Below are positions 1 to 64,000 of a stretch of 64,000 bases of DNA, piece by piece. The translations under genes were made by a program, and so were the position numbers. The stretch is taken from positions 62,001 through 126,000 of IMG/VR virus record IMGVR_UViG_3300044591_002232, one strand, 5' to 3'. The notes below the pieces were generated by a model. It made no database searches, was not told the DNA's origin, and saw only the letters and a list, made by a program, of their open reading frames with translations. Numbering within the stretch: position 1 is the first letter of the stretch; each line of letters opens with the position of its first letter.

Positions 1-78
1 AACTACAGTTCATGGACCCCAAGAAAAAAGACTATTATGGAACTACTTGGAGACAAGATTCGTAAACTTCTTTCTTGA
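1..78 (+). CDS. 3' end of hypothetical protein (partial)
   Basis: Open frame from base 1 (NYSSWTPRKK...RKLLS*); stop overlaps the next start. Confidence 0.4.
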   Translation, partial: NYSSWTPRKKTIMELLGDKIRKLLS

Positions 79-431
79 ACATGAAACTCCTCGCAATCGG
101 GCTCAACAAACAACCAGAATACAGCGAGGCTTATGAGGTCGGAGAATGGATGGAAGGTAAAAAATTGGCCGACTATTCTCTATTTGCATACAGCGAACGG
201 GCCGGAATTATCCAACAAATAAACACCGACCCAAGAACACCGAAAGATTATAAAAATTGGCTCAAAATGCTAATCAGACCAATTATAGTAATTTGTGATA
301 ATGACGTTGCCGGGGAACAATTAGCCGAATTCGGTGATTATGTAGAGGTCATTCCTGAAGGTAAAGATCTGGGGGAATCTTCTGATGATTATGTTCAGTT
401 TCTTGTAAATAACTATTGTGCCGATTTTTGA
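75..431 (+). CDS. Hypothetical protein with Toprim-like C-terminal half (probable chimera)
   Basis: C-terminal IIVICDNDVAGEQLA...GKDLGE resembles Toprim DxD; N-terminal half resembles ORF 1209-1415. Confidence 0.65.
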   Translation: MNMKLLAIGLNKQPEYSEAYEVGEWMEGKKLADYSLFAYSERAGIIQQINTDPRTPKDYKNWLKMLIRPIIVICDNDVAGEQLAEFGDYVEVIPEGKDLGESSDDYVQFLVNNYCADF

Positions 432-497
432 ACTGACCACTCAGGCCGCCCTCGGGTGGCCTTTATGGCCTATACTACTTTCAGTTCAACCACAATT

Positions 498-638
498 ATG
501 ACTCTCACCGGATTTGAATACGCTAGTTTGGTGTTCTTTATTTTTCTGGCTCAAGCAAATAAGAACACTCCATCTATTCCAATTATTACTTTTATGTTTG
601 GCGGTTTGACTTTGTTTTTTATGATTGTTGGTAAGTAA
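498..638 (+). CDS. Small membrane protein
   Basis: ATG 498 after promoter; hydrophobic, 46 aa. Confidence 0.5.
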   Translation: MTLTGFEYASLVFFIFLAQANKNTPSIPIITFMFGGLTLFFMIVGK

Positions 639-641
639 TTT

Positions 642-809
642 ATGATTACAAGAATTTTTTCTGTTGGACTAGGAATTTTTCTAATTATCCTAATCCTATT
701 TTTCAGGGGACTGCCAGTTTTAGTTCTTCTAAAAATGTTTCCCCTGATTGCCCTATTTCTTCTCGCAATTGCTTTTATAATTGCGGGAATTGCCTCAGAT
801 TCAAATTAA
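642..809 (+). CDS. Small membrane protein
   Basis: Read manually: MITRIFSVGLGIFLIILILFFRGLPVLVLLKMFPLIALFLLAIAFIIAGIASDSN. Confidence 0.55.
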   Translation: MITRIFSVGLGIFLIILILFFRGLPVLVLLKMFPLIALFLLAIAFIIAGIASDSN

Positions 810-837
810 TTTGTCCTTTACTCTCTTAAAAATTACT

Positions 838-978
838 ATGGAACCAACCGTTACAATCACAAAAAAAGAATATGAAAGCCTGCTTGAAGACTCTAAAATT
901 CTCCAAGCACTTTATGCTGGAGGAGTAGATAATTGGGAGTGGTATGGCGAATCCCTGGCATCCCTTGAAGATTCCTGA
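838..978 (+). CDS. Small conserved phage hypothetical protein
   Basis: ALYAGGVDNWEWY motif typical of a phage family; ATG 838. Confidence 0.7.
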   Translation: MEPTVTITKKEYESLLEDSKILQALYAGGVDNWEWYGESLASLEDS

Positions 979-1018
979 TTTTATTTTTTAACTATCCTTT
1001 ACTCTTTTTTAAAACGTT

Positions 1019-1129
1019 ATGTCTACTGGTAAAATTGTTATTGGCGCCGTTGGTGTTCTTGGTGTTCTTCTAATCAATGGGGCGCCTATTCTCTCACTCT
1101 CTGACAAGGATTTTGTCACTACAAAGTGA
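1019..1129 (+). CDS. Short membrane-anchored ORF ending in the promoter repeat
   Basis: MSTGKIVIGAVGVLGVLLING...; TGA lies at the box I copy. Confidence 0.4.
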   Translation: MSTGKIVIGAVGVLGVLLINGAPILSLSDKDFVTTK

Positions 1130-1208
1130 CCAATTCTCAAACTGACCACTCAGGCCGCCCTCGGGTGGCCTTTTTGTTTATAATGACTAAGTACATCTAA
1201 ACAATCCC

Positions 1209-1415
1209 ATGAAACTTCTTGTTGTTGATCTCAAAAATCCACAGAACTCAGAATACATGAACATACACAATTTTGAATCTTGGATGTCAGGAAAGGCTCT
1301 GAAAGACTACATGTTTGCGAAAGTAAGTGAAACCGGATATTCTCAACTGATTATATTGGATACATACACCCCAACACCATTGAAGCACCAGATTCTTAAC
1401 CAATTGCTTTTCTGA
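1209..1415 (+). CDS. Hypothetical protein (paralog of the N-terminus of 75-431)
   Basis: WMSGKALKDYMFAKVSETG vs WMEGKKLADYSLFAYSERAG. Confidence 0.7.
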   Translation: MKLLVVDLKNPQNSEYMNIHNFESWMSGKALKDYMFAKVSETGYSQLIILDTYTPTPLKHQILNQLLF

Positions 1416-1419
1416 AACA

Positions 1420-1971
1420 ATGCCAAAAAAGAAATCTCCTAAAATTCAAATAGTTAAGGAACTTTCTTTTGATGATGTGATTCAGTCCGAAAAGATTTAT
1501 TCTTCTAGATTTTTTGGAACAGCCAAAAGAATTAAACTTCTTAAAAAACTTGGACATACTTGCGTTTCATGTGGACGATCTGCGTCCAGGCTACAAAAGT
1601 GTAAGGATTTAAAAGATAACAATAGAATTTTCTGGCGCATTCTCTCTGAAGATGATATGGAGATCACTATTGATCATATTAAACCCAAATCATTAGGTGG
1701 TAAGGACACATTGGAAAACTATCAGACAATGTGTTTAGAGTGTAATGTTAACAAAGGAAACACTCTTGGCCTAGTTCGTTTTACTGATTATAAAGGAAAT
1801 ATCTCTGGAAAAGAACTTTGGTTAAAGTGTAAAAAGTGGATATATAAGGGCATTATTGACCGAATTGATGTCAATCCTTATACGGGAAATCCTGAAATTT
1901 TTATCATCAGTGAACGTGGTTCATGCTACAAAATAAACAACAATGCCTTTATCAATCTTAAAAATGACTGA
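1420..1971 (+). CDS. HNH endonuclease
   Basis: CVSC...TIDHIKPKSLGGKDTLENYQTMCLECNVNKG, classic Zn-binding HNH. Confidence 0.85.
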   Translation: MPKKKSPKIQIVKELSFDDVIQSEKIYSSRFFGTAKRIKLLKKLGHTCVSCGRSASRLQKCKDLKDNNRIFWRILSEDDMEITIDHIKPKSLGGKDTLENYQTMCLECNVNKGNTLGLVRFTDYKGNISGKELWLKCKKWIYKGIIDRIDVNPYTGNPEIFIISERGSCYKINNNAFINLKND

Positions 1972-2185
1972 ATTTAACCACTATTTAAGGGATGTAGTAA
2001 ACGAGTACGATGCGTGGTATCCTCAATTGAGATGGGGGCAGATTTATCTTTATGTTCTTTCTAAAAAACAGCCAAATCTGGTTTGTTTTATTGTGGAAAA
2101 CAGAAAACTAGATCCATTTTATAATGATAAAAAAATCGAAGAATTTCTTATTTTTGTCAGAGAAAACTGGGGTAATTATGACTAA
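1964..2185 (+). CDS. Hypothetical protein
   Basis: ATG 1964 overlaps upstream stop; QLRWGQ...DPFYND motif. Confidence 0.7.
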   Translation: MTEFNHYLRDVVNEYDAWYPQLRWGQIYLYVLSKKQPNLVCFIVENRKLDPFYNDKKIEEFLIFVRENWGNYD

Positions 2186-2414
2186 GTTTAAAATAGCCAG
2201 AACTTTAAAAAATATAAAGAATGATCCGAGGGTGGATTTCATTTCAGATGAAAGAAGTGGTTGGAACAATGATGGCATTTGGATTTACCTAAAATCTCCT
2301 TATTGGAATTCTTTTTCCGAAACATCTGCTGTTCATGAATTCTCTGTTGCAGAATGTTTGGAAGTTTTCAATAATTATGTGGAAGAGAATCCTGATTATT
2401 GGAAGACGATGTGA
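2178..2414 (+). CDS. Hypothetical protein
   Basis: ATG 2178; stop inside the box I repeat. Confidence 0.7.
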   Translation: MTKFKIARTLKNIKNDPRVDFISDERSGWNNDGIWIYLKSPYWNSFSETSAVHEFSVAECLEVFNNYVEENPDYWKTM

Positions 2415-2519
2415 CACTCCTCAAACTGGCCACTGGGGGCTTCCATGCCCCCCTTTCCCTTGGCATAATAGGTTCATCAGGGGGAAAGCCCTGAATTCAC
2501 CAACAAACTTTTATTCATT

Positions 2520-2798
2520 ATGAACCGCGCAGAAACTATCCGTGAATTTCTTAAGGAATCTGGTTCCACTATCATCTCTGTAGAATTTGTAAAAAAGAAC
2601 GGCGAATCCCGCAAGATCCAATTTAACCCGCGTGATCGCCAAGAAATTGTAGGAACCGGCACTAATTCCACCAACCCTGACATTATTCGCGTGAGGGATT
2701 TTAAGATTGCAAAAGATCAAGGTGAAAAAGCCTGGCGGTCTTTTGATGTCAATCGTGTAATTTCTATCACCTCAAACGGAAACACCTTTAACTTCTGA
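2520..2798 (+). CDS. WYL/SH3-like fold phage protein
   Basis: SVEFVKKNGESR...AWRSFDVNRV pattern; follows promoter at 2413. Confidence 0.65.
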   Translation: MNRAETIREFLKESGSTIISVEFVKKNGESRKIQFNPRDRQEIVGTGTNSTNPDIIRVRDFKIAKDQGEKAWRSFDVNRVISITSNGNTFNF

Positions 2799-2816
2799 TC
2801 ATAAATCAACAGATTA

Positions 2817-3053
2817 ATGCTAAAACTCTCTTACAGCAGAAAAAATGACCCATTTAAATATGTGACTGTTCTTGGAGACCCATTAGGTATTTCTGATCTT
2901 TATTGGCAGTTGACTCATAACTATCGGCCACAAGATGGGGCAGAAATAGGAGAAATTAAGATCACAAATCTTGATGGTGTAGAATTGGATATTAAAGAGT
3001 TTTTACGAAATCCATTTGGCCAAATTACACCGCTTTCTTCTTTTTCAGATTAA
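2817..3053 (+). CDS. Hypothetical protein
   Basis: ORF track, operon position. Confidence 0.65.
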   Translation: MLKLSYSRKNDPFKYVTVLGDPLGISDLYWQLTHNYRPQDGAEIGEIKITNLDGVELDIKEFLRNPFGQITPLSSFSD

Positions 3054-3167
3054 TGCTTTACATTAAAATCGCAATCATTGTTTCTCTTGATCTTATTGGA
3101 ATTATGGGTGATTGAGATATTCCTGCCCATGAATGTAAAGGGCCAATTAATTCTTGTTTGAAACTCT

Positions 3168-3192
3168 GAGGCCCCATAAGGCCTCTTTTTTT
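3168..3192 (+). terminator. Intrinsic terminator
   Basis: GAGGCC-CCATAA-GGCCTC followed by a T tract. Confidence 0.8.
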
Positions 3193-3195
3193 GTC

Positions 3196-3201
3196 TAAAT
3201 A
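3196..3201 (+). promoter_or_regulatory. T4-type late promoter TAAATA
   Basis: TAAATA about 20 nt upstream of ATG 3223. Confidence 0.6.
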
Positions 3202-3222
3202 GTAGAAAATACTTACAATCTA

Positions 3223-3552
3223 ATGGAAGAAGTTATTCTATTTTTGATGCAAGAAGGTTTCGCATCTGATGTAAAAAGCGCAATTCATATTTATGAGGCA
3301 ATGAGTGACGAATGGTTAGACACAATCGACGAAAAACTTTCCTATACACAGGGCCAACCATTACCCAAAAAAGATCAAGAAGCACTTAAAACAATTCAAC
3401 AGAGATTATATGGCCCAGGCGGTCCTTATGAAGGTAAACGTGGAATTACTTCCACTGGAAATAGACAATCCACCCCTAGAGTAACTTTAGGTGATAATTC
3501 CAAACCAACCACAAAAAGAAAAGTAACCAGACAGACATTTGAAGTAAAATGA
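3223..3552 (+). CDS. Putative internal head protein family member
   Basis: FLMQEGFASDVKSAIHIYEAMSDEWL domain shared with 30192-30806; late promoter. Confidence 0.65.
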   Translation: MEEVILFLMQEGFASDVKSAIHIYEAMSDEWLDTIDEKLSYTQGQPLPKKDQEALKTIQQRLYGPGGPYEGKRGITSTGNRQSTPRVTLGDNSKPTTKRKVTRQTFEVK

Positions 3553-3917
3553 CCCAAAGATCCCAAGAAATAATTAGAACAATCAAAAAAGCCGGATCCG
3601 AGGCCGGTGACCGCACCCTAGACCTTAACCGCAAGGAAGTTGAGGACCTGAGGCAAAATACAAAGAAGACCTACAAACAATTTCTTGAGGCCGTAAATCC
3701 AAAACTTGGAATGAGCAAGTCTTATGGTGATTCAGACTATCAAGAAAGGTTACAAAAACAAAGAAAGAAAGAACAAGAAAAAAAAGAAGCCGGGAGACAA
3801 AAAACATCAGACGAACTGTATAAAGAAAGAACCAGAGGGAGAGGAATTAGAGCAACCAATAAAGAAGGCCAAAAAGGATGGATTAAAAATGGTAAATTTA
3901 CAGTAGGCGATTGGTAA
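3549..3917 (+). CDS. Basic hypothetical protein, putative internal head protein
   Basis: Internal KTYKQFLEA motif; ATGA-coupled to 3223 gene. Confidence 0.6.
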   Translation: MTQRSQEIIRTIKKAGSEAGDRTLDLNRKEVEDLRQNTKKTYKQFLEAVNPKLGMSKSYGDSDYQERLQKQRKKEQEKKEAGRQKTSDELYKERTRGRGIRATNKEGQKGWIKNGKFTVGDW

Positions 3918-3983
3918 ACTGTCCACTCATGTCCTTCAACGGGGCATTTTTTGTTTATAATCGTTGAAATTCATCACAAAACA

Positions 3984-4166
3984 ATGGATAAAAAAGAAAT
4001 TAAGGCCGCGATTAAGGAAATTGAGCAAGAACAACTCTCTAGAGAATTGAGGCAAAGTTTTATTGAAAAGGGCGTTTATGGATGGTATCGAGATCCTGAA
4101 ACTCCTGATTGTAAAATCACAAAAAAGGGGTGGATGAAAAGGGGAATTATCACCTGGGTCGGTTGA
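3984..4166 (+). CDS. Hypothetical protein
   Basis: ATG 3984 after promoter 3906. Confidence 0.6.
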   Translation: MDKKEIKAAIKEIEQEQLSRELRQSFIEKGVYGWYRDPETPDCKITKKGWMKRGIITWVG

Positions 4167-4237
4167 GGAACTGTCCACCACTAATCACCCAACCCATCAC
4201 TGTCGTTTAAACTGATTCCAGTTAAACAATTTTCGTC

Positions 4238-4546
4238 ATGGCCACTCAGGAACAGAAAACTATTTGGCTCATTGGAGCCGTGGAAAAACTGGGCAATTTG
4301 GGTTTTATGAATAGTCTTTCTCATAGGCTAGATGAGTATGGTATTTCTATATTTTGGGAAGTTGATGAAATCAGGGATATTTTGTTTGAAGATAATAATG
4401 AACTAAAAATGTACATTTATGGGTGGTTTCATGAGGATCTTGATGATGAAGATCTAGATGATCTTTATGATATTGTTTTAACTTTTAAAAATAATAGAAA
4501 TAAAGTATTTACATACGGAATGAATAACTTTCTTCTTGTTAAATAG
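4238..4546 (+). CDS. Hypothetical acidic protein
   Basis: Follows promoter 4158. Confidence 0.7.
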   Translation: MATQEQKTIWLIGAVEKLGNLGFMNSLSHRLDEYGISIFWEVDEIRDILFEDNNELKMYIYGWFHEDLDDEDLDDLYDIVLTFKNNRNKVFTYGMNNFLLVK

Positions 4547-4556
4547 TTAAAAAGTC

Positions 4557-4682
4557 ATGAACACTCCCAATTGGCAACACAACTCCGAGAAGAAAAAGAA
4601 AACTCGGGGAATTTCTAAAAACAAGATAAAAGCAAGAAAACAAGCGTTAAATCACCTTAAAAGAAAGTTTAGGGTGATTTGA
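4557..4682 (+). CDS. Small basic conserved cyanophage-type protein
   Basis: Read manually: MNTPNWQHNSEKKKKTRGISKNKIKARKQALNHLKRKFRVI. Confidence 0.6.
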   Translation: MNTPNWQHNSEKKKKTRGISKNKIKARKQALNHLKRKFRVI

Positions 4683-4777
4683 TCGAGGAGGTCAGTATTG
4701 TATCACTGATTATGGATCCTGTCAAGTCCTAGGGTCAATTGTTTAAAATCCACACTAACCACTCACTATTCTTTATT

Positions 4778-5206
4778 ATGAAACTCATTTCTATTGACGA
4801 AAAATGGCCAACAGAAAAAGATACTGATAAAAATGGAAAGATTTGGGTGTATCGTATACCGTCTATGACTAAATGGGATAGGACTGGTCAGCTGTTTAAA
4901 ATTTCTTTGGAACAATATACTGAACCACTTAATGTTGAAATTATTCATTTTACCCAGCCATATAAAAAGGTTGGAGATAATCAGTATATTCATTCACCCC
5001 AAAAATGTACTAAGTTGGAGTATACTAAATTATCTAGAACAGCATATAATAACAGAATCCAATGGCCTTATTGGATACCTGGACATATTCTACTTGAACC
5101 AGTCGAAAGAGACGACAATAAAAAAGCGATAATCAGTAGTAATTTTCCTATTGTTAAAGGACATGTTACACTTGAAGAATACAATAAAATTATTAATAAA
5201 AAGTAA
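4778..5206 (+). CDS. Hypothetical protein
   Basis: ORF track; likely ATG 4778. Confidence 0.65.
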   Translation: MKLISIDEKWPTEKDTDKNGKIWVYRIPSMTKWDRTGQLFKISLEQYTEPLNVEIIHFTQPYKKVGDNQYIHSPQKCTKLEYTKLSRTAYNNRIQWPYWIPGHILLEPVERDDNKKAIISSNFPIVKGHVTLEEYNKIINKK

Positions 5207-5246
5207 TTAATATAGAATATAGCTCCCGCATCTTCGGAACAAACCA

Positions 5247-5342
5247 ACTCTACTGGAAGTCAGAATAAAAGTCAAGCGACCATGTGACAATAACAAAATC
5301 GTCATAAGGACTATTGACTCATTTTAGACTTCATGCTAAATT
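5247..5342. promoter_or_regulatory. Divergent sigma70-like promoter pair
   Basis: Minus: TTGACT(5275-5270)-17-TAGAGT(5252-5247); plus: TTGACT(5314)-17-TAAATT(5337). Confidence 0.6.
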
Positions 5343-5370
5343 ATCTTTGTTGATTGAGGAATCACTTTTT

Positions 5371-5634
5371 ATGGAACTAACTTTTGACAATCTTAAAGTT
5401 ATTTCAGCATATAATTTTGTTGAGTTCATTGATATACCATCTGGAGACGTGATTTTTGTTTTGAAATCAGGTGAACATTTTTCAGATGAATTACTAACTT
5501 CTGATGCGTTTAAGACTCTTTTTTGCTTGATCTATAATGAGGGTATTGTTTGCGGAAAATCAATGGGTATTGTTTGCGGAAAATCAATTTTGAAAAGGCA
5601 AATTGAACGGGTTCTTGACAAATGTGATTGTTAA
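5371..5634 (+). CDS. Hypothetical protein
   Basis: ATG 5371 after GAGGA; contains a 24-bp in-frame tandem duplication. Confidence 0.65.
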   Translation: MELTFDNLKVISAYNFVEFIDIPSGDVIFVLKSGEHFSDELLTSDAFKTLFCLIYNEGIVCGKSMGIVCGKSILKRQIERVLDKCDC

Positions 5635-5681
5635 GGTAATTAAAGAACTAACACAACAACCAACCTTTTTCTAATTAAATT

Positions 5682-6056
5682 ATGAACGACCAACTTCAGG
5701 CTCAAGTTTCTCAAATTCTTGCCGAGATTATGACTTCGGTGGGAGAAGTTAAAGACTTTTCTTTTGCTCAACTTCCAGACATTGCCCAACAATATATTTC
5801 TTATGGTCTGTGGATTAACACTTTTTATGCGATTGGGTTAGTTGTTTTTATTATTGGACTATTGGTGAGTATTGGATTCATTGTTCAACTAGCAAAAAGA
5901 GAGCATAATAGTGAAATTCTTATATTTATTACGTTTCCTATAGTTTTTTTAATTTTTAGTGTTGGCGGACTAGGCTCTAAAATTCATGATCTAATTCTAA
6001 TTCATAATGCCCCGAAAGTGTGGTTCATTCTGGAAATTAAAAATCTTCTTTCTTAA
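5682..6056 (+). CDS. Phage membrane protein
   Basis: Two hydrophobic segments; C-terminal APKVWFI. Confidence 0.7.
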   Translation: MNDQLQAQVSQILAEIMTSVGEVKDFSFAQLPDIAQQYISYGLWINTFYAIGLVVFIIGLLVSIGFIVQLAKREHNSEILIFITFPIVFLIFSVGGLGSKIHDLILIHNAPKVWFILEIKNLLS

Positions 6057-6140
6057 GTAGACACTTTCATAACTGTCCACTAATTCACCACTAGACCACC
6101 ATTTACGCCTTATACTGATCTCAGTTAAACATTTTTAGCC

Positions 6141-6611
6141 ATGACCACCAAAACACAACTCCAAACCAAAATTCAAGAACTGGAATCCGAGCTTCAAGAG
6201 TTCAAACAACAACTGAATAACTACAAAGAGACACCAACCATCGAAACCGCCAAAGTTGGTGATGTTCTAGAAGACGGTTGTATCGTCCTTAAAAAAGAAA
6301 ATGGTGTCGCTCTTTTGGTGGCCCCAAAATCAACCGAGGTTTATGTTACTTGGAGTAAAGAGTTTTCAACAGTATTCAAGAAACTAGAAGAACAAGGATT
6401 TAATCCTTCTCAGTTCTTTATTCCAACCGAAGAACAACTGAATCTTGCCTATAAGACCATTCCTCAACACTTCGCCAGCACCGGCTATTGGTCTTCTACA
6501 GAGTTTAATGCTACTAACGCTTGCATCGTGGGCTTATTTAATGGCTTTGCGTACACCAGCTATAAGACGGCTACGAACTGCGTGCGTGCCTTCCGGTGTG
6601 TTACTTATTGA
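6141..6611 (+). CDS. DUF1566/C-type-lectin-fold protein, probable DGR target
   Basis: IPTEEQL...YWSSTE...VRAFRCV signature; NNC/NNT-rich 3' region 6471-6611. Confidence 0.7.
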   Translation: MTTKTQLQTKIQELESELQEFKQQLNNYKETPTIETAKVGDVLEDGCIVLKKENGVALLVAPKSTEVYVTWSKEFSTVFKKLEEQGFNPSQFFIPTEEQLNLAYKTIPQHFASTGYWSSTEFNATNACIVGLFNGFAYTSYKTATNCVRAFRCVTY

Positions 6612-6710
6612 ACCTTGAATTTTGATACTTGATACTTGGGATTTTCATGATAAACTCTAAGAATTTTCTGGAGAAAATAGAGTCGCAAACCTGATTCTTG
6701 CCACAAACTG

Positions 6711-6899
6711 ATGGAAACTGTTACTGTAATCGCAAAATCTAAAAAGGCCAAGAATCGCCTGGCCAATATGATGAATCGAGATCCTATTTGCATTGTGGAA
6801 CAGCACAAAGACAATAGGATCTTTTTAAGATCATCAAATGGTTCATACTTTTTTTGGGTTAATCTGACAAATGATTTGAATTGGTCTATTGCATCTTAA
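6711..6899 (+). CDS. Hypothetical protein
   Basis: ORF track; coherent operon position. Confidence 0.65.
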   Translation: METVTVIAKSKKAKNRLANMMNRDPICIVEQHKDNRIFLRSSNGSYFFWVNLTNDLNWSIAS

Positions 6900-6917
6900 A
6901 CTTATCCCCAACTTAAA

Positions 6918-7241
6918 ATGATTACTGCAACACAAATCCTAAATTTTCTAACGAAGGCCGAAAAATTGGGAATTAGTACTGATTTTGTTCAAAATGATGA
7001 AGGTTATAAAATAAATCTCTATTATGATTGGCAGGGTAATAAAGATTATTATTACAAAATGGTTTTCATAAAAAACGATAATACTTCAGACTGGGATGCT
7101 GGCGATTATACCTATGATGATATGGTAGATTACTTTGACAAAGAAATTGAAAAACAATTAGCCAGAGAATCCAAGGCCAAAAAACGTAAAGAATTCTTAG
7201 AATCTCTCACTCCAGAACAAAGAGAATTGCTGGAGCCGTGA
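6918..7241 (+). CDS. Hypothetical protein
   Basis: ORF track; stop is the TGA of the repeat GTGACAC. Confidence 0.7.
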   Translation: MITATQILNFLTKAEKLGISTDFVQNDEGYKINLYYDWQGNKDYYYKMVFIKNDNTSDWDAGDYTYDDMVDYFDKEIEKQLARESKAKKRKEFLESLTPEQRELLEP

Positions 7242-7327
7242 CACCTGACTAACTGGCACAAGCACCCGACCAGACACACCAATTCTCTTTTATACTGTCT
7301 TCAGTTCACCCAACTAACCAAAAAATT

Positions 7328-7909
7328 ATGTTGACTCCAATTGATTTCAAAAACAACTATTTTTCTCTGCTTACTGAAAGTCAGTCTATTACTGGAGTGA
7401 CTCCAGGAGTGACTCCAAAGTATGATGAATATAAGGATGTAACCGAAGATGATAAGTTTACTGTAGAGCAATGGAGTAATCTTGTAAAGGTTGCATCAAT
7501 CATCAAGGCAAATGAAAACCGGTTTGAGATGCAAACCTGGCACAAAAAATCAGAATGTGGTACAATTCATTGTATCGCAGGCTGGGCAGAATCTCTTGTA
7601 AAAAAGGATACAAACTATTTGGATACAAAAGATACTTGGATTACGGCCACAGATGTTCTATCTGAATATGCCGAACCATTCTTTTTTATTGAAATAAATG
7701 CTATCATTCCTGGGTTGGGCTTTCCTGGGGTGGGAGATTATGATTCTATCGTGGATAAGAGGAACGAGCACAAAGGACTTCCAGAACAACTGGTAATGAA
7801 GTGGTTCATTGACCCAATTCTTGAGGAAGCACGTAAAGAATCTCATGAACTTTCTAGTGAAATCAGCCAGTTTATTCAAAAAGCCCAGGGAGAATTTGCT
7901 CTGGCCTGA
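7328..7909 (+). CDS. Hypothetical protein with CGTIHCIAGW motif
   Basis: ORF track; follows promoter 7240. Confidence 0.75.
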   Translation: MLTPIDFKNNYFSLLTESQSITGVTPGVTPKYDEYKDVTEDDKFTVEQWSNLVKVASIIKANENRFEMQTWHKKSECGTIHCIAGWAESLVKKDTNYLDTKDTWITATDVLSEYAEPFFFIEINAIIPGLGFPGVGDYDSIVDKRNEHKGLPEQLVMKWFIDPILEEARKESHELSSEISQFIQKAQGEFALA

Positions 7910-7928
7910 TTATTAAACCATTAAACAA

Positions 7929-8156
7929 ATGTCACTTTCTTACGATCTGCTCCAAATTTCTTTTCAAAACAATTCAACCATTGAAAAAGTCAAAAAATCT
8001 CTTAGACTCGCCGCAGAAGATGGTTATATTTCAACTGAAATAACAGGTATTGATGATGAATACGTCGATATTATTGCTGCCTATTTGAAAGCTGAAGGAT
8101 TTAAATTATGGAATTATAACAAATTTACCAAAATTTTGTTTGTATCATGGGAGTGA
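7929..8156 (+). CDS. Hypothetical protein (paralog of 9497-9733)
   Basis: Shared SFQNNSTIEKVKKSLRLAAEDG. Confidence 0.75.
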   Translation: MSLSYDLLQISFQNNSTIEKVKKSLRLAAEDGYISTEITGIDDEYVDIIAAYLKAEGFKLWNYNKFTKILFVSWE

Positions 8157-8234
8157 CACCTGATTAACTGGCACAAGCGCCCGACCAGACACGCCAATTC
8201 TCTTTTATACTGTCTTCAGTTCATTCAACTCATT

Positions 8235-8444
8235 ATGCAATTGACTAAAAGGTATCTTTGGAAAATTCTTTCTGAAGATGGACTACTCAAGGATCCTATG
8301 CACACTTGGGGCGATTGTATTTTTAACCGGTGGGGTTATCAGACAAAAGAAGATGCAATCACAGAATTTCAGCGTCTTATGGATATTGGTCTACATCCGC
8401 CAACCTGTATTCTCATTGAAGAATACTCCACCTTTCAAAATTAA
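8235..8444 (+). CDS. Hypothetical protein
   Basis: Follows promoter 8155. Confidence 0.7.
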   Translation: MQLTKRYLWKILSEDGLLKDPMHTWGDCIFNRWGYQTKEDAITEFQRLMDIGLHPPTCILIEEYSTFQN

Positions 8445-8452
8445 TCAAAATC

Positions 8453-8614
8453 ATGGAATTTAATCTTAAATGGTTTAGTATTTATGCTGAACTCACTGTA
8501 ACAGGATCCAATTTTTCTATTGAATCTGGTTGTCTTAATGAACAAGAACAGATTGAACTAGCCAAGCGATTGAGGGAAATTGCTGATCAATTGTATGTTG
8601 AGGAAACTGTGTGA
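8453..8614 (+). CDS. Hypothetical protein
   Basis: Read manually, 53 aa; ends in GTGTGACAC. Confidence 0.55.
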   Translation: MEFNLKWFSIYAELTVTGSNFSIESGCLNEQEQIELAKRLREIADQLYVEETV

Positions 8615-8650
8615 CACATACAAATAATTAACCCCTAAAACATTTCTATT

Positions 8651-8962
8651 ATGGCCATCGAAATTTGTTACTCATGGGAAGCTGCTACCATTAGTGATTA
8701 TAAACCACTAGATGATATAACAGGTTGGCAGACTTGCCCCAACTGTGGAGAGCATCCACGTACCTGGGTGTTTGACAATGGGAATTATGCAAAATGCCGG
8801 TGTGGACATAAGTATGAAGGTGGAGTAGCCGCCGAAACAGTTTATGAGGCATGTGGTAAAAGAAAAATTCCTTATCTAGAATGGAAAGATTTTCTACGAG
8901 TAGCATGGAATAATCACTGTGAACTAATTCGGTCTCATACACTATCTAAGGAAATCAAATGA
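8651..8962 (+). CDS. Zn-ribbon (Lar-like) protein
   Basis: CPNCGE...CRCG. Confidence 0.6.
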   Translation: MAIEICYSWEAATISDYKPLDDITGWQTCPNCGEHPRTWVFDNGNYAKCRCGHKYEGGVAAETVYEACGKRKIPYLEWKDFLRVAWNNHCELIRSHTLSKEIK

Positions 8963-9147
8963 TTAACTTTTTTCATCGCCTTTTTCTTGCCAAGACTGAA
9001 GATGATTTGAGACTAGAAAGTTTAAGAGACATTAACGAACAATTAAAAGAGACTAATGATAGGTTAGAAGAAACCTCCGCCAAACTAAAAGAAAGTGTTG
9101 ATAGATGTATTGATAGACTGAGGAACAAGCGGAGGACACCTGACTAA
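8959..9147 (+). CDS. Coiled-coil hypothetical protein
   Basis: ATGA overlap; C-terminal TPD* encoded by the promoter repeat. Confidence 0.65.
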   Translation: MINFFHRLFLAKTEDDLRLESLRDINEQLKETNDRLEETSAKLKESVDRCIDRLRNKRRTPD

Positions 9148-9214
9148 CTGGCACAAGCACCCGACCAGACCTACCAATTTTCTTTTATACTGATTCCAGT
9201 TCAACCAACTCATT

Positions 9215-9418
9215 ATGGCACTTTCTCAAAACCGATTTGTTGATTTGGGTCAACAAATCTATCAACAAATGGTTAAAGAGTATCACGACCTCCTTCACCA
9301 CGATGATACTTATGGTGAACTTGTGGAAAATAGAACCACCTATCGAATGTTTGCTGAAATGTCCTTTGCGGCAGCAGAAGAGTTTGTAGAAGTATTCCGC
9401 AATCAAGAAGACAACTGA
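9215..9418 (+). CDS. Hypothetical protein
   Basis: Follows promoter 9135. Confidence 0.7.
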   Translation: MALSQNRFVDLGQQIYQQMVKEYHDLLHHDDTYGELVENRTTYRMFAEMSFAAAEEFVEVFRNQEDN

Positions 9419-9496
9419 AATGACCAAAACTTACAATTTTCAGGTTACTAAAGAACAACTTAAAGTAATTTCTACCTTTTATAACTAATTGAAATT

Positions 9497-9733
9497 ATGA
9501 CACTTTCTTACGATCTACTTCAACTTTCGTTTCAAAACAACTCAACTATCGAAAAAGTCAAAAAATCTCTTAGACTCGCCGCAGAAGATGGTCTTATTTC
9601 TTGTGAAATAGACAATATCGAACAGGAGGAGGTTAGTATTATTATTGCCTATTTGAAAGATGAGGGGATTAAATTGTGGAATTACAACAAATACACTAAA
9701 AGTATTTTTGTTTCATGGGTGACACCTGATTAA
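9497..9733 (+). CDS. Hypothetical protein (paralog of 7929-8156)
   Basis: See paralog. Confidence 0.75.
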   Translation: MTLSYDLLQLSFQNNSTIEKVKKSLRLAAEDGLISCEIDNIEQEEVSIIIAYLKDEGIKLWNYNKYTKSIFVSWVTPD

Positions 9734-9804
9734 CTGGCACAAGCACCCGACCAGACCCACTGATTCTGCTGTATTCTACATTTGTCGTTAAGGGAATTCA
9801 ACCC

Positions 9805-10566
9805 GTGAACCTGACTCTCAAGTTTTCTTTTGGCAACAACAAATTGGCCAATGATACTCTGATTTTCAATCTCCCGGCTGGCAAAACCTGTCCTGGCGCC
9901 GATAAATGCCTGGCTTTTGCTAAGGAAGTCGATGGTAAACGAATTCTAGTTAATGGCTCTCAAATGGAGTTTCGTTGTTTTGCTGCATGTTCTGAGGCCC
10001 AGTATCCGGCTGTTTATGATGCCCGTCAGCACAATTGGGAAACCGTAAAGAATCTTATTAAAACTTTTGGTGTAGGCAAGGCCGGTAAGATTGTGGCCGA
10101 TCAGATCCAGTCTGTTCGTAAAAAGTCTACTAAACTTGTTCGGGTCCACGGAAGCGGCGACCTGTATTCTGCTGATTATTTTGCAATGTGGATGCACGTC
10201 TGTCGCCTTATTCCCGATCTTACTTTTTATGCTTATTCTAAGAATCTTCCCATGATTCTTGAGTATGGAATGGATATGTTGCCCAAGAACTTCTATCTTA
10301 CTGCCTCTAAAGGTGGCAAGTTTGACTACCTTATTGATGAAGGATTCTTCCCACGTTATTCTGTTGTGGTCAAAAATGATGCCGAAGCAGAAGCAATGGG
10401 TCTGGAAGTTGATCATGATGATTCTCATTGCTACAAGCAAGATGGGCCATTTGCTCTACTTGTTCATGGTAATCAGCCTGCTGGTAGTGAATGGCGCGAG
10501 GCGATTAAAGAGCGTAAAATCAACAATCAATTCACTGGGTATAATAAAAAGAAAGCGGCTGTGTAA
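9805..10566 (+). CDS. GP88-like protein (radical-SAM-related fold)
   Basis: FNLPAGKTCPGA...CFA...VRVHGSGDLYS...FYAYSK pattern. Confidence 0.7.
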   Translation: MNLTLKFSFGNNKLANDTLIFNLPAGKTCPGADKCLAFAKEVDGKRILVNGSQMEFRCFAACSEAQYPAVYDARQHNWETVKNLIKTFGVGKAGKIVADQIQSVRKKSTKLVRVHGSGDLYSADYFAMWMHVCRLIPDLTFYAYSKNLPMILEYGMDMLPKNFYLTASKGGKFDYLIDEGFFPRYSVVVKNDAEAEAMGLEVDHDDSHCYKQDGPFALLVHGNQPAGSEWREAIKERKINNQFTGYNKKKAAV

Positions 10567-10571
10567 TACTC

Positions 10572-10598
10572 AAAAAGAGGGGTAAATCCCCTCTTTTT
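10572..10598. terminator. Bidirectional intrinsic terminator
   Basis: AAAAAGAGGGG-TAAAT-CCCCTCTTTTT. Confidence 0.85.
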
Positions 10599-10722
10599 AT
10601 TTAAATTTTATTTTAGATAAAATTCTGTGGTTTTTATGGTGTGAACATTTTCCGATTAATGTCATATGCATTGCCCGATGATCTAAACCATTATCTCTAC
10701 AAAATTCCCTTAAATTTATAAT
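10597..10722 (-). pseudogene. C-terminal remnant of a homing endonuclease (NUMOD1-like DNA-binding domain)
   Basis: IINLREFCRDNGLDHRAMHMTLIGKCSHHKNHRI...*, similar to the C-terminus of 27756-28949; no start codon. Confidence 0.55.
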
Positions 10723-10803
10723 GTGCCTTGAGATTCAATATATTTTCTAATTGTTTCTGTTGATACTTCTCCTTTTGTGGTGGTTTTCTTTGTTGTATTT
10801 CAT
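10716..10803 (-). pseudogene. tnpA: Internally deleted IS200/IS605 Y1 transposase
   Basis: MKYNKENHHK joined out of frame to GEVSTETIRKYIESQG, the Y1 C-terminal helix; divergent from tnpB. Confidence 0.65.
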
Positions 10804-10855
10804 TTTATCTTGAAGTATTTAATTTGCTAAATAATAGTAGGTAATCATTCATTTA

Positions 10856-12064
10856 ATGTTGGTCCAAAAATCGGTTAAACTTAGAATCTATCCAAATAAC
10901 AAACAAGATGTTATTCTTCTTGAAAAGCATTTTGGTTGCAGGAGATTCGTGTATAATCATTTTCTAGAAATATTTAATGAAAATTACCACCAGGGTAAAA
11001 AGAAGTTGTCCTATGTTGATGCCGCCAAGATTCTTGTTGACCTTAAAAAGTCAGAAGAAGCTCAATGGTTGAAAGAAGTTAATTCGCAATCTCTTCAGGC
11101 AACGCTTAAGGACTTAGATGGGGCTTTTGATAGGTTTGATAGGAAAATAACCGAGTTTCCTAATTATAAGACTAAAAGAAAATCCAGAGCATCATTTAAG
11201 GTCCCTCAGCATTTTGATATTGATTGGGAAAACAATCTTATTACTATCCCTAAATTTAAGACTCCATTTAAGTTTAGTGGAAAGTACAAGGGTGACCTGG
11301 TTAAAATTAATTCTGTTACTATTTCAAAAACTCCTTCTGGAAAGTATTATGCTTCCGTTCAAGGAGAATTTGATATTCAACCAAAACCACAAGTTGAAAA
11401 CTGTATCGGGATTGATTTGGGAATTAAGGATTTGGTCATTACTTCTAATGGCGAAGTTTTTCCAAACAAAAGATTCCTTAAGAGAAAATTAAAAACTCTT
11501 AAGTATATCCAGAGACAACATTCTAAAAAGAAAAGAAATTCAACAACAAGAGAACGATGGAGAAAAAAGTTAGCAATTCATTATGAAAAAGTAACTAATC
11601 AAAGATTAGATTATCTTCACCAAATTACTTCTCAACTCATTAACGAAAACCAAGTTATTTGTATTGAGAATTTGAACGTGAAAGGAATGGTCAAGAACCA
11701 TAAATTAGCCCAGGCCATTAGTGATGTTGCCTGGGGCACACTAGTTAGACTGTTAGAGTATAAATGTCAATGGAACTCAAGAGAACTTGTTGTTATCGAT
11801 AGATTCTATCCTTCAAGTAAAACTTGTAGTTCTTGCAGTCATTTGATGGCGGAAATGCCTCTAAATGTAAGAGAATGGACTTGTCCTTCTTGTGGAACGG
11901 TTCACGATAGAGACATCAATGCTGCCAAAAACATTCTAATTCAAGGATTAAATATTCTGTCTGGTTCAGGAACTGAGTCGGACATTAAACAAAAACAGCA
12001 GGAGGCGTCTTCAATAGAAGAGTCTGTGAATGCTGAAACCGCGATGTCTTCAGCTTCGCGGTAG
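10856..12064 (+). CDS. tnpB: RNA-guided endonuclease TnpB
   Basis: N-terminal HTH (LRIYPN...FGCRRFVYN), RuvC-I GIDLG, RuvC-II IENL, Zn finger CSSC/CPSC, RuvC-III DRDINAA. Confidence 0.95.
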   Translation: MLVQKSVKLRIYPNNKQDVILLEKHFGCRRFVYNHFLEIFNENYHQGKKKLSYVDAAKILVDLKKSEEAQWLKEVNSQSLQATLKDLDGAFDRFDRKITEFPNYKTKRKSRASFKVPQHFDIDWENNLITIPKFKTPFKFSGKYKGDLVKINSVTISKTPSGKYYASVQGEFDIQPKPQVENCIGIDLGIKDLVITSNGEVFPNKRFLKRKLKTLKYIQRQHSKKKRNSTTRERWRKKLAIHYEKVTNQRLDYLHQITSQLINENQVICIENLNVKGMVKNHKLAQAISDVAWGTLVRLLEYKCQWNSRELVVIDRFYPSSKTCSSCSHLMAEMPLNVREWTCPSCGTVHDRDINAAKNILIQGLNILSGSGTESDIKQKQQEASSIEESVNAETAMSSASR

Positions 12065-12088
12065 TTCATGATAAGGGTTGTTATGCCA
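11930..12088 (+). ncRNA. Putative TnpB omega/reRNA with guide from about 12069
   Basis: Expected position overlapping the tnpB 3' end; hairpins at 12008-12021 and 12038-12062; 5' boundary uncertain. Confidence 0.55.
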
Positions 12089-12636
12089 AATACGGTCCCG
12101 TGGCCATCCATTGGCGCAAGGTTTCCAATAAAGAACGGGGCACCGATTGGGATGGTTTTGTAAAACAAATTGCGAGGCTCCCTAAAAATCAACTTTGGCG
12201 TCATGGACAGGCCGGTGATCTACCCCATAATAATGGAAACATTGATTACATCAAACTCAAAAAGTTGATCACGGCCAATACAAATAAAAGGGGCTACACC
12301 TATACTCACCATATTCTCAACGAGCACAATCGCATCTGCATTGAGAACGCTAATGCAAGGGGTTTTGCAATCAATGCTTCTACTGAATCAGTAGAAGTTG
12401 CAGACAAGGTAATGTCCGAATATGGAATTCCGGCAGTTGCGGTTGTTCCTTCTGATAAGACCGAGAGGTTTTATCAAACAGAATCTGGCAGAAAAGTTAT
12501 TACCTGCCCGGCCACTATTCATGATAATGTGAATTGCGCTACGTGTGGTCTTTGTGCAGTCACTGATCGGGAGTTTATTATTGCCTTCCCGGCTCATTCT
12601 CCTGCCAAGAAAACAGTTAATGAGATTGTTGGGTGA
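12070..12636 (+). pseudogene. 5'-truncated GP88-related (DUF7227-like) gene
   Basis: Frame continues upstream of GTG 12100 as DKGCYAKYGP to the IS right end; the expected N-terminal Cys segment is absent; may still be translated from GTG 12100. Confidence 0.55.
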
Positions 12637-12638
12637 AA

Positions 12639-12911
12639 ATGACTATTTTTCATGGTGGATGTATTACCTGTGAAAGTCAGGAAATTTATGGCGAATCTAG
12701 GTGTAGTGGTTGTCAATATTTCGAGGATAATTGGAATTTACCGGATTTAGCATACAGGGATGGAGATCCTTTTTATAATTTTGTTGCCCCATCATCGACA
12801 TTTGATTTTTATACCTATCAAATGTTTCTAGATGTTGCTAGACCAGAAGAATTAGAGGGAGATTATTGTAGTTTTGATACTTATGATAAATTAGGTGTGA
12901 CACCTGAATAA
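12639..12911 (+). CDS. Hypothetical Cys-containing protein
   Basis: CITC...CSGC; C-terminal TPE* from the repeat. Confidence 0.6.
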   Translation: MTIFHGGCITCESQEIYGESRCSGCQYFEDNWNLPDLAYRDGDPFYNFVAPSSTFDFYTYQMFLDVARPEELEGDYCSFDTYDKLGVTPE

Positions 12912-12977
12912 CTGGCACAAGACCCACCACCACCAGACCATTCTAGCCTTACAATAATCACAGTTCAAAAAAACACC

Positions 12978-13490
12978 ATGTTTTCTTCTCTGATTCCTTT
13001 CTCTGGTTTTTATGGATCTATTCATAATTCCTACATGGATGATGTTCTTGAAATGCGAGAGGCCGAAGTAAGTGATTGGAGAAATGTATTTGAGGAATAT
13101 GCAAAAGAATATGTCAAAAAACTAGCCGAGTGGATGGATGTTTCTCTTGAATATGAAGAACTAATTTCACCCAAAGAATATAATTTTATGAATGATCGAA
13201 TCTTTGCAGAGATCAGCCGTTCTGATTTTGCCAAGATTTTGTGTGCCGTAAGAGGCACCACATTGAATAACAAGGTAAGGCAAATGTTCACTTCTCGTAG
13301 TGGATTTATTTCTCATTATCCCAATCGCATTTCAGAATGGGGTCGAATTTCCACCTGGGATCATAACCAGATTGGTGCTGTTCTTGCAGCCTATGTAGAC
13401 AAATACCGGGAATCTGACGATATTGAGGCAAACATTGCAGAATCCATTTATGAGGATGGAACTCTTGAATCTATTATGCTGGAGGGTTGA
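12978..13490 (+). CDS. Conserved phage hypothetical protein
   Basis: IPFSGFY...SPKEYNF...FTSRSGFIS. Confidence 0.75.
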   Translation: MFSSLIPFSGFYGSIHNSYMDDVLEMREAEVSDWRNVFEEYAKEYVKKLAEWMDVSLEYEELISPKEYNFMNDRIFAEISRSDFAKILCAVRGTTLNNKVRQMFTSRSGFISHYPNRISEWGRISTWDHNQIGAVLAAYVDKYRESDDIEANIAESIYEDGTLESIMLEG

Positions 13491-13492
13491 TT

Positions 13493-13792
13493 ATGATTAA
13501 AACTACTTCCTGGATTACATTAGACGGCTATTCTTGTTTTAGGGCAATAGAAGGAACAGATCCAAATGAAGTTAAGAATAGGGTAGCATTTATTGAGAAA
13601 ACCGCCAGGATTAGAATTTCCCCTTATGATGATAGTAAATGTTGGTCAGAAGATTACAAAAAATGGAGATATGGGCCGAGAGGCGTAGGGGGATCTGGTG
13701 ATGCAGAAAAAAAAGAAATTTATGGATTTTATCCACCTTGCCGGGAATGGTGCGATAAACGATTGATCCTTCTTGGTTATGAATTAGGTTAA
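13493..13792 (+). CDS. Hypothetical protein
   Basis: ORF track. Confidence 0.65.
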   Translation: MIKTTSWITLDGYSCFRAIEGTDPNEVKNRVAFIEKTARIRISPYDDSKCWSEDYKKWRYGPRGVGGSGDAEKKEIYGFYPPCREWCDKRLILLGYELG

Positions 13793-13796
13793 TATA

Positions 13797-14057
13797 ATGC
13801 ATAAACGAAATTATTATTACGAAGTCAGGTGTGAGGGTGGAGAATTTTTTGATATTTCACCCAAATATAATTTTGAAAGGTCAGCCAATTATAGGTGGTT
13901 TCGTAGATATAATACAGCCCATGATTTTTGTAGGCAACTAAAATCTCTCGGTCTAGAACCATACATTGAGAAATGGATTAAACTATCCAAACGGTCTCCA
14001 AAATATAGTAAACCTGGCACCCATCGAGTCATTACTTTCTTACCCAATTATGATTGA
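13797..14057 (+). CDS. Hypothetical protein
   Basis: ORF track. Confidence 0.6.
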   Translation: MHKRNYYYEVRCEGGEFFDISPKYNFERSANYRWFRRYNTAHDFCRQLKSLGLEPYIEKWIKLSKRSPKYSKPGTHRVITFLPNYD

Positions 14058-14442
14058 ACTATTTTTATTGATTCTTCCACCTGTCGCAGTGCATTTCTAT
14101 TTTAAGAACATTTCTAAAAAGTTTGAGGAGGCCAAGACCACTGAATTTTATTGTGAGATGCGAGAATTTCTAAAATATAGGAATTCTCATGTTCGTTTTG
14201 GTCTTGCGTTAAATCGAAAACTACCAATTGAGTTTTTAGATGTATTGACAGCAGACAAGAATAAAGAAGTAAAATATATTGCAACAATGAATTATAATCA
14301 CAGGACATATATGGCAAATGAGTATTCAGATTTTTATAATTTAGTTAATGGTGATCAGGAATTACTGGACACTTTTCTCTCAATTTCCCCAGTTATTCTC
14401 GACGATTATTTGTATCTTTATGGCAAGCGTGACAGTCTGTGA
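14050..14442 (+). CDS. Hypothetical protein with N-terminal TM segment
   Basis: ATG 14050 overlaps upstream stop. Confidence 0.65.
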   Translation: MIELFLLILPPVAVHFYFKNISKKFEEAKTTEFYCEMREFLKYRNSHVRFGLALNRKLPIEFLDVLTADKNKEVKYIATMNYNHRTYMANEYSDFYNLVNGDQELLDTFLSISPVILDDYLYLYGKRDSL

Positions 14443-14508
14443 ACTGTCCACTGACCTACCACCAACAATCAATTCTCTTTTATACTGATCTCAGTTCAAC
14501 CAATTCCT

Positions 14509-14922
14509 ATGAAAGTCTCTAATCGACGTGTTACATCTCTTAATGGTGATCCACTTGGTCTATTTATTCTTGATTGTTTTGTTATTCTGGATCAAAAAAA
14601 CCAAAACCGAGTAGCTAAGGCTGTAGAGCTTCTTGAACAAGAACTATTTGAACCAACTACACCTAAAGATGAATATGATGTGGTTCTTACAATTGATGGT
14701 GTGGAGATTGATCTAGAACAAGTTGTTAATTATTGGTACAAACGTCAAGAGGGGACTCTTAATTATAGGGCTCTAGAACTATTCAAAGAAAAAACAGATT
14801 CAATTGAAAATCAGATGCGCGAAACAATTTTAGCAGTACAGGAACAATTTAATGATCTAAAAATGTCCGTGGCCGAAAAGTTCGGAACTTCTTATGATCC
14901 TTATGAGGATACTTTTATCTAA
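14509..14922 (+). CDS. Hypothetical protein
   Basis: Follows promoter 14431. Confidence 0.75.
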   Translation: MKVSNRRVTSLNGDPLGLFILDCFVILDQKNQNRVAKAVELLEQELFEPTTPKDEYDVVLTIDGVEIDLEQVVNYWYKRQEGTLNYRALELFKEKTDSIENQMRETILAVQEQFNDLKMSVAEKFGTSYDPYEDTFI

Positions 14923-14930
14923 TTTTTATC

Positions 14931-15191
14931 ATGGCTCTTTCTATTCAGCAACAAATTGCCTCTATCAAAAATCAACTAGCCCAGCTAGAAGATCGAATTA
15001 AAGAAGAGAATTCAAAAGTGGAAAAAACTTTTACAATTACGTTTGAATATAAAACTGATAGTGAATTTTGGGGAGGAGAGGAACCTACTAGTTCTATGAT
15101 TTTTGAATCAATTGCGCATAGTTTTAATGAAATTCATTATGCAATGCAGATTGGTGATGGTTTGACTCTTAAAGAAGTTAAAGAAGTGTGA
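14931..15191 (+). CDS. Coiled-coil hypothetical protein
   Basis: ORF track; stop in the repeat. Confidence 0.7.
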   Translation: MALSIQQQIASIKNQLAQLEDRIKEENSKVEKTFTITFEYKTDSEFWGGEEPTSSMIFESIAHSFNEIHYAMQIGDGLTLKEVKEV

Positions 15192-15270
15192 CACTTCCCA
15201 AACTGTCCACTGATCCACCCAAACCAGCCCACCATCCATCATAATAAGGAAGTCCCAAGCAAATCACACT

Positions 15271-15456
15271 ATGGACAACGAACTTTATTCTTTCTCTCTT
15301 GCGCTTCATGGAAATGATCTTAATGCAATGATTCCATGGCTTTGTAATTTTTGGGCGCAGCATTACAATTTTCTTGTTGATCTTCCTATTTTTGAGGAAT
15401 ATGAGCAAGAATGGTTCCGGCAACAATACAATTTCAACAAAATCTACGATTGCTGA
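15271..15456 (+). CDS. Hypothetical protein
   Basis: Follows promoter 15190. Confidence 0.65.
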   Translation: MDNELYSFSLALHGNDLNAMIPWLCNFWAQHYNFLVDLPIFEEYEQEWFRQQYNFNKIYDC

Positions 15457-15611
15457 TGTCTTTCATTCTTGCCTCTGACATTCAAACCCAGCAAACTATC
15501 TGGGTTGCTTATAAGGATGAAGAAATGTGTCTTTTTCGTGGCGATCCGGTGACTGCGACTGCAGTACAACTGGCAAATCACTATTCGGTTCTTTATTCTC
15601 AAGACAAATGA
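15456..15611 (+). CDS. Hypothetical protein
   Basis: TGATG coupling. Confidence 0.55.
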   Translation: MSFILASDIQTQQTIWVAYKDEEMCLFRGDPVTATAVQLANHYSVLYSQDK

Positions 15612-15832
15612 TCAAATCAATTGAATCTATCACTCCACGAGATAATCACTTCATCGTGGAGGCAATTATTGAGGATGGAGTAATGGTTTCTGGGGCCACC
15701 CTTTATGATCCACCAGAATATGCAGATTGTATCTGTCGTGCAGAAATTTCTCTTCTTGAAGAAGAGATTACAATTGATATTCTTGAAGAAATGGATATTG
15801 AATGGATGCCAATTGATGATCGGGACTGGTGA
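15608..15832 (+). CDS. Hypothetical acidic protein
   Basis: ATGA coupling. Confidence 0.65.
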   Translation: MIKSIESITPRDNHFIVEAIIEDGVMVSGATLYDPPEYADCICRAEISLLEEEITIDILEEMDIEWMPIDDRDW

Positions 15833-16014
15833 TGAAAATTGATCTTTCTAAGTTTGTAGGTCAAGAAGTAGAGGCAACTCTACAATGTGGAGAAAAAATT
15901 GTCGGAGTCGTGACTTATGAAATCAGTTATAGTGAAACTAAACTTAATTATAAAGTTGGACTGAAAAATTGTGATACATTTACTGTTGATGGTTTTATCG
16001 GCCTGATTGGTTGA
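15832..16014 (+). CDS. Hypothetical protein
   Basis: TGATG coupling. Confidence 0.55.
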   Translation: MKIDLSKFVGQEVEATLQCGEKIVGVVTYEISYSETKLNYKVGLKNCDTFTVDGFIGLIG

Positions 16015-16058
16015 ATCGTTACCCATTCTCTCCATGCAACATTATCAAAATTAAACCC

Positions 16059-16391
16059 ATGAAAAAGTATCAAAAACTAGAGCAACAAGTCGAGGATCTT
16101 CAAAAAGAAATTGAACGACTGAAAGAAGAAGAAAAAGAGAATACACTCCCTAAAGATTTTATACTAGATCATGCCCTGTCATTCTTAGATTGTCCAAATT
16201 TTTTGGATCTTGTCAATATGTTTACATGGCATAGTTCACCCCAAGGTCAGGTTTATTGGGAGGACCTTTATACTGAAATGAATAATTATCAATCCGAATC
16301 AGGTGACAATCCTGATTATAAAGTACCGGACGAGGCTATTATTCAGATTCAAAAATGGGTGATTGAATTTTATAGAAATAAGCTACGATAA
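16059..16391 (+). CDS. Hypothetical protein with N-terminal coiled coil
   Basis: MKKYQKLEQQVEDLQKEIERLK... Confidence 0.7.
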   Translation: MKKYQKLEQQVEDLQKEIERLKEEEKENTLPKDFILDHALSFLDCPNFLDLVNMFTWHSSPQGQVYWEDLYTEMNNYQSESGDNPDYKVPDEAIIQIQKWVIEFYRNKLR

Positions 16392-16495
16392 TTTCTCTCT
16401 GCTCTTTATAATATGCCAGTCACCAAACTGGCACAAGCGCCAACCTCTGACCACCTTCCTAGACTTACAATAGTCTCAGTTCAACCAAACCAGCC

Positions 16496-16876
16496 ATGAA
16501 AAAAACCATTAACGGAAAAGAGTACACTATTGGATGGGGCGCCAATCTTCGGGACGCCATTCTTCAGTACGCCGATCTTCGGGACGCCGATCTTGAGGGC
16601 GCCAATCTTCGGGACGCCGATCTTCGGGACGCCATTCTTCAGTACGCCGATCTTCGGGACGCCGATCTTCGGGGCGCCAATCTTCTGGGCGCCAATCTTG
16701 TGGACGCCGATCTTGAGGGCGCCAATCTTCGGGACGCCGATCTTGAGGGTGCCAATGTAAAGAATACAATTCTTGAAAAGAAAGAAGTTCTTGATGATAA
16801 GGACAAGAAAATTCAGGAATTAGAAAAAGAACTTAAAGAACTTAAAAACAAAATCAAGTCTCTTTTGGACACCTGA
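16496..16876 (+). CDS. Pentapeptide repeat protein
   Basis: A(N/D)LRD/ADLEG repeats and C-terminal coiled coil; follows promoter 16415. Confidence 0.9.
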
Positions 16877-16948
16877 CTAACTGGCACAAGCGCCAGACTC
16901 ACCAGACCATTCTACCTGCTACAATAACCTCAGTTCACAACCACTCAA

Positions 16949-17233
16949 ATGAACACCCTAGAACTTCGCCGCCAACGTGTGAGTCAACTGATTAAAGAGG
17001 GGAGAGTTATGAATGACGCCCTTAGGCGTAAGAACAAAATTAAAGTCGCCCACGAACAAAAAGTAGAACAAATGGCCGATGTTATTCTGAGGCAACTGGC
17101 CACTAATTCCACACCAATTCGCAAGGTAACACCAATCAAACAAAATGCACCTGAAGCAAATGTTTTCTTGAAAACAAATGCAAAAACCGATAAACTCGCA
17201 ATTAAGGCAGCAAAAATTATTCAAAAACTATGA
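16949..17233 (+). CDS. Basic hypothetical protein
   Basis: Follows promoter 16868. Confidence 0.7.
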   Translation: MNTLELRRQRVSQLIKEGRVMNDALRRKNKIKVAHEQKVEQMADVILRQLATNSTPIRKVTPIKQNAPEANVFLKTNAKTDKLAIKAAKIIQKL

Positions 17234-17376
17234 ATTATTATCCTCCAGATGCAACTGTTCAAATCCGCCGAACAAGAATTAAAGGCAGTTGCAGATAAGT
17301 ATGGATTTGATCTTAGATTGGTAGATGATAATAAAGGTACTTGGTATTTCTATCCTGAAATTTATTCTGCTTGATT

Positions 17377-17547
17377 ATGAAATCTTCCCATGATTTGAAA
17401 CTCGTTTATATGTTAGACGAGGCAGTTTCTTCAATGAAAAAAGGCGAGGGGATTAGGAGTGGTTTTTATTTACGTGCGGCATACAATTATGTTCATGGAA
17501 TAAACTCTAACGAGGTAGAAATTGCTCTTGAAAATTACTATTCTTGA
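17377..17547 (+). CDS. Hypothetical protein
   Basis: Read manually, 56 aa. Confidence 0.5.
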   Translation: MKSSHDLKLVYMLDEAVSSMKKGEGIRSGFYLRAAYNYVHGINSNEVEIALENYYS

Positions 17548-17549
17548 TT

Positions 17550-17734
17550 ATGAACAATTGGATCCCAGTAAATGTCCAATGAATGGCGATCTATAGAAGT
17601 TATTTTCACTGATGGAAAAGGACAATGAGCAAGTTGATCTTGAAATGGGAGCAGATTATTGGATAATGAAAGGTCCTGATGCTTATATTGTTCAAAATGT
17701 GACTCATTGGAAAATGTTAGACAGCCTCCCATAA
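17550..17734 (+). pseudogene. Frameshifted DUF551-like gene
   Basis: MNNWIPV / MSNEWRSIE start and VTHWKMLDSLP end lie in different frames. Confidence 0.45.
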
Positions 17735-17769
17735 AAGGGATTCTTTCACTTTTTCTCGATCCCAGACCG

Positions 17770-18348
17770 CTACCCTTCCTCCTGTCGAATCTGATGAAGG
17801 ATTTTTTTTAAACCTCTCTGATTCGCGTACATATCCATCAATTCTGTAACCATTTCATCTATAAAGTCAAATTCTTTACCCTGATAGGCTCCTTTTATCA
17901 CTGCTGCCTTATAAAAAAGTTTCAATTCGGCCACTAATTTATCGGATAGGATGGATTCTTTTTCCAGATCATTTATCATTTCCGGTCTGGTGCGTGGCCG
18001 CCCCATCTTATGATCCTTTTTAACGCGGTATTTATCTACGCTTATGATATTTTCCAGTGAATTATCGTAAACATCATCTGATCTGTGAATGAAGTATTTT
18101 CTATGATTACTTTTAGGAATAAAAAGTTTCCCTACCAGTATATGCACGTAAAAGGCTCTTGTTACACCATTCTTTCCACATAGTATAACTTTGTTATAAC
18201 TGGGACCTATTCCACTCTTAAAAAATGCTTTCTTTTTTAGTCCTTTATTTTTCTGTCTGTTGGAATATACATTCCCATGAATATCTACAAAATACCCAGA
18301 GAAATCTTCAAGACCTTCTATTTTAGAGACTTCTTTTAGATTGTTCAT
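17770..18348 (-). CDS. NUMOD4/HNH-type endonuclease-like protein
   Basis: YFVDIHGNVYS...YVHILVGKLFIP...IHRSDDVYDNSLEN; GGA RBS and minus-strand TAAATA upstream (about 18371-18376). Confidence 0.7.
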   Translation of the reverse strand: MNNLKEVSKIEGLEDFSGYFVDIHGNVYSNRQKNKGLKKKAFFKSGIGPSYNKVILCGKNGVTRAFYVHILVGKLFIPKSNHRKYFIHRSDDVYDNSLENIISVDKYRVKKDHKMGRPRTRPEMINDLEKESILSDKLVAELKLFYKAAVIKGAYQGKEFDFIDEMVTELMDMYANQRGLKKILHQIRQEEG

Positions 18349-18439
18349 TGTTATAATTCCTTAACCTAGTTATTTATTTTTATGGCAGTCTAAAATTTGG
18401 GCGAATATACGTCCTTACGGCAATTTTTTAGTATTCGTG

Positions 18440-18660
18440 TATAATATATTTGTACTATTTGTATTATTTCGTAGTATATCTGTATTATTTTGTTTTTATG
18501 TAGTAGTATATCTGTATTATTTTGTTTTTATGTCTATATTATTTTATATTTTATAATTTAGTCTTTTTTATGTAGTAGTATATCTGTATTATTTTATATT
18601 TTATATTTTATATTTTATAATTTATAATTTAGTCTTTTTTATGTAGTAGTATTGGCCTGC
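18440..18660. repeat. AT-rich tandem repeat tract
   Basis: Three copies of TAGTATATCTGTATTATTTT and two of TATAATTTAGTCTTTTTTATGTAGTAGTA. Confidence 0.8.
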
Positions 18661-19063
18661 ATAAAATACACAACCCACAATTATATCATAAAAAACAGAA
18701 AAGATCATAAAAAACAGACACTTTCGCAACTGTCCACCACATAAAGATGCTAAATATAATTGTGATAAGAATTGTTTTTTATAATGAACACCCAGGAATC
18801 ATTGATTCGGTCACTGTTCTAAACAAAAGACAATTGTTCTCTCTTTATTATAAACCTCTTACATACTCCTACGGGATAAAGTATTAAAGTTTATAAGAAA
18901 GTCGAACATCGTGTATTATACAATAAAATACTAGGTTTGCCCCAGTTTGGATAAAAAATCCAAAAATCTTTAGGGGTATTTGTTGTATGTGTCACTTTAT
19001 GAACTGTCCACTGGGACCGGTTCTTATGGGTTACACTGTATGAGTCAACCACACCAGACACAA

Positions 19064-19342
19064 ATGGCAACAATTTCTCTTGATACTTTCCATAATCTTT
19101 TGGCAGAGGCCTATGCTGTAGTCTTGAATGATACTCTTTACTTTGTTGGTTATGATATGGATGATTCCCCATACATTGCTGATAATGATGGAGGTGATTG
19201 TGTAGACCTATCATCGGTTGATGGTGAAATTGGAATTGATGAAACTGGAGTGTGGTTTTATCTTGCAGAGCAACCAATTCGTATCAGTTTTCTTATGATT
19301 AAGAAGTTCAATCATGCTGATATTTGTCATCTGAAAGAATGA
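19064..19342 (+). CDS. Hypothetical acidic protein
   Basis: ATG 19064 after promoter 18991. Confidence 0.7.
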   Translation: MATISLDTFHNLLAEAYAVVLNDTLYFVGYDMDDSPYIADNDGGDCVDLSSVDGEIGIDETGVWFYLAEQPIRISFLMIKKFNHADICHLKE

Positions 19343-19353
19343 CATAAAAATCT

Positions 19354-19386
19354 AATCCAGGGTGTTTATACTCTGGATTTTTTTCT
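19354..19386 (+). terminator. Intrinsic terminator
   Basis: AATCCAG...CTGGATT plus T tract. Confidence 0.7.
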
Positions 19387-19409
19387 ATTCTTTATAAAAA
19401 TATAATATG

Positions 19410-19451
19410 GCAGGATAAGTGTCCAGTTTTATATCATTGCGACCCTTCGCT
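19410..19451 (-). repeat. Element B copy 1 (candidate sRNA core)
   Basis: GCAGGATAAGTGTCCAGTTTTATATCATTGCGACCCTTCGC; minus-strand promoter not evident. Confidence 0.7.
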
Positions 19452-19616
19452 GATTTAATTTTGAGCGGGTGGGTGTCTCCTATCGACTGAGTTTATTCTA
19501 GTTGCTAGTAACGCGGAGAAGGGCATAAGTGTGCCAGTTGTTTAAGTGTCACAAGGCCCTGACCAGTCACGCATTATCTCCCTTATAATAAGCTAGTCAT
19601 TACACCATTATCGTCA

Positions 19617-19826
19617 ATGGAATTTCTTAAATTAACCGATTGGCAAACTCGTGAGCCAGTTTACCTAGATCCAAATAAAATACTCTTTATTCAGCAAATA
19701 GCCGAACATGATGATTATCCTCGACGCACTCGTATAGACATTATTGGCAGTTCCCAGATTTTTCTTGTTTCGGAAGATGCTGACCAGATAGCTCTTGTTA
19801 GTGGTAGGGGGTTTCAGGATATTTAA
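19617..19826 (+). CDS. Hypothetical protein
   Basis: Follows promoter 19533. Confidence 0.7.
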   Translation: MEFLKLTDWQTREPVYLDPNKILFIQQIAEHDDYPRRTRIDIIGSSQIFLVSEDADQIALVSGRGFQDI

Positions 19827-19878
19827 TAAAAACCAATTTCACCACATCTTATAATAAACCAGTCAACACAAAAACACC

Positions 19879-20040
19879 ATGGGACCAATTACTTTTAAGG
19901 ACTTTTGTGTTATTTTTGTTTTTTCGGTTATTTTCGTTTTAATTACATCTGCATTTGATGCGGCTCTTATTAAAATGAATCTATTGCAATCAAATCAAGT
20001 TACGGAGTGTGCCAGTTGTTTAAGTGGCACAAGGTCCTGA
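19879..20040 (+). CDS. Small membrane protein
   Basis: Read manually; runs through the promoter repeat. Confidence 0.45.
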   Translation: MGPITFKDFCVIFVFSVIFVLITSAFDAALIKMNLLQSNQVTECASCLSGTRS

Positions 20041-20091
20041 CCAATCATCCATTCTCTCCCTTTACAATAAAAGGGTCAACACAAAAACACC

Positions 20092-20244
20092 ATGGGACAA
20101 ATTAATTTTTCAACCATTCGTACCATTTTTGTTTGTTTAGTCATGGGAGCTTTTCTGTTTGTTTGTATGTCAACGACGATGTATAGATTTATTCTTATGC
20201 TCGATCTAAACTCACAAAATCCAGTTTGTGTAGGGAGGATCTGA
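20092..20244 (+). CDS. Small membrane protein
   Basis: Read manually, 50 aa; follows promoter 20011. Confidence 0.55.
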   Translation: MGQINFSTIRTIFVCLVMGAFLFVCMSTTMYRFILMLDLNSQNPVCVGRI

Positions 20245-20250
20245 AGTATA

Positions 20251-20280
20251 AAGGAGAGAATAAATCTCTCCCGTTTTTTA
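20251..20280 (+). terminator. Intrinsic terminator
   Basis: GGAGAGA-ATAAA-TCTCTCC plus T tract. Confidence 0.7.
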
Positions 20281-20295
20281 TAATAATATAAAAGT

Positions 20296-20349
20296 GCAGG
20301 AGTAGTTTCTCGTTTTATGTAATCACGCCCCTGCGTTGTTTATAGTATA
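20296..20349 (-). ncRNA. Element B copy 2 (candidate sRNA)
   Basis: Conserved core, hairpin ACGC-AGGG-GCGT, minus-strand TATACT at 20349-20344. Confidence 0.55.
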
Positions 20350-20509
20350 AACTATAAAAACCTGGACCGTGGTTGATGGTGTGCCAGTTGTTTAAGTGGC
20401 ACAAGGTCCTGACCAATCATCCATTCTCTCCCTTTACAATAAAAGGGTCATCACCAACGTAACGTGTGATGAAAACCCACCACTAAAATCTCTACAACTC
20501 CTGTTTCCC

Positions 20510-20710
20510 ATGACTCAAATCACTCTAACCTCTGGTGAAATCCTGGACATTATTTCAGTCTTGTGTGATGAAGAGCAGGCAGTTTATGATAATAGCCCAC
20601 ATCTGTCGGCTTATTATCTGAACATGGTTCAACAATTCGAGGCTGTTTATAATAAACTCCAAGAATTGCCTGGTGAAAAAATAGTTGCAAACCTTATTCT
20701 GGCTGCCTGA
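20510..20710 (+). CDS. Hypothetical protein
   Basis: ATG 20510 after promoter 20383. Confidence 0.65.
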   Translation: MTQITLTSGEILDIISVLCDEEQAVYDNSPHLSAYYLNMVQQFEAVYNKLQELPGEKIVANLILAA

Positions 20711-20713
20711 ATT

Positions 20714-20842
20714 ATGATTATCATTTACCGTGCTAATCAGTGGGAGTTGTTTCGTGCTCCCCAGGATATAAACGAGGCCTGGGAGCTGGCGGTTAAATTA
20801 ACTTTGGAATCTGGCGTTCAGCATTACGTTGGGCGCGTCTAA
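20714..20842 (+). CDS. Small hypothetical protein
   Basis: Read manually, 42 aa, followed by a terminator. Confidence 0.55.
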   Translation: MIIIYRANQWELFRAPQDINEAWELAVKLTLESGVQHYVGRV

Positions 20843-20895
20843 AAATATAAAGGAGAGATTTATTCTCTCTTTTCTTTTTATAATAATAAAAAATT

Positions 20896-20937
20896 GCAGG
20901 AGTAGTTTCTAGTTTTATGTAATAACGCCCTTGCGCT
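20896..20937 (-). repeat. Element B copy 3 (candidate sRNA core)
   Basis: GCAGGAGTAGTTTCTAGTTTTATGTAATAACGCCCTTGCGC; possible minus-strand TATAAT at 20964-20959. Confidence 0.7.
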
Positions 20938-21097
20938 TGTGTGGTTGTCTTAAGACCATTATAACGCCTCTGGCGGGCTCCTGGGGGCCTCTGGTGATCA
21001 TTCCTGCTTATGGGTCCAATCAGATAATCTTATCAGTAAAGGTCTTGACTTATCGGTGGTGGTGGTTTATTCTTTAGAAGTCGCTGGGATTCCTCCC

Positions 21098-21766
21098 ATG
21101 AAAAAGTATTCTCTGGTTATTAAAGAGCATGAAGAATACGGTGGACTAGGTATAGTTGTAGATACTGGTCGTAATTATTTTGAGCCAGGATTGGATGGGC
21201 TAGTTGTTGCCCATGACATTCTAGAACATACTGTAAAGCCACACTCTTGTGGTTATACTGATGAGCTTATGGCGATTGGCGGTTATATTGCCGGGAGAGT
21301 TGCGTGTGGATATAATTCTAGAGGTTATAGATCAGCCTCGATTGATGATGTAAGTAGTGATATTCAGTCTCTACTCACTGCCTCATTAAATGGTGATGAT
21401 TATGATTTTACAAAAATTGATAAGTGTAATTCGTATCTGCAGGATCAGTGGATTATGGATAAACTCAGGAAAAACGTAAGAGAAGGTATAATTGAGGCCC
21501 TGGATGAATGGTCTGATGGTGAATATGGTGAAGAAGAATTGGCCGATTATGATATTGATTCCATCGTTGGATGGATCTGTAAGGGTTATCAGATGTTTAA
21601 GAAAAGATTTTCTAATATGTATTCTTATGATCATTTGTTTACATCTATTCGTAAGGCAGCGGATAATTTCCTTAGTGATGCAATTGAGGGACAAACTGCT
21701 ACTTTATGTGTCGATTTTTCGTCATGTAATGTATACATAAAAGACGAAAACGGCTGGGATTATTAA
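21098..21766 (+). CDS. Hypothetical protein with VAHDILEH motif
   Basis: ATG 21098 after TTGACT(21045)-17-TATTCT(21068). Confidence 0.75.
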   Translation: MKKYSLVIKEHEEYGGLGIVVDTGRNYFEPGLDGLVVAHDILEHTVKPHSCGYTDELMAIGGYIAGRVACGYNSRGYRSASIDDVSSDIQSLLTASLNGDDYDFTKIDKCNSYLQDQWIMDKLRKNVREGIIEALDEWSDGEYGEEELADYDIDSIVGWICKGYQMFKKRFSNMYSYDHLFTSIRKAADNFLSDAIEGQTATLCVDFSSCNVYIKDENGWDY

Positions 21767-21852
21767 ACAATAGACAGTTCAACAACTGGCACAAGGGGAC
21801 TGTTTATGGTCCCCATCTCACCCTATATTAAGCAAGTCAACCGGACACGATC

Positions 21853-22104
21853 ATGCAAACCACCATCCACCACACTGATAACGAAGGGTCCACCCCGGTT
21901 TGGATCACTTGGTTTTCACAATCCGATTGTGATCAACATAATGAAGCCGAAGGATTGCGTGAAACTTCTGGTGATAATTTGTATGAACCAGGTTACTATT
22001 GGGCAGTTTGTTCTCCTGGTTGTATTCCTAATTCTGAGTTTTTTGGCCCATTTGTTACAACTGAAGAGGCCGAAGATAATGCTAATGAGGTATTGAATTA
22101 TTGA
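21853..22104 (+). CDS. Hypothetical acidic protein
   Basis: Follows promoter 21773; PGYYWAVCSPGCIP...GPF motif. Confidence 0.7.
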   Translation: MQTTIHHTDNEGSTPVWITWFSQSDCDQHNEAEGLRETSGDNLYEPGYYWAVCSPGCIPNSEFFGPFVTTEEAEDNANEVLNY

Positions 22105-22114
22105 TAATTCGTAT

Positions 22115-22146
22115 AAAAGAGTTAGTTAATTCTGACTCTTTTTTGT
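22115..22146. terminator. Bidirectional terminator
   Basis: AAAAGAGTTAG-TTAATT-CTGACTCTTTT. Confidence 0.7.
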
Positions 22147-22170
22147 TGTTTTTTATAATAATAAAAAAGT

Positions 22171-22238
22171 GCAGGATAAGTGTCTCGTTTTATGTTATTG
22201 CGGTCCTCCGCTTGTTTTCTTTTGTTGTTTATAGTATA
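22171..22238 (-). ncRNA. Element B copy 4 (candidate sRNA)
   Basis: Identical to copy 5 over 68 nt; minus-strand TATACT at 22238-22233. Confidence 0.6.
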
Positions 22239-22354
22239 ATCCATAAAAACCTTAATCGTGACTGATGGTGTGCCAGTTCCATAAGTGTCACAAGGCCCTG
22301 ACCACCAACCCATTATCTCCCTTATACTAATCCAGTCAACCAGACAATTCTCCA

Positions 22355-22738
22355 ATGGCCACTATCTCTGACAAAATAGCCAAACAACTTGAGGAGATTG
22401 AAAATAGGGCTTATAAGGAAATTGATGCAATTGCAGAACAATACTTTGAATCAACTGTTGTTCCATTCTGTAAAGAGAATGATCTAACTTTTGTGGTAGG
22501 TATGGGTAAGATATTCTTTTGTAATGAGAAATATGATCTGAGTTTCCATGAGTCTGACGAGATTCCAGATGTTAATGAGGATCTTTTAGAGCTAGACGAA
22601 GATGATCTTTATCCTTGTGAAAAATATGCTTTAGAGCACCCATTGGCCAAGGAAAAACTAAGAGAGATTTTCGATGTTCTTAACATTATAGTTTTCAAGT
22701 TTGAGTTTGGTTTTAGTGTTCCTAACTTCCAAGGATAA
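22355..22738 (+). CDS. Hypothetical acidic protein
   Basis: Follows promoter 22272. Confidence 0.75.
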   Translation: MATISDKIAKQLEEIENRAYKEIDAIAEQYFESTVVPFCKENDLTFVVGMGKIFFCNEKYDLSFHESDEIPDVNEDLLELDEDDLYPCEKYALEHPLAKEKLREIFDVLNIIVFKFEFGFSVPNFQG

Positions 22739-22836
22739 TTATTTTAATTGTGCCAGTTGTTTAAGTGGCACAAGGTACGGTGATCGTCTGGTTTTTATGG
22801 GTTACAGTTGACTAGTCAACCAAGGGAACGCCTCTC

Positions 22837-23036
22837 ATGTCTTGCCCCTATCAGAACAACGGTTTTGCTAATCGTGGGGAGTATCTTGATAATTTGCGCG
22901 AAGAATATGGTAGCCTAGTTGATGTTCTGACCAACATCTTGCCCCTAGTGAAGATTTTGACGGGCTAGTTACAGAACTGGAAGACGCTATGGATTCTGGG
23001 GAATATGACGAAAAAGAATTTCTCACCTTGATCTAG
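22837..23036 (+). pseudogene. Frameshifted conserved phage gene
   Basis: MSCPYQNNGFANRGEYLDNLREEY...LP continues as SEDFDGLVTELEDA if one C is added at the C-run 22942-22945. Confidence 0.6.
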
Positions 23037-23070
23037 TTAATTTACCAACTTTCCTTCATTCTTTATAGTT

Positions 23071-23250
23071 ATGTCTGTCACACTTAGCGGTTATTGTATT
23101 CGCATGGCTTTACTTGATCGCCGTAGAGAATTGATCCGGTGCGCGTCTATCACTAAAGATGCTACTTTTGATTCTAAGATTAAAGAATTGGATGACGCAT
23201 TGGTTCAACTTTGGTACGCAAAGGAAATTATACTAACTGAAGTAGTATAA
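23071..23250 (+). CDS. Hypothetical protein
   Basis: Read manually, 59 aa, followed by a terminator. Confidence 0.6.
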   Translation: MSVTLSGYCIRMALLDRRRELIRCASITKDATFDSKIKELDDALVQLWYAKEIILTEVV

Positions 23251-23254
23251 AAAA

Positions 23255-23297
23255 CAGTGACCCGCGAGTTCTTTATACTTACGGGTCACTTTTGTTT
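23255..23297. terminator. Bidirectional terminator
   Basis: GTGACCCG...CGGGTCAC flanked by A and T tracts. Confidence 0.75.
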
Positions 23298-23320
23298 AGT
23301 ATAAAAAATAGTATAAAAAA

Positions 23321-23411
23321 GCAGGATAAGTGTCTCGTTTTATGTTATTGCGGTCCTCCGCTTGTTTTCTTTTGTTGTTTATAGTATAAAACACTTTTCC
23401 AGTATTGTCAA
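23321..23411 (-). ncRNA. Element B copy 5 with consensus minus-strand sigma70 promoter
   Basis: TTGACA(23411-23406)-17-TATACT(23388-23383) firing into the conserved core. Confidence 0.7.
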
Positions 23412-23521
23412 GCATTTTATGATTAGTGTTGCTTATCAATCCCATAAGCACCGCTGATCGTTAAAGGCTTGACCTAGTGGGGCTGATCTGGTATTCTTTA
23501 AAGGTAATCGGGTTTCACCCC

Positions 23522-23965
23522 ATGACTGTTTCATTCGTTGATTTTGCAGCTTTCCAGGATGCTCAGAATAAAATTCAATTGAATGTCAGGAAGTATTGTC
23601 TCCAGTTGATTGATGCCCTGAAGGATAATTATCGGAATTATGCTATTCGCGGACATCAAATTTTCATCGATAGGGAAGAATCAGTTGAGTATCATCAATC
23701 TTGTATTGATAAACTGAAAGAGGGACATTCCGACATTGATTATGAAATTGAGTCGGGTAGTAAGTATCACAAAATCATTATGATTTCTTATGGTGGATCA
23801 CGTTCGGTTCATTGTTTTGTTGATAAAAAGACCGGGGAAGTTTATAAATCAGCAAGCTGGAAATCCCCTGCTAAAGGTATTCGATTTGATCTGCGATTGA
23901 TCAAAGATCGTGAATGGTTGTTTGAAAATGCCGATTGGAGTGGTGGTTATCTTTACAAGAGATGA
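23522..23965 (+). CDS. Conserved cyanophage-type hypothetical protein
   Basis: KYHKII...RSVHCFVDKKTGEVYKSASWKSPAKG; promoter TTGACC(23469)-17-TATTCT(23492). Confidence 0.8.
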   Translation: MTVSFVDFAAFQDAQNKIQLNVRKYCLQLIDALKDNYRNYAIRGHQIFIDREESVEYHQSCIDKLKEGHSDIDYEIESGSKYHKIIMISYGGSRSVHCFVDKKTGEVYKSASWKSPAKGIRFDLRLIKDREWLFENADWSGGYLYKR

Positions 23966-23978
23966 ATCGAATAATTAT

Positions 23979-24003
23979 AAGAATCCTTCGGGATTCTTTT
24001 TTA
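23979..24003. terminator. Intrinsic terminator with UUCG tetraloop
   Basis: AAGAATCC-TTCG-GGATTCTT plus T tract. Confidence 0.85.
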
Positions 24004-24027
24004 TTGTTTATAGTGTATTATTATAGT

Positions 24028-24118
24028 GCAGGATAAGTGTCTCGTTTTATGTTATTGCGGCCTTCCGCTTGTTTTCTTTTGTTGTTTATAGTATAACACC
24101 GATCCATAATACTGTCAA
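24028..24118 (-). ncRNA. Element B copy 6 with consensus minus-strand sigma70 promoter
   Basis: TTGACA(24118-24113)-17-TATACT(24095-24090). Confidence 0.7.
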
Positions 24119-24208
24119 GGTTTTATTGATAAGTGTTCCTGATCGGTCCAGGGCTTGACGGATCGGCCCTGATCTGCAATACTTAAAGGGTCAAAGGCAA
24201 TTCAAGCC

Positions 24209-24499
24209 ATGAACATGACAAAAAAGGGCTACATTTTCACTTCTGAAACTGAAGTCGAAAGGGGAATTAAAGCCTCTTCTCTAGCAGAGGCTACCGGAAA
24301 ACTTCCCGATAGTTTTAAGTGGGATGATTATTATGTCGAAGAACTTTATCACATTGCCAAACTGGGTGATAATGGTAAGTGGGAAATCATCGAATCCTTC
24401 TGGGATTATGATAATGCCGATGCAAAACTTGATTCAGTTTGTGATAAGTATCCGAGTGCTTATGTGGAGATTACCTATAATGGAGTTCCTGTAGGTTAA
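24209..24499 (+). CDS. Hypothetical protein
   Basis: Promoter TTGACG(24155)-17-AATACT(24178). Confidence 0.75.
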   Translation: MNMTKKGYIFTSETEVERGIKASSLAEATGKLPDSFKWDDYYVEELYHIAKLGDNGKWEIIESFWDYDNADAKLDSVCDKYPSAYVEITYNGVPVG

Positions 24500-24512
24500 T
24501 TTACAGTAACTC

Positions 24513-24545
24513 GTGGCCTGGAGTTTCTTATACTCTGGGCCACAA
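24513..24545 (+). terminator. Terminator hairpin
   Basis: GTGGCCTGGAG...CTCTGGGCCAC. Confidence 0.65.
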
Positions 24546-24577
24546 CTTTATTTTGTTTTTTATAATAATAAAAAAGT

Positions 24578-24668
24578 GCAGGAGTAGTTTCCCGTTTTAT
24601 GTTATCACGCTTTTGCGCTCTTTTTATTTTGTTGTTTATAGTATAGCAGCAGTGACCCATAAAGTCAA
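24578..24668 (-). ncRNA. Element B copy 7 with minus-strand sigma70 promoter
   Basis: TTGACT(24668-24663)-17-TATACT(24645-24640). Confidence 0.7.
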
Positions 24669-24778
24669 GGTTTTATTCATAAACATATTTTATCAGCCCC
24701 ATAAGCACGGCTGATCGTTAAAACCCACCACTAGCCTCTAGAGCTGCTACACTATGGGAGCAGTCAAGGGAACAACCC

Positions 24779-25180
24779 ATGATCAAACTCACCGGAACCG
24801 CTCTCCTGGCCCACCGTGAGGCCTGCCGTGCTGCTGGTGTCAGCAATGCTATTATTGTTCGCTCTGCCGGTTATATTGGAACCCGCAAGGATGGCAGCGA
24901 GCGGCTACAATTTACCGAGTATTATGAGAATGTTCTCATTGCCAAAGGTGAAATGTTCCGCATTAAAATAGACGTGGCCGAGATTACCCCAGCCGGACTA
25001 CAGCCCGTGTGGGGATATTCGTTCACTACGACTACTAAAAACCACCAGAGTATTGCCCGTAAAGTGCGGGAACTGACTCAACTTACCAATGTTAAATGCA
25101 ATCGAACTGTCAAAGATGGGGTGATTCGTTTACAGCCCAAGGGAACGAATGAAATGATTGCTTATAGTTTGCCCGCATGA
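24779..25180 (+). CDS. Hypothetical protein
   Basis: ORF track, cassette position. Confidence 0.75.
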   Translation: MIKLTGTALLAHREACRAAGVSNAIIVRSAGYIGTRKDGSERLQFTEYYENVLIAKGEMFRIKIDVAEITPAGLQPVWGYSFTTTTKNHQSIARKVRELTQLTNVKCNRTVKDGVIRLQPKGTNEMIAYSLPA

Positions 25181-25257
25181 GTTAGTAACAATCAGTGGCC
25201 CTGGAGTTCTTTATACTCTAGGGCCTTTATTTGTTCTTTATACTTTATTATTTTATG

Positions 25258-25300
25258 GCAGATTAAGTGTCTTGTTTTATATCATTGCGGCGCCCCCGCT
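25258..25300 (-). repeat. Element B copy 8 (candidate sRNA core)
   Basis: GCAGATTAAGTGTCTTGTTTTATATCATTGCGGCGCCCCCGC. Confidence 0.7.
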
Positions 25301-25476
25301 CTTTTTATTTTGTTGAAATAATACTAGGAAAGATCAGGCCAGGCCGTTGTATCGGCTGATACCAAACGGCCATCAGCGGATCTTATCAGTCGAATCCTGG
25401 AAACGGTAGCGGTTGATACAGAACGGCGAGCCGAAACGTGGGATTATTAAAGGGTCAAACAACCGGAGCCGATCCG

Positions 25477-25884
25477 ATGACAACCGCCACTCTCAACCGT
25501 TACACTCTCAACTGGGAAGCCTACTCTACGTGGCCGCCTGCTGATGATGACATCGGTGGAATCTACACCGATTGTGTACACTTCTACGCTGTTGGTGGAT
25601 ACAAGTTTGAGGTATCATTCCGCATCGGTCAAGGTAGGCAACTGGGCTTGCTTTTCTGTGAGGTTGTTATGGTTTATCCTAACCGGATTGATACCAATAA
25701 GTTGCATTATTGCATGGGGCAGTTTTATAAAAACAGTGGCGCAAAATTGTTTGCCCAATTTGCTCTGAACCACTTTATTGAGACGGAAACATGGAGCGTA
25801 TGCCCATCATTTCAGCCGGTTGATTATATCGATGGCGAGCCATGTACGCTTGGCGGTGATGAGATCGTGAGCGAAATTATCTGA
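25477..25884 (+). CDS. Hypothetical protein
   Basis: ATG 25477 after GGAG. Confidence 0.7.
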   Translation: MTTATLNRYTLNWEAYSTWPPADDDIGGIYTDCVHFYAVGGYKFEVSFRIGQGRQLGLLFCEVVMVYPNRIDTNKLHYCMGQFYKNSGAKLFAQFALNHFIETETWSVCPSFQPVDYIDGEPCTLGGDEIVSEII

Positions 25885-25955
25885 GTTAGGTACATCAGGG
25901 GAGGGCACAGTCTCTCCCCTAATTCTCTCAAACCTCCTATCTCCCAGTGTTAACA

Positions 25956-26189
25956 ATGGCCACAGAATACGCCACTCCAGCAGACTTCCAACGGTGGGAA
26001 GATCATGCTAAAGTGTTAGATTGTTACAGTCTGGTTCATGTTATCAAAGACTGTCAATCTGCGGCCCGCAATATGAAGGGCTGGAATAATGTAAGGGAAG
26101 GTTACTACATCGACCAGGCCTGTACTTATGGGATGGAGCTAACACGTAGGAACCGACAATTGCCTGCTGGTTTGCGTCATCGAGTCTGA
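25956..26189 (+). CDS. Hypothetical protein
   Basis: ATG 25956; followed by hairpin 26200-26237. Confidence 0.7.
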   Translation: MATEYATPADFQRWEDHAKVLDCYSLVHVIKDCQSAARNMKGWNNVREGYYIDQACTYGMELTRRNRQLPAGLRHRV

Positions 26190-26260
26190 CACAGTTAGTA
26201 TCACGAACTCACCCCTAATCTTCGTGGGTTCGTGATATTATTACAGTTTATTACGAGCAG

Positions 26261-26289
26261 TTGACAGTATGGGCGGGGTGTGGTATGAT
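26261..26289 (+). promoter_or_regulatory. Near-consensus sigma70 promoter
   Basis: TTGACA-17-TATGAT with TG extension. Confidence 0.7.
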
Positions 26290-26672
26290 CGCGGCCTGGG
26301 CCTAATCCATAAGCCCCCATAAAAATCAAAGCCTTTTAATCCAAAAGTCAATATAGGGATACAATTAGGCCCCCTTATATAACCCGATAATTTTTCATAA
26401 AATACTTTCAACCAAAAATGACTTTTTATTTACAATATTATCAAAAAAATCGCAGGGGAGTTTTTTACGAAAATACCCCTTTAATAGAAATAAAAGGATA
26501 TAAGATAATAGAAAGAATATTATTAAAAAATTTAAACTAAACCCCCATTTTCCACCAAAAACCCGAATCAATTTCCCATAAACCAAAAAATTTCCGCCGG
26601 GTAAAAATCGTCATAAATAGTCGGCTCATAAAAATGACGCGAATTTAACTTAATTATTAGGAGAATATTAAA

Positions 26673-27665
26673 ATGCCACGAGGTTTCACAGTTAAATCAA
26701 AAAATACATCAGATAATCTTGATTTTCAGGATCTAGAAAATCATATCAAAAGACTTTCTGAAGAAATTCAAAAAAATTCGTCTAAACAAGAGTCGTTCTT
26801 ACCAGAACTACAACAATACCAGCAACAACTTAATGAATATTATAATAAAGTAAAAGCCAAGATGAGGGGTAAGAAAATCGTTTTCTGTCTTCCTGGAAGA
26901 TCTTGTTCTTATGCATTTCTAAAAAGTTTTGTTCAACTATGTTTTGATCTAGTGAACAATGGAATGGGAATTCAAATTTCTCAGGATTATTCTTCCATGG
27001 TGAACTTTGCAAGATGTAAGGTTCTTGGCGCGAATGTCACAAGTGGTCCCTGGCAAGAACCCTGGCAAGGAAAACTAGAATATGATTGGCAATTATGGAT
27101 CGATAATGACATTGTTTTTAATTCTGAAAAATTCTGGCAATTGTGTGATCTTGCCGTAAAGGACGTTCCTTCTGAAAAAGAATTTGATAAAGAAGAATAT
27201 CCTCTATGGGAAGTTTCTGATGAGGAACTTGAATCTATGCACAAGTCAGATTTTAATGTACGAAAAGAGCGGGTTCGGCGTTTGTCGAAATATGTGAATC
27301 CTATGGTGAGTGGCTGGTACAAAACTGAAGACGGACGGACTACCTCAGTGGCTCATTGGCTAGAAGCCGATGATTTTGTAAAAAACGGTGGCGTTATGAA
27401 TCATGAGACCGCCGAAAGTATTTCTAAGAGAAAGAAGCCTTTTTCTGTCGATTATGTTGGTGGTGGGTGGCTTATGATCTCTAAAGGAGTTTTTGAGAAT
27501 ATCAAATATCCTTGGTGGGGTCCTAAACTTCAAACTTTTGAGAATGGGATATCTGACTATGCAGGTGAGGACGTGTCACATGCGTTAGACGCAAAAGAAC
27601 TCGGTATTGAGATTCTAGTTGACCCTAGGATATGGGTAGGCCACGAAAAAATTAGAATTTTATAA
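26673..27665 (+). CDS. GT-A fold glycosyltransferase-like protein
   Basis: WIDNDIVF DxD motif, GGGWLMI, GEDV, VGHEK; late promoter TAAATA at 26614. Confidence 0.8.
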   Translation: MPRGFTVKSKNTSDNLDFQDLENHIKRLSEEIQKNSSKQESFLPELQQYQQQLNEYYNKVKAKMRGKKIVFCLPGRSCSYAFLKSFVQLCFDLVNNGMGIQISQDYSSMVNFARCKVLGANVTSGPWQEPWQGKLEYDWQLWIDNDIVFNSEKFWQLCDLAVKDVPSEKEFDKEEYPLWEVSDEELESMHKSDFNVRKERVRRLSKYVNPMVSGWYKTEDGRTTSVAHWLEADDFVKNGGVMNHETAESISKRKKPFSVDYVGGGWLMISKGVFENIKYPWWGPKLQTFENGISDYAGEDVSHALDAKELGIEILVDPRIWVGHEKIRIL

Positions 27666-27755
27666 TACTATTTATAAAAAATCTCATAATACCCTAATAA
27701 GACTTCACGGGAGAGTACTCCGTGTATAACGGGGGGTTGATAAATCGGAGGACCC

Positions 27756-28949
27756 GTGTTACAATTCATGGGTCCTTCACACGACATAAAAATGCAAAAA
27801 ATAAAAATTAAAGAGCACGCTGGTTACTATTTCTCCTATGATCCAGAAGATCCTACGGTTCCAGTAACCATCAATAGTAACTGGAGAAAAACGGGTAAAA
27901 CACCAGCCGTTATTAACGAAACCTATAGCCGTCCTCTAAAGTCCGCCGATGATAGGGACCGGCTATACGTAACCATCGCAACCATGGGTAAAAAAGAAAG
28001 ACTTTATCTTGATACCCTGGTTGCATCCTACCTTGTCCCCAACCCTAATAATCACAAAAGAGTAATCCATAAAGACGGGAGCATCTACAATTGCCACCCA
28101 TCCAATCTAAAATGGGCAACCGAAAGTGAATTTAGAGAATTTGCTGTTTCAATAAATCGGGCAAAGGGTCGTACCAAACAATTTCTTGCCACCTATAAAG
28201 ATGGAACCACAGAAGTTGTAACGGGATTTTTAAACTTCCTCGACAAAAAAGGAATAACCGAACACACTCTCTATCGTCTTCGTAAAGGAGAAATTAGTGA
28301 ATATAATGGTCTGGTTTCTTTTGAAGAGATTAAGCGAACAATAAAAGGTAGATCACCTAAAAAAGAACCCCTCCAAATTGATCTAACTGGTTTCGATATT
28401 GTAGAACTAGACGATTGGCCCGGTTATTATGTTGTCTATAAAAAAGACGATGTTAATACTCCTGTAAGAATCTTCAGTAAATGGAAAAAGGAAAAAGAGG
28501 GAATGGTTTTGTGCGAGAATTTTGTAAGAGAAACTACCCAACACATTCATAAGACGGGATATCCCGAAGTTAACATGAAACTTCCCGGTGAAAAGAAGAT
28601 CGTCAAGAAATTACATCGTCTAGTCGCAAAACAATTGGTCGAAAATCCTGATCCAGAAAATTTTGTTACTGTTGATCATATTGACTGGAATAAATTAAAT
28701 AGCCACCCATCTAATCTTCAGTGGATGACATCTGCCCAGAATTCGGCCAAAGGAGGCCCCACAGAAGATGGAGTTTATGTTCCGAAAAAATATGAAATTA
28801 CATATGCAGATGGTCGAAAAGACGTTGTTGACAATTTAAACAAATTCTGTAAGGATAATAATTATTCTCATGGTTGTGCATATGCAATGGCCAATGGTAG
28901 AAATTCTATTCATAAGGACATCATAAAAATCCAAAAAATCGAAACATGA
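27756..28949 (+). CDS. Homing endonuclease with two tandem HNH modules
   Basis: VIHKDGSIYNCHPSNLKW and VDHIDWNKLNSHPSNLQW, each followed by a NUMOD1-like domain; start may be 27756, 27768 or 27792. Confidence 0.8.
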   Translation: MLQFMGPSHDIKMQKIKIKEHAGYYFSYDPEDPTVPVTINSNWRKTGKTPAVINETYSRPLKSADDRDRLYVTIATMGKKERLYLDTLVASYLVPNPNNHKRVIHKDGSIYNCHPSNLKWATESEFREFAVSINRAKGRTKQFLATYKDGTTEVVTGFLNFLDKKGITEHTLYRLRKGEISEYNGLVSFEEIKRTIKGRSPKKEPLQIDLTGFDIVELDDWPGYYVVYKKDDVNTPVRIFSKWKKEKEGMVLCENFVRETTQHIHKTGYPEVNMKLPGEKKIVKKLHRLVAKQLVENPDPENFVTVDHIDWNKLNSHPSNLQWMTSAQNSAKGGPTEDGVYVPKKYEITYADGRKDVVDNLNKFCKDNNYSHGCAYAMANGRNSIHKDIIKIQKIET

Positions 28950-29077
28950 TAAATATCCTGTATAAAAACCGAATAATTTACAATCACATACCAGACGAAG
29001 AAGTAAATAAAATTCTTCTTGAACTGGCACTTAATGATGACATTGATGAAAACGAAATTACAATTGAGGAAATTTAA
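28946..29077 (+). CDS. Small acidic conserved hypothetical protein
   Basis: Read manually, 43 aa, ATGA overlap. Confidence 0.6.
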   Translation: MINILYKNRIIYNHIPDEEVNKILLELALNDDIDENEITIEEI

Positions 29078-29209
29078 ATGAAAGCCAAGAAAACACAAGA
29101 CATCAATCCGGTACAGAAAAAGAGCCGACAAGGAGCCGGTCGTAATACTAAATATGCGGCCACTAGTCGTAATAATGCACGTAAAGTTTACAGGGGCCAA
29201 GGAAAATAA
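29078..29209 (+). CDS. Small basic conserved cyanophage-type protein
   Basis: KKSRQGAGRNTKYAATSRNNARKVYRGQGK. Confidence 0.7.
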   Translation: MKAKKTQDINPVQKKSRQGAGRNTKYAATSRNNARKVYRGQGK

Positions 29210-29792
29210 TATTTCCAATAAAGAATGGTCTATTATAAATCCAAAAGATCTTTGGGTGTATAATAAACTTCAACTATCCAAAAGTCTTGGATATAATTGT
29301 GGTCCATGTGGAGTAGACGTTTTAGAATCGAATTATTACATAATCCGCCCCGCCATAAACTTTTGTGGTATGGGGCGGTTTTCACGTATTGAATGGTTAG
29401 AAAATTCGACCGATGACTTGCATCCAGGTGAATTTTGGTGTGAAGTCTTTCAGGGAGAGCATTTGAGCGTTGACTTTATTGATAAAAAACCACTTCTTGT
29501 GGTAAAGGGCTATAAAAACCCAAAGAATCCTTCTTATAAGTGGAACTGTTGGCAAAAAGTGGATAAAGAAATTACCTTTCCAGAAATATTAAACGAGTTG
29601 GTTGGTGATTATCCCTGTATAAATTGCGAATTTATTGGCGGGAAACTGATAGAGGTCCAATTTAGAAGAAACCTAGATTTTAGATGGGGTAATTCTATAG
29701 CAATTCCCGTTTGGTCTGATGACCAGAAACACAGTAAATTAAAATTTGTAAAAGACGAAGATTACTTAAGACGTGGATTTTTTATTGATTAA
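29154..29792 (+). CDS. Conserved hypothetical protein (start uncertain)
   Basis: DLWVYNKL...GYNCGPCG...HPGEFWCEVF...LIEVQFR. Confidence 0.7.
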   Translation: MRPLVVIMHVKFTGAKENNISNKEWSIINPKDLWVYNKLQLSKSLGYNCGPCGVDVLESNYYIIRPAINFCGMGRFSRIEWLENSTDDLHPGEFWCEVFQGEHLSVDFIDKKPLLVVKGYKNPKNPSYKWNCWQKVDKEITFPEILNELVGDYPCINCEFIGGKLIEVQFRRNLDFRWGNSIAIPVWSDDQKHSKLKFVKDEDYLRRGFFID

Positions 29793-29814
29793 ATGAACTA
29801 TCCGGGATTTCCCC

Positions 29815-30195
29815 TTAGTTCGATTTTGGATCATAAATCATCGTATCAGAAACCGAATAATCTTTATTTCTTCCTGTATTCGGTTTAAAGCCTTTTTTTC
29901 TATAAAAAGTATCTAATTTCTTTTTATACCCCTTTTCGGCCTGTGGGGTAAGAGTAACTCTTTTATTCTGTTTCTTTGCGACGTTTTGCATGGCCCTGAC
30001 TGCTCTAGAGCCAATTCCTTGACCTCGCTTTTCTTTAGGTACTTCTAAGGTTTGAAGTCTTATCGTATCACCATGACTTGGATAAGAATGGAGTTTCATA
30101 CCAGGATGCTTTCTTTCCCAGTTTTTGGCAGTTGTTTGGGGAGCATCTGGTTTTGGTGTTTTTGCCTCGGTTATAAACTCCTTATAAGTCTTCAT
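29815..30195 (-). CDS. GNAT-family acetyltransferase with capsid-targeting-like leader
   Basis: RGQGIGS acetyl-CoA motif A, FYRKKGF; N-terminal MKTYKEFITEA. Confidence 0.75.
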   Translation of the reverse strand: MKTYKEFITEAKTPKPDAPQTTAKNWERKHPGMKLHSYPSHGDTIRLQTLEVPKEKRGQGIGSRAVRAMQNVAKKQNKRVTLTPQAEKGYKKKLDTFYRKKGFKPNTGRNKDYSVSDTMIYDPKSN

Positions 30196-30806
30196 TTGTC
30201 ATCTTCCACATATTTAACAGAATGTCTATACCCACCAATCTCCTGATCCATTCGGTCTGCTCGGTTTTTTGCTCTTTTTTTATTTTTGTAAGGTTTTCCT
30301 ATAGGCCTTGACTCTGAATCACTAGAGCCATGGGGGTCGGGTCCATAAATTTGATAAGGAGCCTCTGTTAAAATATCAACCAGCCATTCGTCACTCATGG
30401 CCTCTAAAATTCTGGTAGCCGATTCATAATCACTTACATAACCCTCAGAAACTAGAATGTCTATAATGTATTCAATATTTTCTGACATAGAAAAGGCTTT
30501 TTTTAATTTATCTTGAAGTTCCCTCTTATCCTGTTGTCTATGCAAATAAGTATTAGTTTTTGTCCCAGCTGTTCTTTCTTTATCCAGAGAAGGATTTTTC
30601 TTATGTCTAGACACTCTCATTTTATTAACAAGATTTGCGGTATCCTTATCCCTGATCATAATAGTATTATCCTTATCAATTCCATGAGCATTATCGGCCC
30701 ATCTAATATTTCTTCTTTTTTGTTTATCATCTTTGCTCATATTTAAATGAACTTCTGCCTTATTGGCCTCATAAACCGCCAAATAGGCCTCAAATAACTC
30801 GTCCAT
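30192..30806 (-). CDS. Putative internal head protein
   Basis: MDELFEAYLAVYEA; SEGYVSDYESATRILEAMSDEWL domain; minus-strand TAAATA at 30835-30830. Confidence 0.65.
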   Translation of the reverse strand: MDELFEAYLAVYEANKAEVHLNMSKDDKQKRRNIRWADNAHGIDKDNTIMIRDKDTANLVNKMRVSRHKKNPSLDKERTAGTKTNTYLHRQQDKRELQDKLKKAFSMSENIEYIIDILVSEGYVSDYESATRILEAMSDEWLVDILTEAPYQIYGPDPHGSSDSESRPIGKPYKNKKRAKNRADRMDQEIGGYRHSVKYVEDDK

Positions 30807-30914
30807 GTATTTTTCTTTATACATAAAACTATTTAGTATCGACCTAAATACCACTGGTGATTCAGAAACCACCCAAAAAGTTTCTCTTAAAACTCAATTT
30901 AAGGAGACAAATCA

Positions 30915-31109
30915 ATGACTGATCGTAATGCACAATTTATGAAAGAAATGTGGGGAACCACTTCTCTTGTAACTGATTATAAACCAGAAAAAAAGAAACT
31001 TCTAAGAGAAGTTACTGATGAAAAATTCAAAAAAGAAGAGGAACAAAAAGAGACCGAACTTTTTGATGCCTGGGATTATGGCCTGGATTCACTCACTCTA
31101 AATACCTAA
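30915..31109 (+). CDS. Conserved hypothetical protein
   Basis: AGGAG RBS; MKEMWGTTSLVTDY. Confidence 0.7.
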   Translation: MTDRNAQFMKEMWGTTSLVTDYKPEKKKLLREVTDEKFKKEEEQKETELFDAWDYGLDSLTLNT

Positions 31110-31114
31110 TAAAA

Positions 31115-31507
31115 ATGGCAATTCGGACCAGTAGGCAGTTTAAAGATATCAGTGCAACCTTTCAAATTAATCCCTTGAATAAGGATGCGATTGCTATTAA
31201 AAATGAAACTGCCATCTCCAGGTCCGTTCGTAATCTAATTTTTACTCAGATCGGTGAGATTCCATATTCCGATATTGGAAGTTCTGTAAACAGACTTCTA
31301 TTTGAGAATATAGACTCTTTCACCTCAACCGCACTTGAAAGTGAGGTACGAAATGCCCTTACAAATGAACCCCGAATAAATGTCAGAGAAGTCATCATTA
31401 CACCAGATTTTGATAACAATGCATTTAATGTAAGATTGACCTATGATATCATCGGAATTGATGTTCCACCTCAACAGTTAACCTTGGCCCTAGTTTCAAC
31501 ACGATAA
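31115..31507 (+). CDS. gp25: Baseplate wedge subunit gp25
   Basis: AISRSVRNLIFTQIGE...NEPRINV; late promoter at 31099; precedes gp6. Confidence 0.9.
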   Translation: MAIRTSRQFKDISATFQINPLNKDAIAIKNETAISRSVRNLIFTQIGEIPYSDIGSSVNRLLFENIDSFTSTALESEVRNALTNEPRINVREVIITPDFDNNAFNVRLTYDIIGIDVPPQQLTLALVSTR

Positions 31508-33405
31508 TGGCTCTTACTCAGTTTACTAATCTAGATTTTGATCAAATTAAGGTTTCTATTAGAGACTATCTAAGAGCCAGTTCAGAATTTACTGATTATG
31601 ATTTTGAAGGATCTAATTTTAGTATTCTGATCAATACTCTGGCCTATAATACCTACATCAATTCTTATAATGCAAATGCGATTGCAAATGAGGTCTTTCT
31701 TGATAGTGCTACTCTAAGAGAAAATGTCGTCTCTAGGGCCAAAGAGATTGGCTATCTTCCAAGATCCAGAACCGCAGCGCGGGCTAATATTTCATTTTTT
31801 GTAGATACCAATAATTTAACTACTAATCCTTTAACTCTGACTCTTAAAAGAGGAACCGTGGCGGTTTCTTCTTCTCAATTTAATGGAAGAAACTTTACTT
31901 TTTCAATTTTAGATGATATTACTGTTCCGGTTGTTGATGGTCTGGCCTTTTTTGATAATATCACGGTTTATGAAGGTAATTTTATTGTAGAAAACTTCAC
32001 TTTTTCTGGAAATCGGAGATTTATTCTTTCAAATATTGGAATTGACACTTCTTTGATTTCTGTTACTGTAAGAGAAAGTGAGCAATCAAACTTTTCTTCT
32101 AAGTATAACCTTAGTAGGGATATTTTTGAGGTCAGATCTGATTCAAAAGTGTTCTTTATTCAAGAAATTGAGGATGAATATTATGAAATTTTCTTTGGAG
32201 ATGGTATTTTTGGCAAAAAACTAGAAAATAATAACTATATTGACATAACTTACCTAACATCATCAGGTGAAGAGGCTAATGGTGCTCGGTCTTTTTCATT
32301 TTCTGGTCGTATTTTTGATAATAATGGAGGCATTGTTAACAATGACATCTCCAGAATCACCGTCAACACCCCTGCATTTGGTGGAAAATCCATCGAAAGC
32401 CTAGATTCTATCAAAAGATACGCCCCGAGGCTCTATTCGGCCCAAAATCGGGCTGTCACGGCGGCTGATTATGAGGCCATAGTACCTCAAATTTATCCCG
32501 AAGTCGAGTCAATTTCGGCCTTTGGAGGTGAAAACCTGACTCCACCTCAATTTGGTAAGGTTTTTATCAGTATAAAGCCCATAAATGGCGAATTCTTATC
32601 AAATAATGTAAAAGACAACATTAAAGCTGCTCTCAGAAAGTATGCAGTGGCCGGAATTGTTCCTGAAATTATTGATCTTAAGTATCTTTACATCGAATTT
32701 GACACGTCTGTTTACTATAATCCCAATTTTACGGTCTCCCCAGAGGCCCTAAGGTCCAATTTGATTGAGATTATTCAGTCTTATGCAAAATCAACCGAAT
32801 TAAACAAATATGGTGGAAGATTTAAGTATAGTAAATTTCTTAATTTAATTGATGAATCATCCGAGGCAATTACTTCTAACATCACAAAGATCAAAATTAG
32901 AAGAAACTTGAAAGTGGAGGTCAATAAATTCGCCACATATGAAATTTGTTATGGAAATGCGTTTCATATTAGAAATCAAAATGGAAATAATATAAAATCC
33001 TCTGGTTTTTATATTCCTGGGATCAATTCAGTCGTTTACTTGGCCGACCTTCCTTCTTCTAATGATTCTGGAAGTCTCTATCTGTTTACTCTTTCTGATG
33101 ATGAATCAATTAATATCGTTAGAAGAAACGTAGGTGAAATTCATTACACCAAAGGAGAAATAATTTTATACCCAATAAATATTAGAGATACTGTTAAAAA
33201 GTTTGGTTTTGATAATATTATAGAAATTGCAGCAATTCCTAGATCCAATGATGTGATTGGATTACAGGATCTCTATTTACAATTGGATACCTCAAATAGT
33301 ACCGTAAACATGATTGTTGACAATATCTCATCCGGCGCAGACATCACAGGATCAAACTACATATCTACATCAAGTTACCTAGAAGAAAAAATTATTAGAC
33401 GATGA
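31507..33405 (+). CDS. gp6: Baseplate wedge subunit gp6
   Basis: LDFDQIK...DYDFEGS...LAYNTY; RAVTAADYE. Confidence 0.93.
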   Translation: MALTQFTNLDFDQIKVSIRDYLRASSEFTDYDFEGSNFSILINTLAYNTYINSYNANAIANEVFLDSATLRENVVSRAKEIGYLPRSRTAARANISFFVDTNNLTTNPLTLTLKRGTVAVSSSQFNGRNFTFSILDDITVPVVDGLAFFDNITVYEGNFIVENFTFSGNRRFILSNIGIDTSLISVTVRESEQSNFSSKYNLSRDIFEVRSDSKVFFIQEIEDEYYEIFFGDGIFGKKLENNNYIDITYLTSSGEEANGARSFSFSGRIFDNNGGIVNNDISRITVNTPAFGGKSIESLDSIKRYAPRLYSAQNRAVTAADYEAIVPQIYPEVESISAFGGENLTPPQFGKVFISIKPINGEFLSNNVKDNIKAALRKYAVAGIVPEIIDLKYLYIEFDTSVYYNPNFTVSPEALRSNLIEIIQSYAKSTELNKYGGRFKYSKFLNLIDESSEAITSNITKIKIRRNLKVEVNKFATYEICYGNAFHIRNQNGNNIKSSGFYIPGINSVVYLADLPSSNDSGSLYLFTLSDDESINIVRRNVGEIHYTKGEIILYPINIRDTVKKFGFDNIIEIAAIPRSNDVIGLQDLYLQLDTSNSTVNMIVDNISSGADITGSNYISTSSYLEEKIIRR

Positions 33406-36400
33406 GAATTCCCGTTTCAACGATTGTAGATTCCCAATTACCACTTTTTGTAAGAGAAGAATATCCTCTATTTTCGGAATTCCTTCGTCAATATTATCTT
33501 TCCGACAAATCGGAAGAACTTATTCAAAATTTAGATAAAAATATTGATCTAGATGTAGTCTTTAATATTCGATTAGAGGCAATATTAGATCAAAATGTCG
33601 GTTTTAATGATACCACAATTACTGTTGATTCCACAGAAGGATTTCCGGATAATAATGGTCTAATTAAAATCAATAATGAAATTATCTTTTATAAATCAAA
33701 ATCAGAGACTCAATTTATCGGTTGTGTCAGAGGATTTAGTGGAATTACGAAACTTGATAGAAAGTTCCTAGAATTTTCTGAATCAGAAAGTGAGAGACAT
33801 TCAAGTGAATCTGTTGTTTTAAATTTGAGTGCCCTATATCTTCAGCAATTTGCAATACAAACCAAAAAGAAAATTATTCCAGGATTTGAAGATAGAAAAT
33901 TCTTCTCCGGTCTAAATGCATCTAATTTTGCAAAAAATGCCAAGTCTTTTTATTCTTCTAAGGGTTCTGATGAATCTTTTAGAATGTTGTTCGGGGCTCT
34001 TTATGGTAAGCCTGTTGATGTTATCAAGCCAAGAGATTTTCTAATTCGCCCATCAGATGCCCAGTATAGGGTCACCAAGGACCTCGTAGTGGAGGTTATT
34101 TCTGGTGATCCTTATGGTCTGATCAATTCCACTCTTTATCAGGATGCTACTTCATCCATAGAACCAGCCCAGGGGACGGTTATTGAGGCCACCAAGATCA
34201 TAAGAGACAATAAAGAATATTTTATTATTAGTCTTGATTTTGATTATAATCGAGATGTGGATGCATCTGGTACAGTAAAAAGTGAATTCAGTATTCACCC
34301 CAAAACATTATCCACTTCTAGAGTTAATTCAGGATCAGCCCATATTGATGTTGATTCAACCGTTGGGTTTCCAGATTCTGGTGAGTTAAAAATCAACCTA
34401 GAAGATGGAACAATCTTAACAGTATCTTATCAAAGTAAGGTTTTAAATCAATTTTTAGATTGTTCTGGTATTTCAAATACTATTCCAGAAAAATCAGAAA
34501 TTAAAATTGATAATTTGATTTATGGATTTGATAACAATGGAAATAGAGTTGAATTGTTTGTAAATGGGGTACTTGGTGATATTGATTATATTGACAATAC
34601 CTTCTATTATGAGCCAAAAGAAAAAATTAAAATCAAGACTTTAGGCGAAGACATTTCCGAACTGAAGGCTAACAACTGGTTCTTTAATATTTCAGTTACC
34701 TATGATGTTCAGGCAATTATAATAGAAGATTCTTCTAATTTTTCTTATAGGGTTTCTCTTTTTGATGAACATAATTTCGTAATTGGCGATTCCTTTACTC
34801 TCTACGCCTCTGATGATTCAAACTATAATGGAACCATAAACTTTGTAGAAAATGAGAAAATCGTAATTATCACGGGTACTGGTCCGTTAAACGAGATTTT
34901 ATCTTATACCATAAGAAAGAATATTTCAAAAGTAAATGTCCAGTCTGAAAAATATTCTAATATAAGCATCTTTAATTCAAATGTTCAAAACATTTACACT
35001 GATTATGATAAGAGTGTTTATGTTTCGTCACCGTCTCTCCCAACATATCTAGGATTTCCTCTTGAAATCAACGATTTTACTCTGACCATTCCTTCTGGTG
35101 ATTATGATGGCCTAGATCAGATAGTATTTTCCAGACCACACGGCCTGTTTACAGGAGAATCTGTTGTTCTTAAAAACCAAAATTCAATCGCAACGGATGG
35201 TTCTTATATTGTTTTTGTTGTTTCTATAGATACAATAAGACTAGCAAAAAGCCCAGAAAATATTATTTCTAATGAATTTGTTGTCTTCTCTGGGCAAATC
35301 TCAAATGGTTCTCTTGAGCCCCTAGGTTTTAATGACTTAAATTTCAATAGGCTTCCACTTCGACCACAAAATATCATTAAAAAATTAGAATCTCCTATCT
35401 TAAAGGACAAAGAAGAGGTTACTGAATCCGGAACTGTTGGTATTCTAATTAATGGGGTTGAAATTTCAAACTTTAAATCAGAAGATTCATCTTTCTATGG
35501 ACCTATTACATCTGTTGATGTTCTAGATGGTGGTGATAGTTACAATGTAATTCAACCACCCACAATAAATGTTGTTGACACAGTTGGCACTGGGGCCTCA
35601 TTATCTGTTGCGGTTGAGGGCTCTCTTGAGAGAATTGATGTAATTGATCCAGGGTTTGATTATCTTGATGTTCCACAAATTAAAATCACAGGTGGAAATG
35701 GTGCGGGTGCCGAAGCCACAGTAAAATTGGTTTCATTTATTCATTCTGTTGAATTTAATTCAGAGACAGCGGTTGATACTATAAATGACATTATTGTATT
35801 TACCGAGGATCACAAATTTGCAGATAATGAAGAGGTTATTTATAGAACCGACAACCAAAAGAATGTTGTCGGTATTGATACAAACTCAAAATACTATGTA
35901 AAGCCTCTTGATGCAAAAAGAGTTCAGTTATACTTTGCTCTTGATCAATCTACCCCAATTAATTTAAGTGGAATTGGGACCGGAATTCATTCATTGACTT
36001 CGATTAGTTCAAAGAAAAAAATTTCAAGAATAGAAGTCACAAATTCTGGTTCCGGGTATAAAAATAAGAGAGTAAAAATTGTTGGAATTAATACTGCATC
36101 AGATTCTTTGATTATTAATAATCATGGATATGTTTCTGGTGAGATTGTTGAATACAAGACTTCTGGATCACCAATTGTTGGTCTTGCCCAGACTACTCAA
36201 TATTACGTTACTGTCATTGATAACGATCAAATTAGACTTTCAGATACCTCTTCAATTGAAAGAGCCGATGTCAATTATAAAAAGAAAAAGTATGTAGATA
36301 TTTTATCATTACCTTCTGGAAATCATTATCTAAATTATCCCGAAATTAAAGTAGAGCTTTCTGGAAGAATAGGTATTTCCACTTTTTTGGGGCAAGATTT

Positions 36401-39400
36401 TAGAGGGCAAATTCAGCCGGTATTTTCTGGTAAAATTCAATCTATCCAAATAGATCAAGGCGGGCAGAATTATGGTTCAGCAAATATTTTAAATTATCAA
36501 AGAAAGCCCAATTTAATTATACAAGAAGGAAGAAATGCCCAAGTAACTCCAATTATCGTAAACGGTTCTATCTCTAGAGTAATTGTCAACTCCTCTGGTA
36601 GTGGATACCAGCAAATTCCAGAATTAGTTGTTGGTCCGGTGGATACCGGGGTCAATTTAACTCCTGTTATTGTTGAAGGAAAATTAGTTCAAGTAATTGT
36701 TGTTAATGGTGGACAAAATCTTAATCCAGATAATACTATTATTTCTGTAATTCCAAAAGGCTTTAATGCAAAGTTTAATGTAAATATAGCCTCAAGAAGA
36801 GTCAATCTAGTACAAAAATTAATATCGGGTGAAAATATAACAAAAGATGATGGTTTCTTGGCAAGAAACGTGAATTCTCTTGAATATACCCATCTTTATG
36901 CTCCAAGATCACTAAGAAGATCCCTACTTAGAAAAGTCGGAAATGTAAATGTCAGAGATTTAAACGTTGTTCAGGGGAAAGAAATTGCCTCAAATGCACA
37001 TTCCCCCCTTATTGGCTGGGCCTATGATGGAAATCCCATCTACGGACCCTATAGTTATGCAAATGGAAATTCTGGACAGGTAAGGGCTCTTAAATCTAGC
37101 TATAGAATAAAAACCACAACTGAACTAAGTCAAGAAAATAGACCCCCATTATCTATTTTCCCTATTGGCTTTTTTGTGGATGATTACTTGTTTGATGGTA
37201 GTGGAGACCTCGATGAGAATAATGGAAGATTCTGTATTACTCCAGAATTTCCCCAAGGAACCTATGCGTACTTCTGCACCATTTCAAATATTGTTGCAAG
37301 TTCTGGGCCATTTTTTAATTATTTTACTCCAGTGTTTCCTTATATTATTGGTCCAACATATAAAAATAAAAAAACATCACAAATTGACAAGTTTGAAGAT
37401 TTGGGAAATAAGATTTTAAGAAATACCACCCCATATAAACTATTAAATGATACAAGTAGATATGAATTCCTCTTAAATCCGAATAAAATAAAAGAAGAAT
37501 CTCTAGAGATCATAAAAACCAAAACTTCTTTTGTTGATGGTTTTGAAATTGTTGAATCTGGAAGTAATTATAAAGTTGAAGATTCTATTACTTTAAGTGA
37601 TGGGACAATTGCGAGAGTTAATGAAATTCAAGGTGTCGGGGTTTATTCAATTGGTGTTTCTCATACAACATTTTCTGGTCTAGAAATCATTCCATTTAAA
37701 AACTCACATATTGGCCTTTTTGAAAATCCACATAATATAGAAACCACTACCCCCTTTAGACTAAATTCAGAATTTGAACTCAACAAAAAAATAAAAGCAA
37801 CTCCGGTTCAAACTACTCTGTCACTATCGGCTCCTGTTGAACCGGGGGCTGTTACTGGATTCGTCACATATTTTAGTGTAGATGGTAATTTAAATTTCCC
37901 ACTTAAAGAGAATGATGTTTTTATTATTAATAACGAAAAAGTAAGAGTTCTTTCAATTGATTCAAAAGCATCTAGAATTAAAGTGCAGAGAGGATATGGT
38001 GGGTCTTCGGTGGGCATTTCTACTTACCCAATAAATACAACTCTTTCTGAAGATTCAAGAAAACTTACATTTAATATAGGTATTTCTACTTATTATAATT
38101 TTAAATTGAATCGGGAATACTATTTTAATCCAGTAGAATCTTTAGGAATTGGAACAGTAGGTATTTCTACTGTATTTTTCTCAAATCCTGGTCTTGGTGT
38201 TACATTCCTCACTATTCCTAATAAGACTATACTACTAGAAAATCATCAACTAGTTTCTGGAAATTCTCTATTCTATTCCAGTAACGGTGGCAGTCCAATT
38301 CAAGTTTCATTTAGTGGAATTGGGACGACTACCCTCCTAGAAAATCAGGAACTATTTGTAAACAAAATTAACAACGATCTCATTTCAATTTCCACCACAA
38401 GACAATCAGGAAATGAATTAAGTTTTGTTTCAATAGGAACCAGTGATAATCATAGTTTCAAAACAAATTTTGAGGGTAATTTTATTGCAAATATTTCAAA
38501 TAATAAAGTAAATGTAATCACAAATTCCAATCACGGTTTAAGTCTTCTTGACCAAGTAAATGTTAATGTTGTAAGTGGAATTACCACAAGTTACAGTATT
38601 TTTTATAATGATCATAATCGAAGATTCTGTGTCAATAAAAGATTCATAGATTCTATTGATGTTTTAACTAATGTTATTACATCAAATAATCATAAATTTA
38701 GACTTGGCGAAAAAGTAATTTATAATGAAACCTCTCCTATTGGTGGATTAACAGGCCAGGGAATGTATTATGTCATTCCCATCACTAAAAATCAGTTTAA
38801 ACTGGCCAATTCCTATTATGATGCGGTGACACCCCCACTAGAAGAAATTAATCTGACTTCTTCCGGTTCGGGTTTCTTCTATTCAATAAATCCAAAAATA
38901 GAAATTATTAAAAATCAAAATATTATTTTTGATGTTTCTGATTCCTCACTTTCTTATACAATTTCTGGGGAAATCTTTCCGGCATTTACATTAAGGTTAT
39001 ATGAAGATAAAGACCTGATTAATGAGTACTTTACATATAATCTGGCTCAAGAAGGAATAGTTGGAATTGATAGTACCGCAAAATATAAATTAACCACTGA
39101 AAATATTAAAGATAATTTATATTATGCTATCATCCCAACTTCGGAAGCCCCGGTCATTAAAAGAGAAATATCTTTTGACTTAGAGCAAATTGAGGCCTTT
39201 GGTTTACAAAAAATAGATAGCAAATATTCTGGGCCACATGAAATCATTTCAGTTGGCTCCACCACTTTCTCTTATGAACTTTTTGATTATCCAGAGGCAA
39301 ATTCTTATCAAAATTCAATAACTTACACAACAAATTCTAAGACTGCTATTGGACCTATTCACAATATTAAAGTAACTAATATAGAATATTCAAATACCCT

Positions 39401-41828
39401 GCCAGTAATAGATAAAATTGAAACACAATCTGGAACTGATGCTGTAATAAATCCAATTTCTAGCGATATTGGCCAAATTGAAAATACTAAGAAGTTAGAT
39501 ATTGGTTTTGATTATACTGTTGATTATACAATTAGACCAAAGGCAAATCTTCCTCAAATTTTAAGAATTGCGAGATTGTTCCAGTTGGAGTCAGTTACAG
39601 TAACTGAAAGAGGATTTGGATATTCATTTGCTCCAGATTTAATTCTGATTGATAAAACAACGAGAATCCCTCATACTGCGGAGTTAGATTATGATCTAGA
39701 TTCAAATCTGGTTAAAATAATTCAAAATACAAATAAAATTACAGATAATGGTGCTGAAATAATTCCAGTAAATAATGATAATGGGTTTGAAATTTCCGCA
39801 ATCACTTTTAACTCCGGAACAAAAATTGTAACGGTTCAATTAAAAAATCCTTTTAATAGTGTTGATGAATTTCCATTTTCTACTGGCGAATTTGTTTATA
39901 TTGAAGGAGTTTCTGCCATTAGTGGTTCTGGCTATAATTCAAGTAATTATGGGTATCAATATTTTGAAATTCTTTCCGGAAATGCTAATATTGGTGGCCT
40001 GGCTAATTTTACATTCGCCCTAGATCAAATAAATCCAGGAACAGTAGATGATTTCTATACTAGTGGTTTCGCTATTCCTCAGAAATATCTACCCTCTTTC
40101 GATATTAAACTAAAAACCAATATTTATCTTCGGGGTGAAAAATTTAGAACTCTTTCTAATAAGATTGGTGAAGTTATTAATTGGGATGTTGATAATTCTA
40201 TTCTCAAGGTAATTTCAGTAGATAAGATCAATACTGATGATATAATTTTTGGAGTAACAAGCAAGAACTATTCCGAGGTTACTTATGCATATTTACCGGA
40301 AGCATATATTGATATTGAACCAAGTTCAGTCGTACAAAAAGGCTGGAATAGCAATGTAGGGTTCTTAAATGATTCTCTTCAAAGACTGCATGATAGTGAT
40401 TATTATCAATATTTTTCATATGATTTAAGATCCGAAGAACAATATGTGGATTGGACTGATACCGTTGATTCATTAAATCACACTGCTGGTTTTAAAAAAT
40501 TTGGAAATCTTTTAATCAACACGACTCACGATAATGTTGGTTTCAACACAGAACAAGGTATTGGAACAGTTGAGGTTATTAATGATATTCAAAATGTTTT
40601 AGATGTGAATTGTGTCTATGACTTTGATTTGGTCACGGAAAATTATTTTGATATTGATGGTGTAACAAGTTCAAATGAAATCTACTTTAATAATAAAAGA
40701 ATCCAAAATTATATTGAATCAGTTGGTAATAAAGTTGTTCTCATTGACGATATTTCTGATAAATTTTTACCAGTTATAAGAGAAAATAATGTAGACATTG
40801 ATACTTTTAATAAATTTTTATATAGATTTAAAAAGTACACTATTCACATTTTTGATAGAAATGAACCTCAGGATTCTCAGTCTCTTTTGATTAATCTCTT
40901 GCACGATGACATCATTGTGTCAATAAATCAATATGTTGTAAATGATTCCATAAAGGAATTAGGAACATTCAACGCCGAGGTTAATGGTCTAAATATTAAT
41001 CTTAAATTTTTCCCATTTGATATTTCTAATAAAGTCTACTCTGTGAATACTTTTTCATTCAATATCAGTGATTCTGATGATGAACTTGGTTCCATTTCTT
41101 TAGGTGATGTTGTACAAATTAATTCACACAAAACAGTTGGGGTTGGGACAAGTACTAATACAATATTAAGTATTCCAGATTCAAAATCTGCAGCAAAGGT
41201 TCTTATTGTATATTCCGATAAAGAAAATGGAAACTATTATTCTGATGAAATAAACTATGTTCATGATGGGACAAACGTAATTTATAATTCTTATGGTGGT
41301 TTAAATATGGGAAATCCTTCTGGTGTGGGATCATATAATATTTACCTAGAAAATTCAGAAGTTAAAATTGATGTAGAACCGAACAGCTCCGCACCGTATG
41401 AAGTAAATTCTTTGTCCATTGAAATCTCAGGTACAACATCTACTAGCACTAGTTCTTTTATTATTAGTGGAAATAAATTAGATAGTTCTTATGTTGGCGT
41501 GGCTACTACTTCAAAAACCCTGATTTATTCTTATGATAATGATTTTAAGGCAGGTTCGCATCAAATATTAATTCAAGATAATAATTCAAGTTCTATCAAT
41601 TATACGGAATTATTAACCATGTTAAATAGTTCAAATCAAGAAATATATTCAGTGGAATTTGGTGATCTAAATATACAAAATTCAATAGGACAATTGGAAG
41701 TAGAATATTCAAATGTCAATGGCGATTTAGAAATATATTTTACCCCCTTTAGTAGTTCTGATTATGAAGTTAGGGTTTTTAGTAATTTAATTTCACGATT
41801 TAGAAGATCCGATACATTAATTCCATGA
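33402..41828 (+). CDS. gp7: Baseplate wedge initiator (gp7-like), 2808 aa
   Basis: SQLPLFVREEYPLFSEFLRQYY, FYSSKGSDES, C-terminal HTAGFKKFG; synteny. Confidence 0.75.
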   Translation: MRIPVSTIVDSQLPLFVREEYPLFSEFLRQYYLSDKSEELIQNLDKNIDLDVVFNIRLEAILDQNVGFNDTTITVDSTEGFPDNNGLIKINNEIIFYKSKSETQFIGCVRGFSGITKLDRKFLEFSESESERHSSESVVLNLSALYLQQFAIQTKKKIIPGFEDRKFFSGLNASNFAKNAKSFYSSKGSDESFRMLFGALYGKPVDVIKPRDFLIRPSDAQYRVTKDLVVEVISGDPYGLINSTLYQDATSSIEPAQGTVIEATKIIRDNKEYFIISLDFDYNRDVDASGTVKSEFSIHPKTLSTSRVNSGSAHIDVDSTVGFPDSGELKINLEDGTILTVSYQSKVLNQFLDCSGISNTIPEKSEIKIDNLIYGFDNNGNRVELFVNGVLGDIDYIDNTFYYEPKEKIKIKTLGEDISELKANNWFFNISVTYDVQAIIIEDSSNFSYRVSLFDEHNFVIGDSFTLYASDDSNYNGTINFVENEKIVIITGTGPLNEILSYTIRKNISKVNVQSEKYSNISIFNSNVQNIYTDYDKSVYVSSPSLPTYLGFPLEINDFTLTIPSGDYDGLDQIVFSRPHGLFTGESVVLKNQNSIATDGSYIVFVVSIDTIRLAKSPENIISNEFVVFSGQISNGSLEPLGFNDLNFNRLPLRPQNIIKKLESPILKDKEEVTESGTVGILINGVEISNFKSEDSSFYGPITSVDVLDGGDSYNVIQPPTINVVDTVGTGASLSVAVEGSLERIDVIDPGFDYLDVPQIKITGGNGAGAEATVKLVSFIHSVEFNSETAVDTINDIIVFTEDHKFADNEEVIYRTDNQKNVVGIDTNSKYYVKPLDAKRVQLYFALDQSTPINLSGIGTGIHSLTSISSKKKISRIEVTNSGSGYKNKRVKIVGINTASDSLIINNHGYVSGEIVEYKTSGSPIVGLAQTTQYYVTVIDNDQIRLSDTSSIERADVNYKKKKYVDILSLPSGNHYLNYPEIKVELSGRIGISTFLGQDFRGQIQPVFSGKIQSIQIDQGGQNYGSANILNYQRKPNLIIQEGRNAQVTPIIVNGSISRVIVNSSGSGYQQIPELVVGPVDTGVNLTPVIVEGKLVQVIVVNGGQNLNPDNTIISVIPKGFNAKFNVNIASRRVNLVQKLISGENITKDDGFLARNVNSLEYTHLYAPRSLRRSLLRKVGNVNVRDLNVVQGKEIASNAHSPLIGWAYDGNPIYGPYSYANGNSGQVRALKSSYRIKTTTELSQENRPPLSIFPIGFFVDDYLFDGSGDLDENNGRFCITPEFPQGTYAYFCTISNIVASSGPFFNYFTPVFPYIIGPTYKNKKTSQIDKFEDLGNKILRNTTPYKLLNDTSRYEFLLNPNKIKEESLEIIKTKTSFVDGFEIVESGSNYKVEDSITLSDGTIARVNEIQGVGVYSIGVSHTTFSGLEIIPFKNSHIGLFENPHNIETTTPFRLNSEFELNKKIKATPVQTTLSLSAPVEPGAVTGFVTYFSVDGNLNFPLKENDVFIINNEKVRVLSIDSKASRIKVQRGYGGSSVGISTYPINTTLSEDSRKLTFNIGISTYYNFKLNREYYFNPVESLGIGTVGISTVFFSNPGLGVTFLTIPNKTILLENHQLVSGNSLFYSSNGGSPIQVSFSGIGTTTLLENQELFVNKINNDLISISTTRQSGNELSFVSIGTSDNHSFKTNFEGNFIANISNNKVNVITNSNHGLSLLDQVNVNVVSGITTSYSIFYNDHNRRFCVNKRFIDSIDVLTNVITSNNHKFRLGEKVIYNETSPIGGLTGQGMYYVIPITKNQFKLANSYYDAVTPPLEEINLTSSGSGFFYSINPKIEIIKNQNIIFDVSDSSLSYTISGEIFPAFTLRLYEDKDLINEYFTYNLAQEGIVGIDSTAKYKLTTENIKDNLYYAIIPTSEAPVIKREISFDLEQIEAFGLQKIDSKYSGPHEIISVGSTTFSYELFDYPEANSYQNSITYTTNSKTAIGPIHNIKVTNIEYSNTLPVIDKIETQSGTDAVINPISSDIGQIENTKKLDIGFDYTVDYTIRPKANLPQILRIARLFQLESVTVTERGFGYSFAPDLILIDKTTRIPHTAELDYDLDSNLVKIIQNTNKITDNGAEIIPVNNDNGFEISAITFNSGTKIVTVQLKNPFNSVDEFPFSTGEFVYIEGVSAISGSGYNSSNYGYQYFEILSGNANIGGLANFTFALDQINPGTVDDFYTSGFAIPQKYLPSFDIKLKTNIYLRGEKFRTLSNKIGEVINWDVDNSILKVISVDKINTDDIIFGVTSKNYSEVTYAYLPEAYIDIEPSSVVQKGWNSNVGFLNDSLQRLHDSDYYQYFSYDLRSEEQYVDWTDTVDSLNHTAGFKKFGNLLINTTHDNVGFNTEQGIGTVEVINDIQNVLDVNCVYDFDLVTENYFDIDGVTSSNEIYFNNKRIQNYIESVGNKVVLIDDISDKFLPVIRENNVDIDTFNKFLYRFKKYTIHIFDRNEPQDSQSLLINLLHDDIIVSINQYVVNDSIKELGTFNAEVNGLNINLKFFPFDISNKVYSVNTFSFNISDSDDELGSISLGDVVQINSHKTVGVGTSTNTILSIPDSKSAAKVLIVYSDKENGNYYSDEINYVHDGTNVIYNSYGGLNMGNPSGVGSYNIYLENSEVKIDVEPNSSAPYEVNSLSIEISGTTSTSTSSFIISGNKLDSSYVGVATTSKTLIYSYDNDFKAGSHQILIQDNNSSSINYTELLTMLNSSNQEIYSVEFGDLNIQNSIGQLEVEYSNVNGDLEIYFTPFSSSDYEVRVFSNLISRFRRSDTLIP

Positions 41829-44800
41829 GCAATATTTCCTTTTCTTCTGGTTATGGTGAATATGTTAGCGGTGAGTTCTCTGGTGGGACTGCGTTTGAAC
41901 TTAAATCAAACGATAGATTTATTTTTTCTAGAGAATTTCTTGGAAATTCTTCATCATTTATAAATTTGACAGAAGATTGGTTCATCTTTACTCAACACAA
42001 TTTTATAACCGGGGAAGAGCTGATTTATAAATCAGACATTTCACCAATTAAAATCATTCCCACTGTAATTTCTGGTATAACAACTGATATTCTACCATCT
42101 AAACTTTATGCAGTGAAAGTTGATGTTTCAACCATAAGAGTATCCGCAACAAAAGAAGATTCTCTTCTGGCCGAACCAATTTATCTTGATTTAGATGATT
42201 ACGGATCTGGCAATCACTCAATATCATCTAAAGATCCAAATAAAAATACAATTATTACACTCAACAATATTATTCAAGATCCTATCGTATCAACAGCAAT
42301 TACTTCCTTTATTTTGGAATCAATAAATGATTCTGATCTATCAGTTCCTGTAAATAATCCCAATATTTTTAAAGGCGGTGAGTTATTTAAAATTGACGAT
42401 GAATATTTTAGAGTTCTTTCAGTTGGAGTAGGGACAACTAATAATCTATTTTTTGAAAGGGAGCTTCTAGGGACTGTTGGGGTTTCCCACACTTCAAATT
42501 CTGTTGTAACAAAAGTTAAAGGGAATTATAATATTGTAGATAGCTTTATTCATTTTACATATCCGCCCTATGGTAATTTCTTTGATTTAGAAAATGGTCT
42601 AACTAATGGATCTACTTTCAGTGGAAGGGTTTTTTTGAGATCTGGAATAAAAAATACCGATAAGGGACCTTATGATACCAATTACATCTTTGATGATATT
42701 TCACAACAGTTTGATGGACTGACTAAAAGTTTTAATCTTAAAGTAAATGAAAGTGATGTCACTGGAATTTCTACAGACAATACAATTCTCACAATTAATG
42801 ATGTATTCCAACCACCCTCTAGATTAACTGGCAACCCTATTCAGGGGGCCTATGTTTTAGAAGAAAATGTTGGAGTCACTTCCATTACATTTACAGGCAA
42901 CACAAATTTTGCAGAATATGACGTTAATTTGACTGAACTCCCTAGAGGAGGTATCATTTTTTCTGTTGCTTCTACTGAAGGATTCGGTTATCAGCCTCTG
43001 ATTTCTGCAGGTGGTACTGCAATCGTTTCCGCTGCAGGGACAATTCGATCAATCTCAATTGGTTATAGTGGTTCTGGTTATCGAAGTGGTATTCAGACAG
43101 TCAACGTTGGGGTTGGTTATAGTAACGTAGTCGGAGTAGATCTAGAAATTATCGGGACTGCGACCATTTCAAGTGGTGGAATCACAACAGTTGTAATTAG
43201 TAATCCAGGTTCTGGTTACACTTCTACAAACCCTCCAAGTGTTTATTTTGATGCGCCTCTAACATATTCAAATATTCCTTTGATTTATTCATCGGGATCT
43301 TCTGGAGTTGGAACGGAAGCAAGAATTAACATAGTAGTGGGACAGGGCTCTAGTGTTATCGATTTTACCTTAGATAATTTTGGTTATGGTTATCAGGGAG
43401 GAGATATATTAACTATTGCTGGAATTCCAACTACTAGCAGCGCAAACTTCAAAGAATTTAAAATCACCGTTGATAAAATCTTTAATGATGATTCTACAGT
43501 TAGAACAATTGGAGAGTTGATTATTTTTGACCCAATAGATAATCAGTTTAATGGAAGAAGAAGAGCATTTTCTCTAAGATTAAATGGACAGCAAACTGCC
43601 ATTCTTGCTAAAGTTGGATCTGATTTAAATGTAGAAAACTCTCTTCTGGTTTTTATCGATACAGTACTACAAGTTCCAAGAGAGTCTTATGAATTTGATG
43701 GTGGTAGTATTTTAACATTTAAAGAACCACCAAGAATTGGTTCAAAATCTACAATTCTGTTTTATGGTGGAACTGATAATGTAGATACTGAACTCAGAGA
43801 AGTGATTGAGACCGTTAAAATTGGGGACACTCTTACTATATTTGATAATGTAGATCGATTTAGAGATCAAAATTCAAGAACTGTCCAAGACATTATTTCT
43901 GCGGATACCGCAAGAACTAATATTTATAATAGACAAGGAATTTCAGTAGATGATGAAGTTCGTCCTGTTGAATGGTGCCCTCAAAATGTTGATAAATTTA
44001 TCTCTGGAATTCTAGTTACCAAAGACAGGATAATCTATGAATCACTAATCTATCCAACCGCATTTGCAATTTCTGGTATTGGTAGCACTTCTAGTGAAAT
44101 ATTCGTTGATAATGTCAAAACATTTTTTGATAATGCAAATGAATCTCCTGTAACGAACAACATACGAATAATCTCTCAAGCAGTACAGGAACAATGTTTA
44201 TTGTCGGCTGTTGTTTCTGTCGCTGGAACAATTTCATCAATTAATATTGATAAACCAGGATTTGGGTATTTCTCGACCCCACAAGTTTCAATTTCACCTC
44301 CAGTTGGATTGGGGACAACTGCGATGGCAACTGCAACAGCTCAAATAAATTCTAGTGGAATTGTCACTTCAGTGAATATAATTAATTCAGGGTTTGGTTA
44401 TACTTCAACTTCCCCTGTTTATGTTATTGTAGAATCACCAAGACAGATAATTGAAATTGCAGAAGAAGTCTCTTATCAAGGAGATTTTGGTATTATTTCT
44501 GGAATTGGAACTACTACAGGATCTATCATATTTGATCTTTATATTCCAAAAGAATCCTATCTAAGAAATTCGACCATCAATCAAGTTGGAGCCGGAATTT
44601 CTGGTTCAAGTGGAATTTCTACTGGTTATTATTTCTATGTGAGCAATACTTCTGTTGGTTCCACTATTTCTTCATTGGATTCTGGAAATAACGTAATAGG
44701 TATTTCTACTCAGTTTATAGACAATGTTTATCAGGTAGTTTCTACCACAACAAAGCAAAAAGTTGTAATTGGTGTTGGACTAACAACAGTGAGTGAGGTC

Positions 44801-44995
44801 GTTGTTAAGGTCAATAATAACTCTTCTCTTGTTGGGGTGGCTGGAAGTGGATATTATGGTGATTATAGTTGGGGAAGAATATATAATGTATCTAAATCTG
44901 GATCTAGCGAATTTGATTACTATGCACCAGGAATTACCACTTCTACAGTAATTCAGAGGCTTAATCCTCTAAAATACCTTGATTATTTGGTCTAA
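41825..44995 (+). CDS. Virion structural protein (baseplate-associated)
   Basis: GSGY Ig-like repeats; position between gp7 and gp8. Confidence 0.7.
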   Translation: MSNISFSSGYGEYVSGEFSGGTAFELKSNDRFIFSREFLGNSSSFINLTEDWFIFTQHNFITGEELIYKSDISPIKIIPTVISGITTDILPSKLYAVKVDVSTIRVSATKEDSLLAEPIYLDLDDYGSGNHSISSKDPNKNTIITLNNIIQDPIVSTAITSFILESINDSDLSVPVNNPNIFKGGELFKIDDEYFRVLSVGVGTTNNLFFERELLGTVGVSHTSNSVVTKVKGNYNIVDSFIHFTYPPYGNFFDLENGLTNGSTFSGRVFLRSGIKNTDKGPYDTNYIFDDISQQFDGLTKSFNLKVNESDVTGISTDNTILTINDVFQPPSRLTGNPIQGAYVLEENVGVTSITFTGNTNFAEYDVNLTELPRGGIIFSVASTEGFGYQPLISAGGTAIVSAAGTIRSISIGYSGSGYRSGIQTVNVGVGYSNVVGVDLEIIGTATISSGGITTVVISNPGSGYTSTNPPSVYFDAPLTYSNIPLIYSSGSSGVGTEARINIVVGQGSSVIDFTLDNFGYGYQGGDILTIAGIPTTSSANFKEFKITVDKIFNDDSTVRTIGELIIFDPIDNQFNGRRRAFSLRLNGQQTAILAKVGSDLNVENSLLVFIDTVLQVPRESYEFDGGSILTFKEPPRIGSKSTILFYGGTDNVDTELREVIETVKIGDTLTIFDNVDRFRDQNSRTVQDIISADTARTNIYNRQGISVDDEVRPVEWCPQNVDKFISGILVTKDRIIYESLIYPTAFAISGIGSTSSEIFVDNVKTFFDNANESPVTNNIRIISQAVQEQCLLSAVVSVAGTISSINIDKPGFGYFSTPQVSISPPVGLGTTAMATATAQINSSGIVTSVNIINSGFGYTSTSPVYVIVESPRQIIEIAEEVSYQGDFGIISGIGTTTGSIIFDLYIPKESYLRNSTINQVGAGISGSSGISTGYYFYVSNTSVGSTISSLDSGNNVIGISTQFIDNVYQVVSTTTKQKVVIGVGLTTVSEVVVKVNNNSSLVGVAGSGYYGDYSWGRIYNVSKSGSSEFDYYAPGITTSTVIQRLNPLKYLDYLV

Positions 44996-45018
44996 ATAGC
45001 TAATAAAAATCATAACCA

Positions 45019-46599
45019 ATGTCTGCAATTATAACTGATAATCTAAGAATTCTGAGAGCCAAACAGTTTGTTGAAACTGCCGCAACTACAAACTACTACA
45101 GTTTTATTGGGCTTCCTAATCCTTCTGATTATTATGCTGACTGGAATATTTCCCCATTGGCGCCTAAGGATAGTTTTGAGCAAGAATCCGACTATTGGGA
45201 TACAATGATTGCTCTAAAGAAGATTTTTTCAACTGATGTTCGCCAGGCAGTCAGAAAAATTAGATGGGAAAGTGGAATTACTTATGATATGTATCGTCAT
45301 GATGTAAGTCGAACAAAAACCACTATTCCTTCTGGAGCGACTAGTTTATATTCCTCTAATTATTATGTTGTAAATAGTAACTATCAGGTTTATATTTGTT
45401 TAAACAATGGGATTTCACCAGAAAATCCAGGTGGGAGGCAATCTCAGTTTGAACCAAAATTTACAGATCTAGAACCTAGAGCAGTCGGAACCGGAGTAGA
45501 TGGTTATATTTGGAAGTATCTTTACACTTTAAGTGCAACTGATATTATTCGTTTTGATAGTATAAACTTCATTCCAACCCCACAAAATTGGGGGGAGGAT
45601 GAGCAGTCGTTTTTAATTAAGAATAATGCGGAGAATAGTGGTCAAATCAAAATTTGTACTGTTACAAATAGAGGTGATTACAGTAATGTTTCAGGAATCC
45701 GGAACCGAGTTTTCCGAAATGTTCCAATAAAAGGTGATGGCTCTGGGGGTCTAGTCACAATCACGTTTAACAATAATGCTCAGGTAGAAAATGTCTTCGT
45801 AGCGAATGGTGGACAAAATTATACTTATGGGCGAATTGACATTCAGGCTGGGGGACTCCCAAATCCAACGACTCTACCACAATTTGATGTGATTATTCCA
45901 CCAAAAGGGGGACATGGTTTTGATATTTATAATGAACTAGGAGCATTTTATGTTTCAGTTTATTCTAGAATTGAAAATGATTTTGATAACCCGGATTTTA
46001 TCACTGGAAATGAAATCGCCAGGATTGGTATAGTAGAAAATCCTCTTAGATTTGATTCCTCGGAGGTTCTCACAGATGATAAAGTAAGTGCTCTCAATGC
46101 AATTAAACTTGTTGGAATTACAAATCAGAGTGATTATCAATCAGCAACCTTCATCTCAGATTCCTTTATCACCCAGACGGTTGGTCTAGGTGTCACGGCT
46201 GTTGGAAGAGTGGTATCTTATGATAGAAACACTGGAGTTCTTAAGTATTGGCAAGACAAAACACTAGCCGGATTTACTACAGCAGGAATTCAAACATCAG
46301 CGACATATGGATTTAATCTAGAAAAATTTACTGCAACTCCGGCAACCGGTGGCAGTGTCACAATTTCTGGTGGAAGTATTGATTTAAATATTGATACCTC
46401 TTTCGGTTCTATTGCAAATCCTGGCATAACAACCACCATAAATAATAGGACATATAGATTAGGTCAATCATTCATTAATGGCCTGGCAAATCCAGAGGTC
46501 AAAAAACATTCTGGATCTGTCATTTATGTTGATAATAGACCGGCTATTACAAGATCTCAGAATCAAAAAGAAGACATTAAGGTAATTCTACAGTTTTAA
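45019..46599 (+). CDS. gp8: Baseplate wedge subunit gp8
   Basis: W.SG.TYDMYRHD, VYICL.NG, DGYIWKYLY; late promoter at 44993. Confidence 0.88.
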   Translation: MSAIITDNLRILRAKQFVETAATTNYYSFIGLPNPSDYYADWNISPLAPKDSFEQESDYWDTMIALKKIFSTDVRQAVRKIRWESGITYDMYRHDVSRTKTTIPSGATSLYSSNYYVVNSNYQVYICLNNGISPENPGGRQSQFEPKFTDLEPRAVGTGVDGYIWKYLYTLSATDIIRFDSINFIPTPQNWGEDEQSFLIKNNAENSGQIKICTVTNRGDYSNVSGIRNRVFRNVPIKGDGSGGLVTITFNNNAQVENVFVANGGQNYTYGRIDIQAGGLPNPTTLPQFDVIIPPKGGHGFDIYNELGAFYVSVYSRIENDFDNPDFITGNEIARIGIVENPLRFDSSEVLTDDKVSALNAIKLVGITNQSDYQSATFISDSFITQTVGLGVTAVGRVVSYDRNTGVLKYWQDKTLAGFTTAGIQTSATYGFNLEKFTATPATGGSVTISGGSIDLNIDTSFGSIANPGITTTINNRTYRLGQSFINGLANPEVKKHSGSVIYVDNRPAITRSQNQKEDIKVILQF

Positions 46600-46601
46600 T
46601 C

Positions 46602-49600
46602 ATGCCACAGGAAACCAATCTAAACGTATCTCCATATTTTGATGATTTTGATGCGGATAAGAATTACTACAAGGTTCTATTTAAACCAACTCAACCTGTT
46701 CAGGCAAGAGAATTAAATAGTCTCCAATCTATTCTACAAAATCAAGTAGAGCAGTTTGGGAATCATATTTTTAAAGAAGGATCCGTTGTAATCCCAGGTC
46801 AGCTTTCAATTGATAATCCATTTCATGCGGTGGAAATTGAGCCCCAATTCAATGGAATTCCAGTTTCTGCATATTTTAATGAAATTCTAGGAAAAACAAT
46901 CCGAGGATCTCTAAGTGGAGTCAGTGCAAAGGTTGTTTATGTTTTAGATCAAAGACTATCAGAAAGAAATAATTATACTCTTTACGTTCAATATCTAGAA
47001 AGCGGTGGGCCAAACTTTGAAAACAAGGTTTTCCTAGATGGTGAATCAATAATCACAGAAAATTCAATTACATATTCCGGAATCACCATTCAGGCTGGTC
47101 AAGAAATTGTCACAACAATTGCGGCAAATTCAACCTCAGATGGTTCGGCTGTAAATGTCGCCTCTGGTGTTTATTTTGTAAGGGGGGTTTTTGCAAGAGT
47201 AAATTCGCAGCGAATTCTTCTTGATCAATATGGAACTCAGCCATCTTACAGAGTTGGCTTCAATATTATTGAAAGAGTGGTAAATGCTCTAGAAGATGAA
47301 AGTCTTTATGATAATTCTCAAGGTTTTTCTAATTATGCGGCTCCAGGTGCTGATAGATTTCAAATTGAACTAGAACTTAAAAAATATAATATAAATGATA
47401 ATCCGGATAATTTTGTTGAAATTCTTCGGGTAATTAATGGTCAGCCTCAGTTTTTTGAAAGAAATGCTCAATATAGTCTTATCAGGGATGAGCTTGCAAG
47501 AAGAACTGCTGAAACTAATGGTGACTATTATGTAAGGCCATTTACGCTATTCGTAAGAGATTCCCTGAATGATAGGACCTTAACAAATGGTATCTATTTT
47601 GAGGAACAAAGAACCGTAAATGGAAATACACCATCAGAAGATGTGATGGTGTATGAAATTGGCCCAGGAAAGGCCTATGTTAATGGTTATGACGTTGAAA
47701 CAATTTCCCCTAGACTCTTAGAAGTTCCTAAGACGAGGGAAACAAAAACGCTAGAGAGGCAGGTTATTCCATATAATGCTGGTCAATTGATCGCTCTCAA
47801 CAATGTTTATGGGGCTCCTTATATCGGGATTAAGACCGATACTACTGTTAGTTTGATTGATCGTAGACTTGGGACCAACAAATCAGTTGCGGTTGGTACT
47901 ACTATTGGTGTGGCAAGAGTTTATGATTATGTTCCTGAAAGTTCATATTCTGACAATACAAGTATTCTTGATCTAAGACTATTCGATATTCAGACATTTA
48001 CCAAAATTACTCTGACTACTGAAATCACACAGGCAACTCCTGCACTAATTAAAGGAAAACGGAGTAATGCTTCTGGATTCTTGTATCAAAATACATCAAA
48101 TAGTAAAGAACTACTTCTTTATCAGGTCTCTGGTCAATTTTCAAATAACGAACCAATTACAATCAATGGAATTGATAATGGAAGACTTATTAGTAGTGTA
48201 GAGGATTATTCAACTTCTGATATTAAATCCATATATTCTACTTTTAGTGGGAACACTTTTAATGCGGATCTTGTTTTAGAAAATAAAATTCTTATTGCCC
48301 CATCTGGTTCTCTGTTTAATATTACTGCCGCATCGACTGGAATTTCAACAGTATCTTCAGGTCTAAGCACTGATTTTCTACGAACTATAAAGGCAGGAGA
48401 TGTTGTCTCATACGCTGTTCAAAATCTTGATGATGTCGTTTATAACAGAATAGTATCAATTTCACCAACCGGAAGAAGTTTTACCATTACCGGAATAACA
48501 ACTGTTCCGGGTATTTGTGATGGAAGACTTCCTTCTTCTAATGTTACAGTAACCAATATTGTAAAACTAACTTCTTCAATTTATTCTGAAAATTCTTCAC
48601 TACTGACTCAATTAAACCGTTCTAATATCTCTTCTATCAGTCTAGACAATAGCGAAATTTTCCAAAGAAGAGTTTTTTCTAATCAGACTATTACTTCATC
48701 AACCATTCTTCTAACAATAACTGATGAGGATGTCTTTTTTGATGGTTTTGATGAGGATAAGTATCTTATTTCATATTCCGATGGGACCATAGAGCCACTG
48801 AGGCGGGATAAATTTAGTCCTGTTGGCAATTCTGGAAAGCAAGTGCAGTTTACAGGCCTTACCAAGGCATCTGGAACCGCAACAGTAATCGCAACCGTAA
48901 AAAATATTAAACCAAATTCTAAGGCAAAAACCTTAAATAAGGCAAATGTTCTTACTATTAGTAATTCTAAATTAACTTCTTCTGGTATTGGAACTACCAC
49001 ATTAAATGATGGTTTGACATATAGTCAGGTCTATGGAACCCGAGTACAAGATGATGAGATTTCACTTAATGTGCCAGATGTAGTTAGAGTTCTTGCGGTC
49101 TACGAATCATCTTCTACTTCTGATCCACAACTTCCGAAACTACAATTTGGATCGTTCAGCGGACAAACCAATAGTAACCAAGACTTGTTTATTGGGGAAC
49201 AAATTACAGGAAAAACATCCGGAGCAGTTGGTTTAATTATCAACCGAATTGGAGTGGATGAGATTGAATATGTGTATCTCAACACTTTTAAATTTGCAGA
49301 AGACGAGATTATTACGTCAAAAGAATCCAAAATTCAAGCAACAGTTCTTTCAAGAACTTTAGGTGATAATAATGTCACTCAAAACTTTATTTTTGATGAT
49401 GGGCAGAGAGAAACAATTCTAGATTATTCTAGAATTGTCAGAAAAAGGAATGTAATTGAACCATCAAAGAAATTAAAAATCGTCTTCCAAAATTACACTA
49501 TTGATGCAAATGATACCGGAGAATTTGTATCAGTAAATAGTTACCAAAATGAAGATTTCAAACATAATATTCCTTATATTAATAATGTAAGATTAAGTGA

Positions 49601-52600
49601 TTACATTGACCTGCGGCCAAGAGTTGCTCCATACTCTGCGAGTTCAAGATCTCCATTTGAGTTTATTTCAAGAAACTTTGCGGCTGATGGCCAATATTCA
49701 AACTATGTTCTTGCCCCAGAAAATAATCTAATTCTTTCATACTCCTATTATCTCCCAAGGATAGACGTAGTTTTTCTGAATCCTAATGGAACCTTTGAGG
49801 TTGTGCAGGGGACTCCTTCTGATACTCCACAACTTCCGGAATTCAAGGCAAATGCTTTTGATATTGCGGTCCTTAATATTCCCCCCTATGTCTATGATGT
49901 AAAGAATATTCTGGTCAATATGTCAGAACACAAGAGATATCGAATGGATGATATCTCTCTTCTTGAAGAAAGAATTAGCAGGGTTGAAGAATTTACTGTA
50001 CTTTCTGTCCTAGAAAGTAAAACAGAGAACTTTGTTATTAAAGATGCTGAGACTGGACTAGACCGATTTAAATCTGGCTTCTTTGTTGATGATTTTAAGA
50101 ATCATGCGTACCATGATCTTGAAAATCCAAATTTTAAATCTTCAATTGATAAAGAAAAGAAAATTTTAAGACCACTACACTATACAACATCCCTAGATTT
50201 GCAACTTGGATCTGAGGCCATTTCAGGTATAGGGCAAACATTTGATCCAAATGCTGACCAGAGTTTTGTAAGTGATCTTGGGTCTATTGGAATTAAAAAA
50301 ACCGGAGATTTGATTACCCTTGATTATGATGAGGTTGTTTTCCACGAACAACAATTTGCCACAAAAACTGAAAGTGTTACCGCATTCCTTGTTCGATATT
50401 GGTCTGGTTTGTTAAATCTAAACCCTCCATTGGATACATGGGTTGATGAAAAGGCTATTACAACAAATAGTTTTAACAGAGTAAGATCGGTTAACCGCTT
50501 ACCAAATGCTAATATAACGGTTGTTAATAATGTAACAGAAAATGATGTGGTCTTCCGAAAGGCCCCAAATTCTCAGGCCGGTATTCAACCATTTGATTGG
50601 ATTGGAAATGCCCAGAAAAGATTAGCCCAAGGTGGAAAATTTGATGTTGCTGGAGCGGCATCTCAAGGTAGTAGAAGAGCACTTGTTATTGGTAAGAATT
50701 TTAGAGGAGAAACAAGAACTCTTGAAATTGTAAATGGCAATACTATTAGAATCGATGGTCTCCACTGGAGAACCGGGGATCTGGCTCTATTGACCAAATA
50801 TGTTCCCGCAGATGTTGCAAATCAATTTATAAACAGAATGCAGGCTGGGGGATTTGCAGGAAGAGGTGGAGCACTGGAATTCACCCCACCAACAATCGCA
50901 GAAACCAGAAAGACTTCAACTACAACAAAGAGCACTTCCAATACTATTACCACCGTTACCCCAGAAAGAATAGTTGAGCGCGAGACTCAGACATCTTCAC
51001 TGTCTCACTATACTGAGCCAGTAAGATACCTAAGAAACCGAAACATAGAATTTGTTTCTAAAGGTCTAAAACCAAGAACACGATTTTATCCATTCTTCCA
51101 GGGAGTAGATATCAGCAACTATGTAACTCCTAAGTTACTTGAAGTTGAAATGGTTTCTGGTAAGTTTGTTGTTGGTGAGACTGTTGTTTCTGATCCGACT
51201 TTTACCAGCCAAAATGTTTCATTTAGACTTTGTACTCCCAATCACAAAGAAGGTAGATTTAACAACCCAACTGAAACATTCAGGTTTAATCCTTATAATC
51301 AACAATCATTTGAACGATCATATAGTGAAACTTCTGCTGTTCTTAATGTAGATACTAGATCTATGGAACTTGCATCAGAGACTCGATTTTTTGGGCAGGT
51401 TGCTCCAAGAATGAGAATTATTGGAAGAACCTCCGGTGCAGTTGCTACCATTCGACGAATTAGACTTCTTTCTGACAATAGCGGAACCCTAATTGGTTCG
51501 TTTAATGTTCCTGATCCAAATGTAAGAGGAAATCCCCGTTGGATTAATGGTGAAAATAATTTTATATTAATTGATACTCCTTCACTTGATCAAATAAAAT
51601 TAGTCGAATTTATTCCTAATTCAAGAATCAATGAAAGTAGTGCCGAGGCTGAATTTACTTCTAGTGCTATAACTAATATTGCAGAGACAAATATTCTCAC
51701 TACAAGAAACATTAAAATTATTCCACCAAGAAATATTAATACAACAACTATTACTAATGTAACAACCAATACAACGACAGTTTCTCAAAATGTTGTCCCT
51801 AGTTCTGTTCAAATTCAACAACCTTATGATCCTCTGGCCCAATCATTCTATGTGTTTGAAGATACAGGTGTATTCCTAACTTCTGTTGATGTCTATTTTG
51901 AAACTAGTGATTCGGATAATGTTCCAGTAACTCTTCAAATTAGACCACTTCTTGCTGGGGTTCCTAGTAATATTGTAGTACCTTTCTCTGAGGTTACTCT
52001 TACTCCGGATCAGATTAATCTTTCTATTAATGGTTCAGTTCCAACCAAATTTACATTCCCATCTCCTGTTTATTTACAAGGTCCTCAACAACAAACAGTA
52101 AGACAGGCGCCAATTGCAAGCGAATCTTCAGCAGAATATGCAATTGTTTTGATTTCAAACAGCCCAAATTATAGGGTATTTGTTACTGAGCTTGGTCAAA
52201 ATGATATTCAAAGTAGAATTAGAATAACCAAACAGCCTACACTGGGAAGTATGTTTAAGTCCCAGAATGGAACTGTGTGGACACCCTCTCAATTGGAGGA
52301 TCTAAAATACAAAATTTATAGGGCACAGTTTAAAAATGAAGGTATTTTAAAATTCTTTAATCCAAAACTTGATATTGGAAATGGTAAGAAAACCGTCACC
52401 GGCCCTAATCAATTTGAATTCCTATCAAAGAGAATTATTGTTGGTCTAGGTTCAACTGGTTATTCTTCTGCGGTTCAAGAAGGTGTCACTATTACTCAGG
52501 GTAGTGCTTCGGCTACTCTAATTGGAATTTCTGGTAGAATCACAACTGGCGCAGGAGCCGGAACAACCATAAGCAATGTTGGTTTTGGTTATACTAATGG

Positions 52601-54335
52601 GACCTTTACTAATGTTAATCTGGTTACAGAGACTGGATTTGGTCTAGGTGCAGTTGCAACTGTTGGTGTAGCTAATAGTGTTATTGGTTCTATTAATATT
52701 ACTAATGGTGGGATTGGTTATAAGGTGGGCGATTCTCTTCTGATTCCACCTCTTGGACAAGGCCTAGGAATTAATGGTCGAATTACCGTTACCAATATTG
52801 CATCGCCTAACACATTTGTTCTCGATGAAGTACAAGGAACCTTTAATGTTGGGGTATCAACGGTCAACTTTATAAATTCTTCTGGAATATCAAGTGCAAT
52901 TGGAGCAGGTATTACAGTAACTTCCATTACCGAGGATCAATTCTTTGATGGTCTTCATATGAAGGTCTATCAACAAAATCATGGTATGCATTCATTTGAA
53001 AATTATGTAGAAATTAATGATTTTAGACCACTTAATTCTGGTACTAATTCTACAACATCATCTGAAATTACATCAACCCAAAATACAATTCCACTTCAAT
53101 CATCAGCTGGATTCAATATTTTTGAAGGGGTGACAGTAAGTCCAATAAATCCTGGTTATGCAATTATCGGTAATGAGGTCATCAGATACACTGCAATTTC
53201 CGGGAATACATTAACTGGTGTTACAAGAGCAGTTGATGGAACTCAGGCAATTGCATATGCGAATAATACTTTTGTTTATAAGTATGAATTTAATGGAGTA
53301 TCACTGAGAAGAATTAATAAAATTCACAATTTTGCGGAAGTAGATTCAGCCAATACTGGAAAATTCCCGATTGATTTGAATAGTTACTTCATTAAGATTG
53401 ACATGAGTGATACCGATTTTGATGGAAAATCAATTGGAACTAACAGAGAAAACAATCTCTATTTCAGGCAGCATGTACAAGGTGGACAAACCGGAACTGT
53501 TATTTCTAATAACATCCAGTACGAATCAATTACTCCAAATATTGCAAGTATTATTCCGGCAAAAACAAATATTTCAACCAAAATTAGGACCTTCACTGGT
53601 TCTAGTGTTGGTGGAAATGAAAAGCCATTTATAGACAGAGGATTTGAAATTATTCCCCTTGATACGCAAACCTATTTCACAGAGCCAAAATTAATTTGCT
53701 CTTCTGTAAATGAAGAAAGATTTATTACTAACTCTCCTGGAAATAGATCATTGTCTTTTGAAATGCTATTTACAACCGATGATACTAGGGTTTCTCCGGT
53801 TGTTGATACAATTAATACCTCTGTTGCTCTAACATCAAACTTGATTAATAATTCAAATGGAATTGGCGAATTAGCAACGTATTCAACCGATACTTTAGTG
53901 AGAGGAGATAATGATTCTCACGAGGCTATCTACATTTCAAAACCAACTCGTCTGAAAATCCCCGCCAATGCGATCAAGGTGATCTTAAGTGCAAGTCGCA
54001 ATGATTTAAATGATGTTCGGGTTCTTTATCAAATTTTCCGAGATGATGAATCCAATGTTAATCCTTCCTTTGAACTATTTCCTGGTTATAAAAATTATGT
54101 AGTCGATGGGTTTGGAATTAAGAGAGTTATTGATGTTTCTAAGAATGATGGATCTTCAGATTCGTTTGTCAAAGAAACTTCAGATAGAACATTTAAGGAT
54201 TATGAATATTCAGTGGATGATCTTCCTGATTTCAATGCATTTGCCATCAAAATTGTCATGGCAAGTAGTAACCAGGCGACACCCCCTCTGATTCGCCAAC
54301 TCAGGGCAATCGCAACCATTAAACCGAGGATTTAA
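46602..54335 (+). CDS. VrlC/DUF4815-like large virion structural protein
   Basis: PYFDDFD..KNYYKVLFKP...QARELN; DRFKSGFFVDDF; DPLAQSF. Confidence 0.8.
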   Translation: MPQETNLNVSPYFDDFDADKNYYKVLFKPTQPVQARELNSLQSILQNQVEQFGNHIFKEGSVVIPGQLSIDNPFHAVEIEPQFNGIPVSAYFNEILGKTIRGSLSGVSAKVVYVLDQRLSERNNYTLYVQYLESGGPNFENKVFLDGESIITENSITYSGITIQAGQEIVTTIAANSTSDGSAVNVASGVYFVRGVFARVNSQRILLDQYGTQPSYRVGFNIIERVVNALEDESLYDNSQGFSNYAAPGADRFQIELELKKYNINDNPDNFVEILRVINGQPQFFERNAQYSLIRDELARRTAETNGDYYVRPFTLFVRDSLNDRTLTNGIYFEEQRTVNGNTPSEDVMVYEIGPGKAYVNGYDVETISPRLLEVPKTRETKTLERQVIPYNAGQLIALNNVYGAPYIGIKTDTTVSLIDRRLGTNKSVAVGTTIGVARVYDYVPESSYSDNTSILDLRLFDIQTFTKITLTTEITQATPALIKGKRSNASGFLYQNTSNSKELLLYQVSGQFSNNEPITINGIDNGRLISSVEDYSTSDIKSIYSTFSGNTFNADLVLENKILIAPSGSLFNITAASTGISTVSSGLSTDFLRTIKAGDVVSYAVQNLDDVVYNRIVSISPTGRSFTITGITTVPGICDGRLPSSNVTVTNIVKLTSSIYSENSSLLTQLNRSNISSISLDNSEIFQRRVFSNQTITSSTILLTITDEDVFFDGFDEDKYLISYSDGTIEPLRRDKFSPVGNSGKQVQFTGLTKASGTATVIATVKNIKPNSKAKTLNKANVLTISNSKLTSSGIGTTTLNDGLTYSQVYGTRVQDDEISLNVPDVVRVLAVYESSSTSDPQLPKLQFGSFSGQTNSNQDLFIGEQITGKTSGAVGLIINRIGVDEIEYVYLNTFKFAEDEIITSKESKIQATVLSRTLGDNNVTQNFIFDDGQRETILDYSRIVRKRNVIEPSKKLKIVFQNYTIDANDTGEFVSVNSYQNEDFKHNIPYINNVRLSDYIDLRPRVAPYSASSRSPFEFISRNFAADGQYSNYVLAPENNLILSYSYYLPRIDVVFLNPNGTFEVVQGTPSDTPQLPEFKANAFDIAVLNIPPYVYDVKNILVNMSEHKRYRMDDISLLEERISRVEEFTVLSVLESKTENFVIKDAETGLDRFKSGFFVDDFKNHAYHDLENPNFKSSIDKEKKILRPLHYTTSLDLQLGSEAISGIGQTFDPNADQSFVSDLGSIGIKKTGDLITLDYDEVVFHEQQFATKTESVTAFLVRYWSGLLNLNPPLDTWVDEKAITTNSFNRVRSVNRLPNANITVVNNVTENDVVFRKAPNSQAGIQPFDWIGNAQKRLAQGGKFDVAGAASQGSRRALVIGKNFRGETRTLEIVNGNTIRIDGLHWRTGDLALLTKYVPADVANQFINRMQAGGFAGRGGALEFTPPTIAETRKTSTTTKSTSNTITTVTPERIVERETQTSSLSHYTEPVRYLRNRNIEFVSKGLKPRTRFYPFFQGVDISNYVTPKLLEVEMVSGKFVVGETVVSDPTFTSQNVSFRLCTPNHKEGRFNNPTETFRFNPYNQQSFERSYSETSAVLNVDTRSMELASETRFFGQVAPRMRIIGRTSGAVATIRRIRLLSDNSGTLIGSFNVPDPNVRGNPRWINGENNFILIDTPSLDQIKLVEFIPNSRINESSAEAEFTSSAITNIAETNILTTRNIKIIPPRNINTTTITNVTTNTTTVSQNVVPSSVQIQQPYDPLAQSFYVFEDTGVFLTSVDVYFETSDSDNVPVTLQIRPLLAGVPSNIVVPFSEVTLTPDQINLSINGSVPTKFTFPSPVYLQGPQQQTVRQAPIASESSAEYAIVLISNSPNYRVFVTELGQNDIQSRIRITKQPTLGSMFKSQNGTVWTPSQLEDLKYKIYRAQFKNEGILKFFNPKLDIGNGKKTVTGPNQFEFLSKRIIVGLGSTGYSSAVQEGVTITQGSASATLIGISGRITTGAGAGTTISNVGFGYTNGTFTNVNLVTETGFGLGAVATVGVANSVIGSINITNGGIGYKVGDSLLIPPLGQGLGINGRITVTNIASPNTFVLDEVQGTFNVGVSTVNFINSSGISSAIGAGITVTSITEDQFFDGLHMKVYQQNHGMHSFENYVEINDFRPLNSGTNSTTSSEITSTQNTIPLQSSAGFNIFEGVTVSPINPGYAIIGNEVIRYTAISGNTLTGVTRAVDGTQAIAYANNTFVYKYEFNGVSLRRINKIHNFAEVDSANTGKFPIDLNSYFIKIDMSDTDFDGKSIGTNRENNLYFRQHVQGGQTGTVISNNIQYESITPNIASIIPAKTNISTKIRTFTGSSVGGNEKPFIDRGFEIIPLDTQTYFTEPKLICSSVNEERFITNSPGNRSLSFEMLFTTDDTRVSPVVDTINTSVALTSNLINNSNGIGELATYSTDTLVRGDNDSHEAIYISKPTRLKIPANAIKVILSASRNDLNDVRVLYQIFRDDESNVNPSFELFPGYKNYVVDGFGIKRVIDVSKNDGSSDSFVKETSDRTFKDYEYSVDDLPDFNAFAIKIVMASSNQATPPLIRQLRAIATIKPRI

Positions 54336-54337
54336 TT

Positions 54338-54559
54338 ATGTCTTATATCAAGGTAAAGGATAATGAACATCTTCTAAGAGATGTAGATTCTAATGGTATT
54401 ATTAATAACAATACCGAAGAATATAAAAATTATGTTAATGCCTACATCAGGCAGATGAGTTCAAAGGCCAGAATAGAAGAATTGCAAAGTCAGGTTGATG
54501 ATATTAGAAGTGATGTTAAAGAAATCAAAGAACTAATTTTAAAACTATTAAATAGTTAA
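54338..54559 (+). CDS. Small coiled-coil conserved protein
   Basis: Conserved position before gp13. Confidence 0.7.
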   Translation: MSYIKVKDNEHLLRDVDSNGIINNNTEEYKNYVNAYIRQMSSKARIEELQSQVDDIRSDVKEIKELILKLLNS

Positions 54560-54564
54560 AAAAA

Positions 54565-55383
54565 ATGGCAAAACCATCTTCTAGACAAGAACTTGTAGAT
54601 TATTGCAAAAGAAAACTGGGAGCACCGGTTTTGGAAATAAATGTTGCTGAAGAGCAAATTGATGATCTGGTTGATGATGCAGTTCAATTCTTCCAAGAAA
54701 GACACTTTGATGGAGTTTCTCAGACTATTCTAAAATATGAGATAACCCAAGAAGATATTGACCGCGCCAGAGGAAGAACCGGAGAAGGTACATACACCCA
54801 AGTTGGTATTGCAAAAACCTATACATATAAAGAAAATTCCAATTATATTGAAATTCCAGATCATATTATAGGTATTAATAAGGTCTTTAAATTATTTGGA
54901 AGTCAGAGTCTTGGTTATGGAATGTTCAATTTTAAATATCAACTGTTTCTTAATGACATTTATTACTGGGGATCTACTGATATTTTAACCTATTTTATGA
55001 CCAAGAGATATCTTGAAGACATGGACTGGATTTTAAGTCCAGATGCTATGGTTAGATTTAATAAAAGAGACTCTAAACTTTATATCGATGTTGACTGGGC
55101 AACGGTTTCTCCTGGAAATATTTTACTTATTGATTGTTATAGAGTCCTGGATCCAACTGATTCAACAAAAGTATGGAATGATAGTTTTCTTAAACCATAC
55201 TTAACGGCCCTCATAAAAAGGCAATGGGGACAGAATCTTATTAAGTTTAGAGGTGTAAAACTTCCTGGTGGGGTTGAATTAAATGGTCGGGAAATTTATG
55301 ATGATGCCCAAAGAGAAATTGATATAATTATTGAACGCATGAGTTCCTCGTATGAGATGCCATGTTTCGATTTAGTTGGATAA
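54565..55383 (+). CDS. gp13: Neck protein gp13
   Basis: MAKPSSRQELVDYCKRKLGAPVLEINV. Confidence 0.92.
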   Translation: MAKPSSRQELVDYCKRKLGAPVLEINVAEEQIDDLVDDAVQFFQERHFDGVSQTILKYEITQEDIDRARGRTGEGTYTQVGIAKTYTYKENSNYIEIPDHIIGINKVFKLFGSQSLGYGMFNFKYQLFLNDIYYWGSTDILTYFMTKRYLEDMDWILSPDAMVRFNKRDSKLYIDVDWATVSPGNILLIDCYRVLDPTDSTKVWNDSFLKPYLTALIKRQWGQNLIKFRGVKLPGGVELNGREIYDDAQREIDIIIERMSSSYEMPCFDLVG

Positions 55384-55453
55384 TTTATGTTTTATAAATC
55401 TCTTTATTCTTTAGTCTCTCAGTAGTTTACCTAAATTAAGAATTCAGTAAAAA

Positions 55454-56860
55454 ATGTTAAATCCATTCTTTCTTCAGGGCTCAAAAACCGAGCAGGGTCT
55501 CATAAACGACCTAATAAAAGAAACGATCCAAATTCACGGGATAGATATTTATTATCTTCCTAGAGAATATGTCACAAAAAGAACTGTAATTAGAGAGGTT
55601 ATAGAATCTAAATTTTCTTCTGCATATCCAATCGAGGCCTATATTGACACCTATGAAGGTTATGAAGGAGCCGGGGTTCTTCTCAGTAAGTTTGGAATTC
55701 AGCCTAATACGGACCTAAATTTAATTATTTCAAAAGAAAGATACGAAACCTATATTACTCCACTTTCAAAGACTAATCCAAAAATACCACTCCCAGAAAG
55801 ACCAAAAGAGGGCGATTTGATTTGGTTTCCATTAGGAGATAGATTATTTGAAATTAAATTTGTTGAACATGAGACCCCATTTTATCAGTTACAGAAAAAT
55901 TATGTTTACAACCTAAGGTGTGAACTCTTTAGGTATCAAGATGAAATTATTGATACTGGATTTATCAATATTGACGATAATATAAAGGATTCTGGATTCA
56001 TTGAGGTTTATACAATGATTGGAATTGGATCCCAAGCATCTGCATCGGCAACTATTGTAAATGGTGGAGTTCGGTTTGTAACAATTACAAATAGAGGGGA
56101 TGGGTATTCTTCCGCTCCTCTGGTTGTATTCGGGGATCCTCCACCGGGAGGTCAAACAACAACTGGTATTGCAACCATGATTTCTGGTATTGTTGATCTT
56201 TGTGAACCTGACGAAACTTTACAGAGAGTTCAGGGAGTTCAAATTACAAATGCCGGGTTTGGTTACACTGTTGCGCCTAGAGTAACTTTTATTGGTGGGG
56301 GTGGTGCCGGAGCCGAAGGATTTGCAACAATTGGCGATGGTATTGTTGGAATTGTAACAATCATCAATGGTGGATCTGGATACTCTTCCTCCCCACTAGT
56401 TACTTTTGTCGGAGCCGCAACAAGTACTGCTTCTGCAACTTCAGTATTGAATAATGGAGTTGTTTCACAAATACTTGTAAGCCATGCTGGTCTTGGCTAT
56501 ACCACAATTCCACAAGTTGTAATAGGGTCTCCATTTAGTTCTGGTTTTGGAACCTACATTTTCAATGAGGAAGTAGTTGGAAGTGCCTCCAGTATGACAG
56601 CAAGGGTCAGAGACTGGAACGCAACTACTTTACAGCTCCAGCTTGGAAATTCATCTGGAGAATTTTTACCAGGAGAATTAATTGTTGGTCAAGAATCTGG
56701 CGCATCTTATCAGATCCGCCAGTCTCCAGAATTGTTGACAGTAGATGAGAGAGAAGAGCAAGGATTAATTGTTGATAAATATAAACAAAATGACGATATT
56801 CAAATTGCGGCAAATGAAATTCTAGATTTTAGTGAAAGAAACCCCTTTGGTACACCATAA
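55454..56860 (+). CDS. gp14: Neck protein gp14
   Basis: IQIHGIDIYYLPR, PKEGDLIWFP, YNLRCELF. Confidence 0.9.
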   Translation: MLNPFFLQGSKTEQGLINDLIKETIQIHGIDIYYLPREYVTKRTVIREVIESKFSSAYPIEAYIDTYEGYEGAGVLLSKFGIQPNTDLNLIISKERYETYITPLSKTNPKIPLPERPKEGDLIWFPLGDRLFEIKFVEHETPFYQLQKNYVYNLRCELFRYQDEIIDTGFINIDDNIKDSGFIEVYTMIGIGSQASASATIVNGGVRFVTITNRGDGYSSAPLVVFGDPPPGGQTTTGIATMISGIVDLCEPDETLQRVQGVQITNAGFGYTVAPRVTFIGGGGAGAEGFATIGDGIVGIVTIINGGSGYSSSPLVTFVGAATSTASATSVLNNGVVSQILVSHAGLGYTTIPQVVIGSPFSSGFGTYIFNEEVVGSASSMTARVRDWNATTLQLQLGNSSGEFLPGELIVGQESGASYQIRQSPELLTVDEREEQGLIVDKYKQNDDIQIAANEILDFSERNPFGTP

Positions 56861-57861
56861 TGTTTGAGCACTTTTATTACGAGGCCATAAGAAAAACTGT
56901 AATTGCTTTTGGCACTCTATTTAATAATATCTATATAAAGCACAAAAATGATGAAGGAAATGTTGTATCAACTCAAAGGGTTCCCTTTGCTTATGGTCCC
57001 ACCCAAAAATTTCTGGCAAGGCTTGAGCAATCGCCCGATTTAAGTAAGCCAATTCAAATTACAACCCCAAGAATGTCAATGGAGATTGTTGGGCTTTCTT
57101 ATGATTCCCAACGAAAAGGAAATACCATGAGGGGATTTACCGCAAAAGATGAACAAGATAAGCCAAGAAAATCATATCTCCCGGTTCCCTATAATGTAAA
57201 TTTTGAATTAAGTATTTTTACTAAGTTAGAGGATGATATGTTTCAAATTGTGGAACAAATTCTTCCTTATTTTCAACCACATTATACAATTACAATCGTT
57301 GCAATAGAAGAAATTCAAGAGAAAAAAGATATTAAGTTTAATCTTGATAATATCTCAATTACTGATAATTATGAAGGAAACTTTGAGGATAGAAGGGCTC
57401 TTATCTGGACTTTGAAGTTCACCGCAAAGACCTATATGTTTCTTCCAGTCTCTTCGGACTCGATTGAATCCAGTATTATTAATAGAGTTTCTATTGGATT
57501 TGCTGCTGGAAGTGATTCTTCTACTATTTCTAATGATATCAGAATTGCAGTAACACCAAGAGCAACTCAAAATTATACAGGAACGGTGGTTACTAAAGTT
57601 TCTAAAGATGTTTTGTCTGGTGATCAGTTTATTGATGTAGAGGAATCTGTAAATCTTACAAAAGATACTCTTATTCAAATTAATAATGAGACTCTTTATA
57701 TCGAAGAAATTACAGGGACAACAATTAGAGTTCAAAGAGGAATTTTTGATACAAAACCCCAATTACATGTTCTTGGCTCCGATTTGTTAAATATAACTAC
57801 AGTAGATAACATACTCATTCCCCCGAATTCTAATTTTGGATTTCTCTCTGTTTTTAATTAA
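56860..57861 (+). CDS. gp15: Tail sheath stabiliser/terminator gp15
   Basis: FGTLFNNI, VPFAYGP.QKFL, PVPYN, QILPYFQP. Confidence 0.92.
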   Translation: MFEHFYYEAIRKTVIAFGTLFNNIYIKHKNDEGNVVSTQRVPFAYGPTQKFLARLEQSPDLSKPIQITTPRMSMEIVGLSYDSQRKGNTMRGFTAKDEQDKPRKSYLPVPYNVNFELSIFTKLEDDMFQIVEQILPYFQPHYTITIVAIEEIQEKKDIKFNLDNISITDNYEGNFEDRRALIWTLKFTAKTYMFLPVSSDSIESSIINRVSIGFAAGSDSSTISNDIRIAVTPRATQNYTGTVVTKVSKDVLSGDQFIDVEESVNLTKDTLIQINNETLYIEEITGTTIRVQRGIFDTKPQLHVLGSDLLNITTVDNILIPPNSNFGFLSVFN

Positions 57862-57863
57862 TT

Positions 57864-58319
57864 ATGACAACTAAAAAATTCCAGGCTCTTAATGACACTT
57901 TTGAAATTGAAAGCGAGGTTGTTTCAACAGAAATTGAAAAGGTAGAACCCAAGTCAATAGTCAAGGGTTCTTCTGATATTACAGTAGACTATGAGTATTC
58001 TAGGGCCACATTAATGTCCCTAGTCGAAAAGGGACAAGAAGCGATTAATAGTGTTTTAGAATTAGCACAAGAAACTGATTCGGCAAGATCTTTTGAAGTG
58101 GTTGGACAATTAATCAAAACTGTTGCGGATGCTACAGAAAAACTTATGGAAAACCAGAAGAAACTTCGTGATCTTGAAGAGGAGAAAACTTCTGGCAATG
58201 TAACCAATAATGCACTTTTTGTTGGAACAACAAGTGAAGTATTGAATTTATTAAAAAATGAATTGAAAATTAAGCCTAATAAAACCATAAATAATAAGAA
58301 GAACAAGGATCAACAATGA
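57864..58319 (+). CDS. gp16: Terminase small subunit gp16
   Basis: DYEYSR..L, ARSFEV, NNALFVGTT. Confidence 0.9.
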   Translation: MTTKKFQALNDTFEIESEVVSTEIEKVEPKSIVKGSSDITVDYEYSRATLMSLVEKGQEAINSVLELAQETDSARSFEVVGQLIKTVADATEKLMENQKKLRDLEEEKTSGNVTNNALFVGTTSEVLNLLKNELKIKPNKTINNKKNKDQQ

Positions 58320-59572
58320 AAAATCTTTCAGAAGACCATAAAGAAATTCAGTCAGGAAAAAAATTAGATGATGAAGGGTATATGGTTAAAGTGGAGATGG
58401 ATAAAATAGAGCAATCTTTAGAAAAACTTCGGAAGATTATTAAAAAACCGGATATGCAACTTCCAGCCTGGGTCCAGATGAAACTCACAAAATCGAGTGA
58501 TTATTTGGATATTATTGCTGATTATTTGGCTTCTGATGTAAAAATGGAAGAGAATACTTCATTCACTATTAATAAAGAAAAGCATGAAAAAGTAAAATCT
58601 AGCGCAAACAGGACAAAAAAAATAGAAGGACTAACACGATCTCCAAATCCTAATGAAGCTAAAGTGGCCAAAGGAAAATTGGGAACTCAACTTCCACCGA
58701 TTGTCAAAGAAGAAACATCTCTTGTAGATAAAATCCTTTCTGAAATGCTAGGCGATAAGCCTGGAATAGATATCAAGAAAACAAAATCCTTAGATAAAAT
58801 TGCAAAAAAACATAAAGTATCTGTTGAATACCTTGAAAAGCAATTAAAAAAAGGAATCAAAATTGAAATGGAGCACACCACTGATAAGGGGGAGGCCGAA
58901 ATTATTGCTCTTCATCACTTAGAAGAAATTCCTGATTATTATACCCATCTCAATAAGATGGAAAAAAGTGTTGAGATGGAAGAGGCTAAGAAATACATGA
59001 CCAAAGATGAGGATCCTTGTTGGAAAGGTTATGAAATGGTCGGATTTAAAAAGAAAAGGGGTAAAAAAGTTCCTAATTGTGTTCCGGTGAGTGAAGCGAC
59101 AACTCGCCTTCCAATGCAAACTGGTCAGCTTCTTAGAGTTTTGGTCAATTGGCGAGGAAAGCATCTATCGGTTCAAATGTTCTTCCCACAACTTGGAACT
59201 CCAAAAAGAAATGAGATTGCTTATGTGGTAAATCAGATTTATCCAGAAGCTAGAGTAATTTCTTATGTTCCTTGTGAGATGGATTCTAGTACTCCGATTG
59301 TTCAGGTTAAGGAAGACTGGCAGAAAGTTAATAAAAAAGACAGAGTTGATGGAATGAGTCAGAAAGCCGTAAATACTTACCGTAGAGAAAATCCAGGTTC
59401 TAAATTACAAACTGCTGTTACAGAAAAAAATCCAACTGGTAAAAGAATGCAGAGAAGGACTAATTATTGCACAAGATCCAAAGGTCAGCAAGAAATGCAT
59501 AATATTAGTTGCTCTAAAACTCCAGATAAACCAATTTGTAAAGCAAGACGCCGCTGGAATTGTAAAAATTAA
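58316..59572 (+). CDS. Modular hypothetical (probable head-associated) protein
   Basis: LPAWVQ.K, EMEHT..ALHHL.E.PDYY and CWKGY..VPNCVP modules. Confidence 0.7.
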   Translation: MKNLSEDHKEIQSGKKLDDEGYMVKVEMDKIEQSLEKLRKIIKKPDMQLPAWVQMKLTKSSDYLDIIADYLASDVKMEENTSFTINKEKHEKVKSSANRTKKIEGLTRSPNPNEAKVAKGKLGTQLPPIVKEETSLVDKILSEMLGDKPGIDIKKTKSLDKIAKKHKVSVEYLEKQLKKGIKIEMEHTTDKGEAEIIALHHLEEIPDYYTHLNKMEKSVEMEEAKKYMTKDEDPCWKGYEMVGFKKKRGKKVPNCVPVSEATTRLPMQTGQLLRVLVNWRGKHLSVQMFFPQLGTPKRNEIAYVVNQIYPEARVISYVPCEMDSSTPIVQVKEDWQKVNKKDRVDGMSQKAVNTYRRENPGSKLQTAVTEKNPTGKRMQRRTNYCTRSKGQQEMHNISCSKTPDKPICKARRRWNCKN

Positions 59573-59581
59573 TTAATTATT

Positions 59582-61687
59582 ATGTCTGATAAACATTATA
59601 TGGGTAATCCGCTCTTAAAAAGAGCGAATGTTGCCAATGAGTTTTCTCAAGAACAATTATTTGAATTAGCAAAATGTGCGGTTGATCCAGTTTATTTTGC
59701 CAAAAATTACATAAAAATTGTTAACGTTGATGATGGCCTTGTACCATTTGATATGTGGCCTTTTCAAGAAAAGATGCTCAGAACTTTTCATGAGAACCGT
59801 TTTACCATTTGTAAACTACCTAGACAACCATTAGAAAATAATACCCCAATTCCAACACCAAATGGTTATACCAAAATTAAGGACCTAAAAATAGGGGATG
59901 TTGTTTATGATCTAAGTGGAAATAAAACAAAAGTAATAAACAAAGTAAGTTATAAAAACACAGAAAAGTGCTATAAATTATCCTTTAAAGGTCAACATTT
60001 TGAGGAAGATATTGTTTGTGACAAGGATCATTTCTGGCGAGTTTATATAAATGAAAAACCAATTGTATTAACTGCTGAGCAGATTTCTTGTATTAAAGAA
60101 AAAATCACTCTACAAAGAACAAAATTTAATACATTAGTAAATAATTGGAATGAAATTATTGAATTAAAATCAATAAAAGAAGTTAAACCAACTAGTGTTT
60201 CCTGTATTGAAGTAGAAAATAAAGATCACTCTTTTTTATGTGGAAAGAATTTTATTCCAACTATTAATTCTGGGAAAAGCACTACTAGCGTTTCTTTCCT
60301 ACTTCATTATGCTATTTTTAATGAAAAAGTATCCATAGCCATTCTTGCAAACAAAGCATCATCAGCAAAGGATATTCTCTCTAGGCTTCAAGTATCATTT
60401 GAAAATTTACCAAACTGGATGCAACCTGGAGTTAAGTCCTGGAATAAAACATCATTGGAATTAGATAATGGTTCTAAGATCATCACAGCCTCTACCTCAG
60501 CATCATCGGTTCGTGGTGGTTCTTATAATATTATTTTTCTAGACGAATTTGCTTTCGTTCCAAATAATATAGCTGTCAATTTTATGAATTCCGTGTATCC
60601 TACTATTTCTTCTGGTAAAGAAACTAAAGTTATCATATGCAGCACTCCCCAGGGATTAAATTATTTCTATAAAATGTGGGATGAGGCAATAAAAAAATTA
60701 AACGATTATGTTCCTCTTGAAATTAATTGGAATGATGTTCCTGGGAGAGATGAAAAATGGAAAATAAAAACCATCGCAAACTTGGGTGGTGGAGAAGTAG
60801 GGGCAAGAGCCTTTGATCAAGAATTTTCATGTTCTTTCCTGGGATCATCAAATACCCTGGTTTCAGCATCAAAACTGTCATCAATGACTCATAAATCCCC
60901 AATAAGATCTAAAAAAGGTCTGGATATTTATGAAGATCCCATAGAAGGCCATCAATATATGATTAATGTTGACGTAGCAAGAGGAGTTGATCTTGATTAT
61001 TCTGTATTTACAGTTATTGACATAACGAAAATGTCTTATAAATTAGTAGCAAAATATAGAGACAATCAAATTAAACCAATTATGTTTCCATATATCATTA
61101 AAGATGCTGGTTTACATTATAATAAGGCATTTGTACTTTGTGAAACAAATGATGTGGGTGATCAGATCGCAACTGGACTTCATTATGATCTTGAGTATCC
61201 AAATCTATTGACTTGTTTTATTAAAGGAAGAAAGGGACAGGTTTTGGGGCAGGGATTTGGTGGAGACAGAGTTGATTATGGTGTAAAAATGTCCGCTAAT
61301 GTGAAGAAAATCGGATCTCTCAATTTAAAAATGTTACTTGAATCAGATAAATTAATCATTGAAGATTATGACACGATCAGCGAACTCTTCACCTTTGTCC
61401 AAAAATCAAATACCTTTAAGGCCGAAGAAGGGAAAAATGACGACTTGGTTGATTGTCTTGTTACTTTTTCCTGGGCTTCCACCCAAGAATACTTCCGAGA
61501 AATCACTGATGACGATATAAGAAAAAGATTATTTAAAGAAAATGAAGAGCGTGAAGAAGATGACAGTATTTTACCAATAGGTTTTATAGAAACCGGAATA
61601 GAGCCCGAGACCTTTGTTGAAAAAGATTTACTCTGGAATGTAGTTTCTCCGGATGAACTTGTTTCTTTGTGGGATTATAGTTATTAA
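59582..61687 (+). CDS. gp17: Terminase large subunit gp17 (intein-containing)
   Basis: Walker A RQ|SGKS split by an insert; Walker B IIFLDEFAF; RNaseH-like DVARG, DDLVD. Confidence 0.95.
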   Translation: MSDKHYMGNPLLKRANVANEFSQEQLFELAKCAVDPVYFAKNYIKIVNVDDGLVPFDMWPFQEKMLRTFHENRFTICKLPRQPLENNTPIPTPNGYTKIKDLKIGDVVYDLSGNKTKVINKVSYKNTEKCYKLSFKGQHFEEDIVCDKDHFWRVYINEKPIVLTAEQISCIKEKITLQRTKFNTLVNNWNEIIELKSIKEVKPTSVSCIEVENKDHSFLCGKNFIPTINSGKSTTSVSFLLHYAIFNEKVSIAILANKASSAKDILSRLQVSFENLPNWMQPGVKSWNKTSLELDNGSKIITASTSASSVRGGSYNIIFLDEFAFVPNNIAVNFMNSVYPTISSGKETKVIICSTPQGLNYFYKMWDEAIKKLNDYVPLEINWNDVPGRDEKWKIKTIANLGGGEVGARAFDQEFSCSFLGSSNTLVSASKLSSMTHKSPIRSKKGLDIYEDPIEGHQYMINVDVARGVDLDYSVFTVIDITKMSYKLVAKYRDNQIKPIMFPYIIKDAGLHYNKAFVLCETNDVGDQIATGLHYDLEYPNLLTCFIKGRKGQVLGQGFGGDRVDYGVKMSANVKKIGSLNLKMLLESDKLIIEDYDTISELFTFVQKSNTFKAEEGKNDDLVDCLVTFSWASTQEYFREITDDDIRKRLFKENEEREEDDSILPIGFIETGIEPETFVEKDLLWNVVSPDELVSLWDYSY
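59828..60268 (+). mobile_element. Class 3 mini-intein (147 aa)
   Basis: PLENNTPIPTPNG...DHFW...SCIEV...IPTIN|S; no endonuclease domain. Confidence 0.88.
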
Positions 61688-61701
61688 GCTCTCCTTTTTT
61701 C

Positions 61702-61707
61702 TAAATA
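61702..61707 (+). promoter_or_regulatory. Late promoter TAAATA
   Basis: Upstream of the gp18 RBS GGAG. Confidence 0.65.
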
Positions 61708-61737
61708 ATTAATAGCAAGTATATAAAGGGAGTACAA

Positions 61738-63918
61738 ATGGCTACACCTCAATTATCTCCTGGGGTTCTAATTAGGGAAGTTGATCTCACAGTAGGTCGT
61801 GTTGACAATATTTTAGATAATATTGGCGCTATTGCTGGACCTTTTCCAATTGGTCCTGTCGAAGAAGCAGTAGACATCACCACAGAACAGGAACTTATCA
61901 ACGTTTTTGGTAAACCAAAAAATGAAGACTCTCAATATGAATATTGGATTTCAGCATCCTCTTATCTATCTTATGGCGGTATTCTTAAAGTAGCCAGAGT
62001 TGATGACGACAATCTGGTTACTGCGAATGCAATTCGCAATGCTGCTGGTGTTTCTACTGCCGGAGAACCGACTCTAAAAATCAAAAACTTTGATGATTAT
62101 GAACTAAATTATGATGATGATCTGGCCAACTACGTCTTTGCTGCCAAGACTCCTGGTACTTGGGCAAATGGCCTAAAAGTTTGTGTGATTGATGACAAAG
62201 CTGACCAAATTCTGACTGTAAACTCTTCTACCAGATCTGCCGCATCAGTTGGTTTTGGTGTAACAGTTGCTCTTACTAATCAGGTCATTGCCGGAGCCGG
62301 GTCAACTAGCCTCTTTAATGGCCACCTGAAGGGTATTATTACCGGAGTTGGGGCTTCCACTCTTGACGTAAAAATCACCTCGGTTGTTGCCTCTGGTACT
62401 ACTGTAGATATCCCAGTAACTTATCAGCAAAGAAATCAGGCGGCTTCTATTCTGGCTGGCAATACCATTTCAGTTGTAAACAGCTCAGGTTCTGCTACCA
62501 CTACTCATACTCTTGCTGCTAGTTCAGTAAAAGACTGGTATGATGAGCAATTCCTTGAGCTGGATAATAGCCGAATTCTATGGAGTTCTATTGCTCCTAA
62601 ACCAACCACTACTCAGTTTGCCCTAGAGCGTAGTGCCAAAAATGATTCCATTCATGTTGCCATTGTTGACGATAGCGGTAGCGTAACCGGAATTCAAGGT
62701 AATCTGATAGAGAAGCATCTGTTCCTCTCCAAGGCATCTGATGCAATTTCTGCAGTAAATCCTGCGCAGAAGAATTTCTGGAAGATTTACATCGCCCAGT
62801 TCTCCAATTATGTTTATGCTGGCGATAACCCTTCAGACAATTCTAATCCAAATGAAGTAGTAGTACAAACTGGATTTGCCTCTGGTTTTACTGGTCTTTC
62901 CACTTCACAGGGTCAATGGAATCTTCCTGCCCAAGACAAGACCTTCAGCGCCCTAGGAAACGTTACTTACAATCTCTCTGGTGGTAAGAACTACACACCA
63001 ACTGATGGCTACACCGCAACTCTGGGTGGTCTTGTTAGTGCATATCGCCTCTTCTCTAACCGAGATGAAATTGAGGTTGATTATCTAATTATGGGTCCTG
63101 GTCTTGGTAATAAATTTGAATCACAGGCAAAGGCCCAAGAACTGATTTCAATTGCGAATAATCGTAAGGATTGTATTGCAGTGATTTCTCCTCATCGGGG
63201 CGATGTAGTAGACATCAGTGACTCAAATCAGCAAACCGATGAGATTATTGAGTTCTTCTCCCCATTGAGTTCTTCTTCCTATGCTGTTTTTGATAGCGGT
63301 TATAAGTACACCTTTGATCGTTTCAATAACAAGTTCCGTTACATTCCTTGCAATGCTGACGTTGCAGGTCTAATGGTAAGAACCGCGATTGAACTTTATC
63401 CTTGGTTCTCTCCTGCTGGTCAGCAAAGAGGTATCCTAAACAATGCTATCAAACTGGCCTACAATCCAAACAAGGCCCAGAGAGATCGTTTGTATCCTCT
63501 ACGGATCAATTCCATTGTAAACCAGCCTGGTATCGGGGCTCTTCTGTTTGGTGACAGAACTGCTCTTGGATTTGCCTCAGCATTTGATCGTATCAATGTC
63601 AGAAAGCTATTCCTTACTGTTGAAAAGGCTCTTGAAAGAACTGCTCAGGCTCAACTCTTTGAGCTGAATGATGCCATTACCAGAGCAAACTTTATCAATA
63701 TTGTTGAGCCCTATCTAAGGGATGTTCAGGCAAAACGAGGTCTGATTGATTTCCGGGTGATCTGTGACGAAACTAATAACACTCCAGATGTTATTGATAA
63801 TAATGAATTTAGAGCAGACATTTTCCTAAAGCCCACCAAGTCTATCAACTATGTAACTCTTACATTCGTTGCTACTAGAACTGGGGTTAGCTTTGAAGAA
63901 GTGACTGGACGAGTTTAA
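61738..63918 (+). CDS. gp18: Tail sheath protein gp18
   Basis: SPGVLIREVDL, PWFSPAG, FDRINVRKLF, KSINYV. Confidence 0.96.
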   Translation: MATPQLSPGVLIREVDLTVGRVDNILDNIGAIAGPFPIGPVEEAVDITTEQELINVFGKPKNEDSQYEYWISASSYLSYGGILKVARVDDDNLVTANAIRNAAGVSTAGEPTLKIKNFDDYELNYDDDLANYVFAAKTPGTWANGLKVCVIDDKADQILTVNSSTRSAASVGFGVTVALTNQVIAGAGSTSLFNGHLKGIITGVGASTLDVKITSVVASGTTVDIPVTYQQRNQAASILAGNTISVVNSSGSATTTHTLAASSVKDWYDEQFLELDNSRILWSSIAPKPTTTQFALERSAKNDSIHVAIVDDSGSVTGIQGNLIEKHLFLSKASDAISAVNPAQKNFWKIYIAQFSNYVYAGDNPSDNSNPNEVVVQTGFASGFTGLSTSQGQWNLPAQDKTFSALGNVTYNLSGGKNYTPTDGYTATLGGLVSAYRLFSNRDEIEVDYLIMGPGLGNKFESQAKAQELISIANNRKDCIAVISPHRGDVVDISDSNQQTDEIIEFFSPLSSSSYAVFDSGYKYTFDRFNNKFRYIPCNADVAGLMVRTAIELYPWFSPAGQQRGILNNAIKLAYNPNKAQRDRLYPLRINSIVNQPGIGALLFGDRTALGFASAFDRINVRKLFLTVEKALERTAQAQLFELNDAITRANFINIVEPYLRDVQAKRGLIDFRVICDETNNTPDVIDNNEFRADIFLKPTKSINYVTLTFVATRTGVSFEEVTGRV

Positions 63919-63953
63919 TTATAAACCCATTAACTTAAGGAGGATTTTCTAAA

Positions 63954-64000
63954 ATGTCTACTTTACGCACAATCAACGGTTTTAAATCAGCCCTAAAAGG
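63954..64000 (+). CDS. gp19: Tail tube protein gp19 (5' end, partial)
   Basis: AGGAGG RBS; MSTLRTINGFKSALK; follows gp18. Confidence 0.75.
   Translation, partial: MSTLRTINGFKSALK

Follow-up and report, generated by a model that had tools for sequence, protein, structure and literature searches.

A diversity-generating retroelement target without its cassette in a large T4-like cyanomyovirus from lake water

To our knowledge, diversity-generating retroelements (DGRs) are the only natural machines for targeted protein hypermutation. In the DGR of Bordetella phage BPP-1, a single target gene, mtd, carries the variable repeat (VR) and stands beside the cassette, which consists of avd, the template repeat (TR) and the reverse transcriptase (RT) gene brt, and the VR is followed by an inverted repeat. 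Short targets of the DUF1566 type form a recognised class of DGR targets, category d or CLec2, which accounts for 14% of DGRs (Wu et al. 2018, PMC5758913); this category covers DUF1566 and DUF823 as well as Fib_succ_major domains and has Legionella LdtA as its type example (PMC5758913). Targets may also lie far from the RT, as in Treponema denticola, where up to seven remote targets are served by an RT encoded in the same genome (PMC5758913). Such remote targets are not expected for phage DGRs, and a plasmid that carries avd, TR and brt is reported to act in trans (Wu et al. 2018, PMC5758913). RT-diversified C-type-lectin (FGS) domains were not found in a survey of 224 jumbo phages (PMC7824862), and our full-text literature searches returned no paper describing a DGR in T4-like cyanomyoviruses.

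The gene described here lies in a window of 64,000 nucleotides, which covers bases 62001-126000 of a virus record of 249,820 bp (IMGVR_UViG_3300044591_002232). The record is rated 100% complete by CheckV and has a terminal overlap of 127 bp, which we read as circular assembly. The phage is a T4-like myovirus with genes for the baseplate wedge, sheath, sheath stabiliser and large terminase; in its tail sheath it shows 79% identity to Synechococcus phages B3 (244.9 kb) and B23 (243.6 kb), and the public runs containing the stretch are lake-water metagenomes. Like the targets of category d, the window gene (Table 1) is short and consists mostly of a DUF1566-type C-type-lectin-like domain, with the VR at its extreme 3' end, AAY mutable codons and the motif YWSSTE...VRxxR. 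Unlike them, it belongs to a lytic T4-like cyanomyovirus of about 250 kb, where it occurs in three dispersed copies without a cassette and is followed by tandem heptads instead of a hairpin. The comparison with BPP-1 is likewise mixed: in related phages, the target follows tail-fibre genes and is itself followed by Avd, TR and RT, with VR and TR differing only at TR adenines and the VR closing at its 3' end with a GC-rich boundary, whereas in the window's genome the targets stand alone, their fold is DUF1566-like and not Mtd-like, and Brt finds no match. As with the remote targets of T. denticola, several VRs that correspond to one TR type lie far from an RT, but in the present case the nearest known RT belongs to a different phage.

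Table 1. Features of the target gene and its flanks, in window coordinates
Feature	Position	Strand	Remarks
Promoter-like region	6060..6116	+	GACAC (6060-6064), AACTGTCCA (6071-6079), -10-like TTATACT (6110-6116); ATG at 6141
156-aa gene	6141..6611	+	Intact ORF; helix, then C-type-lectin-like/DUF1566 domain
N-terminal amphipathic or coiled-coil helix, residues 4-27	6150..6221	+	DSSP on AlphaFold2 model
Variable repeat (VR), codons 111-152	6471..6596	+	In register with TRs of related phages; entropy, orthologues
VR 3' end and IMH-like boundary	6582..6611	+	A-free, GC-rich GTGCGTGCCTTCCGG (6582-6596), then TGTGTTACTTATTGA (6597-6611)
Four tandem heptads	6612..6639	+	ACCTTGA ATTTTGA TACTTGA TACTTGG, directly past the stop codon
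Decayed copy of another gene's 3' end	6644..6698	+	82% match to window 20646-20700; source gene ends near 20710

An AlphaFold2 model of the window protein (pLDDT 92.5, built on 119 homologues) shows a compact alpha/beta domain after the N-terminal helix. The best solved match of this model is the C-terminal domain of Lcl from Legionella pneumophila (PDB identifier 8q4e_A), with an E-value of 9.6e-7, TM scores of 0.64/0.75 and an rmsd of 2.8 over 125 columns at 25% identity, and C-type-lectin-like folds rank next. The window protein has no counterpart of the collagen-like region of Lcl, and we know of no evidence that Lcl is a DGR target. The structure thus places the protein in the DUF1566 fold, while its sequence stays below the curated cut-off of Pfam: Lcl_C (PF07603) matches residues 106-152 with an E-value of 7.6e-4 and a score of 20.2 bits, the cut-off being 34.9, and a precomputed PF07603 match is present in 3 among the 120 homologues listed. 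The C-terminus of phrog_4245 matches the protein with an E-value of 3e-6. A DUF1566/CLec C-terminus, which the first-pass annotation had read from the sequence motif, is therefore borne out by the match to 8q4e_A, the Pfam signal being weak. A word search retrieved 815 homologues, nearly all of about 156 aa and all metagenomic, and megablast of the 4 kb around the gene against GenBank phages gave no match. The N-terminal helix is particular to the subfamily of the window gene, since the cassette-linked targets begin with MGLIIGPTPWWQ instead; it probably docks or oligomerises the protein, a putative small lectin-like binding protein.

The composition of the gene changes in its 3' part. Codons ending in C or T make up 33 of the 44 codons in 111-154, against 55 of 110 upstream (Fisher p=0.0065), and the content of A is 18.9% in the VR region versus 37.3% upstream (p=1e-4). 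An alignment of 119 homologues, out of the 815 found, has eleven columns with an entropy of at least 2.5 bits (codons 115, 126, 129, 131, 133, 134, 136, 138, 140, 144 and 146), ten of them above 3 bits and column 134 reaching 2.5, each with 12-15 residue types, and the residues around these columns are nearly invariant. All eleven hypervariable codons of the window copy are NNY, and hence the enrichment of NNC and NNT at variable positions, noted at first pass as the trace of adenine mutagenesis, is real and is accompanied by depletion of A. Across the homologues, residues that NNY codons can encode (F, L, I, V, S, P, T, A, Y, H, N, D, C, R and G) account for 1300 of 1301 residues at the eleven columns, where Asn is the commonest; in variable columns among the first 110 residues, the share is 57%. 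The window VR also has three single-A codons (114, 143 and 145), at which the columns vary among T, A, P and S, the outcome expected of ACN codons that turn into NCN by mutation of their first base. Hypervariability without any DGR, through diversifying selection and cassette-like recombination acting on the lectin tip of a multigene family, would produce neither such a spectrum nor Asn as the commonest residue, and it leaves the depletion of A at fixed positions unexplained.

The variation is also localised along the gene. Orthologues at the second of the three loci (locus B) differ between the window's genome (G000) and its relative G001 at 38 of 111 positions in codons 111-147, at 15 of 330 upstream and at 0 of 58 downstream, and the corresponding values for the third locus (locus C), compared between G000 and a further relative, G004, are 14 of 111, 5 of 330 and 0 of 58. 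The A-free GTGCGTGCCTTCCGG at the end of the VR does not differ among the clade's six VRs, and the TR of a related viral contig (G007, below) has it unchanged. Beyond it the two kinds of repeat part, with the VRs running on as TGTGTTAC and the TRs as AGTGAATAG; TGTGTTACTTATTGA is accordingly present in VRs and not in TRs.

Complete cassettes of the corresponding kind were found in more distantly related phages. An A-free 21-mer from the 3' end of the VR occurs three times in G007, a viral contig of 37.8 kb which encodes, on one strand, two targets of 156 aa, an Avd-like ORF of 111 aa, a TR with an Asn-rich translation and an RT of 343 aa with the motifs IGNLTSQ and YLDD (RVT_1, E=1e-15). G007 shares synteny, with protein identities of 31-71%, with positions 203-242 kb of the genome of the window's phage. 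The RT of G007 stands at the head of a tight clade, in which 57 clusters are 61-76% identical; the next matches fall to 43%. Phage contigs that carry members of this clade reach 247,454 bp. The gene order of the cassette is always the same, namely one or more tail-fibre-like ORFs, one or two targets, bAvd (PF22296), TR, RT and a 2OG-Fe(II) oxygenase, and it recurs in the loci L072, L074, L075-80 and L161. Between cassette-linked VRs and the TR of their cassette there are 10-22 differences at adenine sites and 0-2 elsewhere, a yardstick for an active system. One cassette-linked target (L075, 1364-1789) carries an insertion of 1 nt in its VR and a premature stop, its neighbours on sister contigs being intact; this insertion may be a by-product of homing.

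Both the RT clade and the target family are absent from 50,697 GenBank phage records. The large metagenomic DGR catalogue (PMC8144416) may contain the RTs of this clade without comment. Among further probes, an exact 18-mer across YWSSTE retrieved from viral contigs only VRs and two chance DUF1566 genes and no TR, a TR-specific 21-mer at the junction matched only G007, an IUPAC pattern for a TR-like sequence gave no match in JGI metagenome contigs, and an RT-profile scan of metagenome contigs returned mostly generic DGR RTs of about 40% identity with one partial clade member. A locus that surfaced as a by-product in a human-gut metagenome (L156) was left out of the analysis. In a DGR-positive contig of 247 kb, no copy of the window subfamily was found within 10 kb of the syntenic place after the helicase.

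All sampled TRs align to the window VR without gaps, each hypervariable codon being AAY in the TR. For L078/79, the translated TR is exactly the consensus of the window protein's family, with Asn at each hypervariable column. A contig of 227 kb carries a member of this subfamily, which differs from the L078/79 TR at 17 A sites and 3 others. The window copy is of a second type (Val130, Ala137), which it has in common with the B copy of G001, and it differs from the best sampled TRs by 17-20 A-site differences plus 13-14 non-A mismatches. Since no sampled TR fits the window VR at all non-A sites, we infer a cognate TR from the VRs themselves. One candidate, the TR of L161, was found via a 26-mer predicted for the 'type-1' TR and was rejected with 14 non-A mismatches overall; its match to the window VR begins only at codon 123. 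The window VR and the VR of G001_B show 25 differences, 20 of which fall on TR-adenine sites (p=1.4e-7), a site being counted as such when four or more of the five TRs have A there, as holds for 36 of 126 sites. The two VRs have 14-15 non-A mismatches to the sampled TRs, and 13 of these are common to both, so that, given the common TR deduced in this way, the window VR has one private non-A change (codon 132). The concentration of the differences on adenine sites together with the common non-A mismatches suggests that both VRs were written from one unsampled TR.

Thus, the window gene is a true DGR target: it has a 3'-end VR, whose features are borne by codons 112-147, in a C-type-lectin-like fold, an NNY spectrum and a GC-rich 3' boundary, and the first-pass proposal of a DGR variable repeat at its 3' end, within a DUF1566/CLec fold, is supported by the spectrum, the alignment with TRs and the fold. 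What it lacks of the usual features of such targets are a TR in the same genome, an RT and Avd nearby, and a hairpin downstream of the VR. The diversifier of the window gene probably belongs to the DGR clade of related T4-like cyanomyoviruses. Selection and recombination by themselves leave two further observations unexplained, the occurrence of AAY in the relatives' TRs at exactly the hypervariable codons and the placement of 20 of 25 differences on TR-adenine sites.

The first-pass annotation had reported no TR or RT in the window, which is true and extends to the whole 249.8-kb genome; its proposal that the DGR lies elsewhere in that genome fails, as neither RT, Avd, TR nor their remnants were found by profiles, phmmer, tblastn or blastn. 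Profiles of RVT_1 and Avd (PF05635) gave no match in six frames of the genome, BPP-1 Brt and Avd gave none by phmmer (--max) among all 940 open frames of at least 60 aa, a scan of the genome frames for the YxDD motif found none, and the clade's own RT and Avd gave none by tblastn at E<=1. With the same threshold, the genes of the DGR island match only the flanking helicase (68%) and RNA ligase (80%) in the window's genome. The suggested genome-wide search for a near copy of 6471-6611 beside an RT, carried out by blastn of the gene with word size 7, recovered just the three copies of the gene and no fourth VR-like copy, from which it follows that the genome holds no TR. The interval equivalent to the cassette, from a fibre-like gene (genome 243636-248765) to the helicase (genome 6357-7589), contains unrelated ORFs. 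G001, at 94% identity, is collinear over most of the equivalent interval and likewise has no cassette, and G005, a circularly assembled relative of 243 kb, has targets and no RT; two RT-less relatives are incomplete contigs. The cassette would have been either lost from the window's genome or never received by it.

The first-pass annotation had offered the host as another seat of the DGR, and cyanobacteria are known to be rich in DGRs, so that a TR and RT encoded by freshwater picocyanobacteria might write the phage VRs. A gapped pattern that fits the VRs and TRs found nothing of the kind in 185,579 bacterial and archaeal species genomes, and the closest RTs, which are 61-76% identical to each other before identity drops to 43%, lie in phage contexts beside tail-fibre-like genes on contigs of up to 247 kb. 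We therefore regard a host-encoded system as extremely improbable, and this part of the earlier proposal is not sustained.

The genome contains the window gene (A) and two paralogues, B (genome 12276-12746) and C (genome 50780-51250), all of 156 aa. In codons 1-96, A and B are 5% different and C is 15-17% different from them, mostly at synonymous sites; all three are near-identical in codons 79-111 and 148-157 and in the first bases past the stop; and in codons 112-147, A differs from B or C by 34%, whereas B and C differ by 11%. B and C have eleven identical codons in the core of the VR (130-140). The paralogues are thus mosaics, with A like B in codons 1-96 and B like C in codons 97-147. Where orthologues lack an RT in their clade, change is still faster in the VR than elsewhere in the gene, with a weak bias towards A sites (7 of 14 changes, p=0.07), and this weak bias together with the eleven codons common to B and C is compatible with recent change by gene conversion, which it resembles more than fresh mutagenesis. 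In G005, both VRs show indels and 12-17 non-A mismatches relative to the TR of L074. The mosaic structure and the share of non-A sites among recent orthologue changes, about half, are what selection and recombination without a DGR would lead one to expect. As the origin of the variation, this explanation is largely refuted by the residue spectrum and the TR matches, and we consider it highly unlikely as an account of the gene as a whole; as the current mode of change, recombination under selection is likely.

Taken together, we think it probable, with good confidence, that the window gene is an orphan DGR target, its VR having been written by retrohoming from a cassette that resides in related phages and its alleles being now frozen and reshuffled by gene conversion and phage recombination. 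On this reading, the ligand-facing C-terminal 36 codons of the gene would constitute the VR; an RNA copy of the TR, rich in Asn codons, would be reverse-transcribed with errors at adenines, and the mutated cDNA would replace the VR as far as the conserved A-free, GC-rich boundary. The writing cassette would be the bAvd, TR and 343-aa RT of related freshwater T4-like cyanomyoviruses. Given three dispersed targets and no cassette in the genome, the VRs of the window's genome are read as frozen alleles that would undergo no ongoing adenine mutagenesis, and their present reshuffling would come from gene conversion between the paralogues and from recombination with other phages. The first-pass annotation had the protein being hypervaried now "or was recently"; the second half of this statement is the better one.

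The 3' flank of the gene provides a further link with the cassette-bearing phages. Three to five tandem heptads (consensus NNYTTGW) follow directly after the stop codon in every target of the clade (20 targets in 9 genomes), in orphan and cassette-linked targets alike (for example, L072, L075-77, L049 in G007 and L036), and they would serve target recognition. A post-VR hairpin was sought in the window copy and in cassette-adjacent targets, and no stable fold was found (z-scores of +1.1 to +1.3, worse than shuffled sequences). The perfect inverted repeat ATTTTCT-GG-AGAAAAT, taken at first pass for the hairpin that often follows a DGR variable repeat, is present exactly at 6663-6678, 52 nt past the stop, and is unique in the genome; the role assigned to it does not hold. 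The repeat lies within the 55 nt of a decayed copy of another gene's 3' end, which also contains a stop codon, and it is absent from paralogues B and C and from all cassette-linked targets; its fold is weak, at -4.9 kcal/mol, a value reached by 4 of 200 shuffled sequences, and it does not belong to the DGR system.

The conservation of this flank bears on whether the target is still diversified in trans, with cDNA derived from the TR of a co-infecting DGR-positive relative homing into the orphan VRs. The 3' boundary and the first 14 nt past the stop are identical between the window's genome and cassette-adjacent targets in genomes that are only about 68-80% identical to it in protein elsewhere, the 14 nt being unchanged in a DGR-positive genome at about 70%; the window VR has a single private non-A change against its deduced TR, which is also what active systems show; targets without an RT are held by two circularly assembled genomes (G000 and G005); lake samples that are the same or sisters yield contigs with and without the DGR; and Avd, TR and RT are, as cited above, reported to act from a plasmid. 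Against this, the window allele or the G001_B allele is found letter for letter in contigs of four lake runs, unchanged across several lake metagenomes of different years, though the runs were examined as assembled contigs, which cannot show rare variants, and paralogues map onto one another. In one sample (JGI 3300075147), four contigs with different gene neighbourhoods (L037-L040) carry an identical 166-aa homologue, which indicates that VR alleles can be stable across strains. Further, recent orthologue differences in the RT-less clade are not cleanly A-specific, and no cognate TR came out of the JGI contig pattern, the TR comparisons or L161. We therefore judge rewriting in trans to be unlikely as the present state of the gene; that the orphan VRs are kept competent, through their A-free boundary and heptad flank, for being rewritten by a co-infecting relative's cassette is similarly doubtful. 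If it were true, the retroelement would be a shared mutator acting at the level of the population across phage genomes and not a private one, and whether orphan VRs can be rewritten in trans is the more interesting question.

With frozen alleles as the preferred reading, the findings place this DGR clade in large lytic T4-like cyanophages of lakes, where the cassette is patchy, at least two circularly assembled genomes holding targets without it. DGR-positive and DGR-negative relatives with the same targets form a natural contrast that may be used to study the rate at which frozen VRs decay, homing across genomes in co-infection and the replacement of the hairpin by heptads. For annotation, it follows that a DGR target can be recognised from a single genome that has neither TR nor RT.

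The element AACTGTCCA upstream of the gene has 15 copies on the genome's + strand and a single one on its - strand, mostly after GACAC and 60-70 nt upstream of small ORFs, including paralogue B. The full arrangement of GACAC, AACTGTCCA and TTATACT, the -10-like element lying about 31 nt on, is found ahead of copies A and B and of a dozen other small ORFs on the + strand, and it is probably a promoter class specific to the phage, as far as its sequence and distribution indicate. The motif supports a promoter shared among phage genes, and the early expression proposed at first pass, which depends on this motif common to many small genes, is putative. GACAC-N(6-8)-AACTGTCCA is also seen, for example, at window 3917, 4169, 14442, 15201 and 18728, and TTATACTGATCTCAGTT lies about 30-40 nt downstream of the motif at several sites, before small ORFs. 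The view of the product as a non-structural protein, also held at first pass, is doubtful because cassette-linked paralogues come directly after tail-fibre-like genes; a virion-associated adhesin appears at least as likely.

Some observations on the surroundings of the gene may be added. In two close relatives, the locus of the window gene is a pseudogene (L016, 1501-1690, in G001; L015/L017 in G004), with the first 71 nt running out of frame into a fragment of the VR, and retains its 3' boundary and heptads intact. An ORF for an IS605/TnpB-type transposase lies at window 10856-12064 (phrog_506, E=7e-129); the TnpB of a relative matches further places in the window's genome, and similar genes flank target homologues in relatives. 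Very large ORFs of 2808 and 2577 aa are found among the baseplate-wedge genes at window 33402-41828 and 46602-54335, and fibre-like ORFs of 2029 and 1709 aa at genome 236642-248765. Finally, long tandem repeats (of about 80 and 141 nt) are present inside ORFs at genome 181-760 and 1394-2362, in the interval that holds the DGR cassette in relatives.

What the first reader, a model, noticed from the sequence alone, without database searches (positions are those of the whole stretch)
10716..12068. Phage-adapted IS605: intact tnpB, internally deleted tnpA, both under T4-type late promoters
Seen: TnpB keeps all three RuvC acidic residues and the Zn finger. The divergent tnpA is reduced to 88 bp (start MKYNKENHHK fused out of frame to GEVSTETIRKYIESQG), so the HUH motif is lost. 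The short spacer has TAAATA on both strands (10828-10833 plus; 10821-10816 minus). No left-end hairpin is evident. Inference: the element is immobile in cis while its RNA-guided nuclease is retained and timed to late infection, like a homing endonuclease.
Basis: partly seen in the sequence, partly recalled or inferred. Interest (0 to 1): 0.65.

Follow-up and report, generated by a model that had tools for sequence, protein, structure and literature searches.

The report
Cyanophage TnpB cassette spreading by recombination
A lake-water T4-like cyanophage carries a crippled IS605 transposon that can no longer jump but keeps a working-looking RNA-guided nuclease behind a phage late-promoter motif, and the DNA around it shows it arrived by recombination, as a homing endonuclease gene would.

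Summary
tnpB (10856-12064) is intact. Its RuvC D/E/D triad and four zinc-finger cysteines are conserved, and dN/dS is about 0.1. tnpA is an 88-bp remnant (10716-10803, minus strand) left by a roughly 309-bp internal deletion, shown by alignment to intact relatives. The left-end hairpin is gone, and the 250-kb genome has four tnpB genes but no tnpA.

tnpB sits 22 nt behind CTAAATA, the most enriched upstream 7-mer in this genome. The same motif precedes the portal, sheath, baseplate gp8 and scaffold genes. The minus-strand "late promoter" for the tnpA remnant is not supported.

New findings:
- The last ~116 nt (11954-12069) form an omega-RNA scaffold with 22 covarying pairs.
- The right end abuts codon 36 of a conserved DUF7227 gene, at CPFY|DKGCYAK.
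- Sister phages have that gene intact, with the TAM TTTAT directly before a near-match to the guide.
- The gene's first 105 bp are replaced by a full-length GP88-family homolog plus the element.
- In a backbone over 99% identical to a sister phage, 10-14% divergence is confined to the ~300 bp left and ~200 bp right of the cassette, a co-conversion-like footprint.
- Cassette and empty alleles co-occur in one lake metagenome.

Best reading: an RNA-guided, TnpA-independent homing cassette. Cleavage and late timing are untested.

The parts
9501..9804 (+). Left co-conversion-like tract: a 78-aa ORF (9497-9733) plus a repeated intergenic element (9717-9804). The tract ends at the start codon that belongs to DUF7227 in sister phages.
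   Evidence: 32 mismatches in 304 bp against sister phage L007, versus 1 in the preceding 250 bp (Fisher p=3e-8). Homology to L006 and L007 stops at 9804.
9805..10566 (+). Intact GP88-family gene (253 aa), sitting exactly where the DUF7227 gene starts in sister phages. It is a distant homolog of the broken DUF7227.
   Evidence: Pfam GP88 at 162 bits, profile positions 3-226 of 230. The GP88 model and phrog_1392 also hit the intact DUF7227 of sister phages. Relatives L038 and L039 share only the coding part.
10572..10598 (+). Intrinsic-terminator-like hairpin after the GP88 gene.
   Evidence: 11-pair stem followed by a T run. The weak Rfam sraA hit is only this hairpin.
10599..10715 (.). Unique spacer where the IS605 left end should be. 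It has no LE hairpin and no TTTAT-LE junction.
   Evidence: No similarity to the LE of L032 or L150. The hairpin motif occurs only at the RE. The spacer has no other copy in the genome.
10716..10803 (-). tnpA remnant: 10 N-terminal codons joined out of frame to the last ~17 codons. About 309 bp are deleted, including the HUH motif.
   Evidence: translation; alignment to intact tnpA P0121 in L032. L044 and L045 show other, independent tnpA lesions.
10827..10833 (+). CTAAATA, a T4-type late-promoter motif 22 nt before the tnpB start codon.
   Evidence: It is the top enriched 7-mer in the 60 nt upstream of ORFs genome-wide (28 of 283 upstream regions versus 1.9 expected). It precedes gp8, tail sheath, portal and scaffold genes and is conserved in relatives. 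CTAAATA is the reported late motif of the T4-like phage Aeh1 (PMC1524935).
10856..12064 (+). tnpB, an RNA-guided RuvC nuclease of 402 aa, intact.
   Evidence: dN/dS 0.09-0.12 against six relatives.
11954..12069 (+). Omega-RNA scaffold overlapping the tnpB 3' end and the right end (RE). It has four helices. The RE hairpin is at 12036-12061 and the RE ends ...GGTAGTTCAT at 12069.
   Evidence: 34 consensus pairs, 22 with compensatory changes; 96.2% of cells paired versus 31-41% when partners are slid; 0 of 500 shuffles reach the observed values. The window's own fold is -40.9 kcal/mol, z = -4.07. Nine independent elements diverge right after GTTCA(T).
12070..12089 (+). Predicted guide segment of the omega RNA, which is also the first bases of the DUF7227 remnant (GATAAGGGTTGTTATGCCAA).
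   Evidence: Position directly 3' of the RE, as in characterised TnpB systems (established knowledge; PMC10055086). The empty site in L006 and L007 reads TTTAT|GATAAAGGTTGTTATGCAAAG, with 2 mismatches in 20.
12070..12636 (+). 3' remnant of the DUF7227 gene (codons ~36-223). Its first 105 bp, including the TCPTTCPFY motif and the TAM, are missing.
   Evidence: Pfam DUF7227 profile positions 33-221 only. The gene is intact (223-231 aa) in 21 related viral loci.
12070..12264 (+). Right co-conversion-like tract.
   Evidence: 28 mismatches in the first 200 bp after the junction versus 18 in the next 657 bp. Nearly all are synonymous (Fisher p=2e-8).

Best explanation
This is a degenerate IS605-family element in a T4-like freshwater cyanomyovirus. 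It has lost the ability to transpose: tnpA is internally deleted, the left end is gone, and no TnpA is encoded anywhere in the genome. It keeps a complete TnpB plus omega-RNA module.

The proposed mechanism has five steps.
1. The phage's late transcription machinery reads tnpB from the CTAAATA motif.
2. The 3' end of that transcript becomes the omega RNA, whose guide is the 16-20 nt just beyond the right end. That sequence is codons 36-41 of a DUF7227 gene.
3. In a cell co-infected by a related phage with an intact DUF7227 gene, TnpB recognises TTTAT followed by the guide match and cuts.
4. The break is repaired by the phage's recombination system using the cassette-bearing genome as template.
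5. The product replaces the 5' end of DUF7227 with [GP88-family homolog - terminator - tnpA remnant - tnpB], together with a few hundred bases of donor flank on each side.

The carrier genome is protected because TTCAT (the RE tip), not TTTAT, precedes the guide match. The intact GP88-family gene plausibly supplies the function lost with DUF7227.

Shown here: the anatomy, the target site and TAM, omega-RNA covariation, purifying selection, the late-gene motif, the recombinational origin of the cassette and its flanks, and co-occurrence of both alleles in one sample.

Inferred: late transcription, omega-RNA processing, cleavage, that TnpB cleavage (rather than ordinary recombination) drove the exchange, and that GP88 compensates.
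For: Anatomy.

No TnpA but four TnpB genes in the genome.

Right end and omega RNA: nine elements diverge after GTTCA(T). 22 of 34 pairs covary, with 0 of 500 shuffles reaching the observed values. The window's own fold has z = -4.07.

Selection: dN/dS is 0.09-0.12, including against L044, which also lacks a working tnpA.

Late motif:
- CTAAATA is the top upstream 7-mer and sits before gp8, sheath, portal and scaffold genes, typically 20-25 nt from the ATG.
- The motif is conserved in 9 of 11 close relatives. TATAAATA stands at the same place in more distant phage-borne copies and in a second tnpB of this genome.

Target: the RE abuts CPFY|DKGCYAK of DUF7227. That gene is intact in 21 related loci, and the two closest sisters have TTTAT directly before a 20-mer with 2 mismatches to the guide.

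TAM: TTTAT precedes the LE in three independent insertions, L032, L150 and L153.

Self-protection: the only perfect guide match in the genome follows GTTCAT.

Recombinational origin:
- The backbone is 99.2-99.9% identical to sister phage G002.
- Mismatches cluster in 9501-9804 and 12070-12264, directly beside the cassette.
- The two sisters, one of which serves as outgroup, both have the intact gene, so by parsimony this genome acquired the cassette.

Population data:
- One run has a 2404-bp contig identical to 9732-12135, and also an empty-site contig at about six-fold higher depth.
- A soda-lake contig carries the same architecture at ~96% identity with no indel inside tnpB.

Precedents: TnpB-driven homing in bacteria (PMC10055086), TnpA-independent spread in plasmids and the concept of non-restorative homing into co-infecting phages (PMC13565253), and late-promoter-driven homing endonucleases with co-conversion in T4 (PMC2988022).
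Against: - No RNA data exist for this DNA, so late expression and the omega RNA are predictions.
- No cleavage assay has been done.
- The guide differs from the sister-phage allele at guide position 6, inside the TAM-proximal stretch where characterised TnpBs tolerate mismatches poorly. Those particular alleles may therefore be poor targets.
- The locus lies in a hyperplastic region where cassettes bounded by a repeated intergenic element are shuffled anyway. Ordinary homologous recombination could give the same flanking-divergence pattern without any TnpB cut.
- The direction of the exchange rests on parsimony over three genomes.
- The origin of the GP88-tnpB juxtaposition and the loss of the LE are not reconstructed. 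No locus with the primary insertion (DUF7227 5' part - TTTAT - LE) was found, and the junction pattern gave no hit in JGI metagenome contigs.
- Compensation by GP88 is only inferred from distant homology (27-31 bits).
Confidence: 0.6

Rival explanations
1. This is a passive relic. The IS605 copy landed in DUF7227, decayed, and is carried along. The cassette and its flanks moved between phages by the ordinary repeat-mediated module shuffling of the hyperplastic region, and TnpB played no part.
For: The region is mosaic in all three sister genomes, with cassette gains and losses bounded by a repeated ~38-88-bp intergenic element. tnpA decay and solo tnpB are common: only 27 of 80 viral tnpB loci have any TnpA-like neighbour. 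No expression or cleavage data exist.
Against: tnpB shows dN/dS of ~0.1 even between copies that both lack tnpA. The omega-RNA helices are kept by compensatory changes in solo copies. A late-gene motif is conserved at a fixed distance. The right breakpoint of the divergent tract starts exactly at the RE junction rather than at a repeat.
Confidence: 0.2
2. This is a competition weapon rather than a homing device. TnpB with its fixed guide cuts the DUF7227 gene of co-infecting relatives to exclude them. The payoff is killing rivals, not copying the cassette.
For: The target is the most conserved motif of a gene present across many related phages. The carrier is immune and has a substitute GP88-family gene. 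The empty allele co-occurs in the same sample. Killing of divergent competitors by homing endonucleases is a recognised outcome (PMC13565253).
Against: The flanking co-conversion-like tracts show that the cassette was in fact copied into a closely related backbone. Most alleles in more distant relatives have 3-7 mismatches to the guide, and many have TAC instead of TAT in the TAM position.
Confidence: 0.15
3. TnpB has been domesticated as a nuclease-independent RNA-guided regulator (TldR-like) of the downstream DUF7227 remnant or of host genes.
For: Phage-encoded TnpB derivatives that act as transcription factors exist (10.1101/2023.11.30.569447).
Against: The RuvC D/E/D triad and the zinc finger are intact and invariant. 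The protein is full length. The guide matches only the adjacent remnant in this genome.
Confidence: 0.03

Closest known systems
IS605 / ISDra2-type IS200/IS605 elements with TnpB and omega RNA (Karvelis 2021; Meers 2023, PMC10055086)
   Same: Divergent tnpA/tnpB layout in intact relatives. Y1 transposase. Subterminal hairpins shared by LE and RE. Insertion 3' of a pentanucleotide (TTTAT here, TTGAT in ISDra2). TnpB with a RuvC triad and zinc finger (E=1e-62 to ISDra2 TnpB). Omega-RNA scaffold overlapping the tnpB 3' end, with the guide taken from the flank.
   Different: tnpA is internally deleted, the LE is absent and no TnpA is in the genome, so peel-and-paste transposition and restorative homing are both impossible. 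Transcription appears rewired to a T4-type late promoter. The host replicon is a lytic phage.
Free-standing and intron-encoded homing endonucleases of T4-like phages (SegF, SegG, I-TevI; intronless homing and marker exclusion; PMC2988022)
   Same: A nuclease gene lodged in or next to a conserved phage gene. Late-promoter motif directly upstream, as for I-TevI. The target is the allele lacking the gene in a related phage. The carrier is immune through sequence difference at the site. Flanking co-conversion tracts. SegF homing likewise swaps in neighbouring genes.
   Different: Recognition would be by a guide RNA plus a 5-nt TAM instead of by protein. The nuclease is a RuvC-type TnpB, not GIY-YIG or HNH. 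The interrupted gene is not restored by splicing but is accompanied by a distant homolog.
Transposon non-restorative homing (concept in PMC13565253; TnpA-independent spread of IS605 in a plasmid population cited there)
   Same: TnpB cuts the orthologous empty site on another replicon, and the element is copied by recombination without TnpA.
   Different: That paper treats co-infecting phages as a theoretical case. Here there is a natural phage locus with the expected footprint, but no experiment.
Solo tnpB (IS1341-like) copies and phage-borne tnpB annotated as 'transposase'
   Same: tnpB without tnpA is common. tblastn finds tnpB homologs in 613 GenBank phage records and in at least 393 IMG/VR stretches.
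   Different: Those are below 60% identity and are not described with a defined target, TAM, promoter class or recombination footprint.

Membership tests
IS200/IS605 family (IS605 group) | Y1 (HUH) transposase TnpA | tested here: not met
   Only an 88-bp remnant aligns to TnpA residues 1-10 and 111-126 of an intact relative, and the HUH region is deleted. There is no Y1_Tnp match anywhere in the genome. The ancestry is clear, but the function is lost.
IS200/IS605 family (IS605 group) | TnpB with RuvC D/E/D triad and zinc finger | tested here: met
   Pfam domains. Invariant D187, E271, D353 and C324, C327, C343, C346. ISDra2 TnpB at E=1e-62.
IS200/IS605 family (IS605 group) | Subterminal hairpins at both the left and the right end | tested here: not met
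   The RE hairpin is present at 12036-12061 with covariation. The LE hairpin is absent from the window.
IS200/IS605 family (IS605 group) | Insertion 3' of a specific 4-5-nt site, without target duplication | tested here: met
   TTTAT precedes the LE in L032, L150 and L153. TTTAT ends the 5' side of the empty site in L006 and L007. No duplication is seen at the RE side.
TnpB-omega RNA (OMEGA) system | Structured RNA scaffold overlapping the tnpB 3' end and RE, followed by a flank-derived guide | tested here: met
   Four helices, 22 of 34 pairs with compensatory changes, and controls passed. This is in-silico evidence only. No Rfam family matched.
TnpB-omega RNA (OMEGA) system | TAM-dependent, guide-dependent DNA cleavage | not testable with these tools
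   This needs a biochemical or plasmid-interference assay.
Homing endonuclease gene of T4-like phages (intronless homing) | A cognate target exists in alleles lacking the gene, and the carrier allele is immune | tested here: met
   The empty site reads TTTAT plus a 20-mer with 2 mismatches to the guide in sister phages. The carrier has TTCAT at the TAM position and no other TTTAT-guide site. Whether the mismatch at guide position 6 blocks cutting is unknown.
Homing endonuclease gene of T4-like phages (intronless homing) | Co-conversion of flanking markers | tested here: met
   Mismatches cluster in the ~300 bp left and ~200 bp right of the cassette, within a backbone over 99% identical. This is a footprint, not an observed event.
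Homing endonuclease gene of T4-like phages (intronless homing) | Nuclease-dependent biased inheritance in mixed infection | not testable with these tools
   This needs phage crosses.
T4-type late gene | Late-promoter motif (TATAAATA / NATAAATA / CTAAATA) at the usual distance upstream | tested here: met
   CTAAATA stands 22 nt before the ATG. It is the same motif and spacing as before the gp8, sheath, portal and scaffold genes. Literature: PMC1524935, PMC2984593.
T4-type late gene | Transcription late in infection, dependent on gp55 and gp33 | not tested
   No RNA run holds this DNA. The presence of g55 and g33 in this genome was not checked.

The most novel reading that the evidence does not exclude
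A clade of IS605 elements has switched lifestyle inside T4-like cyanophages. It gave up TnpA-based transposition, and its TnpB-omega RNA now works as an RNA-guided intronless-homing (marker-exclusion) cassette driven by the phage late promoter. This copy targets the most conserved motif of a DUF7227 gene. It travels together with a cleavage-proof distant homolog (GP88 family) that replaces the destroyed gene, so each homing event swaps one gene version for another plus the nuclease.
Probability: 0.35. Interest if true: 0.85.

Novelty: new variant of a known kind. Interest (0 to 1): 0.7.

Why it matters
TnpB is the ancestor of Cas12. Its known natural role is to keep its transposon in place in bacterial chromosomes. 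Whether it also drives horizontal spread between co-infecting viruses has so far been argued only in theory.

This locus gives a concrete and testable natural case:
- a defined guide;
- a defined TAM (TTTAT);
- a defined target gene, with empty alleles available in sister phages;
- a late-promoter motif;
- a recombination footprint.

If confirmed, RNA-guided nucleases would join protein-only homing endonucleases as shapers of T4-like phage genomes and of marker exclusion in nature. It would also show an intermediate on the road from transposon accessory gene to host-integrated (here virus-integrated) RNA-guided system. In addition it offers a compact 402-aa TnpB with a well-supported omega-RNA structure and TAM for characterisation.

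Tried and rejected
- Megablast of 9500-13000 against GenBank phages gave no match.
- Rfam at a permissive threshold gave only a sub-threshold sraA hit, which is the GP88 terminator. No omega-RNA family matched.
- Single-protein peptide patterns for TnpB in IMG/VR gave only three fragmentary hits. An RE-core DNA pattern gave three loci. The alignment-based search was needed.
- The RE-DUF7227 junction pattern had no match in JGI metagenome contigs. No second backbone and no primary insertion with an LE could be fetched as DNA.
- The LE pattern search gave one locus, a miniature LE-RE element.
- L045 was unusable for defining the LE boundary, because its tnpA 3' region is rearranged.
- I tried to obtain a second presence/absence example from another tnpB of this genome (G000 26449-27582) against sister G001. 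That locus is too mosaic to define an empty site.
- No RNA run holds the stretch, so expression could not be examined.
- Reading DUF7227 as fused to TnpB is rejected: the two are in different frames (sequence).
- I first considered GP88 as cargo inside the IS. I found no LE or TTTAT junction upstream of it, and relatives share only its coding region.
- A pseudoknot between GCTGAA and the terminal-loop TTCAGC was noticed but not tested.
Full report
CONTEXT. The window is bases 62001-126000 of a 249,820-bp IMG/VR virus record with direct terminal repeats and 37% G+C. The virus is a T4-like cyanomyovirus. It encodes a T4-type portal, tail sheath, gp8 and capsid scaffold. Its portal protein is 82% identical to that of Synechococcus phages B3 and B23. 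The stretch under study is held by 20 lake-water metagenome runs from 19 studies. None is RNA.

CHECK OF THE OBSERVATION. The ORF at 10856-12064 (+) encodes a 402-aa TnpB with the HTH_OrfB_IS605, OrfB_IS605 and Cas12f1-like TNB domains. It matches the solved ISDra2 TnpB at E=1e-62 over residues 3-365. In an alignment with 29 relatives of 57-96% identity, the RuvC residues D187, E271 and D353 and the four zinc-finger cysteines C324, C327, C343 and C346 are invariant.

On the minus strand, 10803..10716 reads MKYNKENHHK and then, one base out of frame, GEVSTETIRKYIESQGTL*. An intact IS605-type relative was recovered from a phage contig. In L032, tnpA is 126 aa and divergent from a tnpB that is 86% identical to this one. 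Window 10726-10763 aligns to the last codons of that tnpA, and window 10774-12069 to its first codons, the spacer, tnpB and the right end. About 309 bp of tnpA, including the HUH histidines, are therefore missing.

Contigs from independent lake samples carry exactly this deletion, so it is not an assembly artefact. The hairpin motif that intact relatives have at both ends occurs only once in the 64-kb window, at the right end. The sequence left of the tnpA remnant has no similarity to the left ends of L032 or L150. One small correction applies: the element ends at 12069.

THE RIGHT END AND THE OMEGA RNA. Nine independent copies share ...GGTAGTTCA(T) and diverge immediately afterwards. That fixes the right end at 12069.

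The last ~116 nt (11954-12069) align across 17 phage-borne relatives into four helices. Of 34 consensus pairs, 22 show compensatory double changes, and 96.2% of cells are paired against 31-41% when the 3' partners are slid by 1-3 columns. None of 500 shuffles reaches the observed values. The window's own sequence folds into this consensus at -40.9 kcal/mol, with z = -4.07.

This is the expected architecture of a TnpB omega RNA, with a scaffold overlapping the 3' end of tnpB and the guide taken from the flank. The structure is maintained in copies that have no tnpA. That argues for an RNA function rather than for TnpA recognition of the DNA hairpin. No Rfam family matched.

TnpB itself is under purifying selection. 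dN/dS is 0.09-0.12 against six relatives, including 0.11 against L044, a 95%-identical copy whose tnpA is truncated by a different lesion.

THE PROMOTER CLAIM. I tested the motif on the genome itself. CTAAATA is the most enriched 7-mer in the 60 nt upstream of ORFs of 80 aa or more. It occurs in 28 of 283 upstream regions against 1.9 expected, and there are only 61 copies on both strands of the genome. It usually lies 20-25 nt before the start codon, and it precedes the gp8, tail sheath, portal and scaffold genes.

CTAAATA is the published late-promoter motif of the T4-like phage Aeh1, and NATAAATA that of cyanophage S-PM2 (PMC1524935, PMC2984593). tnpB has CTAAATA at 10827-10833, 22 nt before its ATG. 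The motif stands at 20-22 nt in 9 of 11 close relatives, whether or not they have tnpA. More distant phage-borne copies (L057-L059) and a second tnpB of this genome have the canonical TATAAATA instead, and a third tnpB has CTAAATA. The late-promoter reading for tnpB is thus well supported in silico.

The minus-strand TAAATA is TTAAATA. It is shared only with the closest relatives (L044, L045, L144), none of which has a working tnpA, and it reads TTGAATA in relatives with an intact tnpA. It also precedes a dead frame. That half of the claim is not supported.

WHAT THE ELEMENT SITS IN. The frame running out of the right end is a DUF7227 gene that lacks its first ~35 codons (Pfam profile positions 33-221). 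Twenty-one related viral loci have the gene intact.

In the two closest sister phages (L006/G001 and L007/G002) the intact gene reads ...CPFY|DKGCYAK..., and the DNA at the empty site is TTTAT|GATAAAGGTTGTTATGCAAAG. The window has ...GGTAGTTCAT|GATAAGGGTTGTTATGCCAAA. The element therefore inserted 3' of TTTAT, in the most conserved motif of the gene.

TTTAT also precedes the left end in three independent insertions: L032, L150 and the miniature element L153. That makes TTTAT the likely target-adjacent motif. The predicted guide matches the sister allele with 2 mismatches in 20, at positions 6 and 18. In the carrier genome the only perfect guide match follows TTCAT, not TTTAT. This is how IS200/IS605 elements normally avoid cutting themselves.

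THE UNIT THAT DIFFERS FROM THE SISTER PHAGES. Relative to L006 and L007, window 9805-12069 replaces just 105 bp, the 5' end of DUF7227. The replacement consists of:
- a full-length GP88-family gene (9805-10566), starting exactly where DUF7227 starts in the sisters, behind the same ribosome-binding context;
- a terminator-like hairpin (10572-10598);
- a unique 117-bp spacer;
- the tnpA remnant;
- tnpB.

The Pfam GP88 model and phrog_1392 both hit the intact DUF7227 proteins (27-31 bits, above the curated cut-off). The two genes are therefore distant homologs. The sisters' records are only 56% and 68% complete; in them the only match to the GP88 model is the DUF7227 gene itself, and they lack this tnpB copy, though they share two of the genome's other tnpB-like genes.

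RECOMBINATION FOOTPRINT. The backbone of this genome is 99.2-99.9% identical to G002 and 98.4-99.6% identical to G001 over many kilobases.

Against L007, the 250 bp at 9251-9500 have 1 mismatch, while the 304 bp at 9501-9804, directly left of the cassette, have 32. On the right, the first 200 bp after the junction have 28 mismatches, almost all synonymous, and the next 657 bp have 18. Both contrasts are highly significant (Fisher p of about 3e-8 and 2e-8).

The cassette therefore came with ~300 bp and ~200 bp of flank from a donor that was 10-14% diverged, into a backbone like that of the sisters. Both sisters, one of which acts as outgroup to the other and this genome, have the intact gene, so parsimony says this genome is the recipient. 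This is the pattern left by double-strand-break repair with co-conversion, as described for T4 homing endonucleases (PMC2988022).

It also means that the LE-less, GP88-linked form already existed in the donor. A soda-lake contig agrees with this: it carries the same architecture over 10515-12636 at ~96% identity, with a single 1-bp gap that lies in the spacer. In another run, a 2404-bp contig identical to 9732-12135 co-occurs with an empty-site contig whose loose end reads ...CCCCACAACCTGTCCTTTTT before 12068. The empty-site contig has roughly six-fold higher depth. Carrier and target alleles therefore meet in nature.

HOW IT MOST LIKELY WORKS. The element cannot transpose. It has no TnpA in cis or elsewhere in the phage and no left end, so even a host TnpA could not mobilise it.

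The following steps are inferred:
1. The late promoter drives tnpB.
2. TnpB processes the 3' end of its own transcript into the omega RNA, as is established for ISDra2.
3. In mixed infection the complex cuts TTTAT-guide sites in intact DUF7227 genes.
4. The highly active late recombination machinery of a T4-like phage repairs the break from the carrier genome, copying GP88, tnpB and some flank.

This is the non-restorative homing outlined theoretically in PMC13565253. It is the RNA-guided counterpart of the intronless homing of SegF and SegG.

THE MAIN RIVAL AND OTHER READINGS. The main rival is that ordinary repeat-mediated shuffling moved the cassette. The region is hyperplastic and carries about ten copies of a repeated intergenic element. 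The position-6 guide mismatch may also make the sampled sister alleles poor substrates. I put the homing reading at about 0.6, the passive reading at 0.2 and a pure competition-weapon reading at 0.15. A TldR-like regulator is unlikely because the catalytic residues are intact.

COMPARISON AND NOVELTY. By ancestry this is an IS605-group element, but it fails two defining features: a functional TnpA and a left end. It works, if at all, like a homing endonuclease gene.

Phage-borne tnpB as such is not new. There are 613 GenBank phage records with hits below 60% identity and at least 393 IMG/VR stretches, and only 27 of the 80 loci fetched had any TnpA-like neighbour. TnpB-driven homing is established in bacteria (PMC10055086).

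In the paper library I found no report of the following:
- tnpB under T4-type late promoters;
- a defined phage target gene and TAM;
- a natural co-conversion footprint;
- a linked substitute homolog.

I therefore class this as a new variant of a known kind.

LIMITS. Everything about expression, RNA processing, cleavage and inheritance bias is inference. The primary insertion state, the donor genome and the step that joined GP88 to the element were not found.

Noticed in passing
G000:C1 20924-22411 (+), 26449-27582 (-), 29677-30876 (-); locus L055: The genome has three more full-length TnpB-like genes (495, 377 and 399 aa; 24-45% identical to the one in the window) and no TnpA at all. The second has TATAAATA and the third CTAAATA about 24-25 nt before the ATG. 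The sister phages share the third (both) and the first (G001; not seen in the incomplete G002 record), but not the second.
   Followed up: partly
window 9717-9804, with further copies at window 7238, 8153, 9135, 12897 and 16868, and outside the window at G000 31095-59169: A repeated intergenic element has about ten copies (core ~38 bp, GTGACACCTGAYTAACTGGCACAAGCACCCGACCAGACC). It stands in front of small ORFs and marks the borders of cassettes that differ between sister phages. This is reminiscent of the promoter-stem-loop modules that shuffle genes in T4-type hyperplastic regions.
   Followed up: partly
L153:16-67 (minus strand): This is a miniature element. TTTAT is followed by the first ~41 nt of the left end, including the hairpin, fused directly to the right-end tail TAGTTCAT. 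It is about 49 nt in all, a PATE/MITE-like derivative of the same IS605 clade.
   Followed up: no
window 9805-10566 versus L006:3899-4570: The GP88-family protein and DUF7227 share the motif D-x-x-CY-x-x-x-GP, but at opposite ends (residues 206-218 versus 36-48). Both also have a TCP motif near the N-terminus. This suggests a rearranged or circularly permuted relationship within one superfamily of unknown function.
   Followed up: no
window 12633-12911: A cysteine-rich 92-aa ORF (phrog_29620) is present here and in sister L007 but absent from sister L006. L007 has a further ~0.9 kb at this point. This is another cassette polymorphism, bounded by the intergenic repeat.
   Followed up: no
L044:89-178, L045:99-467, and L030, L035, L046, L056: tnpA is lost repeatedly and independently in this clade: truncated after 29 codons (L044), frameshifted (L045), or removed entirely up to within 0-15 nt of its start codon (L030, L046). 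tnpB, its upstream motif and the right end stay intact throughout.
   Followed up: partly
window 9719 joined to 12035 on opposite strands, in run X5: One metagenome contig (depth ~43) joins the intergenic repeat to the right-end hairpin region in inverted orientation. It may be another tnpB copy next to a repeat in a different genome.
   Followed up: no
window 12031-12036 and 12050-12055: GCTGAA just before the terminal hairpin is complementary to TTCAGC in that hairpin's loop. In relatives the loop reads TTTAGC, which would pair with a G-U wobble. This is a possible pseudoknot in the omega RNA.
   Followed up: no

What the first reader, a model, noticed from the sequence alone, without database searches (positions are those of the whole stretch)
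19410..25320. Array of 8 conserved, structured intergenic elements transcribed antisense from their own promoters (candidate phage sRNA family)
Seen: eight copies of one element (19410, 20296, 20896, 22171, 23321, 24028, 24578, 25258), spaced 550-1275 bp apart. Each sits between the terminator of one small-gene cassette and the promoter of the next. On the minus strand it reads TATACT, an A-rich leader, a short hairpin, then A(A/T)(C/T)ATAAAAC-N-R-G-A-M-ACTW(A/C)TC(C/T)GC, an AT tract and the terminator. The hairpin stem covaries (GCGG/CCGC, GCGA/TCGC, ACGC/GCGT, GCGC/GCGT) around purine-rich loops (AGGA, AAGG, AGGG, AAAA, GGGCG). The G.U pairs form only on the minus strand. Copies 5-7 have consensus sigma70 promoters (TTGACA or TTGACT-17-TATACT) pointing into the element; copies 2 and 4 have the same -10 box. 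Copies 4 and 5 are identical over 68 nt. No ORF is present. Inference: about 90-130 nt early non-coding RNAs kept in many copies, acting for example as a protein decoy or anti-defence RNA. Alternatives are iterated R-loop replication primers or single-strand recombination sites for cassette exchange. I do not recognise this element.
Basis: partly seen in the sequence, partly recalled or inferred. Interest (0 to 1): 0.88.

Follow-up and report, generated by a model that had tools for sequence, protein, structure and literature searches.

The report
Repeated promoter-plus-RNA module in cyanophage
Eight copies of a strongly conserved non-coding module, each with its own backward-pointing bacterial-type promoter and a small covarying hairpin, separate the small early genes of a freshwater T4-like cyanophage; the module is undescribed, probably makes a short RNA, and also marks where gene cassettes get swapped.

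Summary
There are eight same-orientation copies at the stated coordinates (8 matches, 0 expected by chance) and none elsewhere in the window. The window is a T4-type cyanomyovirus related to Synechococcus phages B3/B23.

The element is confined to this clade: about 12 IMG/VR contigs, 2 metagenome contigs and B3/B23. B3 has exactly 7 copies in one 6.6-kb stretch of its 245-kb genome. No Rfam family matches, and neither the B3 genome paper nor its annotation mentions it.

The 4-6 bp hairpin covaries (91% paired against 75% in shuffles; 27 stem variants). Nine G.U pairs form only on the minus strand, against two doubtful plus-strand cases. The minus strand has a -10 box at a fixed distance, often with a TG extension or a TTGACA at 17 nt. 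The plus-strand TATAAT-like box never has a -35.

The core is 100% identical between relatives whose flanking genes are 30-75% identical. One inverted copy in a relative keeps its promoter, hairpin and core, so the unit is autonomous.

Most likely it is a short minus-strand early transcription unit whose RNA exposes a conserved 25-30 nt segment. It also serves as a PeSL-like crossover point. Expression, 3' end, target and function remain unshown.

The parts
19387..19500 (-). Copy 1: upstream AT box (19387-19403), core 19410-19437, hairpin 19439-19450 (GCGA/TCGC), distant minus-strand -10 candidate TAGAAT 19495-19500
   Evidence: (64.3 bits)
20277..20349 (-). Copy 2: upstream box TTTATAAT 20277-20284, core 20296-20323, hairpin 20325-20336 (ACGC/GCGT), minus-strand -10 TATACT 20344-20349 (short leader)
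   Evidence: (61.8 bits)
20877..20963 (-). Copy 3: upstream box 20877-20884, core 20896-20923, hairpin 20925-20936 (minus strand GCGC/GCGU with G.U), minus-strand -10 TATAAT 20958-20963
   Evidence: (62.3 bits)
22152..22238 (-). Copy 4: upstream box 22152-22159, core 22171-22198, hairpin 22200-22211 (GCGG/CCGC, loop AGGA on minus), A-rich leader, minus-strand -10 TATACT 22233-22238
   Evidence: (84.7 bits)
23296..23411 (-). Copy 5: AT box region 23296-23320, core 23321-23348, hairpin 23350-23361, minus-strand -10 TATACT 23383-23388 and -35 TTGACA 23406-23411 (17-nt spacer)
   Evidence: 11/12; 79 bits
24007..24118 (-). Copy 6: upstream box 24007-24014, core 24028-24055, hairpin 24057-24068, minus-strand TG-extended -10 TATACT 24090-24095 and -35 TTGACA 24113-24118
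   Evidence: 11/12, TG; 84.6 bits
24559..24668 (-). Copy 7: upstream box 24559-24566, core 24578-24605, hairpin 24607-24618 (minus strand GCGC/GCGU with G.U), minus-strand TG-extended -10 TATACT 24640-24645 and -35 TTGACT 24663-24668
   Evidence: 10/12, TG; 79 bits
25237..25326 (-). Copy 8: upstream box TTTATACT 25237-25244, variant core 25258-25285 (GCAGATTAAG...), hairpin 25287-25299 (GCGG-CGCCC-CCGC), minus-strand -10 TAGTAT 25321-25326. The orthologous copy keeps this variant in at least five related contigs
   Evidence: (70.7 bits)

Best explanation
Each copy is a self-contained, selected, non-coding module at a cassette boundary in the early hyperplastic region of B3-like freshwater cyanomyoviruses. 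Read on the minus strand, against the genes, it runs: a host sigma70-type promoter (TAnnnT -10, often TG-extended or with TTGACA at 17 nt), an unpaired A-rich leader of about 14 nt, a 4-6 bp GC hairpin with a purine loop, 25-30 nt of conserved sequence predicted to stay single-stranded (AAUAACAUAAAACGAGACACUUAUCCUGC), a U/A-rich stretch with a conserved UAUAAA box, and then the preceding gene's terminator hairpin read backwards. I infer that host RNA polymerase fires these promoters early in infection and makes many copies of a short RNA. Its exposed conserved segment would act in trans, either by base-pairing with a host RNA or by titrating an RNA-binding protein. As a by-product, the repeated modules are homologous crossover points at which early ORFan cassettes are exchanged, as with PeSLs in other T4-type phages. 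Shown here: the repeats, selection on the core, hairpin covariation, strand asymmetry, promoter conservation, autonomy of the unit, and recombination at the module. Inferred only: transcription, RNA length, trans action and target.
For: Repeat and specificity. Hairpin covariation: 91% of cells paired against 74.7% in shuffles (0/500) and 17-50% when partners are slid; one pair is 11 C-G, 10 G-C and 1 A-U; 27 distinct stems, including unrelated ones such as AGAGG/CCUCU and GAGGC/GCCUC. Strand: 9 G.U pairs on the minus strand against 2 doubtful plus-strand ones; loops are 88% purine on the minus strand. Promoter: a minus-strand -10 at a fixed 20-23 nt in 38 of 42 copies, TG extension in 17 of 42, -35 of at least 5/6 at exactly 17 nt in 12 of 42 with unrelated spacer sequences; the plus-strand box has 0 of 42 with a -35. 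B3 copies carry TGCTAGACT. Selection: the core is 100% identical to L001 and L002 while flanks are 30-75% identical, and the copy-8 variant is kept in orthologues. Folding: leader and core are unpaired in the minus-strand folds of copies 4, 6 and 8. Autonomy: the inverted L012 copy keeps promoter, hairpin, core and UAUAAA box with no adjacent gene end. Not coding: 2 of the 8 window copies and about a quarter of all distinct copies lack the ATG, and loop length varies from 4 to 6 nt. Recombination.
Against: There is no expression data of any kind. Only 22 of 62 copies have a clean hairpin plus U-run on the minus strand after the core, so a discrete short RNA is not assured. About half the copies have only a bare -10 box, which is common by chance in AT-rich DNA. 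No complementary partner site is enriched in the 64-kb window, and host genomes could not be searched. The G.U asymmetry rests on perhaps 2-4 independent events. The conserved plus-strand TTTATAnT box upstream of the core remains unexplained. The hairpin is tiny, and the rest of the RNA shows no testable structure.
Confidence: 0.45

Rival explanations
1. DNA-level boundary element. The conserved core is the binding site of a phage or host DNA-binding protein acting as regulator, roadblock or insulator at each cassette border. The minus-strand promoter is an accessory (for example divergent-promoter supercoiling coupling), and the RNA itself has no function.
For: The core is conserved as sequence, not structure. 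It shares AAGTGTC with the half-site of the palindromic motif in the neighbouring gene promoters, and B3's core and B3's motif share AAsTGTCC. The module always sits between a terminator and the next promoter. There is no consistent minus-strand terminator.
Against: A duplex DNA site does not explain compensatory changes in the hairpin or the one-sided G.U pattern. The core has no dyad or direct-repeat symmetry. The 7-mer shared with the promoter motif is only marginally above chance by my estimate (about 0.05).
Confidence: 0.2
2. Promoter plus conserved leader of long antisense transcripts. The minus-strand promoter reads through the reversed terminator and covers the upstream early gene with antisense RNA, to silence it or protect it from RNase E. 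The conserved segment is the leader that controls the stability or extension of that transcript.
For: About 65% of copies lack a U-run after the reversed hairpin. The inverted L012 copy reads, with no terminator in between, towards a gene. That long antisense RNAs protect cyanophage mRNAs from host RNase E is recalled from the literature and was not checked here.
Against: In the window 3 of 8 reversed terminators pass the strict scan and about 2 more look functional by eye. The strong GC hairpins remain obstacles either way. This does not explain why the leader sequence is so strongly conserved.
Confidence: 0.15
3. Plus-strand reading. The TATAAT-like box upstream of the core starts a plus-strand RNA that is either a 55-60 nt RNA ending at the hairpin plus T-tract, or a leader/attenuator for the downstream cassette. 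It may be bound through UUUUAUGUWAU by the phage RegA-type repressor.
For: A TTsTTTATAnT box is conserved 6-21 nt upstream of GCAGG in nearly all copies, including B3 and the inverted copy. It resembles the -10 context of this phage's own gene promoters. A T-rich tract follows the hairpin on the plus strand. B3 encodes a RegA homologue. The resemblance to RegA operators is from memory only.
Against: No -35 in any copy and TG in only 2 of 42. On the plus strand about a quarter of stems are reduced to 3 bp by A.C mismatches, too weak for termination. The T-tract is interrupted in B3 and absent in two B3 copies. About a quarter of copies lack the AUG.
Confidence: 0.08
4. Passive PeSL-type repeat. 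The similarity is kept only by gene conversion and recombination between regulatory junctions, and the core has no function of its own.
For: Cassettes differ between relatives at these modules. All four combinations of two flanks and two spacers occur around cttgacaatac. L005 copy 4341 has the flanks of window copy 4 but another copy's hairpin. Copies 4 and 5 are identical over 69 nt.
Against: Copy-specific variants (the copy-8 core, the copy-1 and copy-3 types) are kept in orthologous positions across phages whose flanks have diverged to 30-75% identity. B3 retains the architecture at much lower sequence identity, with compensated stems. The element is absent from B3's other large block of small genes.
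Confidence: 0.08
5. R-loop replication primers or origins: the purine-rich minus-strand RNA stays hybridised to its pyrimidine-rich template and primes DNA synthesis, as at T4 oriF/oriG.
For: The first ~50 nt of the predicted RNA are strongly purine/A-rich, and a promoter is attached. T4 origin biology is recalled from established knowledge.
Against: Seven or eight origins within 6 kb is hard to justify. R-loop origins need no conserved 25-nt sequence or covarying hairpin. An AT-rich repeat block just upstream (18449-18652) is a likelier origin candidate.
Confidence: 0.04

Closest known systems
PeSLs (promoter-early stem-loops) of T4-type phages (Arbiol et al. 2010, PMC2839356; Comeau et al. 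2014, PMC4122927)
   Same: Both are repeated intergenic composite motifs in the hyperplastic regions of T4-type genomes. Both sit next to terminator stem-loops and sigma70-like early promoters, flank ORFans, and lie where closely related phages differ by cassette insertion, deletion or replacement.
   Different: A PeSL is stem-loop, AT-rich tract, -35/-10, then SD and the start codon of the next gene, all in gene direction; its conserved parts are the promoter and the stem. Here the conserved promoter points the other way and has no ORF. The best-conserved part is a 25-30 nt non-promoter core plus a covarying mini-hairpin. The gene terminators themselves are not conserved. The element occupies only one 6-7 kb region of the genome.
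Phage- and prophage-encoded trans-acting sRNAs (e.g. DicF, IpeX, anti-sRNAs of EHEC prophages, sRNAs reported for some lytic phages); recalled from the literature, not checked here
   Same: Own promoter, about 100 nt, an unstructured conserved segment flanked by hairpins, and an AU-rich stretch before a terminal hairpin.
   Different: Those are single-copy genes with known or predicted targets. Here there are 7-10 differentiated copies per genome tied to cassette borders, no target is known, the terminator is inconsistent, and expression is unproven.
Antisense RNAs of cyanophages (CfrI of S-PM2; long asRNAs of P-SSP7); recalled from the literature, not checked here
   Same: Cyanophage transcription against the direction of the genes.
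   Different: Those overlap coding genes and are not repeated sequence families. This element is intergenic, repeated and sequence-conserved.
Lambda nut sites / HK022 put (conserved linear box plus small hairpin acting on RNA polymerase)
   Same: A conserved linear sequence next to a small stem-loop with a purine-rich loop, repeated at transcription-unit borders of a phage early region.
   Different: No boxA-like sequence. The element lies downstream of terminators relative to the genes. No N-like factor is known. This resemblance was not tested.

Membership tests
PeSL (promoter-early stem-loop) | Repeated intergenic motif concentrated in a hyperplastic region of a T4-type phage, flanking ORFans | tested here: met
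   T4-type structural genes. The 8 copies lie between small genes with no family hit except one DUF. B3 has the same arrangement.
PeSL (promoter-early stem-loop) | Order: stem-loop, AT-rich tract, sigma70-like -35/-10, SD, start codon of the downstream gene, with the promoter pointing at that gene | tested here: not met
   The conserved sigma70-type promoter points away from the downstream gene and towards the preceding terminator, and no ORF follows it. The downstream genes use separate promoters.
PeSL (promoter-early stem-loop) | Associated with indels and replacements between closely related phages; recombination within the motif | tested here: met
   Cassette replacement and loss between the window and L004, L010, L001 and L002. 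All four flank/spacer combinations occur around the -35 box. A hairpin swap occurs within otherwise identical flanks.
PeSL (promoter-early stem-loop) | Formation of excised mini-circles between neighbouring motifs | not testable with these tools
   Needs inverse PCR on phage DNA.
Trans-acting bacterial/phage sRNA | Own promoter | tested here: met
   By sequence only: a fixed-distance -10 in 38 of 42 copies, TG in 17 of 42, a near-consensus -35 at 17 nt in 12 of 42, retained in the inverted copy.
Trans-acting bacterial/phage sRNA | Defined 3' end (intrinsic terminator) | tested here: inconclusive
   22 of 62 copies pass a strict hairpin plus U-run test on the minus strand; 3 of 8 in the window pass.
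Trans-acting bacterial/phage sRNA | Accessible conserved seed with complementary target(s) | tested here: inconclusive
   The core is predicted unpaired, but no excess of partner sites occurs in the window. Host genomes could not be searched.
Trans-acting bacterial/phage sRNA | Detected transcript | not testable with these tools
   No transcriptome is available here.
Any Rfam family | Score at or above the family's gathering threshold | tested here: not met
   0 hits in the whole window at gathering thresholds. In E-value mode only weak hits appear, far below their gathering scores, and none centres on the core; the one that overlaps an element (rli40, 20.4 bits against a gathering score of 100) spans mostly the upstream terminator.
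Intrinsic (rho-independent) terminator, plus strand | GC-rich stem of at least 5 bp followed directly by a U-tract | tested here: not met
   The stem is 4 bp, or 3 bp on the plus strand in about a quarter of copies. It is not reported by the terminator scan. A terminator would not explain the conserved 25-nt core.

The most novel reading that the evidence does not exclude
A lytic cyanophage carries an array of 7-10 differentiated, individually conserved early small RNAs, each fired from a consensus host promoter at a cassette border. Their shared exposed segment sequesters a host RNA-binding factor or defence component (an RNA decoy or anti-defence function), and the sequence variants between copies broaden what they can act on.
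Probability: 0.15. Interest if true: 0.85.

Novelty: new variant of a known kind. Interest (0 to 1): 0.62.

Why it matters
How T4-like cyanophages, which lack MotA and AsiA, organise early transcription and take over the host is poorly understood, and very few non-coding RNAs are known from lytic phages of environmental hosts. This module is the most conserved sequence in a fast-evolving early region, more conserved than the genes it separates. A cultured phage (B3/B23) with a culturable host carries it, so the question can be tested at the bench. If the RNA is real, it is a multi-copy early sRNA family of a kind not described before. If it is a DNA element, it extends the PeSL idea of regulatory cassettes driving modular gene shuffling to cyanomyoviruses, where a previous search in S-PM2 found no dense PeSLs, and adds a component that PeSLs do not have.

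Tried and rejected
- **N4-type hairpin promoters.** I considered these because of the two giant ORFs. Rejected: the ORFs are baseplate and structural proteins of a T4-type phage, gp6/gp7/gp8-like.
- **T4-type late promoters.** This phage's late boxes look like (C/A)TAAATA upstream of the structural genes. There is no TATAAATA on the plus strand, and the element's boxes read TATAAAnAA.
- **Micro-ORF.** A 15-codon ORF exists in copies 4-6 (copy 7's runs longer), but copies 2-3 read ATG-TAA, and copies 1 and 8 and many relatives have no ATG. Stem swaps and loop-length changes alter or shift the frame.
- **Second stem inside the core (CAGGA-N6-UCCUG).** It is perfect in B3/L009 types but mismatched in most copies. 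Its partner columns are invariant, so it cannot be tested, and one pair favours each strand.
- **Pseudoknot between CCUGC and the hairpin loop.** It works only for ACGC-AGGG types.
- **CsrA-type GGA loops, IHF site, integron attC R-boxes, sigma54.** By eye the motifs are not conserved or do not fit; no tool test was run.
- **Targets inside the phage.** None is enriched.
- **Host or bacterial origin.** The genome contigs and metagenome-contig scans used a skeleton of only 16 fixed bases and were swamped by chance hits. After filtering, only L207 and L209 were real and no bacterial genome had the element.
- **Megablast against deposited phages.** It found nothing; sensitive blastn was needed to find B3/B23.

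Full report
**1. The observation**

The repeat is real. The repeat finder returns one family of eight 100-nt copies starting at 19379-25227, spaced 886/600/1275/1150/707/550/680 bp. The 25-nt core pattern GCAGGAKWAGTKTCNNGTTTTATRT, allowing up to 3 mismatches, hits exactly the eight stated positions, all on one strand. Shuffles give 0.00 expected matches. A covariance model built later finds the same eight (61.8-84.7 bits) and nothing else in the 64 kb below E=0.1.

Each copy follows a terminator-like hairpin plus T-run and precedes the promoter of the next small gene. The minus-strand TTGACA/TTGACT-17-TATACT sites at copies 5-7 are among the best sigma70 matches in the 9-kb region, at 11, 11 and 10 of 12. 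Copies 4 and 5 are identical over 69 nt.

**2. What genome this is**

The window encodes T4-type baseplate proteins (gp6 domains, a gp8-like wedge), head-completion proteins, a tail-sheath stabiliser, large terminase and sheath. The two giant ORFs are structural proteins, not an N4-type polymerase.

The terminase is 67% identical to that of Synechococcus phages B3/B23. These are 244-kb freshwater Kyanoviridae from a subarctic lake whose host belongs to the Synechococcus-Cyanobium complex. No deposited phage is close at the DNA level. The window matches the copy spacing of IMG/VR contig 3300044591_002232, which is 249.8 kb.

**3. Distribution**

- The element occurs in about 12 IMG/VR contigs, in two metagenome contigs (L207, L209), and in B3/B23.
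- No bacterial genome carries it. The Thioploca/Marithrix hits are an unrelated repeat.
- In the complete B3 genome the model finds exactly 7 copies, all within record positions 114.1-120.8 kb. They share one orientation, lie in unannotated intergenic gaps between small hypothetical genes just upstream of gp25/gp6/gp7, and are absent from the other 238 kb. This is the same genomic position as in the window.
- Relatives hold up to about 10 copies, giving 62 distinct copies in all.
- Rfam has no match at gathering thresholds. In E-value mode only weak hits far below their gathering scores appear, and none centres on the core.
- The B3/B23 announcement does not mention the element.

**4. Anatomy**

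On the gene (plus) strand the order is:

1. the upstream gene's terminator;
2. a box TTsTTTATAnT;
3. 6-21 nt of AT-rich sequence;
4. the core, GCAGG-NNN-AGTGTC-NN-GTTTTATRTNAT;
5. a 4-6 bp hairpin;
6. a pyrimidine tract, TYGTTTTCTTTTGTTG;
7. a box that reads TAnnnT on the minus strand;
8. in many copies, GTCAA 17 nt further on.

The cassette genes between copies are ORFans, with one DUF7717 as the only family hit.

**5. The hairpin is a selected structure**

On a 25-sequence alignment, 91% of cells pair. Column shuffles give 74.7% (0 of 500 reach the observed value) and slid partners give 17-50%. The covariation score is 0.463 against 0.188. One pair is split 11 C-G, 10 G-C and 1 A-U.

Across the 62 distinct copies there are 27 different hairpins at the same position. 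They include unrelated stems such as GCGG/CCGC, ACGC/GCGU, GCGA/UCGC, AGAGC/GCUCU, AGAGG/CCUCU, GAGGC/GCCUC, AGAGGU/ACCUUU and AGAGCC/GGCUUU.

**6. Which strand**

Three lines of evidence favour the minus strand.

- *Wobble pairs.* Among the distinct hairpins there are 108 Watson-Crick pairs and 9 pairs that work only as G.U on the minus strand. Two would favour the plus strand, and both are doubtful: one is an optional outer pair and the other sits in a degenerate copy. The nine fall in at least two different stem families, so they reflect perhaps 2-4 independent events.
- *Promoter signals.* The minus strand has a -10 hexamer 20-23 nt from the hairpin in 38 of 42 copies, a TG extension in 17 of 42, and a -35 of at least 5/6 at exactly 17 nt in 12 of 42. 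The spacer sequences are unrelated to each other, which is the usual mark of a selected promoter. The plus-strand box never has a -35 (0 of 42) and carries TG in only 2 of 42. B3-type copies carry TGCTAGACT or TGCTAGAAT.
- *Stem strength.* On the plus strand about a quarter of stems fall to 3 bp, and the following T-tract is interrupted or missing in B3. A plus-strand terminator is therefore not conserved.

Folding the predicted minus-strand transcripts gives a consistent, simple picture for copies 4, 6 and 8: an unpaired A-rich leader, the small hairpin, an unpaired core, an AU stretch, and the reversed gene terminator. Copies 2, 5 and 7 show some extra pairing within the core.

**7. Selection rather than recent copying**

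Around copy 8 the core window is 100% identical to two distant relatives (L001, L002). The windows on either side are 70-90% identical and the flanking genes 30-75%. Copy 8 keeps its own core variant (GCAGATTAAG...TATATCAT) in at least five contigs. B3 keeps the architecture with much lower sequence identity and compensated stems.

**8. The unit is autonomous**

In L012 one copy (4317-4384) is inverted and sits back-to-back with a normal copy. It keeps a TTGACT-18-TATGCT promoter with a TG extension, the leader, a GCGC-GGGCG-GCGC hairpin, the core and the UAUAAA box. No gene end or terminator is adjacent, and it points in the sense direction towards a 494-aa gene that has its own promoter. The module therefore does not depend on its usual neighbours.

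**9. Recombination**

Cassettes between modules differ among close relatives.

- Window cassettes 5 and 6 (1257 nt) are replaced by about 570 nt in L004.
- L010 lacks the copy-1/copy-2 region and carries a different first gene after copy 3.
- Cassette 6 is essentially unique to the window, with only a 72% partial match in L012.
- Upstream of the minus-strand -35, two different flanks combine with two different -35/-10 spacers in all four ways around the shared cttgacaatac. This is a direct sign of crossovers inside the module.
- One L005 copy has the flanks of window copy 4 but another copy's hairpin.

This is what PeSLs do in RB49/phi1, T4/PST and KVP40/nt-1. In the cyanophage S-PM2, by contrast, dense PeSLs were looked for and not found.

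**10. Weak points**

- There is no expression evidence.
- Only 22 of 62 copies have a strict hairpin plus U-run on the minus strand after the core. The RNA could be about 70 nt, about 110-130 nt, or the leader of a longer antisense transcript.
- Half the copies have only a bare -10 box.
- No partner site is enriched in the window.
- The conserved plus-strand TTTATAnT box is retained even in the inverted copy and remains unexplained. It may mark a facing promoter.
- The core shares AAGTGTC with the palindromic motif of the neighbouring gene promoters. This leaves room for a DNA-binding reading.
- B3 encodes a RegA-type repressor, and the plus-strand core contains UUUUAUGUWAU. That resemblance to RegA operators is from memory and was not tested.

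**11. Verdict**

This is a genuine, selected, undescribed non-coding module specific to B3-like freshwater cyanomyoviruses. The best reading, at about 0.45, is a short minus-strand early transcription unit whose RNA exposes a conserved segment, with PeSL-like cassette shuffling as a demonstrated by-product.

It works like a PeSL for recombination but fails the PeSL definition on promoter orientation and on coupling to a downstream gene. It looks like an sRNA gene, but transcription, 3' end and target are untested. I rate the novelty as a new variant of a known kind and the interest as 0.62.

Noticed in passing
window 19530-19600, 20008-20080, 20380-20450, 21775-21840, 22269-22340, 22749-22825; also upstream of the genes at 7328, 9805 and 12978: A second repeated promoter-type motif: an imperfect palindrome (GTGCCAGTT..AAGTGGCAC, or GTGACACCTGA..AACTGGCAC), then (C/T)GACC, about 19 nt, TAYAMT and AGTCAAC, directly upstream of many plus-strand genes. 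The 19-nt spacing is not sigma70-like, so it may be a factor-dependent (middle?) promoter. B3 has its own version. It is also a recombination junction: L010 joins window 19881 to 20508.
   Followed up: partly
window 18449-18652; B3 locus L255 7400-7947: An AT-rich block of degenerate direct repeats just upstream of the array, next to a minus-strand gene. B3 has a comparable block of roughly 40-nt repeats beside tRNA-Leu. It is a candidate replication origin, or the 'short repeat regions' mentioned in the B3/B23 paper.
   Followed up: no
window 19360-19372, 23262-23279, 24517-24539, 25200-25222: The loops of the gene terminators upstream of copies 1, 5, 7 and 8 carry (G)TTCTTTATACT, the same box that lies upstream of the element core. 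Copy 8 has it twice within 30 nt.
   Followed up: no
window 25341-25372: A long imperfect hairpin (GGCCGTTGTATCGGCTGATACCAAACGGCC) downstream of copy 8. It lies in a stretch that stays 73-90% identical in relatives even where the following gene is not conserved.
   Followed up: partly
L012 4317-4384 (opposite strand to the other copies): A single inverted copy of the module, back-to-back with a normal copy at 4463-4530. It is complete with promoter and boxes and points towards a GC-rich 494-aa gene (2711-4195).
   Followed up: yes
window 10856-12064 and 27756-28949: A 402-aa transposase matching phrog_506 (E=7e-129), which looks like an IS605/TnpB-type protein, and a 397-aa HNH endonuclease. 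Both are mobile-element genes flanking the early region.
   Followed up: no
window 19879-20040 and 20092-20244: Two tandem paralogous small ORFs (53 and 50 aa) with duplicated upstream regions (repeat D7, 76% identity). This pair, together with copy 2, is missing in L010.
   Followed up: no
window upstream of 10856, 26673, 45019, 54565, 58316 and 61738: (C/A)TAAATA boxes 15-60 nt upstream of structural and other genes, probably this phage's late promoters.
   Followed up: partly
window 22837-23026: A 43-aa ORF is followed by sequence that looks as if the reading frame continues in another frame, which could mean a frameshifted small gene in cassette 4.
   Followed up: no
loci L026, L059, L062, L070, L085, L112, L133 and others (Thioploca/Marithrix MAGs): An unrelated, highly repeated roughly 60-nt element (..AAACCTGCCAGGTTTTTAAAACCTGGCAGGTTTAGTTTCGGGTTTTATTAAATCC..) in large sulfur bacteria, picked up by chance with the loose search pattern.
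   Followed up: no
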